A stretch of DNA of 64,000 nt from an uncultured delta proteobacterium. GTDB taxonomy: Bacteria; Desulfobacterota; Desulfobacteria; Desulfobacterales; JAHEIW01. This document shows, one piece after another, positions 1 to 64,000 of this stretch. The DNA is taken from the NCBI GenBank assembly GCA_963706575.1, contig CAVPNL010000001.1, positions 256,001 to 320,000 on the forward strand. Direction: 5' to 3'. The number at the start of each line of letters is the position of its first letter. Position 1 is the first letter of the stretch. The translations under genes were made by a program, and so were the position numbers. Below the pieces are notes generated by a model. The model was given only the letters and a program-made list of their open reading frames with translations, searched no databases and had not been told where the DNA came from.

Positions 1-291
1 TTTGCCTGGCCTTCGGCGGAAATGCAAATGGTGGGTGCCGAGCCGTCAGTGAAAATTCTCTATCGCCGGGAACTTGAACAGGCTGAGGAGCCGGCTGCCT
101 ATCTGGAGCAAAAAATTAAGGAGTATCAAGAACTTTACCTGACCCCTTATCACTCGGCTTCGCGTTCCGTCATCGACGCCGTTATTCATCCCAGGGACAC
201 CCGCAAAAAAATAATTTCAGCACTGAGTATTTTAGAAGACAAAGCTGAAACACCGAGACAATTTCGCAAACATGGAAATATACCTTTATAA
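1..291 (+). CDS. Acyl-CoA carboxylase/decarboxylase carboxyltransferase (beta) subunit, 3' part only
   Basis: Frame is open from base 1 (FAWPSAEMQMVGAE...). The C-terminal IDAVIHPRDTR...RKHGNIPL is the typical PccB-family ending. Confidence 0.9.
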   Translation, partial: FAWPSAEMQMVGAEPSVKILYRRELEQAEEPAAYLEQKIKEYQELYLTPYHSASRSVIDAVIHPRDTRKKIISALSILEDKAETPRQFRKHGNIPL

Positions 292-314
292 AAGTATAAA
301 AAAGGAATGCGCAT

Positions 315-1166
315 ATGAAATTAAATACGATTGGTGTTATCGGGGCAGGGATTATGGGCAGTGGTGTCGCCCAGGTCAGCGCTGCTGCCGGTTATTTCGC
401 AGTGGTTCAGGATACAGATGATTCTGCTCTTGAATGGTCGAAATCCGGGATAGAAAACAGTCTGAAAAAACTGGCCGAAAAAGGCAAGATTTCCGAGAAG
501 GACCTTCAAGTGACAATGGGGCGTATTCAATATACGACCGAACTGAAAAAAGCCTGTGAGGATGCCGACCTTGTCGTAGAAGCTGTGTTCGAAAACCTTG
601 CGGTAAAGCATGAACTTTTTGAAAAGATGGAGAACATCGCCAAACCGGATGCAATTTTAGCGTCGAATACGTCTGCTATACCCATTACGGAAATAGCATC
701 GCTTTGCAGCAGGGGGGATAAAATAATCGGAATCCATTTCATGAATCCGGTGCCCTTGATGAAAGGTGTTGAAATTATCCGGGCGCAGCTGACATCGGAT
801 GAAACATTTGAGACGGCACTGAATTACATCCGCAGTTTGGGAAAAGAGCCCATACCGGCGGTTGATTATGCGGGATTCATTGTCAGCAGACTCGTGGATG
901 TTTTGATGAATGAGGCCGTCAAGATGGTTCAGGAAGGCAATCGACCGCAAGACATCGACAAAGCCATGGAATTGTGTGCCGGTCATCCCATGGGCCCCTG
1001 CAAACTGCTGGATCTGGTCGGGGCCGAAATTGCCATGCACGGCATGGAGACCATGGCGCGGGATTTCGGAGATGGCTACAAGCCCCACCCTTTGTTGAAA
1101 AAGAGGGTGCTCGCGGGCTTGCTCGGCAAAAAATCAGGCAGGGGATTCTATGATTATAAGCATTGA
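315..1166 (+). CDS. 3-hydroxyacyl-CoA (3-hydroxybutyryl-CoA-type) dehydrogenase
   Basis: GVIGAGIMGSG NAD motif, EAVFE, ASNTS, GIHFMNPV, HPMGP, LGKKSGRGFYDY. Confidence 0.95.
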   Translation: MKLNTIGVIGAGIMGSGVAQVSAAAGYFAVVQDTDDSALEWSKSGIENSLKKLAEKGKISEKDLQVTMGRIQYTTELKKACEDADLVVEAVFENLAVKHELFEKMENIAKPDAILASNTSAIPITEIASLCSRGDKIIGIHFMNPVPLMKGVEIIRAQLTSDETFETALNYIRSLGKEPIPAVDYAGFIVSRLVDVLMNEAVKMVQEGNRPQDIDKAMELCAGHPMGPCKLLDLVGAEIAMHGMETMARDFGDGYKPHPLLKKRVLAGLLGKKSGRGFYDYKH

Positions 1167-1217
1167 AGCTGCTTTTCATGAACAGGCGATTTTCTAGTGT
1201 GGAAAGGGCAACAAATA

Positions 1218-1991
1218 ATGGGTAAACTTAAACTTTTTGATTTAAGCGGTAAAGCAGCTATCGTCACCGGCGGTGGGAGAGGACTGGGATTTGCCCTGGC
1301 TGAAGCTCTGGCGGAAGCCGGCTGTGATCTCATGCTTTGTTCCAGAAAAGCAGTCAATTGTGAAGCAGCCGCCCGCAAACTGGAGCAACTGGGCGTTACT
1401 GCTGTCGGCAAAAAGTGTGATGTTACAGATTCTTCCGATGTAGCTGAGCTACGGGACGCGTCTTTGAAGGTGTTCGGCAAGATTGATATCCTCATCAACA
1501 ACTCCGGAGCTGCCTGGGGCGCAGCGACGGAAGACTATCCCCTTGAAGGCTGGCAAAAGATTATCAATGTCAATGTTACCGGGACGTTTTTGTGCTCCCA
1601 AATCATCGGTAAATCCATGATCAGTAAAGGCAAAGGGAAAATCATAAACTTGAGCTCTGTATTCGGCACCGTCGGCGCGCCATCCAATGTTATGGATGCC
1701 ATCGCCTATAATACGAGCAAGGGGGCTGTGGAAGCCTTTACCAAAGATCTGGCCGTCAAATGGGCAAAACATCAAATTTGCGTCAATACAATCGCACCGT
1801 CGTTTATCGAGACCGACCTGACGCGTGAGACCATGCAAAAGGGCGGCAAGCACATCCTCGATCTAGTGCCCATGGGACGATTTGGCGTACTCGAAGATCT
1901 TAAGGGTGCCGCCATTTTTTTGAGTTCCGCCGCCTCTGATTATATCACCGGAACGACGATTTATGTTGATGGCGGTTACAGGGCGATGTAG
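1218..1991 (+). CDS. SDR-family oxidoreductase (gluconate 5-dehydrogenase-like)
   Basis: TGGGRGLG, INNSG and YNTSK catalytic motifs. ATG 1218 chosen over GTG 1197 because of the upstream GGAAAGG. Confidence 0.9.
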   Translation: MGKLKLFDLSGKAAIVTGGGRGLGFALAEALAEAGCDLMLCSRKAVNCEAAARKLEQLGVTAVGKKCDVTDSSDVAELRDASLKVFGKIDILINNSGAAWGAATEDYPLEGWQKIINVNVTGTFLCSQIIGKSMISKGKGKIINLSSVFGTVGAPSNVMDAIAYNTSKGAVEAFTKDLAVKWAKHQICVNTIAPSFIETDLTRETMQKGGKHILDLVPMGRFGVLEDLKGAAIFLSSAASDYITGTTIYVDGGYRAM

Positions 1992-2021
1992 GCCTGCAAG
2001 TTGGAAGGCGGGGTCCTAAAC

Positions 2022-2167
2022 TAGAACCTATCTCAAAAATGTCTTTTGGCCCAATATCTTTGTAGGAGCCTCGTTTAAAATCCTCGACATACAACAGTAT
2101 GCCTCCGGTTTTAAACTCGACTCCGCCGCGATCTTGAACCAAAATCCTATTTTTGAGATAGGTTCTA
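2022..2167. mobile_element. 146-bp MITE-like element with perfect 19-bp terminal inverted repeats
   Basis: TAGAACCTATCTCAAAAAT (2022-2040) and ATTTTTGAGATAGGTTCTA (2149-2167), with a central CATAC-N4-GTATG hairpin. Same length and architecture as 32092-32237. Confidence 0.75.
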
Positions 2168-2194
2168 TTGAATGCATGTATTTGGAGAAATTGA

Positions 2195-3982
2195 ATGACT
2201 GAAAATATGAGCGGCGGCCATTTCCTTATTCAATCGACCTCGCAGACAGCGATCTTCACCCCGGAAGATTTTACCAAAGAGCATAAAGCGATTGCCAAAT
2301 CAGTGAAAGAGTTTGTAGCCGGGGAAATTCAAAGTCGAGGGGATGAGATTGAGCATGTTAACAATGAACTCAGCCGTGAGTTAATGAGAATCGCCGGGGA
2401 AATTGGACTTCTGGCGGCGGATGTCCCTGAAGAGTACGACGGCATGGCTTTGGATAAAATCAGTTCCCTGATAATATCGGATTTTCTGGGAGAAGGCGCC
2501 GGTTCATTTACGATCACCGAACTCAATCATACCGGTATCGGCACACTGCCCGTGGCTTTTTTCGGCACCGAAGATCAAAAAAAGAGATATCTTCCGGGGC
2601 TTTCATCCGGAGAATTGATCGGAGCCTTCGGTCTGACGGAACCGGATGCGGGATCGGATGCCTTGAACGCTAACACTACAGCTGAATTGAGTGAGGACGG
2701 AAAATACTACATCCTCAACGGCACCAAGGCGTTTATTACCAATGCGGGGTTTGCCGATCTCATATTTGCCTTCGCAAAAGTGGACGGCAAAGCGTTTACC
2801 GCTTTTATTGTCGAATTTGACTCCGACGGGCTTTCAGTCGACGCCGAAGAAGTCAAGATGGGTATGAAGGGGACATCCACCCGTTCCGTTATATTCAAGA
2901 ACGTAAAGGTGCCGGCGGATAATGTGTTGGGAGAAGTGGGCCGGGGACATGTGGTGGCTTTGAATGCGCTGAATATGGGCCGATTCAAAGTCGGAGCGGT
3001 GTGCATCGGAAATGCACGCAACACATTCAACGAAGCCGTCGCCTACGCGCGGCAGAGAGTCCAGTTCGGTTCGCCGATTTGTGAATTTGGCCTGATAAAA
3101 GAAAAGGTCGGGCAAATGGCGGCGAGCGTGTTTGCCGGTGAAAGTATGATGTATCGCACCGCCCATTTGATTGACCGGTTGATCAAAAGCGGCAGTCAAA
3201 CGGATAGTAATATCGGCCAATTAACTGCCGCTGCTTTGGAAGAATATTTGATTGAATGTTCAATCATGAAAATATACGGTTCCGAAACCCAGGGATTTGT
3301 TGCCGATGAGTCTGTTCAGATTTTCGGGGGCTATGGCTACATTTATGAAAATCCGGCTGAACTGGCTTTTCGCAATGCCCGCATTAACAGGATCTGGGAG
3401 GGAACCAACGAGATCAATCGTATTACCGTTACCAATACCCTGCTCAAACGGAGCGCTAAGGGCCGGCTCGACTTGGACATCGACATGCCTGCGTTATCCC
3501 GTGAAATCATGGGATTCCAGCCTGTCACCTCCGACAATCCCGAAACCCTTGAAACCCAGGAGCAAATGTTGGGTGTTGCCAAATATATCACACGGTGGTT
3601 GATCGGGATGACGTTCGAACGATTTGAGAAGGGCCTAAGAAACCAACAGGAACTGGCCGGCATAATCTGTGACATGCTGATTGAAATCTATGCCTTCGAG
3701 AGTGCCTACTTACGGGCTCGGCAAATGAATGTGAAACAAAAGGGGCGCGGGAGGGCGACGGCGTTGAAGATTACCAAAGTTCTGTCAGCCCGATTTTACG
3801 ACAAGCTTGGCTCTCTCACCTGCCGCGCTCTACCGGCACTAGCGGATGATAAATCGTTGCCGGAAAAATTGGCTCTGGCGGGAACCCTGCTTTGCCCACC
3901 GCCGATCGATACGATAATCCTGAATCGACAAATTGCCGAAAAGTGCGTTCAAAAGAAAGGCTATCCCTTTAAAGTGGCTTGA
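2195..3982 (+). CDS. Acyl-CoA dehydrogenase, long form (595 aa)
   Basis: FGLTEPDAGSD, NGTKAFITNA, KMGMKGTST, QIFGGYGY, RIWEGTNEINR, plus a C-terminal extension. Confidence 0.95.
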   Translation: MTENMSGGHFLIQSTSQTAIFTPEDFTKEHKAIAKSVKEFVAGEIQSRGDEIEHVNNELSRELMRIAGEIGLLAADVPEEYDGMALDKISSLIISDFLGEGAGSFTITELNHTGIGTLPVAFFGTEDQKKRYLPGLSSGELIGAFGLTEPDAGSDALNANTTAELSEDGKYYILNGTKAFITNAGFADLIFAFAKVDGKAFTAFIVEFDSDGLSVDAEEVKMGMKGTSTRSVIFKNVKVPADNVLGEVGRGHVVALNALNMGRFKVGAVCIGNARNTFNEAVAYARQRVQFGSPICEFGLIKEKVGQMAASVFAGESMMYRTAHLIDRLIKSGSQTDSNIGQLTAAALEEYLIECSIMKIYGSETQGFVADESVQIFGGYGYIYENPAELAFRNARINRIWEGTNEINRITVTNTLLKRSAKGRLDLDIDMPALSREIMGFQPVTSDNPETLETQEQMLGVAKYITRWLIGMTFERFEKGLRNQQELAGIICDMLIEIYAFESAYLRARQMNVKQKGRGRATALKITKVLSARFYDKLGSLTCRALPALADDKSLPEKLALAGTLLCPPPIDTIILNRQIAEKCVQKKGYPFKVA

Positions 3983-4125
3983 TCTGCTTTACTCCTGCCT
4001 GCAATATGAAAAGGGTATTGCCGAGGCAGCCAGGGCAGCAGTTAAGAATTCAAAACCGGTGCGCATGAATGCGTATAAAGGTGGAAATAACGCAAACCTT
4101 GGTAAAAAGAGATCTGCTTTTTGGC

Positions 4126-4154
4126 TTGACAACAAATTCTTCGGACGGTAGCCT
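4126..4154 (+). promoter_or_regulatory. Putative sigma70 promoter of the first Hcr-like operon
   Basis: TTGACA (4126-4131), 17-bp spacer, TAGCCT (4149-4154). Confidence 0.5.
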
Positions 4155-4312
4155 ACCGGCGTTCTTTTATGTATGCAGGAGCAACTGATAGCTGATGCTC
4201 CCGTTTACGTGCACTCACTGTCAAAAAGAATTCATTCCGGAGCCATCCGGTTTATTCCCCCATTCTTTTGTTGTTACGATAACCTCTCATCTGGAGAAGA
4301 AGGTACCTGATT

Positions 4313-5317
4313 GTGGCAACGATGCTGCTCCCTAAATTTGAACACCTTTGCCCGACATCCATAGAAGAGGCGGCACAATTACTTGGCAGACACGGTGCCA
4401 ATGCCCGTCTGTCTGCGGGCGGCACCGACCTTTTTCCTCGCATGAAACAGGGCCTGACGCACCCCGAAATAGTTATCAGTCTCAAAGGCTTGAATACAGA
4501 ATCCCCGCGGATAAGCCGTAAAGGTGATCTGCATATCAATGCCCTGCTGCCGCTGGCAGACATTGCCCGTTCGTCTGGGGTGATTGAAAAAGCGCCTCTG
4601 CTGACAGAGGCAATCGCTTCGGTGGCGTCCAATCAGATACGGCATATGGGCACCCTGGGGGGAAATATCTGTCTGGAAAATCGTTGCACTTATTATAATC
4701 AGTCCCATTCATTTCAATTTGTTGAACCCTGTTTCAAGCGCGGCGGTGACCGCTGCTATCTACTCCCCAAGGGTAAAAGGTGCCTCGCGGTCTTTACGGC
4801 CGATACAGTGCCGGCGCTTATTTGCCTGGATGCCAAGGTGGAGATCGTTTCAGCGGACGGCAGTCGGCAGCTCTCTGTTGAGAAGCTTTACACAGGAGAT
4901 GCTTTAGAACCGCTATCCCTTTCTCAGGATGAAATTATTAGAGAAGTCATTATTGCGAATAGGGAAACGGTGCGCGGTAGCGCTTTTACCAAGTTCAGCC
5001 TGCGCGGCGGCGTGGAGTTCGCCGGCCTTACGGTTGCCGTTTGCCTGGAGATGGCAAACAGTCCAAGTACCTGTGTCGCTGCACACGTCGCAGTCGGCGC
5101 AGTTGCAAGCGGGCCCGTTCGGGCTATTAAAGCTGAAAAGGCCCTGGCTGGCGAAACGCTTTCCGATAAACTTTTCCGGAAAATAGCTGAAATGGTTGCC
5201 GCTGAGATACGCCCGGTAATGCATCACGGATACTCGGCTCCGTTTCTCAAGGAATGCTTGAGAATTCAGACCTATCGAACGCTTGGAATTGCGGCTAAAC
5301 GTGCAGGAAACCATTGA
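4313..5317 (+). CDS. Xanthine-dehydrogenase-family FAD subunit with [4Fe-4S] insertion (4-hydroxybenzoyl-CoA reductase beta, HcrB-like)
   Basis: AGGTDL and QIRHMGTLGGN, followed by the Cys-rich insert NICLENRCTYYNQS...CFKRGGDRC...KRC that characterises HcrB-type subunits. Confidence 0.9.
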   Translation: MATMLLPKFEHLCPTSIEEAAQLLGRHGANARLSAGGTDLFPRMKQGLTHPEIVISLKGLNTESPRISRKGDLHINALLPLADIARSSGVIEKAPLLTEAIASVASNQIRHMGTLGGNICLENRCTYYNQSHSFQFVEPCFKRGGDRCYLLPKGKRCLAVFTADTVPALICLDAKVEIVSADGSRQLSVEKLYTGDALEPLSLSQDEIIREVIIANRETVRGSAFTKFSLRGGVEFAGLTVAVCLEMANSPSTCVAAHVAVGAVASGPVRAIKAEKALAGETLSDKLFRKIAEMVAAEIRPVMHHGYSAPFLKECLRIQTYRTLGIAAKRAGNH

Positions 5318-5409
5318 GGAAATTAAGCCGCATAAAATTATCACCGCAGAGGCGAAAACTATAATCGAGACGAATAGAAAAATAGAAATAAGCTCTCAGG
5401 AGATTAGGG

Positions 5410-5898
5410 GTGAAACGACTGATTGAACTCAGCATTAATGGTGAAACCTGCGAACTGGCCGTGGAGCCCAACACTACACTGGCCGAAGTTATTAGAGATC
5501 AGGTGGGTTTGACCGGCACAAAGGTGGCCTGCGGAACCGGCGAGTGCGGCACCTGTACGGTTCTGATAGACGGCCGACCGATATTATCCTGTCTGACACT
5601 GGCAGTCGATTGCCAGCAGCAACCCATTTTGACCATCGAGGGGTTGTCGGAAGGTGAAACGCTTACACCCGTCCAGCAGGCCTTTCATGACTGCGGAGCG
5701 ATTCAGTGCGGTTTCTGTACGCCGGGCATGGTTTTATCCACAACCGCTTTGCTGAAAGCCAATCCCCATCCGTCGACGCCGCAGATTCAAAAAGCCCTCG
5801 AGGGTCATCTGTGCCGCTGTACGGGCTATAATAAGATTCTTGAAGCCGTTCAGCAAGCCGCAGTGGCGGTTGCACCCAAGACGAAGCAAAAAGCATAA
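5410..5898 (+). CDS. 2x[2Fe-2S] subunit (HcrC/CoxS-like)
   Basis: CGTGECGTCTV, QCGFCTPG, LCRCTGY. Confidence 0.95.
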   Translation: MKRLIELSINGETCELAVEPNTTLAEVIRDQVGLTGTKVACGTGECGTCTVLIDGRPILSCLTLAVDCQQQPILTIEGLSEGETLTPVQQAFHDCGAIQCGFCTPGMVLSTTALLKANPHPSTPQIQKALEGHLCRCTGYNKILEAVQQAAVAVAPKTKQKA

Positions 5899-5936
5899 AT
5901 CGTGATTCACCAAAACCTGTCCTCTAAAGGGTTTCG

Positions 5937-8294
5937 ATGTCGCTAAACGGAAAAAATGCGGATACGTTGTCCTATGTCGGGCAGCGGATTCCGCGCAAGG
6001 ACGGGCCGGAAAAAGTGACCGGTCGAGCGAAGTATACCGGGGACATCCAATTGTCCGGTATGCTGATCGGTCGTATTTTGCGCAGCCCCCATCCCCATGC
6101 CCGGATTCTCAATATTGATACCTCGCGTGCCGAGCAATTAACCGGGGTTAAAGCGGTGATTACGGCGCGGGATACTGCCGGCATAAAACACGGGTTTGTG
6201 GAAACCCCGCGATACCCGCCGGATCAGCATCCTCTGGCACCGGATCGGGTGCGCTTTGTGGGTGAAGAGGTCGCGGCGGTAGCCGCCAATGATCCCTATA
6301 TCGCTGAAGAGGCTTTGAGCCTCATCCGGGTAGATTATGAGCCCCTGCCCGCCGTTTTTGATCCCGAAGCGGCCATGCAGCCCGGGGCGCCTGAAATTCA
6401 TGCCACCCATCCAAAAGTAAAGGAGCCCCTGGTTAATATCGCCGGAAAAACGGAAACCGGATGGGGCGACGTGGAATCTGCTTTTGTTAAAGCAGACTAT
6501 GTGCGCGAGGATCGTTTTGAAAGCCATTTAAGAACCCACGGATATTTAGAGCCCCAGGTAACCGTGGCCAGTTATACGCCGGGAGGCAAACTCAATGTGT
6601 GGACGTCCTCCATGGGTCCATTTCTTAAACGCGCTAAACTGGCCCGGACTTTGGGTTTACCTTTTTCCGCGGTGCGCGTACAGAAGGCCTGGGTGGGCGG
6701 CGCTTTTGGCGGGAAGATCGATCTTTTTTCTCATGAATTTTGCGCTGCCCTGCTTTCCATCAAAACGGGGCGACCGGTGAAAGTAGAAGCATCACGCGAG
6801 GAGATCTTTGCAGCCTATCGTCACGGCCAACCGCTTATTGTCGAGGTGAAAACAGGCGTTAAAAAAGACGGAACCCTTATGGCCCAGGAGCTTCGTATCA
6901 TCAATAACTGCGGCGCATATCGCGGGAGCGGTGTGGTCGTCATTTTTTTGTCCTGGGGCTTTACCATGGTCCCTTACAGGCTCCCCAATCTGAAATACCA
7001 GGGGTACGCAGTCTATACCAATAATCCCGTCCGGGCGCCGCAACGCGGCCATGGCGCGCCCCAACTTCGCTTTGCGGTGGAATCCCAGATGGATATGATA
7101 GCCGAGGAACTGGGAATCGACCCCGTTGAAATTCGACTGAAAAACGCCCGGGTATCAGGCGAGCAGCTCCCCAATGGTGATAATGTGCATAATTGCGGTC
7201 TGATCGATTGTATCCAAAAAGCAGCCGAACACACCCGATTCAAACAGACGTATGGCGTGAAGCCCAAACGCAATAGAGATACGAATCATATCCGCAGCGG
7301 AATCGGTATGGGCGTAAGCGCCTATTTCGGCGGATCGCTCATTTATCCGAACAGCTCTTCGGTTACCGTTAAAATGAATGATGACGGCACCGCTACATTG
7401 TTGACGGGAGCACTGGATCTGGGACAGGGGGCTGAGACCGTTCTGAGTCAGATCGTTGCTGAGGAGCTTAAGATACCCGTGGAGGAGATCCAGGTCATTG
7501 CAGCCGATACGGATACAACACCGGTTGACATTGGATCCTGGATCAGCGGAAATACCTATGTAACGGGGAATGCCACCCGCATGGCTGCCACCGAGGTGCG
7601 CAAAAAACTGCTGAATATCGCTGCTGAGAAGATGGAAATCGCTCAAGACGACCTGGTAATTGCAGATAAAGCCGTACAAGTGATCGGTTCTCCGGAACGC
7701 AAGCTGTCCTACCGGGAGTTGATTGCCTTAAGTGTGCAAAAGCACAGAGGTGATCCTGTTAGAGGGGAGGGCCATTGGCGCACGATGCGCGACGAACCGT
7801 TTCATCCCAGCCTGGCGACAACCAAAGGGCGTTGGAGTGAAAATTATGCCGTTGATGCCCAGGTGGCGGAGGTGGAAGTAGACACGCAAACCGGAATCGT
7901 ACGCCTTGTTAGGGCGGTAACCGCCCATGACTGCGGTTTTCCGATTAATCCGCTGCTGGTGGAAGGGCAGGTCGACGGACAGGTATCCATGGCGCTGGGC
8001 CACGCCTTCATGGAAGAAGTATTGATGGAAGATGGCCAGACGTTAAACCCCAACTGGCTGGAATACCGAATGCCGACCATCCACGAGCTTGCCGTCTCAG
8101 AACATATCGATGTGATCACGGAACACTATAAAACCGATGCACCTTACCGCACCAAGGAAGTGGGTGAGGGACTGGTTTCCGCCATTCTGGCAGCCATAGC
8201 CAATGCCATTTACGACGCGGTGGGCGTCAGACTGCATTCAACACCGTTTACCCCGGAAAAAATTTTGCGGGGGCTAGGAAAACTAAAAAAGTGA
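5937..8294 (+). CDS. Molybdopterin-binding large subunit, xanthine dehydrogenase family (HcrA-like, copy 1)
   Basis: GGAFGGK, PQRGHG, DLGQG, VEGQVDG, KEVGEG; lies in an operon with HcrB-like and HcrC-like genes. Confidence 0.92.
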   Translation: MSLNGKNADTLSYVGQRIPRKDGPEKVTGRAKYTGDIQLSGMLIGRILRSPHPHARILNIDTSRAEQLTGVKAVITARDTAGIKHGFVETPRYPPDQHPLAPDRVRFVGEEVAAVAANDPYIAEEALSLIRVDYEPLPAVFDPEAAMQPGAPEIHATHPKVKEPLVNIAGKTETGWGDVESAFVKADYVREDRFESHLRTHGYLEPQVTVASYTPGGKLNVWTSSMGPFLKRAKLARTLGLPFSAVRVQKAWVGGAFGGKIDLFSHEFCAALLSIKTGRPVKVEASREEIFAAYRHGQPLIVEVKTGVKKDGTLMAQELRIINNCGAYRGSGVVVIFLSWGFTMVPYRLPNLKYQGYAVYTNNPVRAPQRGHGAPQLRFAVESQMDMIAEELGIDPVEIRLKNARVSGEQLPNGDNVHNCGLIDCIQKAAEHTRFKQTYGVKPKRNRDTNHIRSGIGMGVSAYFGGSLIYPNSSSVTVKMNDDGTATLLTGALDLGQGAETVLSQIVAEELKIPVEEIQVIAADTDTTPVDIGSWISGNTYVTGNATRMAATEVRKKLLNIAAEKMEIAQDDLVIADKAVQVIGSPERKLSYRELIALSVQKHRGDPVRGEGHWRTMRDEPFHPSLATTKGRWSENYAVDAQVAEVEVDTQTGIVRLVRAVTAHDCGFPINPLLVEGQVDGQVSMALGHAFMEEVLMEDGQTLNPNWLEYRMPTIHELAVSEHIDVITEHYKTDAPYRTKEVGEGLVSAILAAIANAIYDAVGVRLHSTPFTPEKILRGLGKLKK

Positions 8295-8421
8295 CTAAAG
8301 TGAACTAAAGTTGGGAGTGACTAAAGTTAATGTGTCGCTCCGCTCCATCTTTATTTATACAAATGACAGAATTCCTTAACTTTAGTCACTTTAGATCACT
8401 TTAGGCATTTTAGGCACTTTG
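8288..8421. repeat. Inverted array of 9-10-mer units (AAAGTGACT / AGTCACTTT, AGGCACTTT)
   Basis: Three GTGACTAAA-like units, a spacer, then four complementary TTTAGTCAC/TTTAGGCAC units. Confidence 0.7.
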
Positions 8422-8461
8422 CGTACGATACGCACTTGAGTTAGAGAAGAGGATTCATCAT

Positions 8462-9778
8462 ATGGAACCGGTGACATATTGGGACAAGGAAAAGGAGACC
8501 CTTCCGAGGGAAAAACTGGAAGAGCTGCAGCTGCAACGGTTCAGGCAGCGGATGCAGTATGTCTATGACCGCAGCCCCATGTACCGGCGCAAATACGATG
8601 AGGCCGGTGTAAAGCCTGAAGATATCCGGTCGCTCGCTGACATTCAGAATCTGCCCTTTACCGTCAAAGAGGAGTTGCGGGAAAGCCAGGCCCAGCATCC
8701 ACCCTGGGGAGATTTTCTCTGCATTCCGCCTGAGGAGGGTGTCAGGGTGTTCCAGACCACCGGGACCACCGGTATCCCCGTAAAGGCCATGATGAATAAG
8801 ACGGATTGGACCACTCATTTTTACGATCAATTTATGCACTTCATGTACGGTTACGGTATCAAGACTTCCGATATTCTTTTCGTCCCCTTTGGCTACGGTC
8901 TTTACATCGCCTGGTGGGGATTTCAGGCCGCTCTGGAACAGGCGGGTGTAATGATCGTTCCCGGCGGTGCGCAGTCCTCCAAGGACCGCGTAAAAAACAT
9001 ATTCGATTGGAATGCCACCGTGGTCTGCGGCACGCCCACCTATCTGCTTTCGCTGGGCGACACCGCTAAATCTATAGGTATGCCGCTGCGGGATTCCGCC
9101 ATCCGGATTGCAGTAACCGCCGGTGAGCCGGGGGCCAACGTGCCGGCCACCAAAGCGGCGATCGAAAAATTGTGGGGCGCCAAATGTTATGATGACATCG
9201 GCTCCACTGAAATTACCAATTTTGGCTTTGAATGTGTGGCCCAGCAGGGGACGCATGTAATTGAGACCATGTTTTATGCGGAATGCCTGGATCCCGAGAC
9301 GCTGAAACCCGTCGCGGACGGTGAGATCGGTGAGCTGGTCCTTTCAAATTTATGCACCGAAAGTATGCCGCTGCTGCGGTTTCGTATCCGGGATCTGGTC
9401 CGGTTTAACAAAGAGACCTGTGAATGCGGCCGTACTTTTTTGCGGCTCGATGGGGGTGTTTTGGGCCGATCCGATGATATGTTTCAGTTTGCCGGTGTCA
9501 ATATTTTCCCATCGGCCATCGAGAACCTGATCCGGGAAGTGCCGGAATTTTCCAACGAGTATCAGATCGTCGTACCCGAGATGGGAAGCGGCAAGCATAT
9601 TAGAATTCGGGTTGAACCGGAGACGGCCGAGGTTTCCAAAGAACGCATGGCCCAGGCGGTAGAAAAATTCATCGAAACCGTCAAGTACCGCATCACCATT
9701 ACGCCGGATGTCGAAATTGCCGAACTCGGGAAACTGCCGCGCTTTGAATTAAAGGCCAAACGTCTGATTCGTGAATGA
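8462..9778 (+). CDS. Phenylacetate-CoA ligase (PaaK) family aryl-CoA ligase
   Basis: QTTGTTG P-loop, FGYGL, CGTPTY, AGEPG, PLLRFRIRD, LGRSDDM, C-terminal LPRFELKAKR. Confidence 0.93.
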   Translation: MEPVTYWDKEKETLPREKLEELQLQRFRQRMQYVYDRSPMYRRKYDEAGVKPEDIRSLADIQNLPFTVKEELRESQAQHPPWGDFLCIPPEEGVRVFQTTGTTGIPVKAMMNKTDWTTHFYDQFMHFMYGYGIKTSDILFVPFGYGLYIAWWGFQAALEQAGVMIVPGGAQSSKDRVKNIFDWNATVVCGTPTYLLSLGDTAKSIGMPLRDSAIRIAVTAGEPGANVPATKAAIEKLWGAKCYDDIGSTEITNFGFECVAQQGTHVIETMFYAECLDPETLKPVADGEIGELVLSNLCTESMPLLRFRIRDLVRFNKETCECGRTFLRLDGGVLGRSDDMFQFAGVNIFPSAIENLIREVPEFSNEYQIVVPEMGSGKHIRIRVEPETAEVSKERMAQAVEKFIETVKYRITITPDVEIAELGKLPRFELKAKRLIRE

Positions 9779-9838
9779 TTCCATTTCGACGGTGTTCTTC
9801 TTGACACCCATGAGGGTGGGGTGTTACTGGTCTAGGCT

Positions 9839-9865
9839 GTGAAATTAAATTTCATGATGTGAAAC
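9839..9865. promoter_or_regulatory. Putative IclR-family operator upstream of the ABC binding protein
   Basis: TTTCATGATGTGAAA (9850-9864) with an extra GTGAAA half-site 20 bp upstream; matches the boxes at 21989 and 22153. Confidence 0.6.
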
Positions 9866-9956
9866 TATTTTTGATTTGGAGGGGACAACTCGAAATTGAT
9901 TCGAATGGGGTGAATTTAGGGTGATTCTAATAAATCATAGCAAAGGAGGGTTTAGC

Positions 9957-11141
9957 ATGAACAAAAAACTGATCGGGTTTTGTCTTGTTTTTCTGATGGC
10001 CGTGGCGATTGTCGGGCCTGATCTGATCCGGGCGGAGGAGCCCAAGGAGATCAAAATCGGTGCAACCATTGCTCTCTCGGGAAGGTTTAAAGGAATCGTC
10101 GGCACATTCGATAAATTAGGAGATGAGTGGGCCGGTATGGTGAATGAAAAAGGCGGCATCTACGTCAAAGAATACGGCAAGAAGCTGCCCATAAAATTTG
10201 AGATCTATGATGATGCCAGCAAACCGGAAAATGCCCGCAAATTTTATGAAAAGATGGCCACCGACCCCAGTATCGCCTTTTTCATGGGGCCTTTTTCCAG
10301 TTTCATTTCCAACGCGGCCATTACCGTAGCGGGCAAGCACCAGATTCCCATGCAGATGGTCTGTGCCAACGACGCCGTCCTGTTTGAAAAACCGAATTAC
10401 TGGCGCGTCGGTTCACTGGTGCCGGCGGAGGACGAGTGGGAAAGATTTGCACCCCTCTATAAGAAAAAGGGCGGGGTCAAGACCTTTGCCACTCTGACCA
10501 TGGACAACCTGCACAACAAGGGTGCCATCAAGGGGTTTGAGGCTGATTTGAAAAACAACGGATTTGAGGTGGTCTATTCCGAGATTGCGCCGCCTCCCAC
10601 TAAAAACTTCGTCCCGATGATTACCAAGCTGAGAAAAGCCAATCCGGATGTGGTCTGCATCGAGGCGCTCAGCACGGCTTTTACCATCGGCTTTCTGAAA
10701 CAAATGCGCGAGGCCGGATTTAAGCCCAAAGAGATCATCGTCGGGCATATTACCAAACATGTCATTGACGCTCTGGGGCCTTACGCCGAGAACCTTACCG
10801 GCCTGGCCTATTATTATGAGGGCGACACCCAGGATCACCAAGATTTTCTGGAGCTCGTTCGCCGGGCCGGGTTTACCTGGGGCGAATTTATGGAATCGGG
10901 CATCCGTTACTGGTCCTACACGCGAATCAAACAGACCATCGAAACGGCGGGAACCCTGGATCGTAAAAAGATTATGGAGACCATGTGGAACATGAAGTCG
11001 AAAATCCTGGGGCTGGACAACTATGTTACCAAGGAAGGATACGGCGCCTTGGGGGCCTGGCCCTGCCAGGTCCATGGGGGGGAATTCGTCTCCATCTGGC
11101 CTATGGATAGAGCGTTGAAGCTTCATAAATTCAGGCAATAA
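9957..11141 (+). CDS. livK: Liv-type ABC transporter substrate-binding protein
   Basis: Signal peptide, IKIGATIALSG...VNEKGGIYV, YDDAS; RBS AAGGAGG before ATG 9957. Confidence 0.88.
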   Translation: MNKKLIGFCLVFLMAVAIVGPDLIRAEEPKEIKIGATIALSGRFKGIVGTFDKLGDEWAGMVNEKGGIYVKEYGKKLPIKFEIYDDASKPENARKFYEKMATDPSIAFFMGPFSSFISNAAITVAGKHQIPMQMVCANDAVLFEKPNYWRVGSLVPAEDEWERFAPLYKKKGGVKTFATLTMDNLHNKGAIKGFEADLKNNGFEVVYSEIAPPPTKNFVPMITKLRKANPDVVCIEALSTAFTIGFLKQMREAGFKPKEIIVGHITKHVIDALGPYAENLTGLAYYYEGDTQDHQDFLELVRRAGFTWGEFMESGIRYWSYTRIKQTIETAGTLDRKKIMETMWNMKSKILGLDNYVTKEGYGALGAWPCQVHGGEFVSIWPMDRALKLHKFRQ

Positions 11142-11175
11142 TAATCTTTACGATAAACCCAAAAGCTGAAATTCC

Positions 11176-12036
11176 ATGGAAATAGCGATTCAACTGGTTA
11201 TTGCCGGAATTCTTCAGGGAGGGGTCTATGCCCTGGCGGCCTTTGGCCTCTCCCTGATTTTCGGCGTGAGCGACGTATTGAATCTGGCCCACGGCGAATT
11301 TTTAATGCTGGGGGGATTGTTTACCTTTTTGCTCTTCTCCGCCACAGGGCTAAATCCCTTCCTCATCGGCCTGATGATGGTGCCCTTCGCCTTTTGTCTG
11401 GGCTATATTTTTGACCGTTTCCTGATGCGGCCCCTGGCCAACAAAAAAGAACACATTCGACTGATGTCCTCCATTCTGGTGACCCTGGGGGCCGCGTTAT
11501 TTATCGAAGACGTCACCTCTTTCCTGGCCGGCGCCGAGGAAAAGGGTGTGGATTATACCCTGCCGTCCTTTTTTTGGGGGGATATTTACATCTCCTATCT
11601 CCGGTTGCTGGCCATGGTGATGATTGCCGCACTGACGGTGGGGATCCACTATTACCTGAAGAAAACCTATACCGGGCGTGCCTTACGGGCGACCACCCAA
11701 AATATCCGCGGCGCCATGCTGGTCGGTGTGGATACCTACCGGATTCGGTCGGTTACCTTTGGCATCGGTTCCGTGCTGGCCAGCATTGCCGGCGTTTTTT
11801 ATGTCGTGCTTCTGTCCATTGCGCCGGACATGGGCTTGGGCGTAACCATTAAATACCTTTGCATCATTGTGCTGGGGGGGTTGGGAAGTTTGATCGGTTC
11901 CCTGGTGGGCGGCCTTATTCTGGGTCTGACGGAATCCGTTGTGAGTTATTATACTCCCCACTGGGGCCAAACGGCGGCTTTTCTGATTCTGGTCCTGATT
12001 TTATTGATTCGGCCAAAGGGGCTTTTTGGAAAATAA
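11176..12036 (+). CDS. livH: Liv-type ABC permease
   Basis: YALAAFGLSLIFGVSDVLNLAHGE, GRALRA, VLGGLGS, RPKGLFG. Confidence 0.93.
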   Translation: MEIAIQLVIAGILQGGVYALAAFGLSLIFGVSDVLNLAHGEFLMLGGLFTFLLFSATGLNPFLIGLMMVPFAFCLGYIFDRFLMRPLANKKEHIRLMSSILVTLGAALFIEDVTSFLAGAEEKGVDYTLPSFFWGDIYISYLRLLAMVMIAALTVGIHYYLKKTYTGRALRATTQNIRGAMLVGVDTYRIRSVTFGIGSVLASIAGVFYVVLLSIAPDMGLGVTIKYLCIIVLGGLGSLIGSLVGGLILGLTESVVSYYTPHWGQTAAFLILVLILLIRPKGLFGK

Positions 12037-12083
12037 AGCCGCAACCGATACCTTGTGAAGTGTGAGTGTTTTGGGAGATCCGT

Positions 12084-13007
12084 ATGAATCGTATCATTCC
12101 GGGGCTTGTGCTGGTGTTTTTTCTCATATTTCCAGTTTTCAATATGCCCTATTTGAATACCTTTCTCATCATCCTGTTCATGTATGTTCTGCTGGCCGAG
12201 AGCTATGACCTGCTGGGCGGTTATACCGGCTACATCAATATGGGTCATATCGCTTTTTTCGGTATCGGCGCTTACACCTTCGGTATACTCTGGAATAAGG
12301 GCCTTCCCCTTTATCTTTCTTTTCTGGCAGGTACCCTGGCAGCCGTCATCTTTGCCATTCTCATCAGTTTCCCTTTTTTCAGGTTGCGCGGCGCCTACTT
12401 TTCGCTGGCTGCTTTTGCCCTGGTCAAACTCATGGAACATCTGACGTTGAACCTGTCATCGATCACCCATGGCTCTGACGGTTTGAAGGTGCTTGAAGGC
12501 AACCGCATGATTCCGATGTATTACCTTTCATTGCTGATGGTGATTGCTGTAATCGCGGTCAGCTATTTTATCACACGCTCCCGGCTGGGTCTGGCCATGG
12601 CCTCCGTGCGGGAGGAGGAAGCGATCGCTTTTGATTTCGGTGTGCCGGTTCAGCGCATCAAAACCACGGCCATGGTCATATCGGCCTCATTTGCCGGACT
12701 TATGGGCGGTTTTTACACCTGGTATACGATCTTTATCAACCCTTCCATGGTTTTTGGCACTGATATCGCTCTGATGCCGGTGGCCATGGCGATGTTAGGG
12801 GGGTCCGGCGTCATTATCGGGCCGGTGATAGGGGCTGTTTTTCTTTTAATCGTAGAGGAAACCCTCTGGACGCGCTTTGCCTACCTGCATACGGCGGCTT
12901 ACGGCCTTGTCATTCTTTGTGTGGGCCTCTTTATGCCGGGAGGGCTCGTTCGGCTGGGGCCGATACGTCGATTTCTGATTAGAATCGGTTTATTCAACGA
13001 ACTTTAG
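12084..13007 (+). CDS. livM: Liv-type ABC permease
   Basis: GYTGYINMGH, RLRGAYF, SRLGLAM, MPGGL; the start could alternatively be 12066. Confidence 0.92.
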   Translation: MNRIIPGLVLVFFLIFPVFNMPYLNTFLIILFMYVLLAESYDLLGGYTGYINMGHIAFFGIGAYTFGILWNKGLPLYLSFLAGTLAAVIFAILISFPFFRLRGAYFSLAAFALVKLMEHLTLNLSSITHGSDGLKVLEGNRMIPMYYLSLLMVIAVIAVSYFITRSRLGLAMASVREEEAIAFDFGVPVQRIKTTAMVISASFAGLMGGFYTWYTIFINPSMVFGTDIALMPVAMAMLGGSGVIIGPVIGAVFLLIVEETLWTRFAYLHTAAYGLVILCVGLFMPGGLVRLGPIRRFLIRIGLFNEL

Positions 13008-13028
13008 GCACTCTAAGTAAGTAATTTT

Positions 13029-13131
13029 TTACCACAGAGAACACAGAGACCGCAGAGTTTTGTTTTTGGGATATTTTTTAAATACATAATTTTATAGTTC
13101 ATCTCTGTGTACTCTGTGAGCTCTGTGGTAA
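13029..13131. repeat. Inverted array of 9-mers (CACAGAGAA / CTCTGTG)
   Basis: ACCACAGAGAACACAGAGACCGCAGAG ... CTCTGTGTACTCTGTGAGCTCTGTGGT flanking an AT-rich spacer. Confidence 0.7.
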
Positions 13132-13155
13132 GTTAAAATCAAAAGGATATTAAAG

Positions 13156-13899
13156 ATGTTGGTGGTGGAAGAGCTGGGCAAGACCTTTGGCGGACTCACG
13201 GCCTTGTTCGGCATCGATTTTGAGGTTGAAAAAGACAGCATTACCGGGATTATCGGGCCCAATGGAGCCGGCAAAACCACGATGTTTAACCTGATCAGCG
13301 GCACCTTTCTGCCCACTTCCGGCAACATCCGGTTTAAAGGCCAGGATATTACCAAAATGAGGTCTGATAAAGTCTGCCGCCTGGGCATATCGCGTACCTA
13401 TCAAAACGCAAAACCTTTTGAGGCCCTTTCAGTCCTGCAAAACGTTCTCATTGGTATCTTTTACGGAAGAAAGGACAAGTCGGACATCAAAACGGCAAAA
13501 TCCGAGGCCATGGACATCCTTCGATTTCTTGATCTGGAAAGCGATGCGGAAGCCCTGGCCGACCAATTGTCCCCTTTAAACAAAAAGCGCCTTGAACTGG
13601 CCCGGGCCCTGGGCACCCAACCCGAGCTGTTGCTGCTGGATGAAATCGCTGCCGGGCTGATACCGGCCGAGACCCTTCAAATGATGGAAACCATTCAACA
13701 GATCCGCTCCCGGGGCATTACGATCTTGATGATCGAACACATTATGAAGGCGGTCATGGATCTTTCCGATCAGGTAATCGTGCTCAACTATGGCGTTAAA
13801 ATCGCGGAAGGCAAGCCGCAGGAGGTCTCCTCCGATCCCAAGGTAATCGAAGCTTACCTTGGCGAAAAAGAAGAGGCGCAGAAGGAAGAAGGTCAATAA
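13156..13899 (+). CDS. livG: Liv-type ABC ATP-binding protein
   Basis: GPNGAGKTT, LLLDE, IEH, EAYLG. Confidence 0.94.
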   Translation: MLVVEELGKTFGGLTALFGIDFEVEKDSITGIIGPNGAGKTTMFNLISGTFLPTSGNIRFKGQDITKMRSDKVCRLGISRTYQNAKPFEALSVLQNVLIGIFYGRKDKSDIKTAKSEAMDILRFLDLESDAEALADQLSPLNKKRLELARALGTQPELLLLDEIAAGLIPAETLQMMETIQQIRSRGITILMIEHIMKAVMDLSDQVIVLNYGVKIAEGKPQEVSSDPKVIEAYLGEKEEAQKEEGQ

Positions 13900-13924
13900 A
13901 GGCCAAGAATACGGGGTCATTATC

Positions 13925-14629
13925 GTGTTAGAGATTAACGGGCTTAACGTATTTTACGGAGACTACCAGGCGCTGTTTGATATTCAGGCAACGGTGGAGT
14001 CCGGTGAAATCGTATCGCTGCTGGGTGCAAACGGCGCCGGCAAGACGACCACCATTAATACGGTTTGCGGATTCATTCGACCCAAGACCGGTACCATCCG
14101 TTTTGAGGACCGCAAGATTCATCGATTGTCGGCAAACAAAATTGTCGAAAAAGGATTGATTCAAATCCCCGAAGAGCGGATGCTCTTTTCTGACATGACG
14201 GTTCTGGAGAACCTGCAAATGGGGGCCTATCTCGGCCGTGCCAGAGAAAAACTGGCAGATTCCCTGGCTTGGGTATATGGTCTTTTTCCGATTTTAAAGA
14301 CGCGGCAGTCTCAATTGGCCGGTACCCTCAGCGGCGGCGAACAACAGATGCTGGCAATCGGCAGGGGATTGATGTCCCTACCCAGGCTGCTGATTTTGGA
14401 TGAGCCTTCATTGGGTTTGGCCCCCATGCTGGTAGCGGAGGTCTTCCAGGTAATCCATAAAATTAATCAGGAGGGGGTTGCGATTCTGCTGGTTGAGCAA
14501 AACGCCCATCAGAGCCTCAAAATTTCCAACCGGGCCTATCTATTGGAAAACGGCTCCATCGCCATGGAAGGCAAGGCCTCCGAGCTTCTGGAAACGGATT
14601 ATATTCGCGAATCCTATCTGGGGATCTGA
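13925..14629 (+). CDS. livF: Liv-type ABC ATP-binding protein
   Basis: GANGAGKTT, LSGGEQQM, DEPSLGLAP, VEQN; GTG start at 13925 inferred. Confidence 0.93.
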   Translation: MLEINGLNVFYGDYQALFDIQATVESGEIVSLLGANGAGKTTTINTVCGFIRPKTGTIRFEDRKIHRLSANKIVEKGLIQIPEERMLFSDMTVLENLQMGAYLGRAREKLADSLAWVYGLFPILKTRQSQLAGTLSGGEQQMLAIGRGLMSLPRLLILDEPSLGLAPMLVAEVFQVIHKINQEGVAILLVEQNAHQSLKISNRAYLLENGSIAMEGKASELLETDYIRESYLGI

Positions 14630-14725
14630 TCTCACACTGATCTCTCCAGAACCCATCTGTCTTTTCCTGTACCCTCATTTTTGTTCAGTACGAATTCAAT
14701 TTGTCTCCCCAAATATGGGATCAGT

Positions 14726-14971
14726 AGGTTTCAGGTGCCAGGAGAAAGATGATAGGGTGACAGAAAACAGAGGGTTTGGAGGGGTTTTAGACTAAAGTTT
14801 TACATGAAAATTATAATTCTAACTAATTGTAAATAAAATATAAAATAATATAATAAAATAGGGTAGGGTGCTGGGCCGACCCAGGTCAAGCGGGCGCGGA
14901 GGCCCGCACGACTTCTGGCTATCAACTACTGACTTCTGAAAACTGAGACCTGACACCTGAACACTGACACC
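14726..14971. repeat. Inverted 7-mer array (CAGGTGT/CCTGACA family) enclosing a GTAG-headed palindrome
   Basis: GGTTTCAGGTGCCAGG ... CTGAGACCTGACACCTGAACACTGACACC; the same family occurs at 28630-28719. Confidence 0.55.
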
Positions 14972-14990
14972 CATCCGAAGGGTACAAGAA

Positions 14991-15562
14991 ATGAACAAAA
15001 AAGCGGTTACCAAGAACAATCATTATTTTTTAAAAGAACTGGAGACGTTGTCCCTTGATGCGCTAAAGAATCTTCAGTTTGAAAAGACAAAGCAAACGCT
15101 GGAACGGGCCTATCATAAAAGTGATTTCTACCGGCGGCGGTTTGATGAAAGCGGGGTAAAGCCGGATGATTTCAAAACCCTTGAAGACATTGCGCGATTC
15201 CCTTTTATCGATAAGATGACATGATTAAAATCAAAGCCAGCAACGTCTGGCCCCAGACTGTCGACGAGGCCGTATTTTCATTTGATGAGATCGAGGAATA
15301 TAACGGTCGGGTGTTTATCGATGAAAACGGCCAGGAAGTGGCCCGGGTCAGCCTGGAGTTTAAGAAAACGGGGCTGGATGACTCAGCCAAAGCGGCCATT
15401 CTGCACCGGCTGGCGGCAAAAATCAAAGAAATGACCCAGGTGTCCATGGCACCGGAAGAAGTCCCTTACGGCACCCTGCCGCGGTTTGAATATAAGGTGC
15501 GCCGCTGGACCGATGAGCGCATTGAAGGCCTGGAACGGATCAAATATATCGAGAAGAAATGA
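14991..15562 (+). pseudogene. PaaK-family CoA ligase remnant with a large internal deletion
   Basis: The N-terminal ~75 aa (ELETLSLDALKNLQ...FPFIDK) is joined out of frame at ~15216 to the C-terminal domain (DDMIKIKASNVWP...LPRFEYKVRR); the whole adenylation core is missing. Confidence 0.85.
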
Positions 15563-15592
15563 TCGAAAGACACAACCGTCGATTGTGTGGAT

Positions 15593-16507
15593 TCAGGCCA
15601 AAGGCGGCGGTGGGGGCGGCAGCTCACCGCGCTCCAGGGCCTCCCGGGCGGCCTTTACCGGTATGCCTGCTTCACAGGGCACAGCCACCTGGCACAGCCC
15701 GCAGCCATAGCCTTCGAACTTGTAAGTCTTTTTGACATATTCTCTGGAGCGAGCCAGGTGCTGCCGGCACTTCTCCTTGTCGTGGCCGGCCTCGGTAATT
15801 GCCCGGACCGGGCAGCGATCAATACATTTGCCGCAGGTTCCATTATCGAAATAGAGGCAATAGGCCCGGTGGTCTGAATACGGTCGGGGAGTTGCCTCAA
15901 TGGATATCCTGGCCACTACCGATCCGACCCGCATGGCTTTGCCCTTTGCGGTGATGAGCCCATCGCACAGACCGAAAGTGCCCAGGCCGGCCGCATGGGC
16001 GGCATGGCGTTCGGACCAGGAAGAGGCATAGGAAAAGCGGTTAGACTTGACGATGGTCCAGTTGGAAACGAGCATCGGAGCGATGGCGGCATGGCCGGCC
16101 TGTTCGAGGCTTTTGGCCACGTGCCGGCGCAGGGCGGCGTTGAATTCCTCGCCGTAGATCCGGATCCGGGCCCATTCTTCGGCTGGATATTTCTTCGGCT
16201 TGCGGTTCGCCTTGCGGACCAGCTCTCGCTGGGGCAAAACCCAAGAAATCACGGTGAGCTCTTCAGCGCCGGCTGATTCTTCCGGGCAGTGCTGGTTGAA
16301 GACCTCCCAGGGGGTCCAGTGGAAGGCCCCAACATATTCCTTGTACTGCTGCCAGATCGTGTCCGCACCGGAGGCGAATCCCACCAGAACATCGTCCCAT
16401 GCCGGTTCCTCAGTTGTGTTTTTCATCGTGTTGGAGGGTGAAGTAGCGATGAAATCTCCGATCAGATCTTTTATCCAGTCTCCCGAAATATTGGTGCTGT
16501 TTTTCAC
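15593..16507 (-). CDS. Epoxyqueuosine-reductase/reductive-dehalogenase-superfamily 4Fe-4S protein (QueG-like, short form)
   Basis: WSERHAAHAAGLGTFG, CGKCIDRCP, CGLCQVAVPC. Confidence 0.8.
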   Translation of the reverse strand: MKNSTNISGDWIKDLIGDFIATSPSNTMKNTTEEPAWDDVLVGFASGADTIWQQYKEYVGAFHWTPWEVFNQHCPEESAGAEELTVISWVLPQRELVRKANRKPKKYPAEEWARIRIYGEEFNAALRRHVAKSLEQAGHAAIAPMLVSNWTIVKSNRFSYASSWSERHAAHAAGLGTFGLCDGLITAKGKAMRVGSVVARISIEATPRPYSDHRAYCLYFDNGTCGKCIDRCPVRAITEAGHDKEKCRQHLARSREYVKKTYKFEGYGCGLCQVAVPCEAGIPVKAAREALERGELPPPPPPLA

Positions 16508-16702
16508 TTAAAACCTCCCATTTCCATTATCGAATAGCAGTCCATGTGAATGTTATTGGATGCCTGATTTTTTTAACAATAAATATTGGCGTCGTCAATT
16601 ATAAGAAATCAAATTCGCAAATGGTTAATGTGATTTGCGTTGACTTTTCGTAACAATTATCTGAAAGTTAAGCCTCATCTAACATTAGCTGCGGAGGCTT
16701 TA

Positions 16703-17899
16703 ATGAAAATTACCGTATTGGGAGCTGCCGGAAAGATGGCTCCCGGGGTTATTCGAGATCTGGCGGAAGCACCGGAAGTAAAGGAAATTGTGCTGGTCGA
16801 CCTGGCGTCGACCCGGCCGGTCCTCGAGCAAAGAGCCAGTGACTGGGGCAACAACAAAGCGACAGCGGTCTTTGCCGACATCACCGATTCGGAGTCTCTT
16901 CGGGGAGCAATTCGTGGCAGTAACGCGCTGGCCAATTGCACCATCTACTATTTCAATCTTCAGGTGATGGAAGCCTGTCTGGCCGAAGACGTGCATTATG
17001 TCGATATGGGCGGATTGTTTCATGTCTCTCGCAAACAAATGCCCCTCTCAGATCAATGGAAAGCCAAGGACCTGACCGCCGTGCTGGGCATGGGCAGCGC
17101 TCCGGGAATCGTTAATGTGATGAGCCGATATGCGGTCGATCGTCTGGATACCGTAGAATCAATTCATATTCGTGACGGTATCGTCAACCGGGCCAAATCG
17201 GATACCCCTCTGGCGATTCCTTATGCACTGGGAACGCTTCTCGATGAGTTTATCATGAATCCCTATATTTTTGAAAATGGAGAATGGAAAGAGGTTCATC
17301 CCTTTTCCGGGTCGCAGGATATCGATTTTCCGCCACCGGTGGGCACCCAGACCGTTTACTGCACCCTGCATTCTGAAGAAGCGACTATCCCCGTGACATT
17401 TAAACCCAAAGGGCTTAAGCATATGACCTTCAAGCTCGCCCTGCCAAAAGCCTTTGATGAAAAATTAAGATTTCTGGTGGCCCTGGGATTAGGCTCCAAA
17501 GAGCCGGTTAAAATGGGTGATATTGCGGTGGTTCCCAGGGATTTTCTGGTGGCCATCACCGACCGTTTGTCGAAATCTGCGGCCAAACCGGCGGACCACA
17601 AGGTGCTGCGGGTTGACGTCAGCGGTGAAAAAGACGGCCAATCGCGGGATATCCGGGTCGAAATGATCTGCAACCCTTACGCGCCGTGGGATATGGGGAC
17701 AGGACCGCATTCAGTGGGCGTTCCGGTGGGCGTCACATGTCGCATGCTGGGATCCGGCATCATCACCCAACGCGGGGCCCTGCCGGCCGAGGCCTGCGTC
17801 CCGCCGGAGCCGTTTTTTAAATTGCTGGCGGAAAGAAATCTGCATACCGCCGTGATGGTCAAGCATTTTTTGAATTCGGAATCCGTGAAGGCACAATGA
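16703..17899 (+). CDS. Saccharopine dehydrogenase-family oxidoreductase
   Basis: VLGAAGKM, HYVDMGG, LGMGSAPG, LHSEEAT; RBS GGAGG before ATG 16703. Confidence 0.88.
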   Translation: MKITVLGAAGKMAPGVIRDLAEAPEVKEIVLVDLASTRPVLEQRASDWGNNKATAVFADITDSESLRGAIRGSNALANCTIYYFNLQVMEACLAEDVHYVDMGGLFHVSRKQMPLSDQWKAKDLTAVLGMGSAPGIVNVMSRYAVDRLDTVESIHIRDGIVNRAKSDTPLAIPYALGTLLDEFIMNPYIFENGEWKEVHPFSGSQDIDFPPPVGTQTVYCTLHSEEATIPVTFKPKGLKHMTFKLALPKAFDEKLRFLVALGLGSKEPVKMGDIAVVPRDFLVAITDRLSKSAAKPADHKVLRVDVSGEKDGQSRDIRVEMICNPYAPWDMGTGPHSVGVPVGVTCRMLGSGIITQRGALPAEACVPPEPFFKLLAERNLHTAVMVKHFLNSESVKAQ

Positions 17900-17907
17900 A
17901 ACTGTTC

Positions 17908-17947
17908 TAGAATCCAGTCTCAAAAGACATTTTTGAGATAGGTCTTA
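17908..17947. repeat. Internally deleted (TIR-only) copy of the MITE family; probable bidirectional terminator
   Basis: TAGAATCCAGTCTCAAAA-GAC-ATTTTTGAGATAGGTCTTA resembles both TIRs of 2022-2167 and lies between convergent genes. Confidence 0.6.
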
Positions 17948-19384
17948 GGTGATCGCACGATCGGCAGCTTTAACCAGATCGTCTATTTCTTTTGCCAGCT
18001 CCTCTTCTGCAACATAGCGGTTTTCGGGGTTTTTCATCGCAACGTATGCATCCTTAACTCTATCCAACAGGGTTTTCGCACCGGCGCTGTCCCAATCATC
18101 TCTGGCTGACCTAGTAAAATTAAATGGACTGAATCCGTCGCGGCAGTGCTCAAGGGTGTGGTCTATTGTCAGAAAATCCTGGCCGGGGCTGACCGTTGTC
18201 AGCGCCTCCCATGCCAGCTGGTCGTCGTCGAATTGAAACGGTGCAATGAGTCTTCTTGCCATTGCTAACATCTCGTTATCAATAATCAACTGTAGCGGAC
18301 TGACGGCCGTAGCGACCTCCAACTGGCCGACTCCGCCCAAAATATCCAAACCACAGGCGGCCATCCAGGTTGTCAGCATCGAACGTTCGCTAAACGATTG
18401 CTCGTCAATGGTGGGGGAATCGGTACCACTCCCGTAACAATGCGTTGGCAGGCCGAATTCCTTTTTAATGAATTGGACCGCCATTGATGCGCCGCGAATC
18501 GCTTCGACACTGGCTTGAAGGCTGCGGCCGGTACGCATATCCGTTGAGAAAATGATCGGGCAGGCGACCACAGGTGCTCCCGGGTTAACGACCTGGGCCA
18601 TGGCTGTTATTGCCAGTATCTCGGCAACAGCCAGCAGGACCGTACCGGGAATCGTTGCCGGTGCGGTGCCCCCTGCGCCCGGAAGGGAACAGGCATGAAT
18701 CGGAATTCCGGTCTTGGCGGCTTCAAGAATAATCTGGATGTCCATTTTTTTAAAACTTCTGGGTGTCAGTGAACATGCAATCATGCTGATGACCGGATTA
18801 TCGGCAAGTTCTTTGTATCCTCCTGCGGCTGCGGCGCCCAGCGCGATCAGGTGTTCGACACTTTCGCTGCTGTATGGCTGCACCCAGATATGCTTGGGGG
18901 TAGATTTTAATAAGGTTGCCAATGCGTGAACATCCGCTGTTTTTGTCGGAACGTCGTTGGCAAAAAGGTAGGGCAAAAAGCTAATTTCGTCCAGTTGGTT
19001 AATGAGGCCCGCCCATTGGGCGAGATCCTCGAGTGTCACCTTGCGGTAATTTCCGGTTTCAGGATCGATATACCCATGAGCACCGGTGCCGCTGCGCGCA
19101 TAGAAGGTACCGTCCGGACGCGGCAGGCGAAGAGATTTGTTCTTATCCTGGTATCCTAAAACAAATGATTTCGGCGCTTTTTCAATAAGTTTTTCAAGTA
19201 TCGATTTAGGAAATTTTACGCTGTGGTTGTCTTCATCAACCGCCAGATCTGCTTCTTGCAGGATCTTGAACATTTGCGGGTGCGGGTCTAATTTGACACC
19301 ATAAGATTCGAGTAACTCGAATACCTTTTCTTTAAGCATTTTGCGTTGTTCTGGATTTAAATAAAGAAAGTTTGAATCAATCAT
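17945..19384 (-). CDS. Trimethylamine methyltransferase (MttB) superfamily protein, non-pyrrolysine
   Basis: LIEKAPKSFVL, GGTAPATIPG, TDMRTG, FGLPTH..GTDSPTIDEQS, QLIIDNEM, DFLTIDHT. No in-frame TAG. ATG 19384 has a GGAGG RBS. Confidence 0.9.
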   Translation of the reverse strand: MIDSNFLYLNPEQRKMLKEKVFELLESYGVKLDPHPQMFKILQEADLAVDEDNHSVKFPKSILEKLIEKAPKSFVLGYQDKNKSLRLPRPDGTFYARSGTGAHGYIDPETGNYRKVTLEDLAQWAGLINQLDEISFLPYLFANDVPTKTADVHALATLLKSTPKHIWVQPYSSESVEHLIALGAAAAGGYKELADNPVISMIACSLTPRSFKKMDIQIILEAAKTGIPIHACSLPGAGGTAPATIPGTVLLAVAEILAITAMAQVVNPGAPVVACPIIFSTDMRTGRSLQASVEAIRGASMAVQFIKKEFGLPTHCYGSGTDSPTIDEQSFSERSMLTTWMAACGLDILGGVGQLEVATAVSPLQLIIDNEMLAMARRLIAPFQFDDDQLAWEALTTVSPGQDFLTIDHTLEHCRDGFSPFNFTRSARDDWDSAGAKTLLDRVKDAYVAMKNPENRYVAEEELAKEIDDLVKAADRAIT

Positions 19385-19400
19385 GTTGGGCCTCCGCTTT

Positions 19401-21008
19401 TTATTTCCTTCGAATTCGTTCGCGATTCTCGTCTTTTTGAGCCAGTTCCTCCAATCCGTCTTTGCCGAATTTCTGAATTTTAACGCCCCCGGAAAGTTTC
19501 GGAAAATCGGACATGAGGCAAAGCTCATCGGGCAGTTTATGCGGGGCGATTTTGTCTTTGATGAATTCCCGGATCTCTTTTAACGTGAGTGATTCCCCCG
19601 GTTTCGGAATCAGGCAAACACAGATGGATTCCCCCAAGACCGGGTTGGGGGTGGCCACCACACACACCTGTTCCACATGGGGATGCTCGATGATCAATGA
19701 CTCCAGTTCATAGGGGTAAATTTTATAGCCGCCGCGGTTGATCAAATCTTTGGTGCGTCCGTAAATTTTATAGTAGCCGTCATCTTCGCGCGACGCCAGA
19801 TCACCCATGAAAAGCCAGCCATCCACAATCTGTTTGTGGGTCTCTTCAGGATTTTTCCAGTATCCTTTCATGACATGCCATCCGCGAAGGGTAAGCTCTC
19901 CGATTTGGCCATCCGGCAGTTCGTCACGGTTTACCGGATCAACGACCCGCATTTGCGTATCGGTGACCGGCTTGCCGATATATTTTTCGCGAATATCCAG
20001 CGTCGAAGGGTAGGGGCACATGGTTCCCAGACCCGGCCCCACCTCCGATGCCCCCCAGAAAGAGGTCAGGTATACGCCCATTTCTTTTTCCACCTGGGCG
20101 ATGAGCCCTTCCGGCGCAATCATTCCAGCAATCAAACCGGCCCGTAAGGAACTGAGATCGTAATTTGAACGGTTATTATGGTTTAATTCCATGATATAGT
20201 GCGGCGGTGCGCCGAGTTGCAGGGTAATCTTCTCGCGTTCGATCAGCCTGAAAGCGTTCTCGACATCGAATTTATCCATTAACACCAGGGTAGACTGCAG
20301 GACGATGGGCTGTATCAAGATTGATCCGCAACCATAGGAATGGCTCATTGGCAAAATACCAATAAAAATATCCTCCGGCGAGGCCTGGATGCCCACTGAG
20401 TATTCCCAGCCGGCGCGCACGGCCGCATAATGGGTGATCATCGCTCCTTTGGGCTTTCCGGTGGTGCCGGAGGTATACAGCAACATGCACAGATCTTCCT
20501 TTGGATCGATGGAGACCGCCTGCAAGGCTTTGCCTTTGCCTTTATCGATTAATTGCCCATAAGTGCTGACGGAATCGCCCTGGCCGTTTCCGACAACGAT
20601 AATTTGTTCGAGGTCGGGCAATTCCGGTTTGATTTTTAAAATTTCATTAAGGTAATTGTAACCGTCCCATTGCCTGAAAATAAAAAGTCCTCTGACTTCT
20701 GAATTTTTCAGAATGAATTGCGCCTCGGACATGCGATAAATGGCATTTAGCCAGACAACGATGACGCCAATCTTTTGCAGGGCGTAAAAAGCCGTGACCA
20801 GCTCCAGGGAGTTTTTCATGTAAATGGCGACCCGATCGCCTTTTTTAAAACCCATTTCGGCAAGACTGACTGCTAACGCTTCTGCCTGGTCGTTGAGTTG
20901 CGAATACGTTATGCGCGCGTCTGCGTCTATAATCGCAACTTTGTCGGGAGATTCGACCGCCGCTTTTTCTAGTACTTGTCCCAGTGTCAGATTTTCTAAT
21001 CCCTCCAT
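19401..21008 (-). CDS. AMP-forming acyl/aryl-CoA ligase
   Basis: YTSGTTGKPKG, FWGASE, GWLFMGD, GRTKDLINRGG. Confidence 0.93.
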   Translation of the reverse strand: MEGLENLTLGQVLEKAAVESPDKVAIIDADARITYSQLNDQAEALAVSLAEMGFKKGDRVAIYMKNSLELVTAFYALQKIGVIVVWLNAIYRMSEAQFILKNSEVRGLFIFRQWDGYNYLNEILKIKPELPDLEQIIVVGNGQGDSVSTYGQLIDKGKGKALQAVSIDPKEDLCMLLYTSGTTGKPKGAMITHYAAVRAGWEYSVGIQASPEDIFIGILPMSHSYGCGSILIQPIVLQSTLVLMDKFDVENAFRLIEREKITLQLGAPPHYIMELNHNNRSNYDLSSLRAGLIAGMIAPEGLIAQVEKEMGVYLTSFWGASEVGPGLGTMCPYPSTLDIREKYIGKPVTDTQMRVVDPVNRDELPDGQIGELTLRGWHVMKGYWKNPEETHKQIVDGWLFMGDLASREDDGYYKIYGRTKDLINRGGYKIYPYELESLIIEHPHVEQVCVVATPNPVLGESICVCLIPKPGESLTLKEIREFIKDKIAPHKLPDELCLMSDFPKLSGGVKIQKFGKDGLEELAQKDENRERIRRK

Positions 21009-21056
21009 GTCAGAAACCTCTTATCTTTAATCAATCAAAGCCAGATCTTAATCCGG

Positions 21057-21175
21057 GTGTTATTTGTTATTCGTTAGTGGTTAATAGATGTCTGTTTTGC
21101 GAATCATGTTCGCGGCTGGAAGCCGCTCCCACAAATAACGATTAACGAATAACTGATACCCAATAACGCGTAACG
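21057..21175. repeat. Inverted 7-mer array (GTTATTC/GAATAAC) enclosing a REP-like palindrome
   Basis: GTTATTTGTTATTCGTTAGTGGTTA ... ATAACGATTAACGAATAAC. The central TTCGCGGCTGGAAGCCGCTCCCAC reads GTGGGAGCGGCTTCCAGCCGCGAA on the minus strand. Confidence 0.6.
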
Positions 21176-21202
21176 CCGAATTGAGCACTGGTCAATTCGG
21201 CA

Positions 21203-21994
21203 TTAGATTTTAAGGTATCCCAGATCAGACGAAATCGTTTCGCAGGTATTTTTTACCAGGTCGATGATGTGATCCAGATCATCGGTCTGGTTGCGTAAAC
21301 CGGCGGGCAGCGCGATCCCCAGGGCGGCAACGACCTGACGGGAGTAATCCCGGATGGGAGCTGCAATGCCGATGACGCTTTCGACCGCTTCTTCTTTTTC
21401 CAAAACGTAACCCTGGTCGCGAATCTGCTCCAGGCGAAGGCTGAACGCATCTGTATCGGTAATCGAGAGCGGGGTATAGGGTTTTAACGGATATTTTTTT
21501 AAAATGCGCTTGAGATCCTGCGGATCGAGGCTTGACATTAAAACCATGCCCAGCATGCCGTAGTTCAGCGGGCGTCGCCAGCCGACTTCCGATGAAATCC
21601 GGATCATTCCTTGCCCCTCGCGTTTGTCGACATAAACCAGCTGATCTTCCATGTTGACCCCCAGCAGGACGGTGGCACCGACCTCGCTTTGCAGTCGGGT
21701 CATCGAATAAGAAGCTGCCTGGCGCAAGGAAAATGACGAAAACACAATGCCGCCCAGTTCAAAAAGACGCATCCCCAGCTGATATTTTTTTGACTGCGGG
21801 TCTTGCTGGAGATAACCGCGGGTGGTAAGGTTGGAAATCAGGCGTTTGACGGTTGTTTTATTGAGACCGGTACGATTGACCACTTCCGTCAGGCTCATCG
21901 CTCTATCCTGAAAGCTGAAGCAATCTAAAATATCGAGAGCCCGTTCCAGCGCCTGCACTTTATAAATCGAATTTTTATCTTTATATTGTTTCAT
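21203..21994 (-). CDS. IclR-family transcriptional regulator
   Basis: VQALERALDIL, HTH LNKTTVKRL, YQLGMRLFELG, IRDQGY...GIAAPIRD. Confidence 0.95.
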   Translation of the reverse strand: MKQYKDKNSIYKVQALERALDILDCFSFQDRAMSLTEVVNRTGLNKTTVKRLISNLTTRGYLQQDPQSKKYQLGMRLFELGGIVFSSFSLRQAASYSMTRLQSEVGATVLLGVNMEDQLVYVDKREGQGMIRISSEVGWRRPLNYGMLGMVLMSSLDPQDLKRILKKYPLKPYTPLSITDTDAFSLRLEQIRDQGYVLEKEEAVESVIGIAAPIRDYSRQVVAALGIALPAGLRNQTDDLDHIIDLVKNTCETISSDLGYLKI

Positions 21995-22023
21995 ATCATG
22001 AATATAAATTTTATTAGATGAAA
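21989..22023. promoter_or_regulatory. Tandem IclR-type operator overlapping the iclR start codon
   Basis: TTTCATATCATGAAT (21989-22003) and TTTTATTAGATGAAA (22009-22023), 20-bp period. Confidence 0.55.
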
Positions 22024-22141
22024 TTTATACCATGATTTTTTATAAGGTCAATATGAAAATTTAGAAATCCAAATTTAAACAGATTTTATAAATCAATTTG
22101 TACTTGACAGAAAGTGCCAGATCGTAATAAACAAAAAATCT

Positions 22142-22168
22142 ATGAAACATTATTTCATAATATGAAAC
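22142..22168. promoter_or_regulatory. IclR-type operator upstream of the second Hcr-like operon
   Basis: Perfect palindrome TTTCATA-A-TATGAAA (22153-22167) plus an ATGAAA half-site 20 bp upstream; TTGACA at 22104. Confidence 0.65.
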
Positions 22169-22279
22169 ACCTTTATCTGATTCAGATCTCCGGCGATGTT
22201 CGGACTAACATATAATTCCCGGCCTATCTGCCATCACAGAAGACGGACTTGTTTCAGAATTGATGAAAAGGGGGCAGTT

Positions 22280-23257
22280 GTGAGATTACCAAAATTTGAA
22301 TATTTTGAGCCAGAAGATCTAAAAGCGGCCGTCGCCATTCTGCAAAAAGAGCCGGCTGCTAAAATCCTCGCGGGTGGGACCGATCTGCTGGTGAATATGA
22401 AGCATCGGGTTGAGTGCCCACCGGTTCTCGTCAATATTAAAAGAATAGCGGACCTGGACTACATCCGGCAGGATAATGGGGATATCCGCATCGGTGCCTT
22501 AACCCCCCTGAAACGGCTGCACGCCGAATCTCTTGTTGTTAAAAATTTTCCCGGTCTGGCCCAGGCGGCTTCTGCGGTGGGCTCCTACCATCACCAGGTT
22601 ATGGGAACAATGGCGGGTAACATCTGTCAGCAAAATCGATGTATGTATTTTAATCAATCCAAATGGTGGCGAAGCTCGCGACCGACCTGTTACAAGGCCG
22701 GAGGCGAGATCTGTCATGTAGTCAACAAAAAAGAGATCTGTTATTCAGCCTACTGCGGCGACATGGCGCCTGCCCTGATGGTCGTCAATGCCCGCATAGC
22801 GCTGGAGGGCCCCGACGGGTCAAAAGAGATGCCGATCGAAGACTTCTTTTCAGGGGATGGCAAATCACCCCTGGTCAAAGAACCGGCGGAGATCTTAAGG
22901 GAAATCATTATACCCAAAACGTCAGCCGATGGAATTTCCAGCTATATCAAATTTGCCAATCGCGAGAGCATTGACTTTCCCATCGTTGGCGCCGCCTTGT
23001 GGGCATCTGAAACCGAAAAACAGTATCGGGTGGCGTTTACGGCTGTTGATCGCAAGCCAGTGAGAGGCAAAGAGGCGGAAGATTTTTTAAACGGTAAGGA
23101 ATTGAGCGCGGAGAACGCGAAGGCCGCTTCCGATCTGGCGGCCAAGGCAGCCAAACCGGTAAAAACGTCTGTTTATTCGCCGACTCACAAAAAACGCATG
23201 ATGGGAGTGTTGCTGCAAAACGCGGTGAATGAAGCAAAGAGGAGGTCAAGCGAATGA
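22280..23257 (+). CDS. FAD/[4Fe-4S] subunit, 4-hydroxybenzoyl-CoA reductase beta-like (HcrB-like, copy 2)
   Basis: AGGTDL; NICQQNRCMYFNQSKWWRS...CYKAGGEICHV...CYSAYCGD; RESIDFP. GTG start at 22280 after AAGGGGG. Confidence 0.92.
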   Translation: MRLPKFEYFEPEDLKAAVAILQKEPAAKILAGGTDLLVNMKHRVECPPVLVNIKRIADLDYIRQDNGDIRIGALTPLKRLHAESLVVKNFPGLAQAASAVGSYHHQVMGTMAGNICQQNRCMYFNQSKWWRSSRPTCYKAGGEICHVVNKKEICYSAYCGDMAPALMVVNARIALEGPDGSKEMPIEDFFSGDGKSPLVKEPAEILREIIIPKTSADGISSYIKFANRESIDFPIVGAALWASETEKQYRVAFTAVDRKPVRGKEAEDFLNGKELSAENAKAASDLAAKAAKPVKTSVYSPTHKKRMMGVLLQNAVNEAKRRSSE

Positions 23258-23730
23258 AAGAGGCCATCGAACTGCATATTAACGGTGATACCTATGAGTT
23301 GCTTGTTTCGCCAAACTATACCCTGCTGGAGGTCTTGAGAGATAAGCTGGGTTTGATGGGCACCAAACGCGGATGTGACCTGGGGGCCTGCGGGGCGTGT
23401 ACGGTGCTACTTGACGGCGAGGCCTGTCTGTCCTGTTTAATGCTTGCCGTCGATGCCAGGGGCAAGCAGATTCTGACCATTGAAGGGCTGGCGGAAGGCG
23501 GCGACCTTCACCCGCTGCAGGACGCCTTTGTGCAAAAAGGTGCGCTGCAATGCGGTTTTTGCACCCCGGGTATGATCTTAACCGCCAAAGCAATCCTCGA
23601 TGAAGAACCGCATGCCAGCGAAGATGTGATCAAGCATAAGATGGCCGGGAACCTGTGCCGCTGTACCGGATATAAAAAAGTGATTGAAGCGGTGATGAGT
23701 GTTGCAACCTCATCCGGCAAGGAGGTATAA
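23254..23730 (+). CDS. 2x[2Fe-2S] subunit (HcrC-like, copy 2)
   Basis: GCDLGACGACTV, QCGFCTPG, NLCRCTGY; ATGA overlap with the upstream gene. Confidence 0.95.
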   Translation: MKEAIELHINGDTYELLVSPNYTLLEVLRDKLGLMGTKRGCDLGACGACTVLLDGEACLSCLMLAVDARGKQILTIEGLAEGGDLHPLQDAFVQKGALQCGFCTPGMILTAKAILDEEPHASEDVIKHKMAGNLCRCTGYKKVIEAVMSVATSSGKEV

Positions 23731-26019
23731 ATGCGAAAAAAATTCAATGTCGTTGGCACCAGATTACCGATGATGGATGCCGCCCAGAAAGCCAAGGGAA
23801 GCGCCCTGTTTGCCGATGACCTCGTGCTTCCCGGGATGCTTTACGGAAAGATATTGCGAAGCCCGCTGCCCCACGCAAAAATATTGAATATTGACACTTC
23901 CAAAGCAGCCAGACTACCGGGTGTAAAGGGCGTTGTCACCGGCAGCGATATCCCCGATCGACTGTATGGAATTGTTCCCAAGGCCAGTGATGAGTATGCC
24001 CTGGCCAAGGGCAAGGTCCGCTATATTGGAGACGATGTCGCCGCGGTTTGCGCCGTTGACACCGAGATTGCCGAAGAGGCCCTGGAACTGATCGAGGTGG
24101 ATTATGAGGAGCTTCCGGCGGTATATGACCTTTTTGAAGCCAAAAAGGACGGCGCACCGGTCATTCATGAAGGCATAAAAAACAACACGTCCTTTGCCAT
24201 CAAGAAAGAGTTCGGTGATGTCAAAAAGGCCTTTGCCGAATCCGATGCTGTTTTTGAAGATACATTTTTCTCCCAGGCCGTAAATCATGCCCCCCTTGAG
24301 CCGCACGCCGCCCTGGCCCAATTCGACCCGCTAAATGGGGAGCTCACGCTCTGGAGCTCAACCCAGATACCGTTTTTTTTAAGACGCAATCTATCCCACA
24401 CCCTTCAGATTCCGGAAAGTAAGGTGCGGATAATCAAACCCAAGGTCGGCGGCGGGTTTGGGCAGAAGATTGACATGTTTGCCAAGGATTTCTGTGCGGC
24501 CTGGTTTGCGATGCAACTGGGAAAACCCGTAAAATTCGTCTACGACCGGGAAGAGGTTTTTATCGCCACCCGGCAAAGGCACCCCATGTATATTACCGTT
24601 AAGACCGGTTTGAAAAAGGACGGGACCATCCTGGCGCAACAATTTCAATCTTACGCCGACGGCGGGGCTTATAACAGCACCGCTCCGACGATGATGGCCC
24701 TTTCCTGCTTTTTCCTGATGATCCCCTATAAAGTTCCCAATCTGTTTTATGAGGGTTATCATGTCTATACCAACAAACCCGTGGGCGGGGCCATGCGCGG
24801 GCACGGTATTCCCCAGGCGCGCTTTGCCGTTGAACGCCAATTGGACCTGATGTGCGCACGACTCGGGCTCGATCCGGTCGAGGTTCGTATAAAAAACAGC
24901 ATCCATGCCGGGGAACCTCATTCGGCCGGATTCGTCATCAATACCTGCGGATTTTCAGAATCGGTTCAAAAGGCGGCCGACGCCATCGGATGGTCAGAAA
25001 AGCGGGGGAAGTTGCCCCTTGGCCGGGGCGTGGGATTAGCCGGCGCTTCGTTTCCCAGCGGGGTCAGCAATATGAGTCATATCAGTTCCGGTGCGGTGGT
25101 TCAGGTGGGCCGGGACGGGGCGGTCAATGTATTATCCGGCGCTGCGGATATCGGCCAGGGAGCGGAAACTGTTATCAGCCAGATCGTGGCCGAAGAGCTG
25201 GGCGTGCCCCTTGAAGACATTCGTATGACGGCAGCCGACACGGGGATTACACCGCTGGACCCGGGGACCTTCGGAAGCGGTGTGACCGTCAGGGCCGGCA
25301 ATGCCGCGCGGCTGGCCGCGGCCGCGGTCAAACAAAAACTCTTCGATTTTCTGGCAGATAAACTTGAGGCCAACGTTGCGGATTTAGTTGCCAAAGAACG
25401 CAAGATTTTTGTAAAAGGTTCTCCGGAAAAAGGAATGACCTTCCTGGAAGCCCTGAAGGCCTATCAATATGCGGATCTGCCCATGCCGATCGTGGGAAGA
25501 GGGTCATGGATGGCGCCGGCCGCTGAACCGACCACCCTGTTTAAGCAGGATGGTAATTTTTCCCCCAACTATTCTTTTATGACCCAGGCGGCTGAAGTCG
25601 AAGTGAACCTCATTACCGGCAAGGTAAAACTGCTGCGGATGGTCACCGCCCATGACTGCGGACGGCCCATTAACCCGATGCTGGTTGAGGGGCAGCTAGA
25701 GGGCTCTGTTGTCGGCGGCATGGGTCAGGCCCTGTATGAAGATGTGGTCGTTCAAAAAGGGCAGGTGATGAATCCTTCATTTCTGGACTACGGCTTTCCA
25801 ACCTTTCTGGAAATGCCGGAAATTGAGGCCATCGAAGTCGAAACGGATGATCCTATCGGGCCGTATGGAGCCAAAGAGGCCGGAGAAGGTACCCAGCTGT
25901 CGCCGGCACCGGCGATTGTAAACGCTATTTATGACGCCATCGGTGTTGACTTTATGGAGCTGCCGATTACACCCGAAAAGATTCTGGATGCGCTGGAAGC
26001 GAAGAAGAAAAAAGAATAA
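23731..26019 (+). CDS. Molybdopterin large subunit, 4-hydroxybenzoyl-CoA reductase alpha-like (HcrA-like, copy 2)
   Basis: SSTQIP, GGGFGQK, GAMRGHG, AADIGQG, GAKEAGEG. Confidence 0.92.
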   Translation: MRKKFNVVGTRLPMMDAAQKAKGSALFADDLVLPGMLYGKILRSPLPHAKILNIDTSKAARLPGVKGVVTGSDIPDRLYGIVPKASDEYALAKGKVRYIGDDVAAVCAVDTEIAEEALELIEVDYEELPAVYDLFEAKKDGAPVIHEGIKNNTSFAIKKEFGDVKKAFAESDAVFEDTFFSQAVNHAPLEPHAALAQFDPLNGELTLWSSTQIPFFLRRNLSHTLQIPESKVRIIKPKVGGGFGQKIDMFAKDFCAAWFAMQLGKPVKFVYDREEVFIATRQRHPMYITVKTGLKKDGTILAQQFQSYADGGAYNSTAPTMMALSCFFLMIPYKVPNLFYEGYHVYTNKPVGGAMRGHGIPQARFAVERQLDLMCARLGLDPVEVRIKNSIHAGEPHSAGFVINTCGFSESVQKAADAIGWSEKRGKLPLGRGVGLAGASFPSGVSNMSHISSGAVVQVGRDGAVNVLSGAADIGQGAETVISQIVAEELGVPLEDIRMTAADTGITPLDPGTFGSGVTVRAGNAARLAAAAVKQKLFDFLADKLEANVADLVAKERKIFVKGSPEKGMTFLEALKAYQYADLPMPIVGRGSWMAPAAEPTTLFKQDGNFSPNYSFMTQAAEVEVNLITGKVKLLRMVTAHDCGRPINPMLVEGQLEGSVVGGMGQALYEDVVVQKGQVMNPSFLDYGFPTFLEMPEIEAIEVETDDPIGPYGAKEAGEGTQLSPAPAIVNAIYDAIGVDFMELPITPEKILDALEAKKKKE

Positions 26020-26045
26020 TTGGAAAGAACTTCAGGCTTAAAATC

Positions 26046-26140
26046 CTCACGCAAAGACGCTAAAAAACACGCGCGCAAAGATATTAAGATATATATAATA
26101 AATTTTTTTCTTTGCGAGCTTTGCGGCTTTGCGTGCGAAA
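26046..26140. repeat. Inverted array of CGCAAAG / CTTTGCG units between convergent genes
   Basis: CTCACGCAAAGACGCTAAA...CGCAAAG ... CTTTGCGAGCTTTGCGGCTTTGCGTG. Confidence 0.7.
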
Positions 26141-26165
26141 TAAAAAGGATCAATAGACTCTTTAG

Positions 26166-27341
26166 CTAGATCATCACTTTTTTGAGCGTCTGACTGATCG
26201 ACCGCAGATCCTTGAAGTTTCCCATTGGCAGAAAGTAGTCCACGTAGGGCAGGGCAGCGCTCATCCCCCGGCAGATCGGCTCGTAATCCCGCGTTCCCAT
26301 CAGCGGATTTAACCATATTATTTTATAGGTTTTGCGTTTCAGGAAAGCCATCTGGTTATCGAGCAAATCGATTTCGCCTCTGTCCCAGCCGTCACTGAAA
26401 ATTATAACAATATCTTTGTGGGAAAGCTGCCTTGCCCCGAAGGTTTCATTGAACAGCTTAAGGCAATGGCCGATGCGTGTCCCGCCGCCCCAGTCAGAAA
26501 TAGCTCCCGGAATTTGCGTAACGGCAGACGTAAAATCACCCGTCTCGAATTGATGGGTTACTCTGGAAAGATCGGTTGAAAACAAGAAGATTTCGGTCTG
26601 TCGGTCAATTCGTTTAAGGGCATGGATGAACTGCAGGATCATCAGGGTATAAATATCCATTGAACCGCTGACATCGCAAAAAAAGATAACCCGGCGTTTT
26701 TTTATTTTTTTCTTTCTAAAATCAAGCAGGATCAGTTCCCCGCCGAATTGCATGTTTTTTCTCAGTATTTTTCGCAGACTGACTTCTTTTCCCCGTATGG
26801 TATATTGAAACCGTCGACTGATCCGGTTGGCCAGCGGTTGCAGTAATCTGTTGATTGTTTCGTAGACGTCTCTGTCGCCGTCAAAACTGATTTCCTGCAA
26901 TTGATCTGATTGCGAAAGGGCTTGCGGGCTGTAGCGCAGCGCCCATTGTTTGCTGGCATTTGGTTCAGCATCCCCGCCGGTCTGAAGATAGCTCATTTTT
27001 TCTTTAACGGCGCTGAGGATGTCCTCTTCGGTTTCGCTTTCCCCGACGCCTTCAGCCGGAACCTGAAGTGTGGCCCGTTCCTTGGGCAACCAGAAATCAT
27101 AAAATAAGTGATCGAACTTGGGGAGATTTTCCTTACAGCTGATAAAATTGCTGCGAAGCAAACAGTGAAATGTCTGAAGGTTGGAAATGTCAATCAACGG
27201 CAAGCCCGCAAGTGTGTCTAATACAGCCGGCAGGGAAACCGAAATATCGTTATCTCGCAACAGATGCGAAAATCGAACGATATTTTCGATCAATCCTTCT
27301 TCTGAGCGGTACGACGAATTGTCGGTCTTTTCATTCGGCAT
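26166..27341 (-). CDS. VWA-domain protein, CoxE-like
   Basis: CDVSGSM MIDAS motif, WGGGTRIG, SDGWDRG, IIWLNPL. Confidence 0.92.
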   Translation of the reverse strand: MPNEKTDNSSYRSEEGLIENIVRFSHLLRDNDISVSLPAVLDTLAGLPLIDISNLQTFHCLLRSNFISCKENLPKFDHLFYDFWLPKERATLQVPAEGVGESETEEDILSAVKEKMSYLQTGGDAEPNASKQWALRYSPQALSQSDQLQEISFDGDRDVYETINRLLQPLANRISRRFQYTIRGKEVSLRKILRKNMQFGGELILLDFRKKKIKKRRVIFFCDVSGSMDIYTLMILQFIHALKRIDRQTEIFLFSTDLSRVTHQFETGDFTSAVTQIPGAISDWGGGTRIGHCLKLFNETFGARQLSHKDIVIIFSDGWDRGEIDLLDNQMAFLKRKTYKIIWLNPLMGTRDYEPICRGMSAALPYVDYFLPMGNFKDLRSISQTLKKVMI

Positions 27342-27351
27342 TTTTATGTGA

Positions 27352-27484
27352 TTTAAATTGAGCGATTGTCGAGGTTGCCGCAGCTACAAGGAAGATGTCG
27401 TTCCGCTATAGTTGACTATGTGGGACGGCATCTGACGCGGTAGATGTGGTGAGATCGGCAATCCCGGAGGGTTTCAAATTTAAA
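27352..27484. repeat. ~130-bp long imperfect hairpin repeat
   Basis: Nested arms TTTAAATTGA/TCAAATTTAAA, GATTGTCGA/TCGGCAATC, AGATGTCGTTCC/GGGACGGCATCT, and central ATAG/CTAT. Confidence 0.6.
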
Positions 27485-27547
27485 AAATTAAAAATGACAG
27501 AATTCCTCACGAATAAAAACATTTTCATTTTTTTAAATTTGGAACGC

Positions 27548-28471
27548 TCATTTTAAGTCGGAGTATGAAGTTAATAGATGGGTGCGTTTTTCCGGATTTG
27601 GCCAGATATTGGATTTGAAATTTTGAATATCTTCGCGGTACTTGAAAATGCATCCCAACGTCTGTTCGACCGTTTCTTCATCCAGGACGTTGCGGTGAAG
27701 TTTAAGAAGGGCTTCGGCCCAGTCAAGGGTTTCGGACACACCCGGTCTTTTCATCAGGTCTTCCTTGCGGATATTTTGCATGAAAATCGCAATTTGATGG
27801 ATAAGCGACTCTTCCAGTTTCGGTACCCGCGCGTGGATGATTTTCATTTCCTTGTCCAGGTCCGGATAATCGATCCAGTGATAAAAACAGCGCCGTTTGA
27901 GGGCGTCGTGGATGTCTCGGGTTCGATTGGATGTAATCACGACCATGGGTTTCTGGGTGGCTTTCAAAGTGCCGATTTCCGGGATCGATACCTGAAAATC
28001 GGACAGGATTTCCAGTAGAAATGCTTCAAATTCCTCATCGGCACGATCCAATTCATCGATCAACAGTACCGGTGTGTTGCCCTGAGAAGTCTGGATGGCC
28101 TCCAGCAACGGTCTTTTGATCAAATAGGGCTCACTGTAAATTACCTGGCCCATTTCTTCGGGTGACAGGCCGCATTGCTCGTCCATTTTGATACGCAGCA
28201 GTTGTTTGGGATAATTCCATTCATACAGGGCCGAATTGGCATCCAGGCCTTCGTAACATTGAAGCCGGATAAGTTCAGTGGAGAGAATGTCCGCCAGGAC
28301 CAGGGCGACCTCGGTTTTTCCGACGCCGGGTTCTCCTTCTAGAAATATGGGTTTGCTGAGTTGGTATGAGAGATAAAGCACGGTCGCCAAAGATTGATCC
28401 GATATGTATCGATGCCGGGTCAGTTGTTCACGGATAACATCAATGGAAGAAAAGCTGTTTTTTGCGCTCAT
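27548..28471 (-). CDS. MoxR-family AAA+ ATPase, CoxD-like
   Basis: LEGEPGVGKT, IRLQCYEG, LIDELDRADEEFEA, SNRTRDIHDALKRRC. Confidence 0.94.
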   Translation of the reverse strand: MSAKNSFSSIDVIREQLTRHRYISDQSLATVLYLSYQLSKPIFLEGEPGVGKTEVALVLADILSTELIRLQCYEGLDANSALYEWNYPKQLLRIKMDEQCGLSPEEMGQVIYSEPYLIKRPLLEAIQTSQGNTPVLLIDELDRADEEFEAFLLEILSDFQVSIPEIGTLKATQKPMVVITSNRTRDIHDALKRRCFYHWIDYPDLDKEMKIIHARVPKLEESLIHQIAIFMQNIRKEDLMKRPGVSETLDWAEALLKLHRNVLDEETVEQTLGCIFKYREDIQNFKSNIWPNPEKRTHLLTSYSDLK

Positions 28472-28629
28472 AAAAGTACCTTTTTATTTTGAGCATGCTT
28501 ATGCTCTAAGCGATCCTCTTTTGCGGCGAAACCCTAATTCTATTATTATGCAGTTTTTGGTTAGGTCAAGGGAATTCAACCATAGGTTAACCGTCGCCGG
28601 AGGTGAAAGCTGGAGTCGTGTACTAAAAA

Positions 28630-28719
28630 GGTTTCGGGTGTCAGCAAACAGATGACTGAGGGCAGGAGACAGTCTGCCCTTGTCTTCTATCCTCTGTATC
28701 TTCCTGACACCTGACACCT
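28630..28719. repeat. Inverted 7-mer array (GGTGTCAG / CTGACACC)
   Basis: GGTTTCGGGTGTCAG ... CCTGACACCTGACACC, directly downstream of icmF. Confidence 0.55.
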
Positions 28720-28726
28720 ACTTATC

Positions 28727-31700
28727 TTACATGCCGCGTCGGTATTGCCCCCCGACATCATAAAGCGCCTGGGTAATTTGCCCCAGGCTGCATACCCGCA
28801 CGGTATTCATCAGTTCCGCAAAAATATTTTCGCCCGAGAGGGCAACTTTTTGCAAGCGTTCCAGCGCTGCCGGCGCTTCCTTTTCGTGGCGTTTTTGAAA
28901 ATCTGCTAGACGCGTCAGCTGAGATTGTTTTTCCTCTTCGGTTGCCCGGGAAAGTTCGATGCTCTCATTGAGTTGATCCGGGGCGGCATCGGGATCCCGA
29001 AACGTGTTCACGCCGATGATGGGGAGTTTGCCGCTATGTTTTAGTGTCTCAGAATAAATCGATTCCTCTTGAATTTTACTGCGTTGGTAGCCTGTTTCCA
29101 TGGCGCCCAGGACCCCGCCGCGTTTGGTGATTTGATCGAATTCATATAAGACCGCTTCTTCTACAAGACGGGTCAATTCTTCGTAGATAAAGCTTCCCTG
29201 GTTCATATTTTCATTTTTGGCCAATCCCCATTCACGGTTTATAATGAGCTGGATAGCGAGGGCACGCCTGACGGATTCGGCACTGGGTGTGGTGATGGCT
29301 TCATCAAAGGCGTTGGTATGGAGACTGTTGCAATTGTCATATATGGCACAAAGCGCTTGCAGCGCTGTACGGGTATCATTGAATTGGATGTCCTGGCTGT
29401 GTAACGATCGCCCGGATGTCTGGCAGTGATATTTCAGCATCTGGGAGCGAACGGATCCGCCGTAAAGTTCGCGCATGGCGACCGCCCAGATTCGGCGCGC
29501 CACTCTCCCGATAACCGTATATTCAGGATCCATCCCGTTGGAGAAGAAGAAAGATAAATTCGGCGCAAAGCTTTCAAGGGGCATGCCGCGGGACAGGTAA
29601 TATTCTACATACGTAAAGCCGTTGGACAGCGTGAGCGCCAGCTGAGTAATCGGATTGGCGCCGGCTTCGGCGATATGATACCCTGAGATAGAGACGCTGT
29701 AATAATTGCGGACGTTGTTATCAATAAAATATTGCTGGATGTCCCCCATCACCCTCAGCGCGAATTCGATCGAAAAAATGCAGGTATTTTGTCCCTGATC
29801 CTCCTTAAGAATATCTGCCTGCACGGTACCGCGCACATTGGAAAGCACATCCGCTTTAATATTTCCATATTGCTCCTTGGAAGGCGCTTTACCGTTTTTG
29901 GCTTTGAACTTGTCTACCTCCTGGTCAATAGCGGCATTAAAAAACATCGCCAGCATCATGGGCCCCGGGCCATTGATGGTCATGGAAACGGATGTGCTGG
30001 CTGCGCACAGATCGAAACCGTCATACACGACTTTGACATCATCAAGGGTGCAGATGCTGACGCCTGAGGTGCCGATTTTCCCATATATATCCGGTCGTAT
30101 GTCCGGGTCACAACCATATAAGGTGACGGAATCATAAGCGGTTGAAAGCCGTTTGGCTTCATAATCTGCCGACAGCATTTTGAAGCGCCGATTGGTGCGG
30201 GCGGGGTCTCCCTCGCCGGCAAACATGCGGGTCGGCTCTTCATCCGCCCGTTTTAACGGGAACACGCCCGCCGTGAATGGAAATCTACCGGAGACATTTT
30301 CTTCCCGCATCCAGCGGTATATCTCCGCCGGATCTTCAAAGCGGGGCAGGGCAATTTTGGGAATCCGTATATGCGATAATGACTGCGTATACAAGGGAAC
30401 CCTGATGTCTCGATCCCGAACCTGATACACCAGTTCATCTTTACTGTAGGCATCTCTGATTTTTTCCCATTCCGCTGTGGAGTCTAAGGTCTCTTTTTTC
30501 AGCGTCGCTTCGGCTTTTTCAATTTCGTCTTTGAGCATTGAAACCAGCTTCAAAGAATCTTCTGTTTCATCATTTGCACCGGCTGATGCGTATGTTTCCT
30601 TTAAGTGCCAGACTTTTCTGAGATTTTGAGCCTGTTCGCGTGTTTGCCGGTGGTATTTTCTGATCGAATCAGCGATTTCAGAAAGGTAGCGGGTACGTGA
30701 CTGTGGAATGATGATCGTCTTGGATGAGGAGGTCCGGGTTTGAGGTCGGGGTAAGCTGGCCTTGAATTCAACACCTGTTTTTTCAGCAATTTTATCAATA
30801 ACTGCATGATAAAAGGAAGTGACCCCGTCATCATTAAATTTGGCAGCGATGGTTCCAAATACCGGCATTTCTTCAGGATCCATATCCCATAATTTTTGAT
30901 TGCGTTGGACTTGCTTGCGAACATCACGCACCGCATCATCTGCGCCGCGCTTTTCAAATTTGTTGATTACCACCAGGTCTGCAAAGTCGAGCATATCAAT
31001 TTTTTCGAGCTGAGTGGCGGCTCCAAATTCGCTGGTCATGACATAGATGGATAAGTCGACCAGATCGGCAATACTGGAATCTCCCTGCCCAATACCGGCG
31101 GTTTCAGCAATGATCAGGTCATAGCCGGCTGCCTGTGTCACCTCGATGGCATCCGGCAGCACCTCCGGCAATTCGGTTTGCGAGCGTCGTGTCGCCAGAG
31201 AACGAAAGTAAACCCGCGCATTACTGATGGCGTTCATCCGGATGCGATCGCCTAAAAGCGCCCCGCCGGTTTTTCGCCGGGATGGGTCACAGCTGATGAT
31301 GGCAATATGGACATCTTTAAGATCATGCAGCATCCGTAATATCAGTTCATCGGTCAAGGAGGATTTGCCGGCACCGCCTGTTCCCGTAATGCCGATCACC
31401 GGGGCTTTGCGTTTTTCGAGTTTCTGTGACAGCTGGGCCCTGATGGCCTTAAAGTTCCCGTTTCCCCGGGTTTTGGCTTGCTCTGCGGCGCTGATCAGAT
31501 TGGCCACCAGCAGCGGGTTGGCGGGGTTCAGGTCGTTTAAATCAAAATTGTTATTTTGGACGGTCGAAAAATCGATGGCCGCAACCATGTGGTTAATCAT
31601 TCCCTGGAGCCCCATGCGGGCACCATCTTCCGGTGTATAAATCTTGGCGACGCCGTATGACTCCAGTTCTTTGACCTCCTCCGGTACAATCACGCCGCCG

Positions 31701-32005
31701 CCACCGCCAAAAACCTTGATATGCGAGGCTTCCTTTTCTTTTAGAAGATCAATCATATATTTGAAAAATTCCACATGGCCGCCCTGATAGCTCGATACGG
31801 CCACGCCCTGGACATCTTCCTCAATGGCAGCCTCCACGATTTCCTGAACCGATCGATTGTGTCCGAGATGAATCACTTCTACACCGGTGTCCTGCAGAAT
31901 CCGGCGCATAATATTGATGGCGGCATCATGGCCGTCGAATAGAGAGGTTGCTGTGACAACCCGTACATCGTTCTTGGGTTTGTATACCTCAACTTCCGTT
32001 GTCAT
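28727..32005 (-). CDS. icmF: Fused isobutyryl-CoA mutase / MeaI GTPase (IcmF)
   Basis: N-terminal [10 protein letters not shown]12 domain, GTGGAGKSS GTPase, TRMFAGEG mutase domain; 1092 aa. Confidence 0.96.
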
Positions 32006-32091
32006 TTTACCTCCTCAACTTCGGTTATAAATCTTAATTGCCATCAACAGCCGAACATAAGTCGAAAACATAAGGATGTTGATTACAGCAC

Positions 32092-32237
32092 TAGAAGTGG
32101 TTTCAAAACCCCATCTAAGGGACAATGGCTGCGTTGCAGTCCTCCGATAAATGCTCACATACCAATGTATGCTGCGCTTTCTCGATCGGCCTGCGCCTTG
32201 CCCTTGAACCTTATCTGAGGCTTTGAAACCACTTCTA
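32092..32237. mobile_element. 146-bp MITE-like element with perfect 16-bp terminal inverted repeats
   Basis: TAGAAGTGGTTTCAAA ... TTTGAAACCACTTCTA with a central CATAC-N4-GTATG hairpin; its end coincides with the TAG stop of the TetR gene. Confidence 0.75.
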
Positions 32238-32885
32238 TGATGATTTTTTCCCACCGGCAAACATTCCAAAAATGATGTCGGTTTGCAACTGAATATAATC
32301 TTCAATACTGTAGTGGTGGGCTAAATACCACCGCCTGAAGGTCCACATGTGCCCCAATATGACAATATTGTGGGCCGCCAGTTCAAGATTGTTTTCACTT
32401 AGCTTTATCAGGTCGTCGGAATGGGCGATGCCGGCAAGCGCTTCCACAAAAAGGCCGGTGATACGGAGCTCATTTTCCAGCACCCGTTTTTGCCACTGGG
32501 ATGGTAGGGATTGGGTTTCCTGGTAGATCAAAAGGATAAAATCACTCATCCGATGGCATACCATAAAGTATTCATGGATGATTTTCGCCAATGCATCTCT
32601 GCCCCCGGCCGCCTGGGACATGGCTGCGGTCACACCGCGCTCCACCTCTGCGTGGATCGATTCGCAAACCATGTACAATATGTCTTCCTTTGACGCGAAA
32701 TATTCATACAGAGAACCGATGGAAAACCCGGCTGCACCGGCGATCTGCCGGGTTGTGGTTTTATGAAATCCCTTATCGATAAACAGCTGTACGGCCGCAT
32801 CGGCAATCTGCCGTCGTCTGCGATCCACCAGTTCCGGATCTTTGACCTGGGTAGGGATATCTTTTGTTCGGTCCAGTTCTTCCAT
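32235..32885 (-). CDS. TetR/AcrR-family transcriptional regulator
   Basis: AAVQLFIDKGFHKTTTRQIAGAAGFSIGSLYEYFASKEDI; immediately upstream of icmF. Confidence 0.95.
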   Translation of the reverse strand: MEELDRTKDIPTQVKDPELVDRRRRQIADAAVQLFIDKGFHKTTTRQIAGAAGFSIGSLYEYFASKEDILYMVCESIHAEVERGVTAAMSQAAGGRDALAKIIHEYFMVCHRMSDFILLIYQETQSLPSQWQKRVLENELRITGLFVEALAGIAHSDDLIKLSENNLELAAHNIVILGHMWTFRRWYLAHHYSIEDYIQLQTDIIFGMFAGGKKSS

Positions 32886-32941
32886 TATAACCGTATGATA
32901 TTATTGTATATTTATTTGTAACAACAGACCGATACGTTGTC

Positions 32942-32959
32942 TGAACGAGCGCTCAATCA
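32942..32959. promoter_or_regulatory. Putative TetR operator 1
   Basis: TGAACGAGCGCTCAATCA palindrome just downstream of a minus-strand TTGACA (32985-32990). Confidence 0.6.
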
Positions 32960-33122
32960 ATAAATAACATGTCTTATTTTTACTTGTCAAGTTATTCGCC
33001 AGTACAACCTTAGATTATATTTAACTAATTGAAATAATATGTAAAAGAAAATTACTAAACGGATTGTCGATTTCTGATGAGAATTTGTTTTGTTGGCGAA
33101 GATTTAATTAAGAGGGGTTATG

Positions 33123-33140
33123 TGAATGAGCGCTCGCTCA
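33123..33140. promoter_or_regulatory. Putative TetR operator 2
   Basis: TGAATGAGCGCTCGCTCA, a second copy of the same 18-bp palindrome. Confidence 0.55.
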
Positions 33141-33249
33141 CAGGTATAAATTACTGATAGGATATCAAATGGTTTTACCGATTCTGTGAAGTCAGGCCGA
33201 TCAGTCGAGGGCAGGGGGCAGACTGACTTATGCTGACGGTGAGCGAATT

Positions 33250-34299
33250 TTACCCAGCTGAAGAGAAACTAATCTTTTTCATGTCATCCAATCGTCCCAG
33301 CACACTGCCTTCCAGCGCAAAGAGCGTGCGCTCGCAGGGACAGGTGCGGTCGGCCACGGTTACAATGTCGCGTGTCCGATAACGTATGAAGGGCGTCGCG
33401 CGTCTATCCAGATTGGTCAATACCAGTTCACCCGTACCGCCGGGTCCCAAGGGCTCATCGGTTTCAAGATCCAGAACCTCCGGGTAAGCCCAGTCTTCAT
33501 TGACATGCGTCACGCCGGATTGAAATTCACAATTATAGCCCCAGGGGCCGATTTCAGTGGAGCCCAGAAAATCGAATGCCTTGCAACCATAGGCACTTTC
33601 GATCTTATTTTTAACCCCGGGAATCACAGCGCCGGGTTCGCCCGTGTGCCAGGAGAGCCTGATACGAGCTTTCATGGCAAGATCGATGTCGCTTTTTGCG
33701 GCAACATCCGCCATATGAATGGCATAGGACGGGGTGGCGCCAATGACCGTGATCGGATAAGTGGCCAGGGCGTTGATGCGTTGTTCGGTCTTCATGCCCC
33801 CGGATGCAAAAAGCAGGCAGCCGATTTCCTGGCAGGCGTACCATCCGGCCCAAAACCCGATCCAGGGGCCGAAGCTGAACACGGGCATGACCATGTCGGT
33901 CTTGCGGATCCCGTAAGCATAGAGCATGCGGGCGTAAATATGACAAAATTGGGACCAATCCTCAGGTGTGTCGAGAATTTTAATAGGGGTGCCGGTGGTA
34001 CCGGATGTCATGTGCACCCGCTGGGTTTCCTCCATTGGAACTGCCAGCATGCTGCCCCAGGGCGCATGGGCCTCCTGGTCTTTGCGTAAGTCTTCTTTGG
34101 TTAGAAAAGGCAGTCTTTTTATGTCATCCAGTGTGCGGATCTGATCCGGCGTGATATTGGCCTTCTGGAAATGTTTTTTATAAAATAGGCTATGATCCCA
34201 GGCGTGTTGAACCAGGGCTTTGAGTTTGCGCTCCTGCAAACCCCTGAGTTCATCCCGTGATGCCGTCTCAATTTCAGGATCATAATAGCGGCTTGCCAT
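33250..34299 (-). pseudogene. PaaK-family CoA ligase truncated at the 3' end
   Basis: HMTSGTTG, ATPSYA, TGEPG and RYRTRD are intact, but the ORF ends a few residues after LGRLDDM. The ~90-aa C-terminal domain present in 8462-9778 is absent. Confidence 0.8.
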
Positions 34300-34317
34300 A
34301 GGTCCTCCTTCGCAAAA

Positions 34318-35136
34318 TTATAATTTTAACAACCTGGCCGCATTTTCACCCAGAATCATTCGTTTGGCTTCTTCTTTTATACTTAAGCCCTGCAGGGCGG
34401 TTATATTTTCTTTGATGGTGGGCACAGCCGGCCAGTCGGAGCCGTAGATCACTTTATGGGCGATGCGCTCGAGTTCCGGAAAATAATTTAATAGATTTTG
34501 CGGTGGCAGCCCGGAAACTTCCATGTACACATTTTCATGAATCCGGGCCAGCGTCAGCGCTTTTTGATACCAGAATGGGCGCCCGCTGTGAGCCTGAAGC
34601 AGTTTGAGTTTCGGAAAATCCACTGCAACATCATCCAGGTAAAGGGGATCTCCGTATTTTAGCCGGGCGCCGCTGAATATAGACGAGCCGATATGAAGCA
34701 ATACCGGGATGTCCAGCTCCTGTGCCTTGGCGTACAGCGGATAGATTTTGGTCTCGTTGGGATAGAAATGCTGATAGGTCGGATAAAGTTTTAAGCCCCT
34801 GAAACCCTGGTGTCGCACCAATTCCTCCAATTCATCATCCGGTCTCTCAGATGTGTTCGGGTCAATGCTGGCAAAGGGTATCAGGCGTGGACTATGAGAG
34901 CAGAATTTCGCCACATCCTCATTGGCAGCGATTCCGGAAGTGATGGGAGCAAGTTCTGCCAGGATCACCGCATAATCAATACCGGCCTCATCCATTAGTC
35001 CCACAAAGGCTTGCGGTGAAGAATAGGTCTCAAGCATCCAGTCCAGGCGCTCTCCCCATCCCTGCTGCAAAAGTTCCGTATAATCCGGTGTCCGGCTGCG
35101 ATAATACGCGGTATGGACATGAAAATCGATAATCAT
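34318..35136 (-). CDS. Amidohydrolase-2 family metal-dependent TIM-barrel protein
   Basis: IIDFHVH, GLKLYP, VLLHIG, AHSG, YGSDWP. Confidence 0.92.
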   Translation of the reverse strand: MIIDFHVHTAYYRSRTPDYTELLQQGWGERLDWMLETYSSPQAFVGLMDEAGIDYAVILAELAPITSGIAANEDVAKFCSHSPRLIPFASIDPNTSERPDDELEELVRHQGFRGLKLYPTYQHFYPNETKIYPLYAKAQELDIPVLLHIGSSIFSGARLKYGDPLYLDDVAVDFPKLKLLQAHSGRPFWYQKALTLARIHENVYMEVSGLPPQNLLNYFPELERIAHKVIYGSDWPAVPTIKENITALQGLSIKEEAKRMILGENAARLLKL

Positions 35137-35303
35137 TTTTCACCACCTGTTTTGACTTTAATTCTGGCGCAGACGTAATTACAGTTCTGGCAAATCCCGC
35201 CGTGATGCTGACGCAATTGGAGATGGCTCGTGTCCAGCTTGTTTTTGAAAAAGTAGTGTCGGTTGCAGACGCGGCAATATCCCCTCAGGTACAGGGGATT
35301 CAT
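35133..35303 (-). CDS. Small hypothetical protein with two CxxC motifs (possible zinc ribbon)
   Basis: MNPLYLRGYCRVCNRHYFF...GICQNCNYVCARIKVK. Its stop overlaps the amidohydrolase start (ATGA). Start uncertain: ATG 35303, or CTG 35324 after AGGAGG. Confidence 0.45.
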   Translation of the reverse strand: MNPLYLRGYCRVCNRHYFFKNKLDTSHLQLRQHHGGICQNCNYVCARIKVKTGGEK

Positions 35304-35426
35304 ATCCTTGGTTTGACGCTCCAGGTCCTGTCCTCCTGGATGATTTGTATTCCTACGTTTCACTATTATCCTTGTAATGCTTTTATAACAGCCTGGCGGC
35401 TCATGACGGTCAAAGTTCGGGAAACG

Positions 35427-35464
35427 AGATTGGGGGAGGGTAACCTTTAGACCCCTCCCCAATC
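35427..35464. terminator. GC-rich stem-loop after the ADP-forming synthetase
   Basis: GATTGGGGGAGGGT...ACCCCTCCCCAATC. Confidence 0.45.
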
Positions 35465-35540
35465 ATCTATCAAATCCAATCGTTCAATATTCGATTTGCA
35501 GATCCGAGTTGACGGTTAACCGAGACTCTGCGCATCGGTT

Positions 35541-37694
35541 TTACGACGGCAGCAATGGATCCGGCTGCTGCCGCTCGTGATCGATGGCATAGCGCCTTGC
35601 GGCGGTGAGTGCTTTTACGGCGATTCCGGTGGTATCAAAAAAGGGCATATTCAACCCATCGACTTCTTTGAGCCACCGCTGCTTTACTACGCCGCCAATC
35701 AACACGGAATAGAGTGGCTTTTCAGGATGAAGCTCCTTGGCCTTCTGGTAGACATCCCGGATACCTTCGAAATCCGCGTTCGCCAGACCCAACAGGATCA
35801 CCAGAACGGCATCCACATTCTCGTCATCCAATACCGAATGGATGCCCTCTTCGTGGGCGAGGCGGTTGCCAGCCCCCAGGGCCGCCCAGAGGTCAAGCGG
35901 ATTTGCGGGCGGTTGCCACTCCGGTAGAAACTTTTTGATACGTTCCCGGGTCCTGGGGCTGAATTCAGCCTGCACAAAACCGTTGGCCTCCAGCTCGTCC
36001 GAGGCCATCACGCCATTGGCGCCGCTGAAGGTTACGATACCGACCCGGTTTCCCTGGGGCAGCGGCTGGTACTGAAAAACCTTCATATACTCCAGAAATT
36101 CCTCCAGGTCGTATGCCCGGGTAATTCCATACTGCCGGTAGGCGTAATCGACGATCTTATCGTCGAGGGCCAGGGAACCGGTATGCGAGGCTGAGGCTTT
36201 GGCGCCTGCTTTCGTGCGGCTGGGCTTTAGCACCACAATCGGCATGTCTGCTTTGGCCTTATTCGCAATCGAGAAAAAGCGACGGGGGTTTTGCATGCCT
36301 TCCAGATAAAGCGCCACCTGATCGCTTCCCGGGTCTTTCCAGGCCCACTCCAGGTAATCACTTTCGTCCAGATCGATTTTGTTGCCGAATATAATACTTT
36401 TGCCGATCCCGATGCGCTGAACGGTTCGTGTCATCAGCTGATCGGCCACCGCGCCGGCAAAGATTCCGGATTGGCCGCCCAATGCAATGGAGCCATCCTC
36501 CCAGTTTTCAAACAGAATGAAGCTGGCCACCAGTTTCTGGTCCATGTTGATGAATCCGATTGAGTTGGGTCCCATGCAGCGGACGCCGGTTTTTCTGATC
36601 AGCTCGGCCAGCTTTTCCTGCTCTTTTTTGCCTTCCTCTCCGACCTCGGCAAAGCCTGCCGCTATGATTACCGCTGCTTTTACACCCTTTTTGTAGCAAT
36701 CCTCAAACAGGGTCGGCACAAACTTGCCCGGCAGAAGAAAGAAGACCAGGTCGATATCACCCGGCACATCGAGGATTTTAGGATAGGCCTTGAGACCGAT
36801 GATCTCGTCGGCTTTGGGGTTGATGGGGTATACTTTTCCCGGAAAACCGTTGACCACAATATTTTTCAGCAATACGTGGCCGGTTTTGGTTGGATTGGTT
36901 GAAGCACCGATGACAGCCACGGACTTGGGTTCCAGGACGGCCCTGATGTCATTGAGGACATCACTTTTAGCGGGTTGTTCTATGGCGTCTTCTTTTTGTT
37001 TGAGGGTAATCAGGGCGTCCAGTGCCAGAATCCGATCACCTTTAACCACAAGGGGATTGATGTCCAATTCTTCGATGTCGGCATGAAATTTGACCGCCAG
37101 CTCCGAAAGCCGGGCAATGGTCTGTGCAAGCGCCGTTCTGTCGGCGCGCGCTTGCCCGCGGTAACCGTCGAGCATCTTTGACCCTTTAATCTCATCCAGC
37201 ATCTCGGCAGCACCACTTTCATCAATCGGTGCCAGGCGTAATGTGACATCTTTCAACAACTCTACGAACACGCCCCCGAGACCAAATGCCACCACCGGGC
37301 CGAAAGGGGGACGGTTGGCGACGCCCAAAATCGTCTCAATACCGCCTTCCACCATTTCCTGAACAAGAACACCGTCGATTTTGGCAGCGGGATGCTTTTC
37401 ATTTATGGCATTCATAATTTCCTGGTATGCCTTGCGAACAGCTTCATCGTCAGCGAGTCCCACCTTTACGCCACCGGCATCAGTCTTGTGTAAAATGTCG
37501 GGTGATGAAATCTTTAATACGACCGGGTACCCGATATTTTGGGCGCTGGATACCGCTGCTTCCTCACTGTTGGCCAATTCTTCACGTGTGCCGGCAATTC
37601 CCGCAGCTGCCAGCACCTGCTTGGCTTCAAATTCAGTCAGTTTGGTTCTCCCATCCCTTCGGACGTCTTCCAGGATCTGTTCAATTTCCGCCAT
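35541..37694 (-). CDS. ADP-forming acyl-CoA synthetase (acetate-CoA ligase family), ATP-grasp domain N-terminal
   Basis: GYPVVLKI..HKTDAGGV and ELDINPL, then the CoA-binding VAVIGAS and the phospho-His motif SHTGSLA. Confidence 0.92.
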   Translation of the reverse strand: MAEIEQILEDVRRDGRTKLTEFEAKQVLAAAGIAGTREELANSEEAAVSSAQNIGYPVVLKISSPDILHKTDAGGVKVGLADDEAVRKAYQEIMNAINEKHPAAKIDGVLVQEMVEGGIETILGVANRPPFGPVVAFGLGGVFVELLKDVTLRLAPIDESGAAEMLDEIKGSKMLDGYRGQARADRTALAQTIARLSELAVKFHADIEELDINPLVVKGDRILALDALITLKQKEDAIEQPAKSDVLNDIRAVLEPKSVAVIGASTNPTKTGHVLLKNIVVNGFPGKVYPINPKADEIIGLKAYPKILDVPGDIDLVFFLLPGKFVPTLFEDCYKKGVKAAVIIAAGFAEVGEEGKKEQEKLAELIRKTGVRCMGPNSIGFINMDQKLVASFILFENWEDGSIALGGQSGIFAGAVADQLMTRTVQRIGIGKSIIFGNKIDLDESDYLEWAWKDPGSDQVALYLEGMQNPRRFFSIANKAKADMPIVVLKPSRTKAGAKASASHTGSLALDDKIVDYAYRQYGITRAYDLEEFLEYMKVFQYQPLPQGNRVGIVTFSGANGVMASDELEANGFVQAEFSPRTRERIKKFLPEWQPPANPLDLWAALGAGNRLAHEEGIHSVLDDENVDAVLVILLGLANADFEGIRDVYQKAKELHPEKPLYSVLIGGVVKQRWLKEVDGLNMPFFDTTGIAVKALTAARRYAIDHERQQPDPLLPS

Positions 37695-37748
37695 TATCTT
37701 ACCTCCTAAATAAGGTGTTTAGTAATTGCCTTTTTAATTGATAGTGAC

Positions 37749-38081
37749 CTAGTGTCATGTCCCAGAAATGTCGGCTAAAATATTATTCCGTTCTGAGTCG
37801 TGGTATCGATCCGTCATTCCCGTGCAGCAGACTGTGTCGTAATTCAAAAAAGCGCTTAAATTCTGCCTGTCATGCCGGACTTGATCCGGCATCCAGAACT
37901 GTAACACTTTGAAAAAGCACTGGATTCCGGGTCAAGCCCGGAATGACAAAAAGGCTCATTTTCCTCGCTTGAAGATTATGTCACAGCCTCGCAGGCGGGA
38001 GTCCAGTTCAAAGACGCCTGGATTCCCGCCTGCGAGGCTGTGACATTCATTTTGCAACTTATTTATAGGACATGACACTAG
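37749..38081. mobile_element. MITE-like element with nested REP-like palindromes
   Basis: TIRs CTAGTGTCATGTCC (37749) and GGACATGACACTAG (38068-38081). Internal GTCATGCCGGACTTGATCCGGCATCCAG...CTGGATTCCGGGTCAAGCCCGGAATGAC, and a hairpin with 29-bp arms at 37978-38046. Confidence 0.7.
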
Positions 38082-38274
38082 ATACTATCTCAAAACTGCA
38101 TAAATGCTCGCTAGTTGAGCGGCTTGTTCTGTTAGCCCGTTAGCGCCTTGTTCAGTTGACCGTAAAAAATAGTATTTTTTTTATCGGTCTCAACTGGTCC
38201 AACGGAACAAAGTGCTCAACTGGCAAACCTATAGAATATATAACTTCCCTAAATCTCGCCCCTGCTGGACGAAA

Positions 38275-38332
38275 AATTAGCCACTCGCCTGGAACTCAGT
38301 GCGAGGTCATAAGCCATGGCGAGTGGCTAGTT
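38275..38332. terminator. Stem-loop downstream of the binding-protein gene
   Basis: AATTAGCCACTCGCC ... GGCGAGTGGCTAGTT. Confidence 0.45.
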
Positions 38333-38365
38333 GAATTCGCGACTCCGTTTATGAACAAAGTCGTT

Positions 38366-39544
38366 TTATCTGGCCATGAATGCTCCGCCTTCAACAACCA
38401 GGGTTCTGACACCGCCGACGCCGTCACCGTTTTTGTCCATGGTGGTCACACCGGAGATGCCGTTGAAATCTTTCAGCTTTTCCCAACCCTGGCGGATTTT
38501 ATCGCGATCCTTGGCCAGGTCTCCGGGTTTGTTGGTAACCCCTTCTTCCTCCATGATTTTCTTGATAATATAAATGTTGTCATAGGAACGCGGTCCGCCG
38601 TAAGGTGGCGCTTTGCCGCCCGGAGAACGCGCTTTGAATTTCTCAAGATATTTGACCATTCTGGGGTCGGGGTTGCCACCGATCCAGGCGGCCGTTGAAC
38701 CAAAATAGCCTTCGACAGCCTCCCCGCCGATTTCGATCAGACCGGGAGTACTGTTGCAGGCGCCGCCCAGCATGGGTGCATTAAGGCCCTGCTTTTTAGC
38801 TTCGATCGCAATTTTGGCGCCGGCTTCGTAGCAGGAGCCAACCGCAATGCCATCCGGGTTCAGCGATTTGACCTCGGTTATAAATGGTGCGAAATCAACG
38901 GTTTGAGTCTGGAACGTAAACATTTTCTTGAGCTCTATGCCGTGTTTTTTGAATAAAACCGGCATGATTTTTTTGCCTTCCACCGTGGAAACGGCATCTT
39001 CCGAGTTGTAAAGGATAACGGCGGATTTGATACCATATTTTTCTTTCCATTTGGTGATGGCCGGATCGAGCTGCTTATCGCTGGTCAGGGTATTTCTGAA
39101 TGCCCAGGGGCTCAGGGCGGACAGACCCGGTTTGGAGGAGCAAAAAGAAATCATCGGCATCTTTAATCGATTCAGCTTTGGAAAAATGACTTCACAGACT
39201 GAGCTCTGGCAGGGCCCGTTGACCACCAGGGCCTTATCCTGTTTGGCGAGTTTTTCGACCACCGGGATGGCAGGTGGTGCTTTGCAGCCAACGTCGTACC
39301 ACACCATCTCGATTGGAACACCGCCGATTCCGCCGGCGGCATTGATTTCTTCTACCGCAATTTCAGCAGAAATTTTTGCAGCGTTGCCCCACTCAGCGCA
39401 GACCCCTGAAACTGAATAGATGCCGCCAATTTTGACCGTATCGCCGGAAAGCTTTCCGGCTTGAGCGGATGGCGCAAAGGTCAGGACGCTTACCACAAAA
39501 AACGCAATAATTACAATTGGCAAAAAATTTTTCTGTTTTACCAT
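38366..39544 (-). CDS. livK: Liv-type ABC substrate-binding protein
   Basis: Signal peptide, VKIGGIYSVSG, EEINAAGGIGG, WAFRN. Confidence 0.9.
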   Translation of the reverse strand: MVKQKNFLPIVIIAFFVVSVLTFAPSAQAGKLSGDTVKIGGIYSVSGVCAEWGNAAKISAEIAVEEINAAGGIGGVPIEMVWYDVGCKAPPAIPVVEKLAKQDKALVVNGPCQSSVCEVIFPKLNRLKMPMISFCSSKPGLSALSPWAFRNTLTSDKQLDPAITKWKEKYGIKSAVILYNSEDAVSTVEGKKIMPVLFKKHGIELKKMFTFQTQTVDFAPFITEVKSLNPDGIAVGSCYEAGAKIAIEAKKQGLNAPMLGGACNSTPGLIEIGGEAVEGYFGSTAAWIGGNPDPRMVKYLEKFKARSPGGKAPPYGGPRSYDNIYIIKKIMEEEGVTNKPGDLAKDRDKIRQGWEKLKDFNGISGVTTMDKNGDGVGGVRTLVVEGGAFMAR

Positions 39545-39689
39545 GATGCCCTCCTTTCGAATAGAAGTGAACCTACAAAGGACCCGTTCGGGTTCGTCCT
39601 CATTTTTTTTATCACCTCCCTTATCTCAACAGACGATATTCTTTAAACCGACGGTTCTTATAAACGAATTGATTTTATTTTACATCCAT

Positions 39690-40421
39690 TCATTGAACCC
39701 GCGCGCTGCGGCCGGCTCTTCCCAGGTAGGCTCTTTGAACCGCCTCATTATCCCGCAGCGTCTGACTGTTGCCCTCCAGGACAATGCGGCCGGTTTCCAT
39801 TACATAGCCGCGATCCGCGACAGTCAGGGCCTGATTGGCATTTTGCTCCACCAGCAAGATCGTGTAACCGTCGTTGGCACGCAGTTCATGGATGGTTTCG
39901 ATGATAAATTCCACTAAAACCGGCGCCAGCCCCAGAGAGGGCTCATCCATGAGCAGCAGCTGCGGTTTTGCCATCAAGGCCCGGCCGATCGCGAGCATCT
40001 GTTGTTCGCCTCCTGAAAGCGTGCCTGCATTCTGGCCCAGTCGTTCTTTCAATATCGGGAATTTTTCGAAGACCTGGTCAAGATCCTTGGCGATACCCAT
40101 TTTGTCGGAACGCAGGTAGGCGCCCATTTCCAGATTTTCTTTCACGGTCATGCGGGATAATATCCCCCGTCCTTCGGGAATTTGAACCACCCCCATCTTG
40201 ACGATTGCATAGGGTTTAACGCCGTCGATCCTGCGGTCCTGGTAGACAATTCGACCCTCTTTGGGCTTTAGGGCGCCGGATATGGTTCTCAAAAGCGTGC
40301 TTTTCCCGGCACCATTGGCGCCAATCAGAACCACGACTTCGCCGCGCTGGACGTCAATTCTTACCGCATTGATCGCGAGAATACCGCCGTATCCGGCTGA
40401 GATGTTTTCGACAGACAGCAT
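39690..40421 (-). CDS. livF: Liv-type ABC ATP-binding protein
   Basis: GANGAGKST, LSGGEQQM, DEPSLGLAP. Confidence 0.94.
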   Translation of the reverse strand: MLSVENISAGYGGILAINAVRIDVQRGEVVVLIGANGAGKSTLLRTISGALKPKEGRIVYQDRRIDGVKPYAIVKMGVVQIPEGRGILSRMTVKENLEMGAYLRSDKMGIAKDLDQVFEKFPILKERLGQNAGTLSGGEQQMLAIGRALMAKPQLLLMDEPSLGLAPVLVEFIIETIHELRANDGYTILLVEQNANQALTVADRGYVMETGRIVLEGNSQTLRDNEAVQRAYLGRAGRSARVQ

Positions 40422-40426
40422 CGCAT

Positions 40427-41188
40427 CTACCTTTTTCTGCCTAAATAGGCTTCAATGACCGCAGGATTTTCCTGAATCTCGGACGGGTTGCCTTCGGCGA
40501 TTTTAGCGCCGAAATTGAGCACTGAAATCACATTGGATATTTCCATGACCAAATCCATATTATGCTCGATTAAAAGAACCGTCTTACCCATCTGGTTGAT
40601 TTTGACGATCAGGGATTCCAGATCCACGGTTTCTTTTGGATTCATTCCGGCTGCGGGTTCGTCGAAGAGCAGCAAATCCGGATCCTGGCTGAGTGCCCTG
40701 GCGATTTCAACAAGACGCTGCTCGGCATGGGGGAGGTTGGCGGCAATCTGGTCGGCTTTTTGAGGGATGCCGACAAACTCCAACCAGTGCATGGCATTTT
40801 CACGGGTGGTCTTTTCTTCCTTCAACTCCCGCAGAGAAATTCGGAAGAGGGTTCTTAACAACCCGGTTTTGGTCCGGCAATAACTGCCAAGCATCACATT
40901 TTCCAAAACGCTCATATGACCGAAAAGCCTTACGATCTGAAAGGTCCTGGCAATTCCCAGTTCGGCTCTCTGATGGGGCTTTAATCCGTTAATCAGGCTT
41001 TTTCGAAAGGAGATTTGTCCTTCGGTAACATCGTACATTCCGCTGATCAGGTTAAAAAGGGTGGTCTTGCCGGCGCCATTGGGTCCGATAATGGCATGTA
41101 GCGTATTTTCTTCTACTTCAAGTTCTACATTCATAAGTGCGCAAAACCCGTCGAAATATTTAGCGATATCTTTTATTTCAAGAATCAT
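40427..41188 (-). CDS. livG: Liv-type ABC ATP-binding protein
   Basis: GPNGAGKTT, IARTFQ, DEPAAGMN. Confidence 0.94.
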   Translation of the reverse strand: MILEIKDIAKYFDGFCALMNVELEVEENTLHAIIGPNGAGKTTLFNLISGMYDVTEGQISFRKSLINGLKPHQRAELGIARTFQIVRLFGHMSVLENVMLGSYCRTKTGLLRTLFRISLRELKEEKTTRENAMHWLEFVGIPQKADQIAANLPHAEQRLVEIARALSQDPDLLLFDEPAAGMNPKETVDLESLIVKINQMGKTVLLIEHNMDLVMEISNVISVLNFGAKIAEGNPSEIQENPAVIEAYLGRKR

Positions 41189-42075
41189 TTGCCCTCCGTT
41201 CGGTCCGGATAGAGAACGCCAGCGCTCTCTATCCCCAAAAGTTTGCGAAAGGCATATTCAATAGATCGTACGGAATCCAGACTGATAATCCCCTGGGGTC
41301 TGACAATCATCATTAAAATAAGCAGCGCGCCGTATAACTCCATGCGCCATTCCTGGATGACGCGCAGAAATTCCGGAACCAAAGTTAAAACAAAAGCACC
41401 GAATATGGGACCCCAGAATATCTGGATTCCACCGAAAATGGTAAATACGATCAACTCAACGGCGTGCATGACGTCGAACATGAGTGGTTCGATGTACTCC
41501 TGGTAGTGGGCAAAGATCCCCCCGCCGACACCGGCAATAAAAGCACCCGATGAAAATGCGGTCAGCTTGACGGCGGTGATGTTTACCCCCAGAACTTCAG
41601 CCGCATCCTCATCACTGCCGACCGCCTGACAGGCCCGGCCCATTCGAGACTTGCGCAATCGATTAAAGAATACGATCAGGATCACGATCATGCCATAAGC
41701 ATACAACAGGGTGTGTTCCTGATAGGGGATTCCCGGAAAACCGGCAGCGGCACCGATATAGTCGATATTGATGAAGACCACACGCACAATCTCACCAAAT
41801 CCCAGGGTCAACAGCAGCAGATAAATCCCTTTGATACGCAGGGCCGGAAGCCCTAAAACGAAACCGACCATTGCGGAACAAATCCCGCCGATCAAAACAG
41901 CCGGCACGTAAGGGATTCCGAATTTAACCGTGCAGACCGCCGACGCGTAAGCACCAATAGACATAAACCCGGCCTGACCCAGGGATATCTGTCCGGTCAT
42001 AAAGGGCAGATAGAAGCTAAGGGCCATAATGATATTAATGCCTGCAATCGTGATAACGGAAATCAGATAATCCAA
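41185..42075 (-). CDS. livM: Liv-type ABC permease
   Basis: TGQISLGQAGF, LRIKGIY, SRMGRA, RPQGI. Confidence 0.92.
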   Translation of the reverse strand: MDYLISVITIAGINIIMALSFYLPFMTGQISLGQAGFMSIGAYASAVCTVKFGIPYVPAVLIGGICSAMVGFVLGLPALRIKGIYLLLLTLGFGEIVRVVFINIDYIGAAAGFPGIPYQEHTLLYAYGMIVILIVFFNRLRKSRMGRACQAVGSDEDAAEVLGVNITAVKLTAFSSGAFIAGVGGGIFAHYQEYIEPLMFDVMHAVELIVFTIFGGIQIFWGPIFGAFVLTLVPEFLRVIQEWRMELYGALLILMMIVRPQGIISLDSVRSIEYAFRKLLGIESAGVLYPDRTEGK

Positions 42076-42089
42076 TTCAAAATCCCTTC

Positions 42090-42965
42090 TTAACCCTGTC
42101 GAATGCGTGTCCCGAAAAGCCCGGTGGGTTTGAATATCAGAATCAGGATCATGATACCGAAAGAAAAAATATCCTGTAAATTAATCTCGGTCGGCAGGAT
42201 AACGATACTGAGCACTTCAGCCAATCCCAGAATCAGTCCGCCAATCATGGCGCCGGCCACATTGCCGAGTCCTCCCAAAAGCATAACGACCAGCCCTTTA
42301 AGGGCAAAAGTCAGTCCGATAAAAGGAGAAATGGCGTGGAAGGACAACCCGATCATCACCCCGGCAGCCCCGGCTAGGGCGGATGCGATACCAAAGGTAA
42401 TCAGGACGATCCAATCCACATTTACGCCCAGCAGACCCGCGACCATGTGATTTTCAGAGACCGCGCGCATGCCTTTTCCAATCTTTGCCTTGGCGATAAA
42501 AAAATACAGGCCGACCATTAAAGACAGAGAAATCCCCAGTATAAGGACGTTAACGGAACTGATGAAAAATGATCCAACCTGATAATTCGTGGTTCCGATG
42601 GCATCGGGAAAACGGGTCCCGTATCCGCCGAAAAGCTTTACGGCCAGGTTCTGCAGAATAATGGTAACCCCGATGGTGCTTAAAAGCGGTGCCAGGTGAA
42701 AATCCTTTCTAAGCGGCCGGATCGCCAGCAAATCGATCAAAACACCCAGGATTCCCGTGGCTAGCATGGCCAGGGGCAGGGTGATGTAGAGCGGCAGGCC
42801 GCTCCAGATGATGATATAGAGCCCCATAAAGGCACCGGCCATTAAGACTTCGCCGTGCGCAAAATGCAGAATTCCGAGCACGCCGAATATGAGGGTATAA
42901 CCGATCGCCACCAGCGAATATGTGGCGCCCAGCGTCAGACCGTTGATAATTTGTTGAAAGATCAT
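42090..42965 (-). CDS. livH: Liv-type ABC permease
   Basis: QQIINGLTLGATYSLVAIGYTLIFG, FAHGE, GKGMRAVSE. Confidence 0.93.
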   Translation of the reverse strand: MIFQQIINGLTLGATYSLVAIGYTLIFGVLGILHFAHGEVLMAGAFMGLYIIIWSGLPLYITLPLAMLATGILGVLIDLLAIRPLRKDFHLAPLLSTIGVTIILQNLAVKLFGGYGTRFPDAIGTTNYQVGSFFISSVNVLILGISLSLMVGLYFFIAKAKIGKGMRAVSENHMVAGLLGVNVDWIVLITFGIASALAGAAGVMIGLSFHAISPFIGLTFALKGLVVMLLGGLGNVAGAMIGGLILGLAEVLSIVILPTEINLQDIFSFGIMILILIFKPTGLFGTRIRQG

Positions 42966-43442
42966 TTATTCCTCATTTGCTGAGCGGCTTCCATCACCGA
43001 ATCGACCACCTGCTTGTATCCGGTGCAGCGGCACAGCACGCCGGACATGTTCTTTCGCACCTCTTCCTCGCTCGGATTCGGATTTTCATTGAGAAATTCA
43101 TAGGCGGTCATCAGCATGCCGGGGGTGCAGTATCCGCACTGCAGGCCGTGTTTTTCGCGAAATGCTTCCTGAATGCGGGTGTAATTGCGCGGCATCTGCA
43201 AGCCCCTCGACGGTCGTGATGTCGGCACCATCGGCCTGGACGGCAAACATCAGGCAGGAACGCACCGCGCGGCCGTTGAACAGAACCGTACAGGAGCCAC
43301 ATATGCCGTGTTCGCATCCGATGTGGGTTCCCACCAGTTCCAGATCGTTTCTTAAAAAATCAACCAGAAGGCGCCGGGGCTCTACCCAACGCTCATAGTC
43401 CACGCCATTTACATTTACTGCGATGCGACGACTGTCTGCCAT
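42962..43442 (-). pseudogene. 2x[2Fe-2S] small subunit (CoxS/HmfC-like), split by a +1 frameshift (real or sequencing error)
   Basis: GCEHGICGSCTV is in one frame; IQEAFREKHGLQCGYCTPG...CRCTGY is in another. The minus strand reads CAC CCG C ATT CAG, an extra base at ~43175. Confidence 0.85.
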
Positions 43443-43443
43443 T

Positions 43444-44325
43444 TTATTGACCTCCATTGAGCATCTTCCATGCCTCTTGCAATCCTCTTTTTACGAAAAC
43501 CCGTGCCATGTCCATACGATATTCAGCCGAAGCGTGATAATCGGGTTCGGTGTCGGTCTCCTCAGCGGCCTGTTGAGCCGCTTCTGCGATCAGTTTTTCG
43601 GTAATTTTTTGACCCGCCAATAGCGCTTCAGCTTCTTGCGCGCGCACCGGGGTCGGGGCGACACCGCCCATCGAGATTCGCGCTTCGCTGCACACCCCTG
43701 CCGCTTCGGTCAAAAGCAAAATGCCTACCGCCACAATGGCAAAATCACCCGAACGTCGACTCAGTTCCATAAAAGACCATCCCGTATTCTGCGGCAGGGC
43801 CGGAATTCTTACTTCCACCAGAAGATCCGACGGCTCCAGCGAAGTCGTCAGATAGGTCAAAAAGAATTCTTCGGGCTGCAATATTTTATCTCCGGACGGC
43901 CCCAAGACCTTTAGCATTCCATTGAGGGCACACAGTGCGGTCGGTATTTCGGCTGAAGGGTCGGCATGCACCAGGCTGCCGCCAATGGTTCCACGATTTC
44001 TAATGGTGCTGTGCCCGATAAATGATATGGCCTTGGAGAGGATGGGCCATTTTTCGACGACCACCGGTGATTGCTCAATATCTCTTTCGCGGGTTAACGC
44101 CCCAATTACAAGCTCATCGCCTTCGGTTTTTATGTATTCGAGTTCCCTGATCCCATTGATGTCGATCAGAATTTCGGGACGGGCCAGTCGGAAATTCATC
44201 ATGGGGACCAGGCTCTGCCCCCCTGCGATTATCTTGGCCTCATCTCCGTAGCGATCCAGCAGATCGATGGCCTCTTCGACTGTTTGGGGACTGAGATATT
44301 CAAAAGCGCATGGTTTCATATCCAT
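43444..44325 (-). CDS. FAD-binding medium subunit (CoxM/HmfB-like)
   Basis: MKPCAFEY, AGGQSLVPMMNFRLARP, IRNRGTIGGS..HADPSAE, RRSGDFA; no Fe-S insert. Confidence 0.93.
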   Translation of the reverse strand: MDMKPCAFEYLSPQTVEEAIDLLDRYGDEAKIIAGGQSLVPMMNFRLARPEILIDINGIRELEYIKTEGDELVIGALTRERDIEQSPVVVEKWPILSKAISFIGHSTIRNRGTIGGSLVHADPSAEIPTALCALNGMLKVLGPSGDKILQPEEFFLTYLTTSLEPSDLLVEVRIPALPQNTGWSFMELSRRSGDFAIVAVGILLLTEAAGVCSEARISMGGVAPTPVRAQEAEALLAGQKITEKLIAEAAQQAAEETDTEPDYHASAEYRMDMARVFVKRGLQEAWKMLNGGQ

Positions 44326-44343
44326 TCTCCTGTGGTGATAACT

Positions 44344-44784
44344 CTAAAGCGACTTTAATTCCTTGCCGATTTGCTTAAAAAATTGACCCAGCATCATTTT
44401 AGCGATTCCGCTGATCAGCCTTTGCCCGACCCCTGCGATCAGCCCGCCGACCTGTCCCTCGCCCTGATAGGAAACGATGGTGCGCTGGTCTTGATGGGAC
44501 AGTTCAATCAGGGCCTCTCCTTTTACGAATCCGGGGATGCCGCTGCCTTCGACAACCAGGCGGTATTTTTCCGGAGGCTGGGGATCTGCCACTTCGGCCA
44601 TCCCTTTGTAGGTTCCTTTAATGGCGGCGATGCCGATCTTTAATGTGGCATCATATTTCCCGGGTTCGATTTCCTCTAATTTTTCACATCCCGGGATGGC
44701 TTTTTCGAGATGCCGTGGATTGGTTAAAACCTCCCAGACCTTTTCCTGGGTGGCATTGAATTTGTACGTTCCTTCCAGTTTCAT
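44344..44784 (-). CDS. coxG: CoxG-family (SRPBCC/START fold) protein
   Basis: VWEVLTNP..L..AIPGCE, GGLIAGVGQRLI. Confidence 0.9.
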   Translation of the reverse strand: MKLEGTYKFNATQEKVWEVLTNPRHLEKAIPGCEKLEEIEPGKYDATLKIGIAAIKGTYKGMAEVADPQPPEKYRLVVEGSGIPGFVKGEALIELSHQDQRTIVSYQGEGQVGGLIAGVGQRLISGIAKMMLGQFFKQIGKELKSL

Positions 44785-44806
44785 AAAAATCTCCGTAGCA
44801 GCTAGA

Positions 44807-47230
44807 TTATTTTTGTCCTTTGGCTTCCTGGATCAGATGCCAGATTTTATTCGGGCTCAGAGGCAGTTCGTTTATGGTTACACCCAAGGGTGCCAGGGCA
44901 TCTGCAATGGCATTTGCGATGGCCACCGGGACCGACATGGTGGAACTTTCGCCCGCGCCTTTTGAACCCAAAGCGGTCAGCGGGGAGGGTGTTTCCACGT
45001 GTCCGATATCCACCTTGGGGACTTCCATGGCCGTCGGCACTAGATAGTCCTGAAAGGATGCGGTCAGGCATTGACCGTTTTCATCGTAGGCCCATTCTTC
45101 ATAAAGGGTGCCCCCGAGGGCGTGAGCAATACTTCCCATGACCTGACCTTCCAGCAGCAGGGGATTCAGAACGGTTCCGGAATCATGCACGCTGGCCCAT
45201 TTGAGAAACTCAACCTGACCGGTTTCGGGATCCACTTCCACTACAATGGCCTCGGCGATAAATCCATAGGTGTTGGAAGAATCCACGCGATCCAGCTGGT
45301 CGGGCGGCTGTGAGGTCGGCATGGATAACAGGCTGCTGGCGTACAGGCCGACATCCGTTCCCTCCGGTAGAGCGGATTGATTCCAGTGGGCGGTGCCGGC
45401 AATGTGTTTGACATGGATCGATTTGTCCGGGGCGCCCTTGACATAAAATTTGCCATCCTGGTCTTCGATGTCATCGGGGTTGGCTTCCAGAAGATGAGCG
45501 GCAATTTTTTTCATTTTTTCCTTCACCTTGCGGGTGGCTGCGACAACCGCATTTGTACCTACAGAGGCAAAACGGCTCGAATAGCTTCCGGTGGTAATGG
45601 TATAAACCCGGTCATGGGTGTCCACCACGTCGCTGACCGTTACATCATCCGGGCTGATACCGAGTTCATCGGCTACGATCTGCGATATGACGGTTTCGTG
45701 CCCCTGACCTTGGGGGTTGGTGCATGCGATCACGTGGGCTTTTCCCAGCGGGTCTAATTTGACGATGACCGATTCACCTGATCCCGACTTGGGATGGCCT
45801 TTGGCTCGCTGCTCGGGAGTCAACGCCAGGGTGACATAGGCGATATTGGTAACCGAGGGATCTACCACCGTTGCCAGCCCAATACCGATATAGCGGCCTT
45901 GCTTGCGGGCTTTTTGCTGCTCTTTTCTCGTTTTCTCGTAGTCGATTTTGTCCAGCGCCATCCGCAGGGCTTTGGGATAGTCGCCGGCGTCGTATACGCC
46001 GCCGGTTGCGGTGGTATAAGGGAACTGATCGGATTGAATGAAGTTTTTGAACCGTATTTCAGCCGGATCCATTTCCAATTCCGCAGCAACCATGTCCACC
46101 AGTCGTTCGACACTGAAATAAAGCTCCTGGCAGGTATATCCGCGGTTGGGGGCTGTCAGGCATTTGTTGGTGCCGACAACCATCACTTCTCGATCTAAAT
46201 TGCGAATTTGATAGGCACCGGTGTGATTACCGGTGCTGCGGTAGGCACATCCGGGCTCCGGAGCGCGGATGTATCCGCCGGTGTTGTCCATGGCTTTATC
46301 TTTGAGCCCCAGAATGGTTCCGTCTTTTTTGACGGCCGCCTCCATATAGGTGACGCGATCGGTTCCCGTGGCACTGGCCAGCAGGTGTTCGCGGCGGTCT
46401 TCAATCCATTTGACCGTCATGCCTGTTTTTTTAGCCGCAAGCGCAATTAAGGCGATATAGGGGTACATCCCGGTTTTGGTGCCAAAGCCGCCGCCGATAT
46501 CGGTGGGTACGATCCAGCGCATCTTGTTTTCCTGAATTCCAAGGGCGATGGCGACCAGGGAATGATTGACAAAGGGGCCCTGATAGTTGTTGTAAATGAC
46601 AAATTCCTCGTTAAAGGGATTGTATGATGCAACCACACCATAGGTCTCGATGGGCGTAGATCCGTATTTGGGAAAAAGAAATTTACCCTTGACCACCAGG
46701 TCCGCTTCTTCATATGCTTTTTGCATATCCCCGTATTGGAAAAAGCGATGCGAATAAATGTTGCTGCCGATATTGTCATGCAGAATGGGGGCATCCGGTT
46801 CGACGGCTGCCTCTATGTCCATTACGACCGGCAACGGGTCATATTCGACCTCGATCATGTCCAGCGCGTCTTCTGCGATATAGCGATTATCCGCGACAAC
46901 CACGGCAACGGGCTCACCGACGAAACGGACCTTATCCACCGCACAGCTGTAATACTTGGGTGGAATCGGCACGCCCACCGGAAATGGCTGAGACATGGCG
47001 GCCACATCATTGCCGGTTAGAACACCTCTGACGCCGGGAACATTCAGGGCCGGGGATATATCCAACCCCTTAATCCATGCATGCGGATAAGGGCTGCGCA
47101 GTATGGCGGCGTGCTTCATATTCGGCAGATAAATATCATCCATAAAGCGTCCGCGACCCGTCAGAAGCCGGAGGTCTTCTTTGCGCTTCATTCCTGTACC
47201 GACCCACTTTTTTTGTTGCTTTTCTGGCAT
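44807..47230 (-). CDS. Molybdopterin large subunit, 2-furoyl-CoA dehydrogenase (HmfA)-like
   Basis: KRKEDLRLLTGRG, GGYIRAPEP, PSVTNIAYVT, GSYSSRFA, PDQLDRVDSSNTYGF and KGAGE resemble HmfA as recalled; there is no CoxL AYxCSFR loop. Confidence 0.85.
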   Translation of the reverse strand: MPEKQQKKWVGTGMKRKEDLRLLTGRGRFMDDIYLPNMKHAAILRSPYPHAWIKGLDISPALNVPGVRGVLTGNDVAAMSQPFPVGVPIPPKYYSCAVDKVRFVGEPVAVVVADNRYIAEDALDMIEVEYDPLPVVMDIEAAVEPDAPILHDNIGSNIYSHRFFQYGDMQKAYEEADLVVKGKFLFPKYGSTPIETYGVVASYNPFNEEFVIYNNYQGPFVNHSLVAIALGIQENKMRWIVPTDIGGGFGTKTGMYPYIALIALAAKKTGMTVKWIEDRREHLLASATGTDRVTYMEAAVKKDGTILGLKDKAMDNTGGYIRAPEPGCAYRSTGNHTGAYQIRNLDREVMVVGTNKCLTAPNRGYTCQELYFSVERLVDMVAAELEMDPAEIRFKNFIQSDQFPYTTATGGVYDAGDYPKALRMALDKIDYEKTRKEQQKARKQGRYIGIGLATVVDPSVTNIAYVTLALTPEQRAKGHPKSGSGESVIVKLDPLGKAHVIACTNPQGQGHETVISQIVADELGISPDDVTVSDVVDTHDRVYTITTGSYSSRFASVGTNAVVAATRKVKEKMKKIAAHLLEANPDDIEDQDGKFYVKGAPDKSIHVKHIAGTAHWNQSALPEGTDVGLYASSLLSMPTSQPPDQLDRVDSSNTYGFIAEAIVVEVDPETGQVEFLKWASVHDSGTVLNPLLLEGQVMGSIAHALGGTLYEEWAYDENGQCLTASFQDYLVPTAMEVPKVDIGHVETPSPLTALGSKGAGESSTMSVPVAIANAIADALAPLGVTINELPLSPNKIWHLIQEAKGQK

Positions 47231-47341
47231 GCTTAATTCTCTCCTTGTTTTATAGTGGTTGTTAAAAAAACGTTGCGGTATTCAAACGTTTTTTTCTACA
47301 ATCACTTATGCCGCACTGCGGTATAAAAGCGCTTAAATCAG

Positions 47342-48034
47342 CTAGTCTTTAAACCACTCAAGTGTATGAATGTCATATTCGATGGTGATCTTGCGGTTCA
47401 AGCTGGCATCCAGCAACTCAGCTTCAAAACGATCTGCAAAAACCATTTCTCCGGACAAAATAGGCGGTGTGCCTGAAAATATCACAATGCCGCCAATTCG
47501 GTCATTTAACTGCTCCTGGACGAGTCGGATCAAATTTTCAGGCGGTAGAATGGATCCGAGAGTTGACTCCTGGTAAATGTTTTTTTGTCCATCTTTAATT
47601 GCCCAGCTGCGAACTTGAATCTGATCCCAGGTCTCTTTGACTTCCTCGTAATTCCATAAGTTTCTGGAGAGGATGGTGGGACAGACCTGTTTTGATTTGC
47701 GGATATCAAGTCTTTCCAGCTCCCGATCGGTGTGGTCACTGGCAAGCCCGACGTAGATGCTGTTTTCATCGATAAGCAGGAAAAACTCAACCTCACCGGA
47801 AGTTTCCCGGCCTTCGACCTGAATCGCGTCCTTTTGAGTCAATCCCCAGGCCGGTTTGGGGTATTGGGTCGGAACTGAAGGCGGGGGTTCAACGCCCTCT
47901 TTGGCCAGTTCTTCAATATGCTTGCGAACAGCCGATTGATCGCGTCCGGTATAACCACAAAGCACGGCCCCGTTTACCTCATAGCCGATCTCTCTTTTGC
48001 CGGTTTTTTCTTCAACTATAAATTGGAATATCAT
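47342..48034 (-). CDS. DUF2848-family protein
   Basis: GYTGRDQSAVRKHIEELAKEGV.PP.SVP, TSGEVE, SDHTDRELE, SKQVCP. Confidence 0.85.
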   Translation of the reverse strand: MIFQFIVEEKTGKREIGYEVNGAVLCGYTGRDQSAVRKHIEELAKEGVEPPPSVPTQYPKPAWGLTQKDAIQVEGRETSGEVEFFLLIDENSIYVGLASDHTDRELERLDIRKSKQVCPTILSRNLWNYEEVKETWDQIQVRSWAIKDGQKNIYQESTLGSILPPENLIRLVQEQLNDRIGGIVIFSGTPPILSGEMVFADRFEAELLDASLNRKITIEYDIHTLEWFKD

Positions 48035-48036
48035 CG

Positions 48037-49683
48037 CTATCCGCGCTCCTTTTTGTCTTGCTTTTCCCTGTCCCACCGGCGCAGCTCTCTTCGGAGGATT
48101 TTGCCGGAGGATGTTTTTGGAAGCTCTTTCAGAAACTCGATTTCCCTCGGATATTTATAAGGTGCAATGATGTTTTTGACATGATCTTGAAGCGCCTTGG
48201 CCAATTCCGGTGTGGAATCGTAGCCGTCATGCAGGACAACCCAGGCTTTCACTTTTTCACCCATTTCCGGATCCTTGACACCGGCCACGCCGGACTCCAG
48301 CACGGCTTCATGTTCCTGCAGCGCTGTTTCAACATCAGCCGGTGAGATGCGGTACCCATGACAGGTCATGATATCGTCGGATCTGGCGCCGTACCAGAAA
48401 TAGCCATCTTCATCCATATGGGCCAGGTCTTTGGTATCATACCAGTTGTCGGGGAGAGAAACGTCTTTCATTTGTGCGGGCATCTTAAAGTACTCCGTAA
48501 AAAGGCCCGGATGATCATTGCGAATGGCAAGATGGCCCATTTCACCCGGCGCAAGGCGCTCACCCTTGTCATTTACAATCGCGACTTCAATTCCCGGGAG
48601 GGGTTTTCCCATGGACCCGATCTTCACCGGCAACTGGGTCTGGGTCGTGCAGAATTCGTGGGCTTCGGTTTGTCCCATGCTGTCAATAATTTTAACGCCG
48701 AATCGTCTCTTCCATTCACGCCAGGTCTCGGCCAGCAGAGGTTCTCCGGAACTAAGGCAGTATTTTAAGGAACCGGTATCGTATTTTTTCTCGGCATCTT
48801 TGACCGCCAGCATCATTCGATATATCGTCGGAGTGCCTGCAAATATGGTGATTTTGAAATTCTGGATGTATTCATAAGCCCTTTCGGAATCAAAACGCTC
48901 ATCCGCGTAAATGGCGGTGGCAACCCCCCATCTGAAGGCAAATAAAAAATTATGTCCCAGGGCATACATCCAGGTCAGGGCGGTTGGACCGCCGCAGATA
49001 TCGCCTTTTTCCAACCCCATGGTAAATTTGCCGATGGGATCTCCGGCGCCAATGATAAACCGATGGCCGTGGACGACCCCTTTGGGCGCACCGGTAGTTC
49101 CCGAGGTGTACAGGAAATATGCGGGATCATCTTTATGGGTTTCCACAAATGGCAGGGATGCGGCGTCCTCCTTTAGAAGGTCTGCGTAAGAAATCTGATC
49201 GCCTTGCGTATCGCCGATGACAATGACGTGCTTGAGGGTTTCACACTTGGGTCGTATGTTCTCTATGGCTTCTATATAGCTGCTGGTCGTGATGACAGCC
49301 GCGGCCTCGCTATTGTTGATAATATGCTCCAGTTCATATTCTCGCAGCATGGTGCTGGTTGGGATGGGGACCGCCCCGATTTTCTGTCCGCCAAGAAAGG
49401 AAACCATGTATTCCGGCCGGTTGGGGGTCCGGATGAGATAGGTATCGCCTTTCGATATGCCGAGCCGGTGCAGGGCACTGGCAAAACGATCGGTCATATC
49501 TTTTAGATCCTGATAGGTGATTTGCTGATCTTTGTAGTAGATCGCAACATCCTGCCCACGGCCATGCTGCGCCCAATAGTCAACGATGAGCCTGGCCATA
49601 TTCAATTTTTCAGGAATCTCCAATCGGAAAAATCCTTTAGAATCCATCCGTTGAAAAGTTTCGTCCATTTGATCGGATTTCAT
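48037..49683 (-). CDS. AMP-forming acyl-CoA synthetase (benzoate/medium-chain CoA ligase-like)
   Basis: YTSGTTGAPKG, SSGEPL, MGQTE, RSDD, PYKYPRE, LPKTSSGKI. Confidence 0.93.
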   Translation of the reverse strand: MKSDQMDETFQRMDSKGFFRLEIPEKLNMARLIVDYWAQHGRGQDVAIYYKDQQITYQDLKDMTDRFASALHRLGISKGDTYLIRTPNRPEYMVSFLGGQKIGAVPIPTSTMLREYELEHIINNSEAAAVITTSSYIEAIENIRPKCETLKHVIVIGDTQGDQISYADLLKEDAASLPFVETHKDDPAYFLYTSGTTGAPKGVVHGHRFIIGAGDPIGKFTMGLEKGDICGGPTALTWMYALGHNFLFAFRWGVATAIYADERFDSERAYEYIQNFKITIFAGTPTIYRMMLAVKDAEKKYDTGSLKYCLSSGEPLLAETWREWKRRFGVKIIDSMGQTEAHEFCTTQTQLPVKIGSMGKPLPGIEVAIVNDKGERLAPGEMGHLAIRNDHPGLFTEYFKMPAQMKDVSLPDNWYDTKDLAHMDEDGYFWYGARSDDIMTCHGYRISPADVETALQEHEAVLESGVAGVKDPEMGEKVKAWVVLHDGYDSTPELAKALQDHVKNIIAPYKYPREIEFLKELPKTSSGKILRRELRRWDREKQDKKERG

Positions 49684-49695
49684 TTGATTTCCCCT

Positions 49696-50370
49696 TTATT
49701 TTTCTTCCTGGGTTTCAATTTTATCGGCGATCGTCTTCTCGGTGTTTTCAAGATGACAAATCAAGGCGTGAAAGGCCTTAAGCGGATTTTCTTCTTTAAG
49801 ACCGGCAAAAATAGCGCGATGCTCATCAATCACCTGTTTCATCCGAGAGTAATCTTCGATGGCTCTGACGCCCATGAGGTGCATCTGATCTCTCAGGTTG
49901 TCGAGAATCGATTCGATTTGCTGGTTTCCAATCTTGGAGGCCAGATAAAGGTGAAATTGTTTGTCGTATTCGATAAAGCCCAGCCTTTCAGTCCGGTTTA
50001 GCATCTTTTCCTGATTGCTGATGTTTTTATCGATTTCCTTAATATCCGCTTCAGTAAGCCGCGTGGTAATTTTTTTTATAACGTAACCCTCGATAATTCG
50101 ACGAATTTCAAAAACTTCCCGAACCTGCTGGGTCGTAAGCTTGCAGATCTCAACGCCTTTTCCCGGAACAAAGGCGACCATGCCCTCGCGGCTCAATTCT
50201 AACAGGGCTTCTCTTACCGGTGTGCGAGAAACCCCGAGTGCCTCGGCCAGTCTCTTCTCGTTCTGCAGTTCGCCCGGTTCGAGGGCGCCGGTGATGATCA
50301 GTTCTTTGAGCTTATCAAAGGCCTGTTCTTTCAGTGACTTCGCACGAGAGATGGGTATTATTTGCTCCAT
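49696..50370 (-). CDS. GntR-family (FCD) transcriptional regulator
   Basis: LAEALGVSRTPVREAL, DKQFH, EHRAI; start 50370 or 50391. Confidence 0.94.
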   Translation of the reverse strand: MEQIIPISRAKSLKEQAFDKLKELIITGALEPGELQNEKRLAEALGVSRTPVREALLELSREGMVAFVPGKGVEICKLTTQQVREVFEIRRIIEGYVIKKITTRLTEADIKEIDKNISNQEKMLNRTERLGFIEYDKQFHLYLASKIGNQQIESILDNLRDQMHLMGVRAIEDYSRMKQVIDEHRAIFAGLKEENPLKAFHALICHLENTEKTIADKIETQEEK

Positions 50371-50440
50371 ATTCGGTCCTTTTATTGACAATTTAATAAA
50401 GAAAACAATTAGTTATACGGTTATTGGCCTGAATGAGTGT

Positions 50441-50618
50441 GTGATATATCGAATATTGCATACCGACATGGCGGGGCGATGTCAATAAGAAATTGTAAAA
50501 TATATTCGCGCATAATTGAATCGTAAAACGTGCCGCCAGGCACCTTAAGCCAGGTTTTGGAGAAGCCATCAAAATATTTGACTTGAAATATTGTATGTAG
50601 TATGCAACATGCAACATA
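50441..50618. promoter_or_regulatory. Divergent promoter region with 7-bp periodic YATGCAA repeats (putative GntR operators)
   Basis: Plus strand TATGTAG TATGCAA CATGCAA CATA (50594-50618); minus strand TATGCAA TATTCGA TATATCA (50462-50442), downstream of a minus-strand TTGACA (50480-50485). Confidence 0.45.
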
Positions 50619-50672
50619 ACCTGAAATCAAATCACCTGCGGGTGGCTTCACCCGATCCAGCCGGTAAGTGCA

Positions 50673-51344
50673 ATGGAAAACCTGAGCAAATTAGAACCGC
50701 CGGGCACCTTACAGAACCTGGCCTACGAAAGAATCAAAACCCTTTTGATTAACGGCCAATTGGAATTTGATGAAGTTTATTCCGCCAATCAATTTGCAGA
50801 ACTATTGGGTGTATCGCGTACGCCGATTCGCGAGGCACTTCTGCAGCTGACTGCCGAAGGGTTTTTCATTTCCCTCAGAGGAAGGGGCTTTAAGATTAAA
50901 GAATTTTCTGAAAAAGAAATCAGAGATTTCTTTGAAACCCGAAAAATGATTGAATCCTATGTGATCGAACAACTGGTGGAAGCGGTCACTGAAGAAGATT
51001 TAGAACCGCTTGAGGACAGTTTAGAAAGGATGCTCAATGGTCACGACCGGGAGGAAATTTACCGCTTTCTGGATGCCGACAAATCTTTTCATATGAATCT
51101 AATCCATCGCTATAAAAATAATTTACTTGAATCCATCATGGAAAATATTCGTGATTTTATTTCTATCTTTGGGCAGAAAGCGCTGAGGAGCCCCGGAAGG
51201 GTTCAGGAAGTTATCCGAGAGCATCAATGTATTGTCAAGGCATTACGACAAAATGATAAAAACAAAGCCGTGCAGGCCATCAATGACCATTTAGATGCAA
51301 CCGAGAAATCATTAATCGAAAATTTACACCACAAATCGGGGTGA
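50673..51344 (+). CDS. GntR-family (FCD) transcriptional regulator
   Basis: AELLGVSRTPIREAL, DKSFH, EHQCI. Confidence 0.94.
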   Translation: MENLSKLEPPGTLQNLAYERIKTLLINGQLEFDEVYSANQFAELLGVSRTPIREALLQLTAEGFFISLRGRGFKIKEFSEKEIRDFFETRKMIESYVIEQLVEAVTEEDLEPLEDSLERMLNGHDREEIYRFLDADKSFHMNLIHRYKNNLLESIMENIRDFISIFGQKALRSPGRVQEVIREHQCIVKALRQNDKNKAVQAINDHLDATEKSLIENLHHKSG

Positions 51345-51391
51345 TGACGCTGTGATCCGCAATACCCCCTCGAACAAAGAGAGGTGAAGCG

Positions 51392-52162
51392 ATGAGAGTG
51401 ACCAGTATCCAGCTTGGACTGGAAGACCGTCCCAAAGAGAAAAATGTTGAACATGCCCTCGGCCTGATCGACCAGGCACCGGATAGTGAACTTTTCCTGC
51501 TGCCGGAAATCTGGCCCTGCGGTTTTTTTTGTTTTGATCGCTACAAAAGCGACAGTGAATCCGTTGATGGCGCGATTGTCACTGCTTTCCAGGAAAAGGC
51601 CCGGGAGAAAAATTGTCACATTCTTATGGGAAGTATGGTCGAAAACGATGGTGACGATTATTACAATACCAGCATTTTTTTAAATCCCAGCGGTGAAATT
51701 GCAGCCCGCTACCGTAAAATTCACCTTTTTGGCTATCAATCTGACGAGACCGAAATCCTGACTCCCGGCAAAGAAGTTGTGGTGACCGAAACACCCTGGG
51801 GCGTCAGCGGTTTTTCAACCTGTTATGATTTGCGCTTCCCCGAGCTTTTTCGGAGCATGGTGGATAACGGCGCCCGGTTCTTTCTGGTGGCATCCGCCTG
51901 GCCGCAGGTACGTCTGGAAGCCTGGCGACTGTTTAACCGGGCGCGGGCGCACGAGAACCTTGCCTTTCTTATTTCGTGCAATTGCGCCGGCGCCAACGCC
52001 GGCAAACAATATGCCGGTCACAGCATGATCGTTGACCCGCTGGGGCAGGTCATCGCAGAAGGGGGTGAAGAAGAGCAACTGGTGACGGCCGAGATCGATC
52101 CGGGTCTTGTCGATACGGTGCGCCAGGATTTCAGTGCCTTGGACGATCGGGTTTTGAAATGA
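51392..52162 (+). CDS. Carbon-nitrogen hydrolase (Nit/omega-amidase-like)
   Basis: Catalytic triad LPE, YRKIHLF, TCYDLRFPE; also RARAHEN and GHSMIVDP. Confidence 0.93.
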   Translation: MRVTSIQLGLEDRPKEKNVEHALGLIDQAPDSELFLLPEIWPCGFFCFDRYKSDSESVDGAIVTAFQEKAREKNCHILMGSMVENDGDDYYNTSIFLNPSGEIAARYRKIHLFGYQSDETEILTPGKEVVVTETPWGVSGFSTCYDLRFPELFRSMVDNGARFFLVASAWPQVRLEAWRLFNRARAHENLAFLISCNCAGANAGKQYAGHSMIVDPLGQVIAEGGEEEQLVTAEIDPGLVDTVRQDFSALDDRVLK

Positions 52163-52196
52163 TGGCCAACCCTTAATCATCTAGAAAGGAAAAATC

Positions 52197-52562
52197 ATGC
52201 TAAAAGAACATCTGGAATTTTTTGCCTTAGACCTCTCGGTTGGCTGGGAAACACCGCCGGGTTACCCCGAAGGAATCGAACAGAAGATTCTGGCGGGATC
52301 GCTGGATGAGGAAAATAAAAAAGGATCCCGCACCCGCCTGCTGCGGTTTCAACCCGGCGCCTTCACCACTGAACCGTTTGAACACGATCACTGGGAAGAA
52401 GTTTTTCTGGTATCCGGTTCACTGACCGTTGGGGAAGAGACATTTCAGCCTTACACGTATGCCTGCAGGCCACCCAACACTCCGCACGGTCCTTTCAGCA
52501 GTCAGGACGGGTGCCTGCTTGTCGAAACGCATTTTTACGAAGCAGCGGGACAAATTGTTTAA
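52197..52562 (+). CDS. Small cupin-domain protein (ChrR-like cupin)
   Basis: RTRLLRFQPG, HDHWEEVF, YACRPPNTPHGPF. Confidence 0.85.
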   Translation: MLKEHLEFFALDLSVGWETPPGYPEGIEQKILAGSLDEENKKGSRTRLLRFQPGAFTTEPFEHDHWEEVFLVSGSLTVGEETFQPYTYACRPPNTPHGPFSSQDGCLLVETHFYEAAGQIV

Positions 52563-52652
52563 TTTGACATTTATTCCGAATTGATCATGTAAAAGCACGG
52601 TATCAACCCTTTAACCGGCTGTTTCACTGATGCCAAAATAGGAGGAGGGATT

Positions 52653-53852
52653 ATGACAACACTTAAAAGACACCAAAAAGTCAAATTCGTACTGGTAATA
52701 GCCGCTGTGGCTATCATCAGTCTGGCCATTTCCCTGCCGGCAGTCCATGCCGGGCAGCCCATTAAAATAGGCGTTGCCTACGGTCTGCAAGGTGTGTGGA
52801 GTGACTGGTGCAAGAAAAACATCGTGGCGGTTGAAATGGCGGTCGAAGAAATCAATGCCGCCGGCGGGGTGAACGGAATGCCGCTGGAGACCATTATATA
52901 CGATACGGCCAGCAAACCGGCCGAAGCCACCCGCCTGGTGCGTAAACTGGCCACCGATGACAAGGTTTTAGCCATTTTAGGACCCTTTTCCAGCTCCGAG
53001 TGCGAGGTGGCCTTTCCGGTAGGTAACCGCATCGGGATTGTCATGATCTCCCAGGCGTCTTCCAAACCGGGGGTTGCCGCCAAGTGGCCTTACGCCTTTC
53101 GCAATAAAATCGATGAGCTCAGACTGGCCTTTCCGGCCATCAAAAAATGGATGATGATTCATAAAATTAAAACCGTGGCCATCGTTCATGATGCCAAGGA
53201 CGCCGTCGGTCGTGCATTGGGTACCATGGTTTTGCCGGGAGTCAGCAAAAAGCTGGGACTTCAGATCGTCAACGAAGGTAACTATGTGACCTATACCACC
53301 GGTGATTTCGACATGCGGCCGCAGGTGACAAAGCTTAAAAGTATGCAATTTGACGGCCTGGTGTTTGGCGGTCTTTACATGGACGGCGTCACGTTTATCA
53401 AAGAAGCCCGGCGCCAGGGTCTTAATCAGCCCATGGTCGGGGGCAATCCGCTGATGAGTTTGCAATTTCCCCGCAAGGGCGGCAAGGCAGCGCAAGGTGT
53501 TTTTACATCTTCGGAATTTTATTACTGGATGGAAGAACCCAAGGTGCAGAAGTTTACCAAAGAGTTTATCAATAGGGCCAAGGCCAAAGGCATCGATCCT
53601 CCCGAGCCGTTGCAGTTTGACGTCAATGTCTACGATGCCATTTACATGCTGGCGCATGTCATCAAACAAAACGGCATTACCAACAAACCCGCAGACCTGG
53701 CGCGGGATCGTGAACTGATCATGAAGGGCCTGACCGATCTAAAAGACTTTCCGGGACTGGCCAGCAAGATCAGATTTAACGATAAGGGCGATGCTGTCAG
53801 AGACGTTTATGTCGTCAAGGCCCAGGGCGATGAATGGGTCCTGGTTGAATAG
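52653..53852 (+). CDS. livK: Liv-type ABC substrate-binding protein
   Basis: Signal peptide, IKIGV, EEINAAGGVNG, YAFRN; C-terminus resembles 38366-39544. Confidence 0.9.
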   Translation: MTTLKRHQKVKFVLVIAAVAIISLAISLPAVHAGQPIKIGVAYGLQGVWSDWCKKNIVAVEMAVEEINAAGGVNGMPLETIIYDTASKPAEATRLVRKLATDDKVLAILGPFSSSECEVAFPVGNRIGIVMISQASSKPGVAAKWPYAFRNKIDELRLAFPAIKKWMMIHKIKTVAIVHDAKDAVGRALGTMVLPGVSKKLGLQIVNEGNYVTYTTGDFDMRPQVTKLKSMQFDGLVFGGLYMDGVTFIKEARRQGLNQPMVGGNPLMSLQFPRKGGKAAQGVFTSSEFYYWMEEPKVQKFTKEFINRAKAKGIDPPEPLQFDVNVYDAIYMLAHVIKQNGITNKPADLARDRELIMKGLTDLKDFPGLASKIRFNDKGDAVRDVYVVKAQGDEWVLVE

Positions 53853-53857
53853 AACCT

Positions 53858-53891
53858 GTGCGTTCCCGCAATTGAAGCAGCGGGAGCGCAC
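53858..53891 (+). terminator. Stem-loop after the binding-protein gene (mRNA stabiliser or partial terminator)
   Basis: GTGCGTTCCCGC-loop-GCGGGAGCGCAC with no long U tract. Confidence 0.5.
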
Positions 53892-53924
53892 TTAATCCAT
53901 ATTTGATACAAAAAGGGTGCTGAA

Positions 53925-55310
53925 ATGTTTTATGTCCTTTTTGCTTTAATTTGTATTTATGCCATCTTTACGCTCTGGTTTTCGATAAGCGCTTTTTGGG
54001 AGAAAGAACGCCAAGCCGGGATCAGAGGTCTGATTTGCACGTTTGCGATGGTGGTTTTTTTATTTTTCTACGCCCAGGCTCAGGCCGGCGGTATGTTAGA
54101 TGGAACATTTGTGAAAATCCTCCAGGGCATTATTGCTGCGCTGATGATCCTGTTTACGATTTCGATGTTTGTTCCCATCGGTCGCCGACCCGAAGCCCTG
54201 AAAGGAACCGAGGGGATGCGCCAAGGCGAGACAGAACGGTTCAACCAGAAGGATACGGCCTTCAATATTGCCCATGTGGGCGCATACGGTCCTGAAGTGA
54301 GCAAACAGCGCTGGGCTCTTCAGAGCCGGGATCCTTTCGGGGGCATCTACTGGACGCTTGTAATGGGATTGCGGCCGCAGGCGGACGGCAAGGTCAACCC
54401 GCAAAGACAGGATGGTTTTTCTAGCGAAGAGATCACAAAGGAAATCAAACGAACCGCCCGTTATTGCGGGGCGGATCTGGTGGGCATTACCAAAGTCAAA
54501 CAGGATTTTTGTTACAGTGAAACGTTTTCATATGAGGAATCCAAACTGGGTACCGGACCCGCGGTGACATCACCGGTAGATATAAAACATAAATATGTCA
54601 TCGTTTTAGGCCGCGAAATGAATTTTCATCGAATACAGAACACCCTCTCTTCGAAGAATGATGAAAGTCTGGGTGAAATCGGAAAGACCTACTATGAACT
54701 GGCCCAGATTGCCTGTGCGTTGGCGGCATTCATCCGACAGCTGGGTTATTCCGCCAAAGCCCATCATGTGCGCAATGAACAGGTTTTGCAGGTACCGTAT
54801 GCGGTTGATGCCGGCCTCGGTGAACAGGGGCGCCATAACTATATCATTAGCGAAAAATACGGTCCACGGGTACGACTGGCAACGGTGACAACCGACCTCG
54901 AATTGATCGAAGACAAACCGGTCGATATCGGCGTACAGGATTTTTGCGAAAGCTGCCGATTATGCGAAATCAACTGCCCGGCCCAGGCCTTGGCCGCTGA
55001 AAAGACCGAGGTCAGAGGATACCGTAAGTGGCCCCAAGACTATACCAAATGCTTTGGATTCTGGGTTACAGGCGGCAATACGTTTGGCTGTACACTGTGT
55101 TTGAAAGTCTGCCCCTGGAACAAGCCCCGTACGTTTGTTCATCGCGTCAGTATGTATGGCGCCGCGCGTTCGATTGTGGCCCGCCGGGTCCTTTACTGGA
55201 TCTCGCTGATCTTTTACGGCAAACTCTATCGCTGGAAACGACTGCCGTTGCCGGATGAGATCGAGATGCCCCCGGAGACCCAGAGCTGGGGCAAGCAATC
55301 ATCAAATTAG
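53925..55310 (+). CDS. rdhA: Reductive dehalogenase homologue with three N-terminal transmembrane helices ('hybrid' RdhA)
   Basis: GADLVGIT, AVDAGLGEQGR...YGPRVRLATVTTDL, FCESCRLCEINCP, CFGFW...CTLCLKVCPWNKP. Residues 1-85 contain three hydrophobic segments and no RRxFLK. Confidence 0.85.
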   Translation: MFYVLFALICIYAIFTLWFSISAFWEKERQAGIRGLICTFAMVVFLFFYAQAQAGGMLDGTFVKILQGIIAALMILFTISMFVPIGRRPEALKGTEGMRQGETERFNQKDTAFNIAHVGAYGPEVSKQRWALQSRDPFGGIYWTLVMGLRPQADGKVNPQRQDGFSSEEITKEIKRTARYCGADLVGITKVKQDFCYSETFSYEESKLGTGPAVTSPVDIKHKYVIVLGREMNFHRIQNTLSSKNDESLGEIGKTYYELAQIACALAAFIRQLGYSAKAHHVRNEQVLQVPYAVDAGLGEQGRHNYIISEKYGPRVRLATVTTDLELIEDKPVDIGVQDFCESCRLCEINCPAQALAAEKTEVRGYRKWPQDYTKCFGFWVTGGNTFGCTLCLKVCPWNKPRTFVHRVSMYGAARSIVARRVLYWISLIFYGKLYRWKRLPLPDEIEMPPETQSWGKQSSN

Positions 55311-55376
55311 TTGGATTAAACTCTAGGGTGCCGGTTTTTGGGGTAGCTGGATCGGTCATATCTGAAAGGAACAACA

Positions 55377-56253
55377 TTGTTTTTACAGCAGCTTTTTAAC
55401 GGCATTATGCTGGGCAGTACATATGCATTGATCGCCATCTCGTTTACCCTGTTGATGGGGGTCTTGAACATGCTCAATTTTGCCATTGGCGAACTTTTTA
55501 TGCTGGGCGCTGTTTTTGGGCTGACCTTTGTCAATTTTGGAATGCCGTTCTACCTCGCTTTTCCTCTGGCAATGATCTGTACGGGTTGCGTTTGCTTGAT
55601 TATCGAACGCTTTTCTTTTCGACCACTACGCAACGCGCCACCGTCAATTCCCTTGCTCAGCACCATGGGATTTTCGATTTTAATCGGAAGCACAGCTGAA
55701 AATATCTGGGGATCCGAGCGATCCCAATTTCCCCAGTGGATCGAGCCTGTAGATTTTTATATCGGACCGGTTCTGATCTCATCCACCGAACTCATCATCC
55801 TTGCGGCGGCGGTGGTTATCATGATCGGCTTGGATCTATTTCATTCAGCGCACGCGGATCGGTCGCGGTATGCGCGCGGTGGCCGAAAACATCGATACGG
55901 CCAGTATTTTGGGAGTTGATTCCAATCTGATTATTCCGGCTGCTTTTTTTGCCTCAGGTGCCTTGGCGGGTGCCAGCGGGATCCTATTTGGGCTGAGCTT
56001 TTCCATCGTATCCCCCTTTATGGGAATGGCGCCCGGAATTAAAGGGATTGCGGCGATGATTGTGGGCGGCATGGGAAATATCAGGGGGGCTATCGTCGGA
56101 GGCATGTTGATCGGTATCATTGAAGTGCTCAGTGTGGGATATCTGGGCGCGACTGCGAAGGATTTTGCGGTATACGGTGCATTATTTCTGGCGCTGGTCA
56201 TCCGGCCGCAGGGAATTCTGGGAATGCTCCAGACTGAAAGAGAGAGGATTTAA
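55377..56253 (+). pseudogene. livH: Liv-type permease LivH split by a +1 frameshift (probable sequencing error)
   Basis: CTA TTT C ATT CAG CGC at 55836-55851; removing one T restores ..LFIQRTRIGRGMRAVAEN.. Confidence 0.85.
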
Positions 56254-56255
56254 CG

Positions 56256-57115
56256 GTGAGTATCTATCATCTGGACCTGCTTTCGGCACTGGGAATAAAC
56301 ATATTGTTGGCCCTGAGTGTTTACTGCCCCATGGTCACCGGGCAGCTTTCCATTGGCAATGCCGGTTTTATGGCCATCGGGGCGTATATTTCAGCGATGT
56401 TGACCGTTCATCTTCATATTCCGCTATTTGCGGCATTGATTGCGGCCGGTGTCGTCGCCGGATTCATCGGCCTGCTGGTGGGGTTCCCGGCCCTCAGGTT
56501 AAAGGGTCTTTTTCTGGCCATGGCGACCCTTGGATTTGGTGAGATCGTCCGCAATTTTTTTATGAATTTTCTTGAGCCCTTAACCGGCGGGGCCTATGGT
56601 TTTAGAGGTATCGGCAGCGATCCGATCTCGGTCTTCTGGATCTGGGGCTGGGTCATATTCTTTTTAATCTTTCTGCATTTCCTTTCACGCTCGCGGATGG
56701 GTCTGGCCATGCTGGCCACCCACGATGACGAAACGGTCAGCGAACTTATGGGTATTAACATCGTTCGCTTAAAGATCGGGGCATTTGGCCTGGGTGCATT
56801 TATTGCCGGTGTCGCCGGTGGTTTGTTTGCCCATTATTACCTTTACATCGAACCGGAGTTTTTTAATGTATGGAAGTCGATTTACATGGTGCTTTTTGTG
56901 ATCATGGGCGGCATGTTGACGGTTTGGGGTGGCGTCATGGGTGCCGCTTTTTTACATTGCTACCCGAATTTACCCGGGTTTTGCATGATTGGCGCGGTGC
57001 GTTTTTTGGATTGGTTATTATTGTGCTGATGATTATTCGGCCTTCGGGGATTCTAACCCGGGATATGTTTCGCTGGGATTTTTGGCGGCCATCGTTAAAG
57101 GAGGCCAAATCTTGA
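56256..57115 (+). pseudogene. livM: Liv-type permease LivM split by a -1 frameshift in a T6 run (probable sequencing error)
   Basis: T6 at 56948-56953; a T7 restores GAAFFTLLPEFTRVL...RPSGIL. Confidence 0.85.
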
Positions 57116-57879
57116 ATTCGACACCGATTTTAAGTTTAAAGGATGTTGAAAAAAAATTCGGCGGGTTAACTGCCGTAGGCAGCTTGAATATGCAGGTCTT
57201 TCCGGGGCAAATTTGTGGTCTCATCGGTCCGAACGGTGCTGGCAAGACCACGGTCTTTAATTTAATCACCGGGGTTTACCCCTGCGATGGAGGCGAGGTT
57301 TTTATAAGCGATCGGGAAATAACTTCTGCCAAGCCCTATCGGATCACACGAATGGGTGTTGCGCGTACCTTTCAGACCATTCGGCTCTTTGCGAATCTGA
57401 CCACCTGGGAGCATATTTTGATCGCTCAGAATTTTTTAGCTCGAAGTCACAATGGCAGGCGGTTGCTGCCGGACAGGCAGCGCGAAAAGGAACTAAAGGC
57501 CGAGGCTCAGGAAATTCTCACCCTGCTCGATTTATGGCAAGACCGGCAACGCAAAGCGGTAACACTTCCTTACGGCAGTCAACGCAGAGTAGAAATTGCC
57601 AGGGCGCTGGCCACCCGTCCCAAACTGCTGCTGCTGGATGAGCCGGCCGCCGGAATGAATATGCGCGAGACCGAGGATTTGCTCCATATCATCACAAAAA
57701 TACATGCACAAAAACAGGGCATGGCGATCCTGGTGATCGACCACGACATGGATTTTGTTATGAAAATTTGCGAATATATTTTTGTTCTGAATTTCGGTAT
57801 TAAAATTACGGAGGGAGCGCCGGATGACATTCAGCAGGACGAGAAGGTCAAAGAAGCCTATCTGGGGAAGGAGGAATAG
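57112..57879 (+). CDS. livG: Liv-type ABC ATP-binding protein
   Basis: GPNGAGKTT, VARTFQ, DEPAAGMN; the TTG start overlaps the livM stop. Confidence 0.92.
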   Translation: MNSTPILSLKDVEKKFGGLTAVGSLNMQVFPGQICGLIGPNGAGKTTVFNLITGVYPCDGGEVFISDREITSAKPYRITRMGVARTFQTIRLFANLTTWEHILIAQNFLARSHNGRRLLPDRQREKELKAEAQEILTLLDLWQDRQRKAVTLPYGSQRRVEIARALATRPKLLLLDEPAAGMNMRETEDLLHIITKIHAQKQGMAILVIDHDMDFVMKICEYIFVLNFGIKITEGAPDDIQQDEKVKEAYLGKEE

Positions 57880-58596
57880 GTGCTGCGGATATCAAATCTT
57901 GCGGCCGGATATGGAAAAATCAAGGTTTTAAAAGGCGTGTCTCTTGAGATCGAAGAAGGAGAAATCATTACACTGATCGGGGCAAACGGGGCCGGCAAGA
58001 CAACGCTTTTGAAAACGATTTGCGGATTGATTCAGGCCAGTTCCGGTTCCATTGAATATGAGGGCGAAGCCGTGCATCGCAAATCGCCTTCGGCGCGGGT
58101 GAAAAAGGGGTTGGTGCTTGTGCCGGAAGGGCGCAATATCCTGCGAAGGATGACGGTCTACGAAAACCTGTTGATGGGCGCTTATTGCCGGGCGGATCGA
58201 ACCGAAATTAAGAACGATATCGAAGCGGTTTTTGAGCGGTTCCCGGTACTGGCAAAACGGATGAATTTGTCGGCCGATGTGCTATCAGGCGGCGAACAGC
58301 AAATGCTGGCCATCGGGCGCGCCATGTTAGCACGGCCGAAAATTCTCATGATGGACGAACCTTCTCTGGGGCTGTCTCCCATTCTGATCAAGGAAATTTT
58401 TTCGATTATTGCCGATTTGCACAGCTCCGGCATGACCATTTTGCTGGTGGAGCAAAATGCGCTCAAGGCTCTGCAGGTGGCAAACCGTGGCTATGTTATG
58501 GAAACCGGCGAGATCGTTATGGCGGATACGTGTGAAGGCCTCTTATGTGATGAGAAGCTTTGTGATGCCTATCTTGGCGGCAAGGTTGATCCCTAA
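57880..58596 (+). CDS. livF: Liv-type ABC ATP-binding protein
   Basis: GANGAGKTT, LSGGEQQM, DEPSLGLSP. Confidence 0.94.
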   Translation: MLRISNLAAGYGKIKVLKGVSLEIEEGEIITLIGANGAGKTTLLKTICGLIQASSGSIEYEGEAVHRKSPSARVKKGLVLVPEGRNILRRMTVYENLLMGAYCRADRTEIKNDIEAVFERFPVLAKRMNLSADVLSGGEQQMLAIGRAMLARPKILMMDEPSLGLSPILIKEIFSIIADLHSSGMTILLVEQNALKALQVANRGYVMETGEIVMADTCEGLLCDEKLCDAYLGGKVDP

Positions 58597-58731
58597 GGAC
58601 CTGATAGGCTGCCAAAAACGGATCTTAAGTTTTGATGTCTCCTTCCAACAATTGAAATAAAATTTGGCGGTGTGGTTCGGATGTTTGAAAGTCAGCCGGT
58701 CGGCAGCGAGCTGCAGCAAAAAGGTGGTTAA

Positions 58732-59055
58732 ATGAGCTATGCATATTTGGTCATATATGAGGTGCAGCCTGAAGATCCTGAAGCTTTTCTGCGATACTAT
58801 TTTGAAACTCACATTCCGATTGTCTGGACATTTCCGAAGATTCGGCGAATTCAAATAGAGCGCGGAGTGGATGGCGGTGACTTTTTTATGATCGCGCGTT
58901 TTACCTTTGATACTCTGGAAGATCTACGGATGGCCATTACATCCAAGGAACGAGAACGTGCGCGGGCTGATATGCAAAATTTTCCTGCTTACCATGGACG
59001 GGTAAGCCGTCAGGCAGTTGAGATAGTGGAAGTAGGACCTGATGGGATCCAGTAA
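58732..59055 (+). CDS. EthD-family small alpha/beta-barrel protein
   Basis: PEDPEAF.RYY.ETHIP...FDTLE.L..A..S.E....ADMQNF. Confidence 0.8.
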   Translation: MSYAYLVIYEVQPEDPEAFLRYYFETHIPIVWTFPKIRRIQIERGVDGGDFFMIARFTFDTLEDLRMAITSKERERARADMQNFPAYHGRVSRQAVEIVEVGPDGIQ

Positions 59056-60136
59056 ATCCGATCATAAGGTAAAATTGTTTTCACCATTAAAGTTGCGTGA
59101 GGTCATCATACCCAATAGGATCATGATTTCACCGATGTGCCAGTATTGTGCCAAAGACGGGATTCCGCATGAATGGCACTTCGTGCACCTTGCCACCAGA
59201 GCGGTTGGCGGTGCTGGGATTGTGATGACCGAAGCGGTTGCGGTTGAGCCGGCAGGCCGCATCACGCCTTTTGATGTCGGATTGTGGAATCAAGAACAGC
59301 AGGAAGAATTTTCGCGACTGGCTGCCTTTATCGATAGGCAGGGAGCCATACCCGGGCTGCAACTTGCCCATGCCGGACGGAAAGCATCCCACGCCCGTCC
59401 CTGGGAGGATCGTCGCCCGCTTACGCCAGCCGAGGGGGGGTGGGAGGTTTACGGGCCCAGCCCAATGGCCTGGGATAGCGGTGATCCCATTCCGCTGGAG
59501 TTGACAACCGATGATATAGCTCATCTAACAAAGACATTTCAGCATGCTGCCCTACGCGCTTTTAAAGCCGGATTTCGTCTGCTGGAATTGCACGCGGCCC
59601 ACGGATACCTGCTGCATTCTTTTCTTTCGCCCCTGACAAACCATCGCCGGGACGCGTATGGTGGAAATTTTGAAGGCCGAATACAATTTGTTGTCGAGGT
59701 GGCCAGAGCAATTAGGGAGGTCTGGCCCGCAGGACTGCCGTTTTTCGTTCGAATATCAGCCACCGATTGGGTAAACGATGGCTGGGATTTGGATGATTCC
59801 GTACGATTGGCCAAATTGCTTATTTCTGAAGGCGTAGATGCGATCGATTGTTCAAGCGGAGGAATTTTGCCGGGGATCGATATAAAACCGCATGCCGGCT
59901 ATCAGGTGCCGTTGGCAGAAGAAATTCGGCTTCGGACAGGCGTTCGAACCGTGGCAGTTGGCATGATCAGTGAGCCGAGACAGGCTGAGGACATTATCGC
60001 TAACGATCGGGCGGATTTGATCGCTATCGGTCGACTTGCCTTATGGGATCCTTACTGGCCGCATCATGCCGCAAAAAAATTAAACGCCAAGGTCCAACTG
60101 CCGCGACAGTACGAACGGGCCAATATCTTTAATTAA
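59042..60136 (+). CDS. NADH:flavin oxidoreductase / old yellow enzyme (YqjM/NamA-like)
   Basis: NRIMISPMCQY, QLAHAGRKAS, HAAHGYL, RISATDW, DPYWP. Confidence 0.94.
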   Translation: MGSSKSDHKVKLFSPLKLREVIIPNRIMISPMCQYCAKDGIPHEWHFVHLATRAVGGAGIVMTEAVAVEPAGRITPFDVGLWNQEQQEEFSRLAAFIDRQGAIPGLQLAHAGRKASHARPWEDRRPLTPAEGGWEVYGPSPMAWDSGDPIPLELTTDDIAHLTKTFQHAALRAFKAGFRLLELHAAHGYLLHSFLSPLTNHRRDAYGGNFEGRIQFVVEVARAIREVWPAGLPFFVRISATDWVNDGWDLDDSVRLAKLLISEGVDAIDCSSGGILPGIDIKPHAGYQVPLAEEIRLRTGVRTVAVGMISEPRQAEDIIANDRADLIAIGRLALWDPYWPHHAAKKLNAKVQLPRQYERANIFN

Positions 60137-60200
60137 ACGGGTTTGTGATCATTACAAGTAATGGGTACCACCTATTTGAACAATACTTGGGAGAAGATGA

Positions 60201-61481
60201 ATGTCAATAGCTGTTAGTATACACGGCAAGACGGGCAGACGCTTCGGAATAGCGGAATTGTCGGAAGCGGCCTACGTCAAGGATATTGTACATCCGCTTG
60301 AGCGCTATGATGAAAGGATGACGCCGCTTTCCAGAGGTTACGTACCGCCCGGCGGGTGGCAACAGGAGTTTCTCGACACACTGGTGCCTGCCATCGGCCA
60401 GCAGGGGGCAGTTCCCCGTGACGAGCCGGGATACACCCAGATAGATCTTGCATTGCGAATTGCCGGGTTTCATACTGCCATGGCGACCAACTGCCACACG
60501 GGCAATTGGACGCGGCCGCGGCTCTCTGATGAGCTGGGCTGTTTTTATGATTGGGAAGGAATCTGGAGCCCCGCAATGATCGGGCTGCCTTGGGAACCTC
60601 CGAAATTAGCGGTGGCATCGCCGGCAGAAATGTCTGAAATCGTTAAAGACGCAGCTTTGTTCCTGGGCGCCAGTCTGGTAGGGATCACCGAGCTGAATCG
60701 AAACTGGATTTATAAAAAGGGATGGGAGCGTTACGGTCATAAAGAAATCGATCTGAATGCCAAAATACCGTCCAGCATAAAATATGCAGTCGTCATGGCC
60801 ATTGAAACAAATTATGATTATGTGCGGCATGCGCCGACAGCCAGGGCCAGTGCGGCGGCCGGTTTAGGCTATTCGAAGATGGCAATTCTCAGTCCGGCGT
60901 TAGCCAAGTTTATTGCTTCACTGGGCTATACTGCCATTGCATGCGGCAACGATACGGCCTTGAGTATCCCGCTGGCTGTAGATGCTGGTCTGGGGCAGCT
61001 GGCCCGGTTGGGAACGTTGATTACGCCGGAATTCGGGCCCCGGGTAAGGTTGTGCAAAGTGCTCACCGATCTTCCTTTGAAACCAACAGCTCCGGTTGAT
61101 TTTGGTGTGACCGAATTTTGTCAGATATGCGAAAAATGCGCCGAGTACTGTCCCTCTCAGGCGATCTTATACGGCAAAAGAATTTCCACGGCACGCACCG
61201 TCTCTACCAACCCCGGACTTTTGAAGTGGCCGCTTAACGGCGAAAAATGTTTTCGGTACTGGTATAAAAATGGTGCTAAAACCGAGAAGGGAATGTACCA
61301 TATCGATTGTTATCAATGCATTAATGTATGTCCGTTTAACAAACAGCCGGGAATCGGCCATGATACGGTTCGCTGGTTTATAAGAAAAAAGATTCCATGG
61401 GTAAGCCGGTTGCTGAAGTGGGGCGATGATCTTTTTTATAAAGTACTGTACAAAACCGGCAAGTATGCGTCTAACACCTGA
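60201..61481 (+). CDS. rdhA: Reductive dehalogenase homologue, soluble (no Tat signal, no adjacent rdhB)
   Basis: FLGASLVGIT, YSKM, SIPLAVDAGLGQLARLG.LITPEFGPRVRL, FCQICEKCAEYCP, KWP..GEKC..YW, CYQCINVCPFNK. Confidence 0.9.
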   Translation: MSIAVSIHGKTGRRFGIAELSEAAYVKDIVHPLERYDERMTPLSRGYVPPGGWQQEFLDTLVPAIGQQGAVPRDEPGYTQIDLALRIAGFHTAMATNCHTGNWTRPRLSDELGCFYDWEGIWSPAMIGLPWEPPKLAVASPAEMSEIVKDAALFLGASLVGITELNRNWIYKKGWERYGHKEIDLNAKIPSSIKYAVVMAIETNYDYVRHAPTARASAAAGLGYSKMAILSPALAKFIASLGYTAIACGNDTALSIPLAVDAGLGQLARLGTLITPEFGPRVRLCKVLTDLPLKPTAPVDFGVTEFCQICEKCAEYCPSQAILYGKRISTARTVSTNPGLLKWPLNGEKCFRYWYKNGAKTEKGMYHIDCYQCINVCPFNKQPGIGHDTVRWFIRKKIPWVSRLLKWGDDLFYKVLYKTGKYASNT

Positions 61482-61498
61482 AGCAAGGGGAGGATATC

Positions 61499-62905
61499 AT
61501 GGGCAAAACCAGCAATCGAAAGATGGATCTGCACGGTTTTCTTGAAGAACATCAAGGTCAGTATATTCAAATAAATAAACCGGTAAAACTTGAGCATATC
61601 GGGGCGCTGGTGGCTCAGGCAGATGATACCATTGTCTTTGATAACATAGTAGATTACCCGGGATTTCGCATTGTGGATCAGCTTTTTGTCAATCGCAAGG
61701 CCCAGGCCGCGGTGCTTGGCTGTCAACCGGATGGGGTTGTCAATCGGTTGGTTGAGGTGATGCGCACGGGGCCCAGGACACTCAGAGAAGTAGAAAGTGG
61801 ATCCTGCCAGGATCGTGTTTTTAAAGGTGATGAACTTGATCTGAATGCCTTGCCGGTTCCGGTACACACGCCATTGGATCCCTATCCCTATACAGCCGGA
61901 TTTGCGGTGCACCGACACCTGGATACCGGTAAATTAAACCAGATGTTCCCGCGCTGTGGCGTGCTGAGTCGCAATGAAATGGTGGCGTCATTTGTCACGC
62001 CCACGGCTAATCAAATCCTGGCCAAGTATCGCGAGCAGGAAAAACCCATGCCCCAGGCGCTGGTCATCGGGGCGCACCCGGCCTGGGAACTGGCCTGCTG
62101 TTATTCATATCCCCATGAAGATTTTTGTGAATTGGAGCTGTTTGAAGCCATTAGCGGACAGGTCGGCGAAGTCACCCGCTGTAAAACAGTGGATCTTGTG
62201 GTGCCGGCCGATGCCTCGATTATTATTGAGGGGCTTGTCAGCCCAACCCGCATGGCGCAGGACGGGCCAAATCCCGGACCCAATGCGCTTTTTTGTCCCT
62301 ATGATCAACAACAGCCGGTTTTTGAAGTTACGGCCATAACCATGCGAAAAGATCCGATTTTTCGACACGTGCAGACGACACCTTTTACCGATCACCAGGA
62401 GATGCCGCGGCTCTTCCATGAGGCCATTATTTTCGAGCGCATTAAATCCATGGGATTAAACGTTCATGATGTTCATTTTCCCCAGGGAGGTGCGGCTCAG
62501 GTGGTGATCATTCAAGTCGAGCCAGCCGTGGACGGGCAGGTGACCGATGCACTGATGGCTGCCTTAGGAGCGCCCTGGGCCAACATGAAAATGGCAATCG
62601 CAGTTGATCCGGACATCAATATTTATGACTATCGAGACATTATGTATGCGCTTTCCACACGCGTTGATCCGAGCAAACACACAACGATCATAAACAACGG
62701 TCGGATCTGGCCTTTTGACCCCAGTGCCACACCCGTTGATGGCGCATTTCCGCATACCCAAAAAACGCGGTTGCCTTCCGTGGTCGGAAAGTGGGCCATA
62801 GACGCCACCAAACCGGTTCCGTATCGTGAGGAGGAACGGAAAAATTATGAACGCGCGTGGCCGATCGGCTGGGAAGAGATCAATTTAGAGGATTATTTGG
62901 ATTAA
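61499..62905 (+). CDS. UbiD-family (prFMN-dependent) (de)carboxylase, divergent
   Basis: LDLNALPVP.H...D..PY, CKTVDLVVPADA.IIIEG, VTAITMRKDPIF, VDPDINIYD, KWAIDATKP. Confidence 0.92.
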   Translation: MGKTSNRKMDLHGFLEEHQGQYIQINKPVKLEHIGALVAQADDTIVFDNIVDYPGFRIVDQLFVNRKAQAAVLGCQPDGVVNRLVEVMRTGPRTLREVESGSCQDRVFKGDELDLNALPVPVHTPLDPYPYTAGFAVHRHLDTGKLNQMFPRCGVLSRNEMVASFVTPTANQILAKYREQEKPMPQALVIGAHPAWELACCYSYPHEDFCELELFEAISGQVGEVTRCKTVDLVVPADASIIIEGLVSPTRMAQDGPNPGPNALFCPYDQQQPVFEVTAITMRKDPIFRHVQTTPFTDHQEMPRLFHEAIIFERIKSMGLNVHDVHFPQGGAAQVVIIQVEPAVDGQVTDALMAALGAPWANMKMAIAVDPDINIYDYRDIMYALSTRVDPSKHTTIINNGRIWPFDPSATPVDGAFPHTQKTRLPSVVGKWAIDATKPVPYREEERKNYERAWPIGWEEINLEDYLD

Positions 62906-64000
62906 CCGAATTGTTCTCTTAAAATGCGGTGCAGTATTTTTCCGGTGCCGGTGCGGGGCATATCATCTTCGCCGATAAATATGACCTCTTTGGGACATTT
63001 GTAACCCGCCATTTTGCCTTTGCAGGCCTGAATGACATTTTGCTCGTTCAAATTGCTGTTATCAAAATCCGGTTTACGGATGATCACTGCGGCAACTCTT
63101 TCGCCCCATTTATCATCGGGCAGCCCCACCACCGCACAATCAAATACGCCCTCAATGCTGCCGACAACTTCTTCCACTTCACTGGGATAGACATTTTCTC
63201 CACCGGTGATGATCATGTTTTTTTTGCGATCCACCAGATAATAGAAACCGTCTTCGTCCTGTCGGGCCATGTCACCGGCTGAAAAAAAACCCTCTTTAAA
63301 CGATTCGGCAGTTTGTTCGGGCAATTTGTAGTACTCGTCGAACAGCATGGGACCCCGTGAGTATAATTCGCCGATTTCGCCAACGGGCACTTCATTTCCG
63401 TCGATATCAAGTATTTTTAAAAAATCAGTACCGATGCATTCAAATCCGATGGAGCCCAGTTTGCTCATTTGATATTCAGGCTTCAGGATGGTGACCATGC
63501 CGCCTTCGGTGGAACCGTAAGCTTCATAAAGCTTTACTCCCGGGAAAAATTCCATAACCGCCTGTTTCATGCTTTTTCTACCGGGAGCCGAAGAGCACAG
63601 CAGTTTGCGAATAGAGCTGACATCGCGATTTTTGGCTTTTTCGGGCGCATTCAAGATTAAATTATAGTGGGTGGGTATCAGAGAAACAAAACTGATTTTA
63701 TGGCGTTCGATGATTTCAAGGATTACTTCGGGCTTAAAGTTCAAGGCCGGGTGGATGTAAGCTGACCCGCCGATATACAGGAACGTGAAGGTAAAAAAGA
63801 TGGAGTTGATATGGCATAGAGGCATGACATTTAAGCACACATCATGCTCGTTGAAGTCAAAGTCCACGGCGTTGTGCAGATAATAGGCAATGTGGGATTC
63901 ATGCGAACGGATGACGCCTTTGGGCTTTCCGGTGGTTCCCGAGGTGTAGATCAGTATCCAGGTGTCGCGGGGAACAACTTCGCTTTGCGGTTCGCTGTCC
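62902..64000 (-). CDS. AMP-forming long-chain acyl-CoA ligase, 5' end outside the window
   Basis: Frame open to the window edge (IYTSGTTGKPKG at ~63915-63952); YGSTE, SAGD, DRKKNMIITGGENVY, PRTGTGK. The stop shares TTAA with the convergent ubiD stop. Confidence 0.92.
   Translation of the reverse strand, partial: DSEPQSEVVPRDTWILIYTSGTTGKPKGVIRSHESHIAYYLHNAVDFDFNEHDVCLNVMPLCHINSIFFTFTFLYIGGSAYIHPALNFKPEVILEIIERHKISFVSLIPTHYNLILNAPEKAKNRDVSSIRKLLCSSAPGRKSMKQAVMEFFPGVKLYEAYGSTEGGMVTILKPEYQMSKLGSIGFECIGTDFLKILDIDGNEVPVGEIGELYSRGPMLFDEYYKLPEQTAESFKEGFFSAGDMARQDEDGFYYLVDRKKNMIITGGENVYPSEVEEVVGSIEGVFDCAVVGLPDDKWGERVAAVIIRKPDFDNSNLNEQNVIQACKGKMAGYKCPKEVIFIGEDDMPRTGTGKILHRILREQFG

What the first reader, a model, noticed from the sequence alone, without database searches (positions are those of the whole stretch)
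17945..26019. IclR-controlled module coupling a non-pyrrolysine MttB methyltransferase and CoA ligase to an Hcr-like Mo enzyme
Seen: iclR, the CoA ligase and the mttB-like gene (16-bp gap) are transcribed away from the hcrBCA-like genes, with shared operator boxes. Established: characterised non-Pyl MttB proteins demethylate aliphatic quaternary amines (glycine betaine, carnitine, proline betaine) onto a corrinoid protein; Hcr reductively removes a ring substituent from an aryl-CoA. Inference: catabolism of a methylated aromatic or N-heteroaromatic acid (for example an N-methylpyridinium carboxylate such as trigonelline or homarine, or an N- or O-methylated benzoate) by demethylation, CoA activation and Mo-dependent reduction. 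That would be a new substrate class for MttB. No cognate corrinoid protein is in the window.
Basis: partly seen in the sequence, partly recalled or inferred. Interest (0 to 1): 0.7.

Follow-up and report, generated by a model that had tools for sequence, protein, structure and literature searches.

The report
Probable anaerobic trigonelline demethylase
This sediment bacterium carries a vitamin-B12-dependent enzyme that probably strips the methyl group from trigonelline (N-methyl-niacin) without oxygen, a reaction for which no such enzyme is known, while the neighbouring ligase and molybdenum enzyme look like a separate, more common unit.

Summary
The genes, the 16-bp gap and the operator boxes are real. 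The proposed three-step pathway is not supported; the substrate guess is. The IclR/ligase/Hcr-like unit is widespread without the methyltransferase: none of 16 other genomes with the Mo enzyme had it, and one congener has the whole unit without it. The ligase-linked methyltransferases form one recent clade. The methyltransferase lacks all four betaine-binding residues of MtgB. It belongs to an undescribed MttB subfamily whose other members sit in or beside anaerobic nicotinate operons (12 of 26 loci of 6 kb or more; 0 of 34 control loci). 6-Hydroxynicotinate reductase occurs in 9 of 14 carrier genomes versus 27 of 387 others. This genome holds that operon and corrinoid partners on other contigs. 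Best reading: an oxygen-independent N-methylpyridinium (trigonelline) demethylase feeding nicotinate catabolism, a new substrate class for MttB. Against: no nicotinate gene flanks the window's own clade (0 of 18 loci), and one 91%-complete carrier lacks the operon. No activity is shown. No earlier scan note proposing this was found.

The parts
17945..19384 (-). Non-pyrrolysine MttB-superfamily methyltransferase (479 aa) of a nicotinate-operon-linked subfamily; the core of the finding
   Evidence: PF06253; model pLDDT 85.5, TM about 0.89 and Z about 45 to MttB and MtgB; tree; dN/dS 0.12-0.19 in 9 of 9 pairs
19401..21008 (-). AMP-forming acyl/aryl-CoA ligase (535 aa), substrate unknown; part of the IclR-Hcr unit
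   Evidence: best PDB match salicylate-AMP ligase, E 2.5e-65; in 17 of 22 genus genomes
21059..21205 (.). Hairpin-forming dispersed repeat between iclR and the ligase
   Evidence: inverted repeats; 23 further partial genome matches; replaced by other sequence in orthologues
21203..21994 (-). IclR-family regulator
21989..22002 (.). Palindromic operator box overlapping the iclR start
22153..22167 (.). Palindromic operator box upstream of hcrB
22280..23257 (+). HcrB-like FAD subunit with the four-cysteine insert; GTG start and ribosome site conserved in orthologues
   Evidence: only PDB match at E<=1e-30 is 1rm6_B
23254..23730 (+). HcrC-like 2x[2Fe-2S] subunit
23731..26019 (+). HcrA-like Mo subunit, below the Hcr family cut-off
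   Evidence: best PDB match 1rm6_A, E 2e-161; TIGR03194 751 versus cut-off 994.55
16703..17899 (+). Saccharopine-dehydrogenase-family oxidoreductase, convergent with mttB; travels with the window's MttB clade
   Evidence: co-directional and directly upstream of mttB in L019 and L035
26166..28471 (-). CoxE-like VWA and CoxD/MoxR-like AAA pair, likely accessory to the Mo enzyme
   Evidence: follows hcrA in L117 and L130, VWA also in L131 and L132

Best explanation
Two units meet here. (1) The MttB is a corrinoid-dependent N-demethylase for an N-methylpyridinium compound, most likely trigonelline (N-methylnicotinate); N1-methylnicotinamide and homarine are the near alternatives. Co(I) of a corrinoid protein encoded elsewhere (best candidate C15:31892-32530, next to an MtgA-like gene) attacks the N-methyl group and the neutral pyridine leaves. 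The methyl passes to tetrahydrofolate and the Wood-Ljungdahl pathway. Nicotinate is broken down by the Ndh-Hnr-enamidase operon on contig C5. (2) IclR, the ligase and HcrBCA-like genes are an older, widespread Desulfobacterota unit, probably for CoA activation and reductive dehydroxylation of a hydroxy-aromatic acid. In one recent lineage mttB came to lie behind the ligase, apparently by inversion relative to its saccharopine-dehydrogenase-like neighbour, and probably uses that transcript. Shown: gene anatomy, fold, subfamily membership, neighbourhoods, co-occurrence. Inferred: substrate, partner, direction of the Mo enzyme, co-transcription.
For: Of 26 subfamily loci of 6 kb or more at 37-75% identity, 12 carry nicotinate-pathway genes (10 with Ena, Hnr or NdhL); 0 of 34 control loci (456 kb) and 0 of 10 other MttB neighbourhoods of this genome do. 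Identities of those genes: enamidase 2vun is the only PDB match, E 7.7e-141; NdhL 3hrd is the best match; 43-45% to annotated 6-hydroxynicotinate reductases. Order-wide, Hnr is in 9 of 14 carriers versus 27 of 387 non-carriers (Fisher p 2e-7, overstated by kinship). Six of 9 regions fetched hold nicotinate genes. In G489 the order is ALDH-ndhSFL-ena-hnr-mttB-TRAP-nicotinamidase; in G638 mttB lies between the ALDH and hnr. The window's clade is nested among these lineages (SH-aLRT 98 and 100). R97, Q169, Y171, F279, H315, Y317, Q354 and E356 are invariant in 60 of 60 subfamily rows and variable in wider MttB representatives. MtgB Y97/R312/H348/F356 map to T100/H315/G350/A358. The genome has the nicotinate operon, corrinoid proteins, three RamA-type activators and acetyl-CoA synthase. 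One corrinoid protein serving several MttBs has precedent (MtqC; PMC12155760).
Against: No nicotinate gene or corrinoid gene flanks the window's own clade (0 of 18 loci at 75% or more). G015 (91% complete) has an 80%-identical MttB but no Ena, Hnr or NdhL orthologue was found; nor in G011 (85% complete). Five of 14 carriers lack Hnr. No orthologue of the subfamily's cognate corrinoid protein was found in this genome. In this assembly ndhL, hnr and the ALDH on C5 are split into several ORFs; ena and hnr are intact in two congeners. Loci are not independent (L049, L050 and L007 are near copies; so are L066, L072 and L076). No activity or expression data.
Confidence: 0.55

Rival explanations
1. 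The window's clade has left the nicotinate pathway and now demethylates a non-aromatic N-methyl amine or amino acid, working with the saccharopine-dehydrogenase-like enzyme (C-N cleavage) and an aldehyde dehydrogenase.
For: The SacDH-like gene is in 7 of 9 carriers and 0 of 52 non-carriers. It neighbours mttB in 10 of 18 clade loci, in two orientations. G015 has both genes but no nicotinate operon was found.
Against: The pocket motifs are almost unchanged from nicotinate-operon members such as L154. In G022 and G026 the SacDH orthologue lies away from the subfamily gene, among sarcosine-oxidase-like genes, so the profile may reflect amine-scavenging genomes.
Confidence: 0.18
2. One reading: an N-methyl heteroaromatic acid such as homarine is demethylated, CoA-activated by the adjacent ligase and transformed by the Hcr-like enzyme, all under IclR.
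For: Ligase-mttB order is kept in 11 loci at 84-93% identity, with gaps as short as 1-21 bases in several, including a genome of another family (G747). All four genus genomes with the 85%-or-higher ligase type have mttB behind it. Purifying selection on mttB.
Against: One recent clade only. None of 16 other HcrA-orthologue genomes has the subfamily. G006 has iclR-ligase/hcrBCA without mttB, and G020 and G002 have HcrA with no mttB found. The ligase pocket shows no co-adaptation.
Confidence: 0.1
3. O-demethylase making 4-hydroxybenzoate from p-anisate or vanillate-type acids for the ligase and Hcr.
For: Fits the local gene order. The quaternary-amine aromatic pair of MtgB is absent. Two conserved cysteines and a histidine at strand ends could form a metal site (geometry untested).
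Against: Characterised aryl O-demethylases are UroD-superfamily (PMC13222342). The subfamily context is pyridine catabolism. No linkage to Hcr outside one clade.
Confidence: 0.07
4. An ordinary aliphatic betaine demethylase of the MtgB/MtpB/MtcB kind in a chance location.
For: All characterised non-pyrrolysine members listed in PMC13080624 act on such substrates; one distant member (L022) lies near a BCCT transporter.
Against: None of the four MtgB binding residues is kept, including the arginine reported as conserved in all characterised members. It would not explain the nicotinate operons.
Confidence: 0.05

Closest known systems
MtgB, glycine betaine:corrinoid methyltransferase of Desulfitobacterium hafniense (PDB 2QNE, 9YCE) and E. 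limosum MtpB/MtcB/MtyB/MthB
   Same: Fold (TM 0.88, Z about 44), no pyrrolysine, presumed Co(I) attack on an N-methyl group.
   Different: About 24% identity; none of Y97/R312/H348/F356 kept; the subfamily has its own invariant set and sits with nicotinate genes.
Anaerobic nicotinate pathway of Eubacterium barkeri (Ndh 3HRD, Hnr, enamidase 2VUN)
   Same: Relatives of these genes surround subfamily members and occur on contig C5 of this genome.
   Different: No methyltransferase entry step turned up in my searches. The order of pathway steps is recalled; the primary paper was not held.
Aerobic trigonelline (TgnAB) and homarine (HomABCDE) pathways
   Same: Same proposed substrates.
   Different: For homarine the ring is opened before demethylation, and TgnAB is a flavin- and oxygen-dependent ring-opening pair (PMC13236597, passages). 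The route proposed here removes the methyl first and needs no oxygen.
4-Hydroxybenzoyl-CoA reductase HcrCAB of Thauera aromatica (PDB 1RM6)
   Same: Best PDB match of the large and FAD subunits; four-cysteine insert, RGHG motif and C-terminal Glu shared; orthologues lie near a CoA ligase in 10 of 16 loci.
   Different: All three subunits are below the NCBIfam cut-offs; substrate untested.

Membership tests
MttB superfamily, non-pyrrolysine | PF06253 domain above cut-off and MttB TIM-barrel fold | tested here: met
   208.7 bits versus 25; TM about 0.89, Z 44-45
MttB superfamily, non-pyrrolysine | No amber codon or pyrrolysine at the active-site position | tested here: met
   Gly320 aligns with the pyrrolysine of 7xcl; Gly in 60 of 60 subfamily rows
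MttB superfamily, non-pyrrolysine | Corrinoid protein, activator and methyl-THF transferase available | tested here: inconclusive
   None in the window; present elsewhere in the genome, but no orthologue of the subfamily's own corrinoid protein
MtgB-type betaine demethylase | Y97, F356 (cation-pi) and R312, H348 (carboxylate) | tested here: not met
   T100, A358, H315, G350, read from the alignment with a two-residue offset between chain and paper numbering (my inference: all four residue types match at that offset)
Nicotinate-linked MttB subfamily (defined here) | Nested in the clade and shares its invariant pocket residues | tested here: met
   columns 204 and 232 lay in the search patterns, so their conservation is circular
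Nicotinate-linked MttB subfamily (defined here) | Lies in or next to a nicotinate operon | tested here: not met
   0 of 18 loci of the window's clade; operon on another contig
Nicotinate-linked MttB subfamily (defined here) | Demethylates an N-methylpyridinium | not testable with these tools
   needs an enzyme assay
4-Hydroxybenzoyl-CoA reductase | NCBIfam TIGR03193/4/5 cut-offs | tested here: not met
   174/257.8, 751/994.55, 256/404.55
4-Hydroxybenzoyl-CoA reductase | Extra [4Fe-4S] cysteine insert in the FAD subunit; RGHG motif and C-terminal Glu in the Mo subunit | tested here: met
   not diagnostic, as three other FAD subunits of this genome have a similar insert. The insert's role as an iron-sulfur site is recalled.
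4-Hydroxybenzoyl-CoA reductase | Reductive dehydroxylation of an aryl-CoA | not testable with these tools
   needs an enzyme assay

The most novel reading that the evidence does not exclude
The window's lineage has rewired a pyridinium demethylase into a wholly new oxygen-free route: homarine (or trigonelline) is demethylated by the corrinoid system, the pyridine carboxylate is activated as a CoA thioester, and the Hcr-like Mo enzyme acts on it, all under one IclR.
Probability: 0.1. Interest if true: 0.85.

Novelty: new variant of a known kind. Interest (0 to 1): 0.66.

Why it matters
Most non-pyrrolysine MttB proteins have no known substrate, and the characterised ones act on aliphatic quaternary amines (PMC13080624). 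A subfamily tied to nicotinate operons gives a named, directly testable candidate for demethylating an aromatic nitrogen. Trigonelline has been flagged as a possible 'as-yet unknown aromatic methylamine' substrate of anaerobic methylotrophy (PMC10805028). For homarine the described route opens the ring first, with enzymes resembling the oxygen-using TgnAB (PMC13236597). If right, this supplies the oxygen-free entry step for N-methylpyridinium metabolites in sediments, a marker for finding it in metagenomes, and a link between one-carbon and vitamin B3 turnover. One cob(I)alamin assay would settle it.

Tried and rejected
Sigma-70 scan: 6 sites versus 6.3 expected, none informative. Operator search found no box at the C5 nicotinate operon or at corrinoid genes, so no shared regulon is shown. 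Public RNA runs: contigs cover genes and gaps alike and cannot show transcription or co-transcription; not used. One low-depth contig in DNA run X1 joins 21075 to 17921, bracketing ligase plus mttB; single record, not used. Plasmid search for the MttB: 141 records, best listed about 29% identity. ESM Atlas gave only a lead for Hnr (0.84) and only the family name for the SacDH-like protein. The Desulfatiglans phenol cluster has a ligase and Hcr-like subunits (PMC6114531, passages), but I could not compare sequences, so orthology is open. A conserved 360-aa neighbour of distant HcrA orthologues had no Pfam match. The careful tree did not finish; both trees are quick searches with SH-aLRT only. 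No complex prediction was run. Large genome searches scored only 2-4 candidates per genome, so absences there are soft.
Full report
Observation. The arrangement is as described: iclR, an AMP-forming ligase and an MttB-family gene on the minus strand, 16 bases between ligase stop and mttB start at 19384, and hcrB/C/A-like genes on the plus strand. The operator is more than chance. TTTCATANNATGAA occurs four times in 5.67 Mb, twice in this gap, once before another iclR and once inside a gene, and it is kept in orthologous gaps. Close relatives of these genes are in records named Desulfobacterales, and the DNA occurs in sediment and estuary metagenomes. The genome is crowded with paralogues: 11 MttB-family genes, about 10 xanthine-oxidase-family sets and over 40 ligase hits. 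Adjacency therefore needed a conservation test.

The ligase-Hcr unit stands alone. The HcrA-like protein has orthologues in 17 of 401 phylum genomes. In the same draw the MttB subfamily profile hit 3 genomes (this one, G280, G310), none of the other 16 (4 candidates scored per genome). Of the 16 HcrA regions fetched, 10 hold a CoA ligase, several a TRAP transporter and a regulator, and none an MttB. Two carry a 50-52% orthologue of this very ligase directly before hcrB (L106, L107), so the ligase-Hcr link is old. Within the genus the ligase is in 17 of 22 genomes, HcrA in 6 and the MttB in 6; three have both HcrA and MttB. G006 has iclR-ligase/hcrBCA in the same order with no mttB (L117). Many congeners keep the ligase directly behind icmF with no hcr genes. 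Ligase pocket motifs barely differ with or without mttB. The Mo enzyme works like Hcr on sequence grounds: best PDB match, four-cysteine insert, RGHG motif. It misses all three NCBIfam cut-offs, so I do not file it as Hcr.

The methyltransferase. It folds as MttB, has Gly at the pyrrolysine site, and is under purifying selection (dN/dS 0.12-0.19 in nine pairs). The MtgB residues shown to bind glycine betaine (Y97, F356, R312, H348; PMC13080624, parts 1-3 of 6 read) map to T100, A358, H315 and G350. That paper states R312 is conserved in all characterised members. Instead, R97, Q169, Y171, F279, H315, Y317, Q354 and E356 are invariant in 60 of 60 subfamily rows and vary in distant representatives.

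Where the subfamily lives. I examined 71 subfamily loci (duplicate fetches left out). The 18 at 75% identity or more have the ligase in 11, an hcr gene in 4, the SacDH-like gene in 10, and no nicotinate or corrinoid gene. The 53 at 37-75% have no such ligase or hcr gene, a corrinoid protein in 21 and nicotinate-pathway genes in 13. Among the 26 of 6 kb or more the figures are 14 and 12. Controls: 0 of 34 other catabolic loci (456 kb) and 0 of 10 other MttB neighbourhoods of this genome. The genes were identified by PDB and annotation: enamidase, NdhL, Hnr, nicotinamidase and Rid. Across 401 order genomes, 14 carry the subfamily and 36 carry Hnr; the overlap is 9 of 14 against 27 of 387. In five carriers from five families hnr lies within about 10 kb of mttB. 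G489 reads ALDH-ndhSFL-ena-hnr-mttB-TRAP-nicotinamidase; G638 has mttB between ALDH and hnr. Some loci are near copies, but the link recurs on many branches, and the ligase-linked sequences form one recent clade (SH-aLRT 97) nested inside them (34 of the rows, 70 rows; quick trees).

Mechanism. A Co(I)-dependent N-demethylase placed at the head of nicotinate catabolism points to an N-methylpyridinium whose product is nicotinate or nicotinamide. Trigonelline is the simplest fit; the invariant arginine could hold a carboxylate (inference). Nicotinamidase neighbours in L023, L040 and L153 keep N1-methylnicotinamide open. A subgroup with altered first strands and a TPP enzyme may use another substrate. 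This genome has the nicotinate operon on C5:255.8-268.8 kb, at least nine corrinoid proteins, an MtgA-like gene, three activators and acetyl-CoA synthase, so the route can work in trans. The four genus genomes with the ligase-mttB order all show Ena or an NdhL orthologue. The SacDH-like gene is co-directional with mttB in L019 and L035 and convergent in the window's group, which suggests mttB was inverted and came under the ligase transcript (inference).

Against. The window's own clade never touches nicotinate genes. G015 (91% complete) has the enzyme with no operon, ligase or Hcr found. The cognate corrinoid orthologue is missing. The C5 genes are partly split in this assembly. The SacDH-like gene tracks carriers closely (7 of 9 versus 0 of 52), although elsewhere it sits with sarcosine-oxidase-like genes. 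Demethylation alone could pay, since sulfate reducers are recalled to demethylate betaine without using the rest, but a change of substrate in this clade is not excluded.

Literature. Ten searches were run. Searches looked for a corrinoid-dependent or anaerobic trigonelline demethylase and listed none; I saw titles and abstract openings only, and most subscription papers are not covered. Passages read: PMC10805028 (trigonelline as a possible unknown substrate), PMC13236597 (homarine ring opened before demethylation), PMC13222342 (O-demethylases are UroD-type), PMC12155760 (shared corrinoid MtqC), PMC6114531, PMC10331938 (Ndh subunits). PMC12482172 and PMC8318568 gave only reference-list hits. 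The E. barkeri pathway paper was not held; the step order is recalled. I read no supplements; MttB alignments or networks in them could already show this subfamily. A word search of earlier scan notes found nothing; one note on another genome, sharing a few words with this protein, concerns the Hnr helper gene.

Verdict. A real locus whose interesting part is the methyltransferase: a new variant of a known kind, probably the oxygen-free entry enzyme for trigonelline or a close relative (about 0.55). The coupling to the ligase and Hcr-like enzyme is recent and probably incidental (about 0.1 that it is a pathway). Interest 0.66.

Noticed in passing
G000 C5:255808-268809: Anaerobic nicotinate operon (ALDH, amino-acid-synthesis-family gene, ndhSFL, enamidase, hnr, UPF0280, TRAP); ndhL, hnr and the ALDH are split into several ORFs in this assembly, possibly sequencing errors.
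   Followed up: partly
window 16703-17899 and 15593-16507: SacDH-like oxidoreductase and a divergent QueG-like Fe-S protein; in L001 and L029 an aldehyde dehydrogenase lies between them. Function unexplained.
   Followed up: partly
window 17945-19384, residues C204, C232, H315, E356: Conserved cysteines, histidine and glutamate at strand ends could form a metal site, unusual for MttB; geometry untested.
   Followed up: no
L004, L005, L007, L049-L052, L058, L065, L069: A subgroup of the MttB subfamily with different first and second strand motifs, often with a TPP enzyme, a second IclR type and a divergent Ndh; may handle a different methylpyridine.
   Followed up: no
L041:16790-19156, L005:5043-7415, L137:6890-9253: A distinct 788-aa Mo enzyme type recurs beside subfamily genes and an XRE-cupin regulator; candidate pyridine or pyridinium hydroxylase.
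   Followed up: no
window 26166-32885; L118-L128: In most congeners the ligase follows tetR-icmF directly, with iclR and hcr genes lost stepwise (L003 has an internal iclR deletion, L129 an hcrA remnant). The ligase may serve IcmF-linked branched acids.
   Followed up: partly
G000 C1:136542-137981 (L025): A 40%-identical MttB paralogue between an HD-domain gene and FrhB-like and TPP-oxidoreductase genes, near a PaaK-like ligase; same order in G014.
   Followed up: no
window 4313-8294 and 43098-47230: Two more xanthine-oxidase-family sets in the window, each beside a CoA ligase and an ABC transporter; the small subunit at about 42960-43460 appears split.
   Followed up: no
L108:7084-8175, L110:15968-17062: A conserved 360-aa protein with no Pfam match accompanies distant HcrA orthologues in five loci.
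   Followed up: partly
G022 C1:1166361-1167785: A subfamily mttB interrupted by one TAG, lying behind a TRAP transporter; pseudogene or readthrough not examined.
   Followed up: no
window 14630-15562 and 33250-34299: PaaK-like ligase fragments (a 113-aa C-terminal piece; a 349-aa truncated ORF).
   Followed up: no

Follow-up and report, generated by a model that had tools for sequence, protein, structure and literature searches.

BhbA of Comamonas 7D-2 and NpRdhA are catabolic reductive dehalogenases of about 700-1070 aa in which the B12 domain is duplicated and a reductase is often fused on. They lack a Tat motif and an RdhB partner and are encoded beside an importer. RdhA of the Tat-less and transmembrane kinds abound in sediments; what they act on and what they do are given as open questions, and function has been demonstrated for none of the transmembrane class (PMC6797604). 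A "simplified cytosolic" RdhA class is described from Desulfobacterota and Chloroflexota (PMC12219181). Among UbiD enzymes, HmfF is a furan-2,5-dicarboxylate decarboxylase and HudA is a pyrrole-2-carboxylate decarboxylase. As described in PMC7976604, HmfF His297 is key for furan specificity and is equivalent to HudA Asn318. The account in PMC5577590 has Bmp8 reductively stripping the 2-bromine from tetrabromopyrrole.

The window analyzed here is a 64,000-nucleotide stretch of DNA from an uncultured delta proteobacterium in the phylum Desulfobacterota. At positions 50673-62905 it contains 13 co-oriented ORFs on the forward (+) strand with intergenic gaps of -14 to 135 bp, and the number, order, and families of genes claimed in an earlier note on this DNA were borne out by the ORFs and their Pfam/TIGRFAM matches. 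The first gene encodes a GntR/FCD regulator (50673..51344; Pfam FCD and GntR) and is divergent from a second GntR gene at 49696-50391. Promoter and terminator scans gave chance-level counts (18 versus 16.2 and 18 versus 16.8, respectively). A synteny comparison showed that the cluster recurs elsewhere in full or near-full order (loci L035, L073, L090, L098, and L161 with L060), so its arrangement is not due to chance. A search of the published literature found no description of the module.

Both RdhA proteins contain two Fe-S motifs, as well as an active-site Tyr and Arg that align to those of PceA and NpRdhA. RdhA1 and RdhA2 score 168.6 and 209.7 bits against the RdhA model TIGR02486, which has a curated cut-off of 160.35 bits, and 59.3 and 46.5 bits against the QueG model TIGR00276, far under its cut-off of 200. 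In the tree, both lie within the RdhA branch (99/97). It is extremely improbable that they are instead epoxyqueuosine reductases (QueG), a reading favored by the name JGI gives to some RdhA2 relatives and by the lack of any QueG over the cut-off in this genome; scores of 59 and 46 bits against 200, a missing DYH motif, and a branch separate from QueG led to its rejection. Neither protein has a Tat motif, as the note had stated, and rdhB cannot fit in the flanking gaps of 72/66 bp (RdhA1) and 64/17 bp (RdhA2), which together rule out the respiratory RdhAB type. The BhbA/NpRdhA catabolic type is also ruled out: RdhA1 and RdhA2 share its lack of Tat and RdhB and its adjacent importer, but at 461 and 426 aa versus 704-1072 aa they have neither its duplicated B12 domain nor a fused reductase. 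The proposal of a cytoplasmic BhbA/NpRdhA-like pair in a catabolic gene context survives for the context and for the soluble RdhA2, but not for the architecture of either protein or the location of RdhA1.

RdhA1 (53925..55310) belongs to the hybrid, or transmembrane, class, which is characterized by one to three N-terminal helices and the absence of Tat and rdhB. Its three hydrophobic N-terminal segments (residues 1-19, 31-49, and 65-83, called by hydropathy only) indicate that it is membrane-anchored rather than soluble, and three such segments are found in seven of eight orthologues and two in the remaining one. It contains a W-E-K-E loop and the active-site residues Tyr256 and Arg317, and it groups with BhbA/NpRdhA and transmembrane types (100/99). 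RdhA1 is accessory to the module and is missing from the well-flanked loci L044 and L091, which, with its transmembrane class, overturns the earlier idea of a core of two position-specific soluble dehalogenases.

RdhA2 (60201..61481) is soluble, with no Tat motif or membrane helix, and contains Tyr224, Asn250, and Arg283. It scores higher with PceA (192.7 bits) than with NpRdhA (96.5 bits) and is on a different branch from BhbA/NpRdhA, and its clade is tight, with 67-92% identity within it and next relatives down to about 45%. The RdhA2 structure model was poor (pLDDT 59) and was set aside, and the predicted UbiD-RdhA2 complex scored 0.00. RdhA2 and UbiD are the core of the module, and their genes are adjacent in loci from Desulfobacterota, Sumerlaeota, and Bacillota. 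Across 37 metagenome RdhA2 loci, 24 encode a UbiD of this clade, and in 19 of these rdhA2 is directly upstream; the other 13 show no such UbiD, and four of them end within 200 bases, while nine extend 0.8-3.3 kb downstream and still do not have it. RdhA2-clade genes were found in none of 400 other genomes of the phylum and none of 60 relatives, so the search yielded no anaerobic host in culture.

The module with this UbiD is rare and is present in nine bacterial phyla in all. In the six further phyla, a UbiD of this clade is accompanied by cupin, EthD, OYE, amidase, DUF2848, and UbiX proteins but not by RdhA; an AhpD-like CxxC protein is encoded instead, often directly upstream of ubiD. Among 41 genome loci, that upstream position is held by rdhA2 in four and by the AhpD-like gene in seven. 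Among 42 genomes, RdhA2 occurs in nine, an AhpD-like match in 29 (22 at no less than 55% identity), and both in none. The RdhA2/AhpD label changes only twice on the UbiD tree, and possibly once, so no statistical weight attaches to this exclusivity. None of 200 other Acidimicrobiia yielded the AhpD-like clade.

The AhpD-like profile has an uncharacterised peroxidase-related protein as its top solved match and Bmp8 as the second of 13 (E 2e-12). Its CxxC-xx-His and Asn are invariant in 14 of 14 sequences and align to those of Bmp8, although the same set is common to other AhpD-like proteins. That a thiol protein resembling Bmp8 takes the place of RdhA2 in other phyla lends independent, if indirect, support to a dehalogenation step.

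The shared reductive step may nevertheless be of another kind, with RdhA2 and the AhpD-like protein cleaving an N-O, S-O, O-O, or epoxide bond in a non-halogenated heterocycle. The B12 fold also performs epoxide reduction in QueG, AhpD proteins reduce peroxides, and the host record titles (soil, peat, lake, and marine sediment) suggest no evident common halogenated substrate; the lack of a demonstrated function for transmembrane-class RdhA points the same way. We consider this possible but doubtful, since both RdhA retain the Tyr and Arg of dehalogenases, have no QueG DYH motif, and fall with the dehalogenases, and since a debrominase is the one thiol enzyme in the top solved matches to have a named activity.

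Rather improbably, the two proteins are not equivalent at all: the AhpD-like protein, lost in anaerobes, would scavenge peroxide or assist prFMN maturation, and RdhA would have been recruited separately, for example as an electron sink. The one or two switches on the UbiD tree are compatible with this, as are an RdhA2-clade and an AhpD-like protein that may co-occur, each coming from a single 42,628-base contig, and the AhpD-like genes of L162 and L163, which are not linked to the module. According to PMC13040415, certain UbiD enzymes depend on maturases, but the known maturase PhdC has a different fold. The shared position directly upstream of ubiD also favors equivalence, as do the two AhpD-like paralogues of some loci, which parallel the two or three RdhA of others.

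UbiD (61499..62905) has three UbiD domains and the expected fold with an altered motif. The second acid of R-Xn-E-X4-E/D is missing, and no acid is present at 259-263, the site of the catalytic Glu. Within the clade, D-G-P-x-P-G, Asp255, and Gly260 are each found in 121 of 121 sequences and Arg152 in 120. This UbiD subfamily is widely auto-labelled as FDCA decarboxylase. HmfF is closest by both sequence and fold (TM 0.78; 26-27% identity), and UbiD His299 aligns with HmfF His297. The equivalent of HmfF Arg304, which we take to have a functional role in that enzyme, is His307, and an HmfF identity was rejected for this reason. Fdc1 activity requires an acid at position 282, as reported in PMC5818171. 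With a non-canonical motif, the ordinary reversible (de)carboxylation proposed in the earlier note cannot be assumed. The genome encodes UbiX and CobS, and UbiX is found in 10 of 41 genome loci. No UbiD-reductase fusion was seen among the 14 of 150 distant representatives scanned, and no close UbiD or AhpD-like relatives were found on plasmids.

Loss of the catalytic acid may also suit elimination, and the substrate could then be an aliphatic alpha,beta-unsaturated halo-acid or amide (haloacrylate, halomaleamate, or halomaleimide), with OYE reducing the C=C bond and UbiD decarboxylating with halide loss and no need for a proton donor. UbiD enzymes work on acrylic acids, OYE and EthD often accompany the module (10 and 21 of 41 genome loci, respectively), and RdhA2 is PceA-like in score. 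Both this substrate and this route seem unlikely, as His299 matches the heteroatom-reading residue of HmfF and the neighboring operon is of a heteroaryl-CoA hydroxylase type. The Mo enzyme of this divergent operon matches plasmid operons with what is presumably a furoate-type layout; as a core part of the module the Mo hydroxylase was rejected, being present in 11 of 44 genomes tested.

The importer comprises a LivK-type solute-binding protein (52653..53852), the permeases LivH (55377..56253) and LivM (56256..57115), and the ATPases LivG (57112..57879) and LivF (57880..58596). In this assembly, a single-base frameshift within a run of T interrupts both livH (near 55842) and livM (near 56947). 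LivK, whose ligand is not predictable, has a best solved match of 97.5 bits, and its closest solved relatives are amino-acid binders with weak scores. The nitrilase-superfamily C-N hydrolase (51392..52162) contains the Glu/Lys/Cys motifs, and among solved proteins it comes nearest to yeast YLR351C and nitrilase homolog 2 (omega-amidase role). The Cupin_7 protein (52197..52562) has a predicted metal site formed by H-x-H/Y-W-E-E and a distal His. Two same-genus genomes keep the hydrolase and cupin genes after deletion of the transporter, RdhA, and UbiD genes, so a separable and probably downstream role fits the hydrolase better than the first, amide-cleaving step originally assigned to it. The EthD-family alpha/beta-barrel protein (58732..59055; TIGR02118, 55.4 versus a cut-off of 30.5) keeps Tyr23, His27, and Arg74 unchanged across all 12 aligned sequences, and BH0200 was its sole match. 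The old yellow enzyme (OYE) is NamA-like (59042..60136; 372 bits, under the 431 cut-off). IDI-2 is found in seven of 41 genome loci. For DUF2848, no useful solved relative was found, the atlas gave DUF2848 clusters only, and a literature search turned up no paper.

From gene content, residues, synteny, and the RdhA2/AhpD-like exchange, all directly established, we infer the following pathway. At about even probability, the conserved module takes up and degrades a five-membered heteroaromatic acid or amide that is halogenated and of natural origin, and the cluster is an anaerobe's version of it; our top guess for the substrate, a tentative one, is halopyrrole-2-carboxylate. Counting against this reading are the frameshifted importer, the amino-acid binders nearest to LivK, the RdhA2 loci that show no UbiD of the clade, the acid required by Fdc1, and the scarcity of the Mo hydroxylase. 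The Liv system would import the solute, and soluble cobamide-dependent RdhA2 would take off halide, with electrons from a ferredoxin-type donor whose gene lies elsewhere. Supplied with prFMN by the genome's UbiX, the acid-less UbiD would (de)carboxylate the ring beside the heteroatom using another proton source. Where present, membrane-anchored RdhA1 may strip a further halogen, possibly fed by a membrane electron chain. Reduction, opening, and deamidation of the product would fall to OYE, EthD, the C-N hydrolase, the cupin, and, in most relatives, DUF2848. In lineages that are mostly aerobic, the RdhA2 step would be carried out by a Bmp8-like thiol enzyme with thioredoxin; the pathway would face the cytoplasm, with B12 and thiol dehalogenases interchangeable. 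A bolder version is a long shot: the acid-less UbiD and its reductase partner would carry out a new coupled prFMN reaction for which the glutamate was lost, namely a decarboxylation accompanied by loss of halide or else a carboxylation that captures the dehalogenated carbon, in one undescribed organohalogen pathway with interchangeable B12 and thiol dehalogenases across nine phyla.

The module places Tat-less and transmembrane RdhA alongside specific partners, and in the AhpD-like protein it provides a small, cofactor-free stand-in on which substrates are easy to screen. That a UbiD subfamily lacks a residue which the model enzyme cannot do without implies that either the proton source or the prFMN chemistry is new. 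Compared with known systems, Bmp8 and the AhpD-like protein that takes the place of RdhA2 are both AhpD/CMD-family CxxC-His-Asn proteins, but Bmp8 is biosynthetic, distant from the AhpD-like protein, and not encoded in this window. UbiD shares an aligned heteroatom-reading His with HmfF and differs from it in its missing catalytic Glu and its linkage to reductases. RdhA2 resembles the "simplified cytosolic" class in architecture: it is likewise short, soluble, and without a vestigial B12 domain. Unlike that class, for which PMC12219181 does not mention UbiD, it forms its own clade tied to UbiD. RdhA1 shares three N-terminal helices, the absence of Tat and rdhB, and a first-loop ExE with hybrid/transmembrane RdhA (PMC6797604; PMC12219181), although ExE is kept in only three of its eight orthologues. 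In contrast to that class, which has no demonstrated substrate, RdhA1 sits in a defined catabolic module.

The thirteen ORFs at 50673-62905 are all co-oriented, with intergenic gaps of -14 to 135 bases. ORF calls and family models bear out the gene order and families named in the earlier note: GntR, C-N hydrolase, cupin, livK, rdhA1, livHMGF, ethD, OYE, rdhA2, and ubiD. Promoter and terminator scans stayed at chance level, so co-transcription is read from spacing only. Single-base frameshifts within T runs interrupt livH and livM, one in each gene. Both are absent from contigs of related strains (coded runs), and LivH/LivM orthologues are unbroken elsewhere, as in related locus L073. Only 2 of 44 LivH/LivM-query matches in the source genome are frameshifted, solely these two genes, and the neighbouring operon's 2Fe-2S ORF likewise ends abnormally; local assembly error and recent decay are indistinguishable as causes of the livH and livM shifts. 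At 50445-50618, an imperfect 19-base inverted repeat (79%) separates two divergent gntR genes and is a possible operator common to both.

RdhA1 (53925-55310) and RdhA2 (60201-61481) score above the TIGR02486 cut-off of 160.35 bits (168.6 and 209.7) and far under the cut-off of 200 for epoxyqueuosine reductase, QueG (59.3 and 46.5). Each contains two Fe-S motifs and retains a Tyr and an Arg that align with active-site residues of PceA and NpRdhA; neither has DYH, a motif present in two annotated QueG proteins. A 48-row tree that includes seven annotated references and has long outgroup branches places both inside the RdhA branch (support 99/97) and QueG outside it, the placement that the earlier note had left to phylogeny. 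Low QueG scores, the missing DYH, and the separate branch led to rejection of QueG identity for either protein, and that both are QueG is scarcely credible. No QueG above cut-off was found in the source genome; a QueG-like Fe-S protein at 15593-16507 (-) lies outside QueG and RdhA groups alike.

The two proteins share only 33% identity. RdhA2 has no Tat motif or membrane helix and matches the "simplified cytosolic" RdhA description (PMC12219181). In RdhA1, three hydrophobic segments at the N-terminus and a WEKE loop match the architecture of the hybrid RdhA class, to which PMC6797604 assigns no function; the basic first loop of RdhA1 points to a catalytic domain on the cytoplasmic side. The proposed cytoplasmic pair thus stands for RdhA2 and needs qualification for RdhA1. 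RdhA2 relatives form a tight clade, of which no member turned up in 400 other genomes from the phylum. RdhA1 accompanies RdhA2 in 2 of 6 genome loci and 7 of 37 metagenome loci (from the best 80 of 264 relatives) and is absent from the well-flanked L044 and L091. It is therefore accessory, and of two proposed position-specific dehalogenases, both RdhA-type, only RdhA2 belongs to the core. Four further RdhA, with no Tat motif found, occur at G000:C1:130283-134010 (L002) and G000:C3:542197-544494 (L001) of the source genome. One pair (soluble plus transmembrane) accompanies a molybdopterin oxidoreductase and a PaaK-like ligase, and L078 has a similar arrangement; the other pair is tandem, both soluble, beside a Liv importer and CoA ligase.

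Two UbiD-clade patterns, run against 185,579 genomes, picked out 41 loci, in nine phyla by record titles. Among the best 80 of 264 metagenomic RdhA2 relatives, 37 belong to the clade; 24 of these loci carry clade ubiD, four end within 200 bases, and nine have 0.8-3.3 kb downstream without it (some loci are near-duplicates). The synteny search suggested earlier yielded near-complete copies in L035, L073, L090, L098, and L161+L060. Contig ends truncate many of the 41 genome loci, in which the companion genes are cupin (25), EthD (21), OYE, UbiX, and thioredoxin (10 each), C-N hydrolase (9), DUF2848 (8, at >=45% identity), IDI-2 (7), and amidase-signature amidase (4), and importers are Liv, sodium symporter, or TRAP. 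A paralogous module in the source genome (L003, G000:C12:56000-71200) comprises GntR (65% to the window's), DUF2848, aldehyde ferredoxin oxidoreductase, Liv importer, two FAD oxidoreductases, and a canonical UbiD.

RdhA-less loci have an AhpD/CMD-like protein of ~220 aa. It occurs in 18 of the 41 genome loci and RdhA2 in 6, with both in none; the slot immediately upstream of ubiD holds its gene in 7 loci and rdhA2 in 23 others. Of 42 whole genomes, the RdhA2 clade is present in 9 (one a contig-end fragment), an AhpD-like match in 29 (22 at >=55%), neither in 4, and both in none. This pattern calls for caution: on the UbiD tree, L040 and a single clade (96) hold the RdhA2-linked sequences, nested among those linked to AhpD, which amounts to one or two switches. 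Non-equivalence of the partners is rather improbable; besides the few switches, points on its side are that one 42,628-base contig is the source of one protein of each kind, which may co-occur, and that the AhpD-like gene is unlinked from the module in L162 and L163. Taxon names point to an aerobe (AhpD-like) versus anaerobe (RdhA2) split, which Promineifilaceae fit poorly. The AhpD-like protein turned up in none of 200 other Acidimicrobiia; P0390, from a named Dactylosporangium strain (67% identity), is the only non-MAG name among clade matches.

The AhpD-like CxxC, His115, and Asn192 are invariant in 14/14 sequences and align with Bmp8, whose cysteine pair removes the 2-bromine of tetrabromopyrrole (PMC5577590, PMC7918430; reviews). 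Bmp8 is the second of 13 solved matches, and the first is an uncharacterised peroxidase-related protein. A shared reductive step that hits a non-halogen bond is an unlikely alternative.

UbiD (61499-62905) is closest to the furan-2,5-dicarboxylate decarboxylase HmfF by fold (TM 0.78) and sequence (26-27% identity). Across 121 sequences, the query plus the best 120 of 723 matches, Arg152 is kept in 120, and D-G-P-[SN]-P-G-P replaces the E-X4-E motif in all 121. Neither of two alignments places an acid at 259-263; Fdc1 requires one at the corresponding position, E282Q being inactive (PMC5818171). With the catalytic acid missing throughout this set, the ordinary reversible (de)carboxylation proposed earlier cannot be taken for granted. 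Most more distant representatives (82 of those aligned), and even near neighbours sharing the TDHQ motif, retain E..E, which makes the loss a derived and fixed trait. The invariant Asp298-His299-Gln300-Glu301 may supply an alternative acid. His299 aligns with His297 of HmfF, the determinant of furan specificity and the counterpart of Asn318 in the pyrrole-2-carboxylate decarboxylase HudA (PMC7976604). More distant P0500, P0501, P0504, P0513, and P0534 also lack the second acid, some without the Arg too, which extends the non-canonical branch beyond this clade. UbiD is fused to a Rieske domain in P0512 and to a metallo-beta-lactamase-fold domain in P0509. The source genome encodes ubiX and cobS; its only ubiX above cut-off lies in a phenylphosphate synthase/carboxylase-like cluster (L004, G000:C1:212000-226000).

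The nearest solved relatives of the C-N hydrolase are yeast YLR351C and nitrilase homolog 2, presumably omega-amidases. Same-genus genomes G014 and G002 retain it with the cupin (79-95% identity); at the locus they have lost both RdhA genes and the importer, along with most of ubiD. There, C-N hydrolase and cupin abut ubiD remnants (L160, G014:C28; L159, G002:C66), internal deletions indicating that the genus is losing the module. G014 also retains the divergent operon at 42965-50391 (-), which in the window encodes GntR, CoA ligase, DUF2848, Mo large subunit, CoxG, FAD subunit, and 2Fe-2S ORF. This operon is similar to heteroaryl-CoA hydroxylase operons of the furoate type, at 54% to a Geobacillus plasmid copy; DUF2848 is present, and no crotonase-fold gene was seen there. 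On plasmids, the Mo enzyme is best matched in operons that also encode FAD and 2Fe-2S subunits, CoA ligase, crotonase-fold protein, and UbiD, the furoate-type layout. By analogy, a pyrrole counterpart of that route would yield 2-oxoglutaramate, an omega-amidase substrate, which is consistent with a downstream amidase and a nitrogen ring; with the Mo enzyme in only 11/44 genomes, this is a hint only. C-N hydrolysis ahead of dehalogenation, as first proposed, fits less well, the hydrolase persisting in G014 and G002 without importer or RdhA.

There is an even chance that the module handles a halogenated five-membered heteroaromatic acid, with pyrrole a tentative choice of ring. The substrate would be imported, dehalogenated by RdhA2, (de)carboxylated by UbiD, and optionally dehalogenated again by RdhA1; the ring would then be reduced, opened, and deamidated. 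An aliphatic halo-enoate is an improbable substrate beside the match of His299 to HmfF His297 and the neighbouring operon of heteroaryl-CoA hydroxylase type.

Literature searches on RdhA with UbiD, covering few subscription journals, brought up no description of this module, in keeping with the earlier note's knowing of no such characterised operon; a similar search found no paper on DUF2848. In PMC9723747, UbiD appears solely as an outgroup; neighbours of the RdhA2 clade may be catalogued in the PMC12219181 supplements. Catabolic dehalogenation clusters are already known, as are the RdhA classes and UbiD; set beside them, the module is a genuine and so far undescribed variant, marked by an unusual UbiD and an enzyme swap that can be tested.
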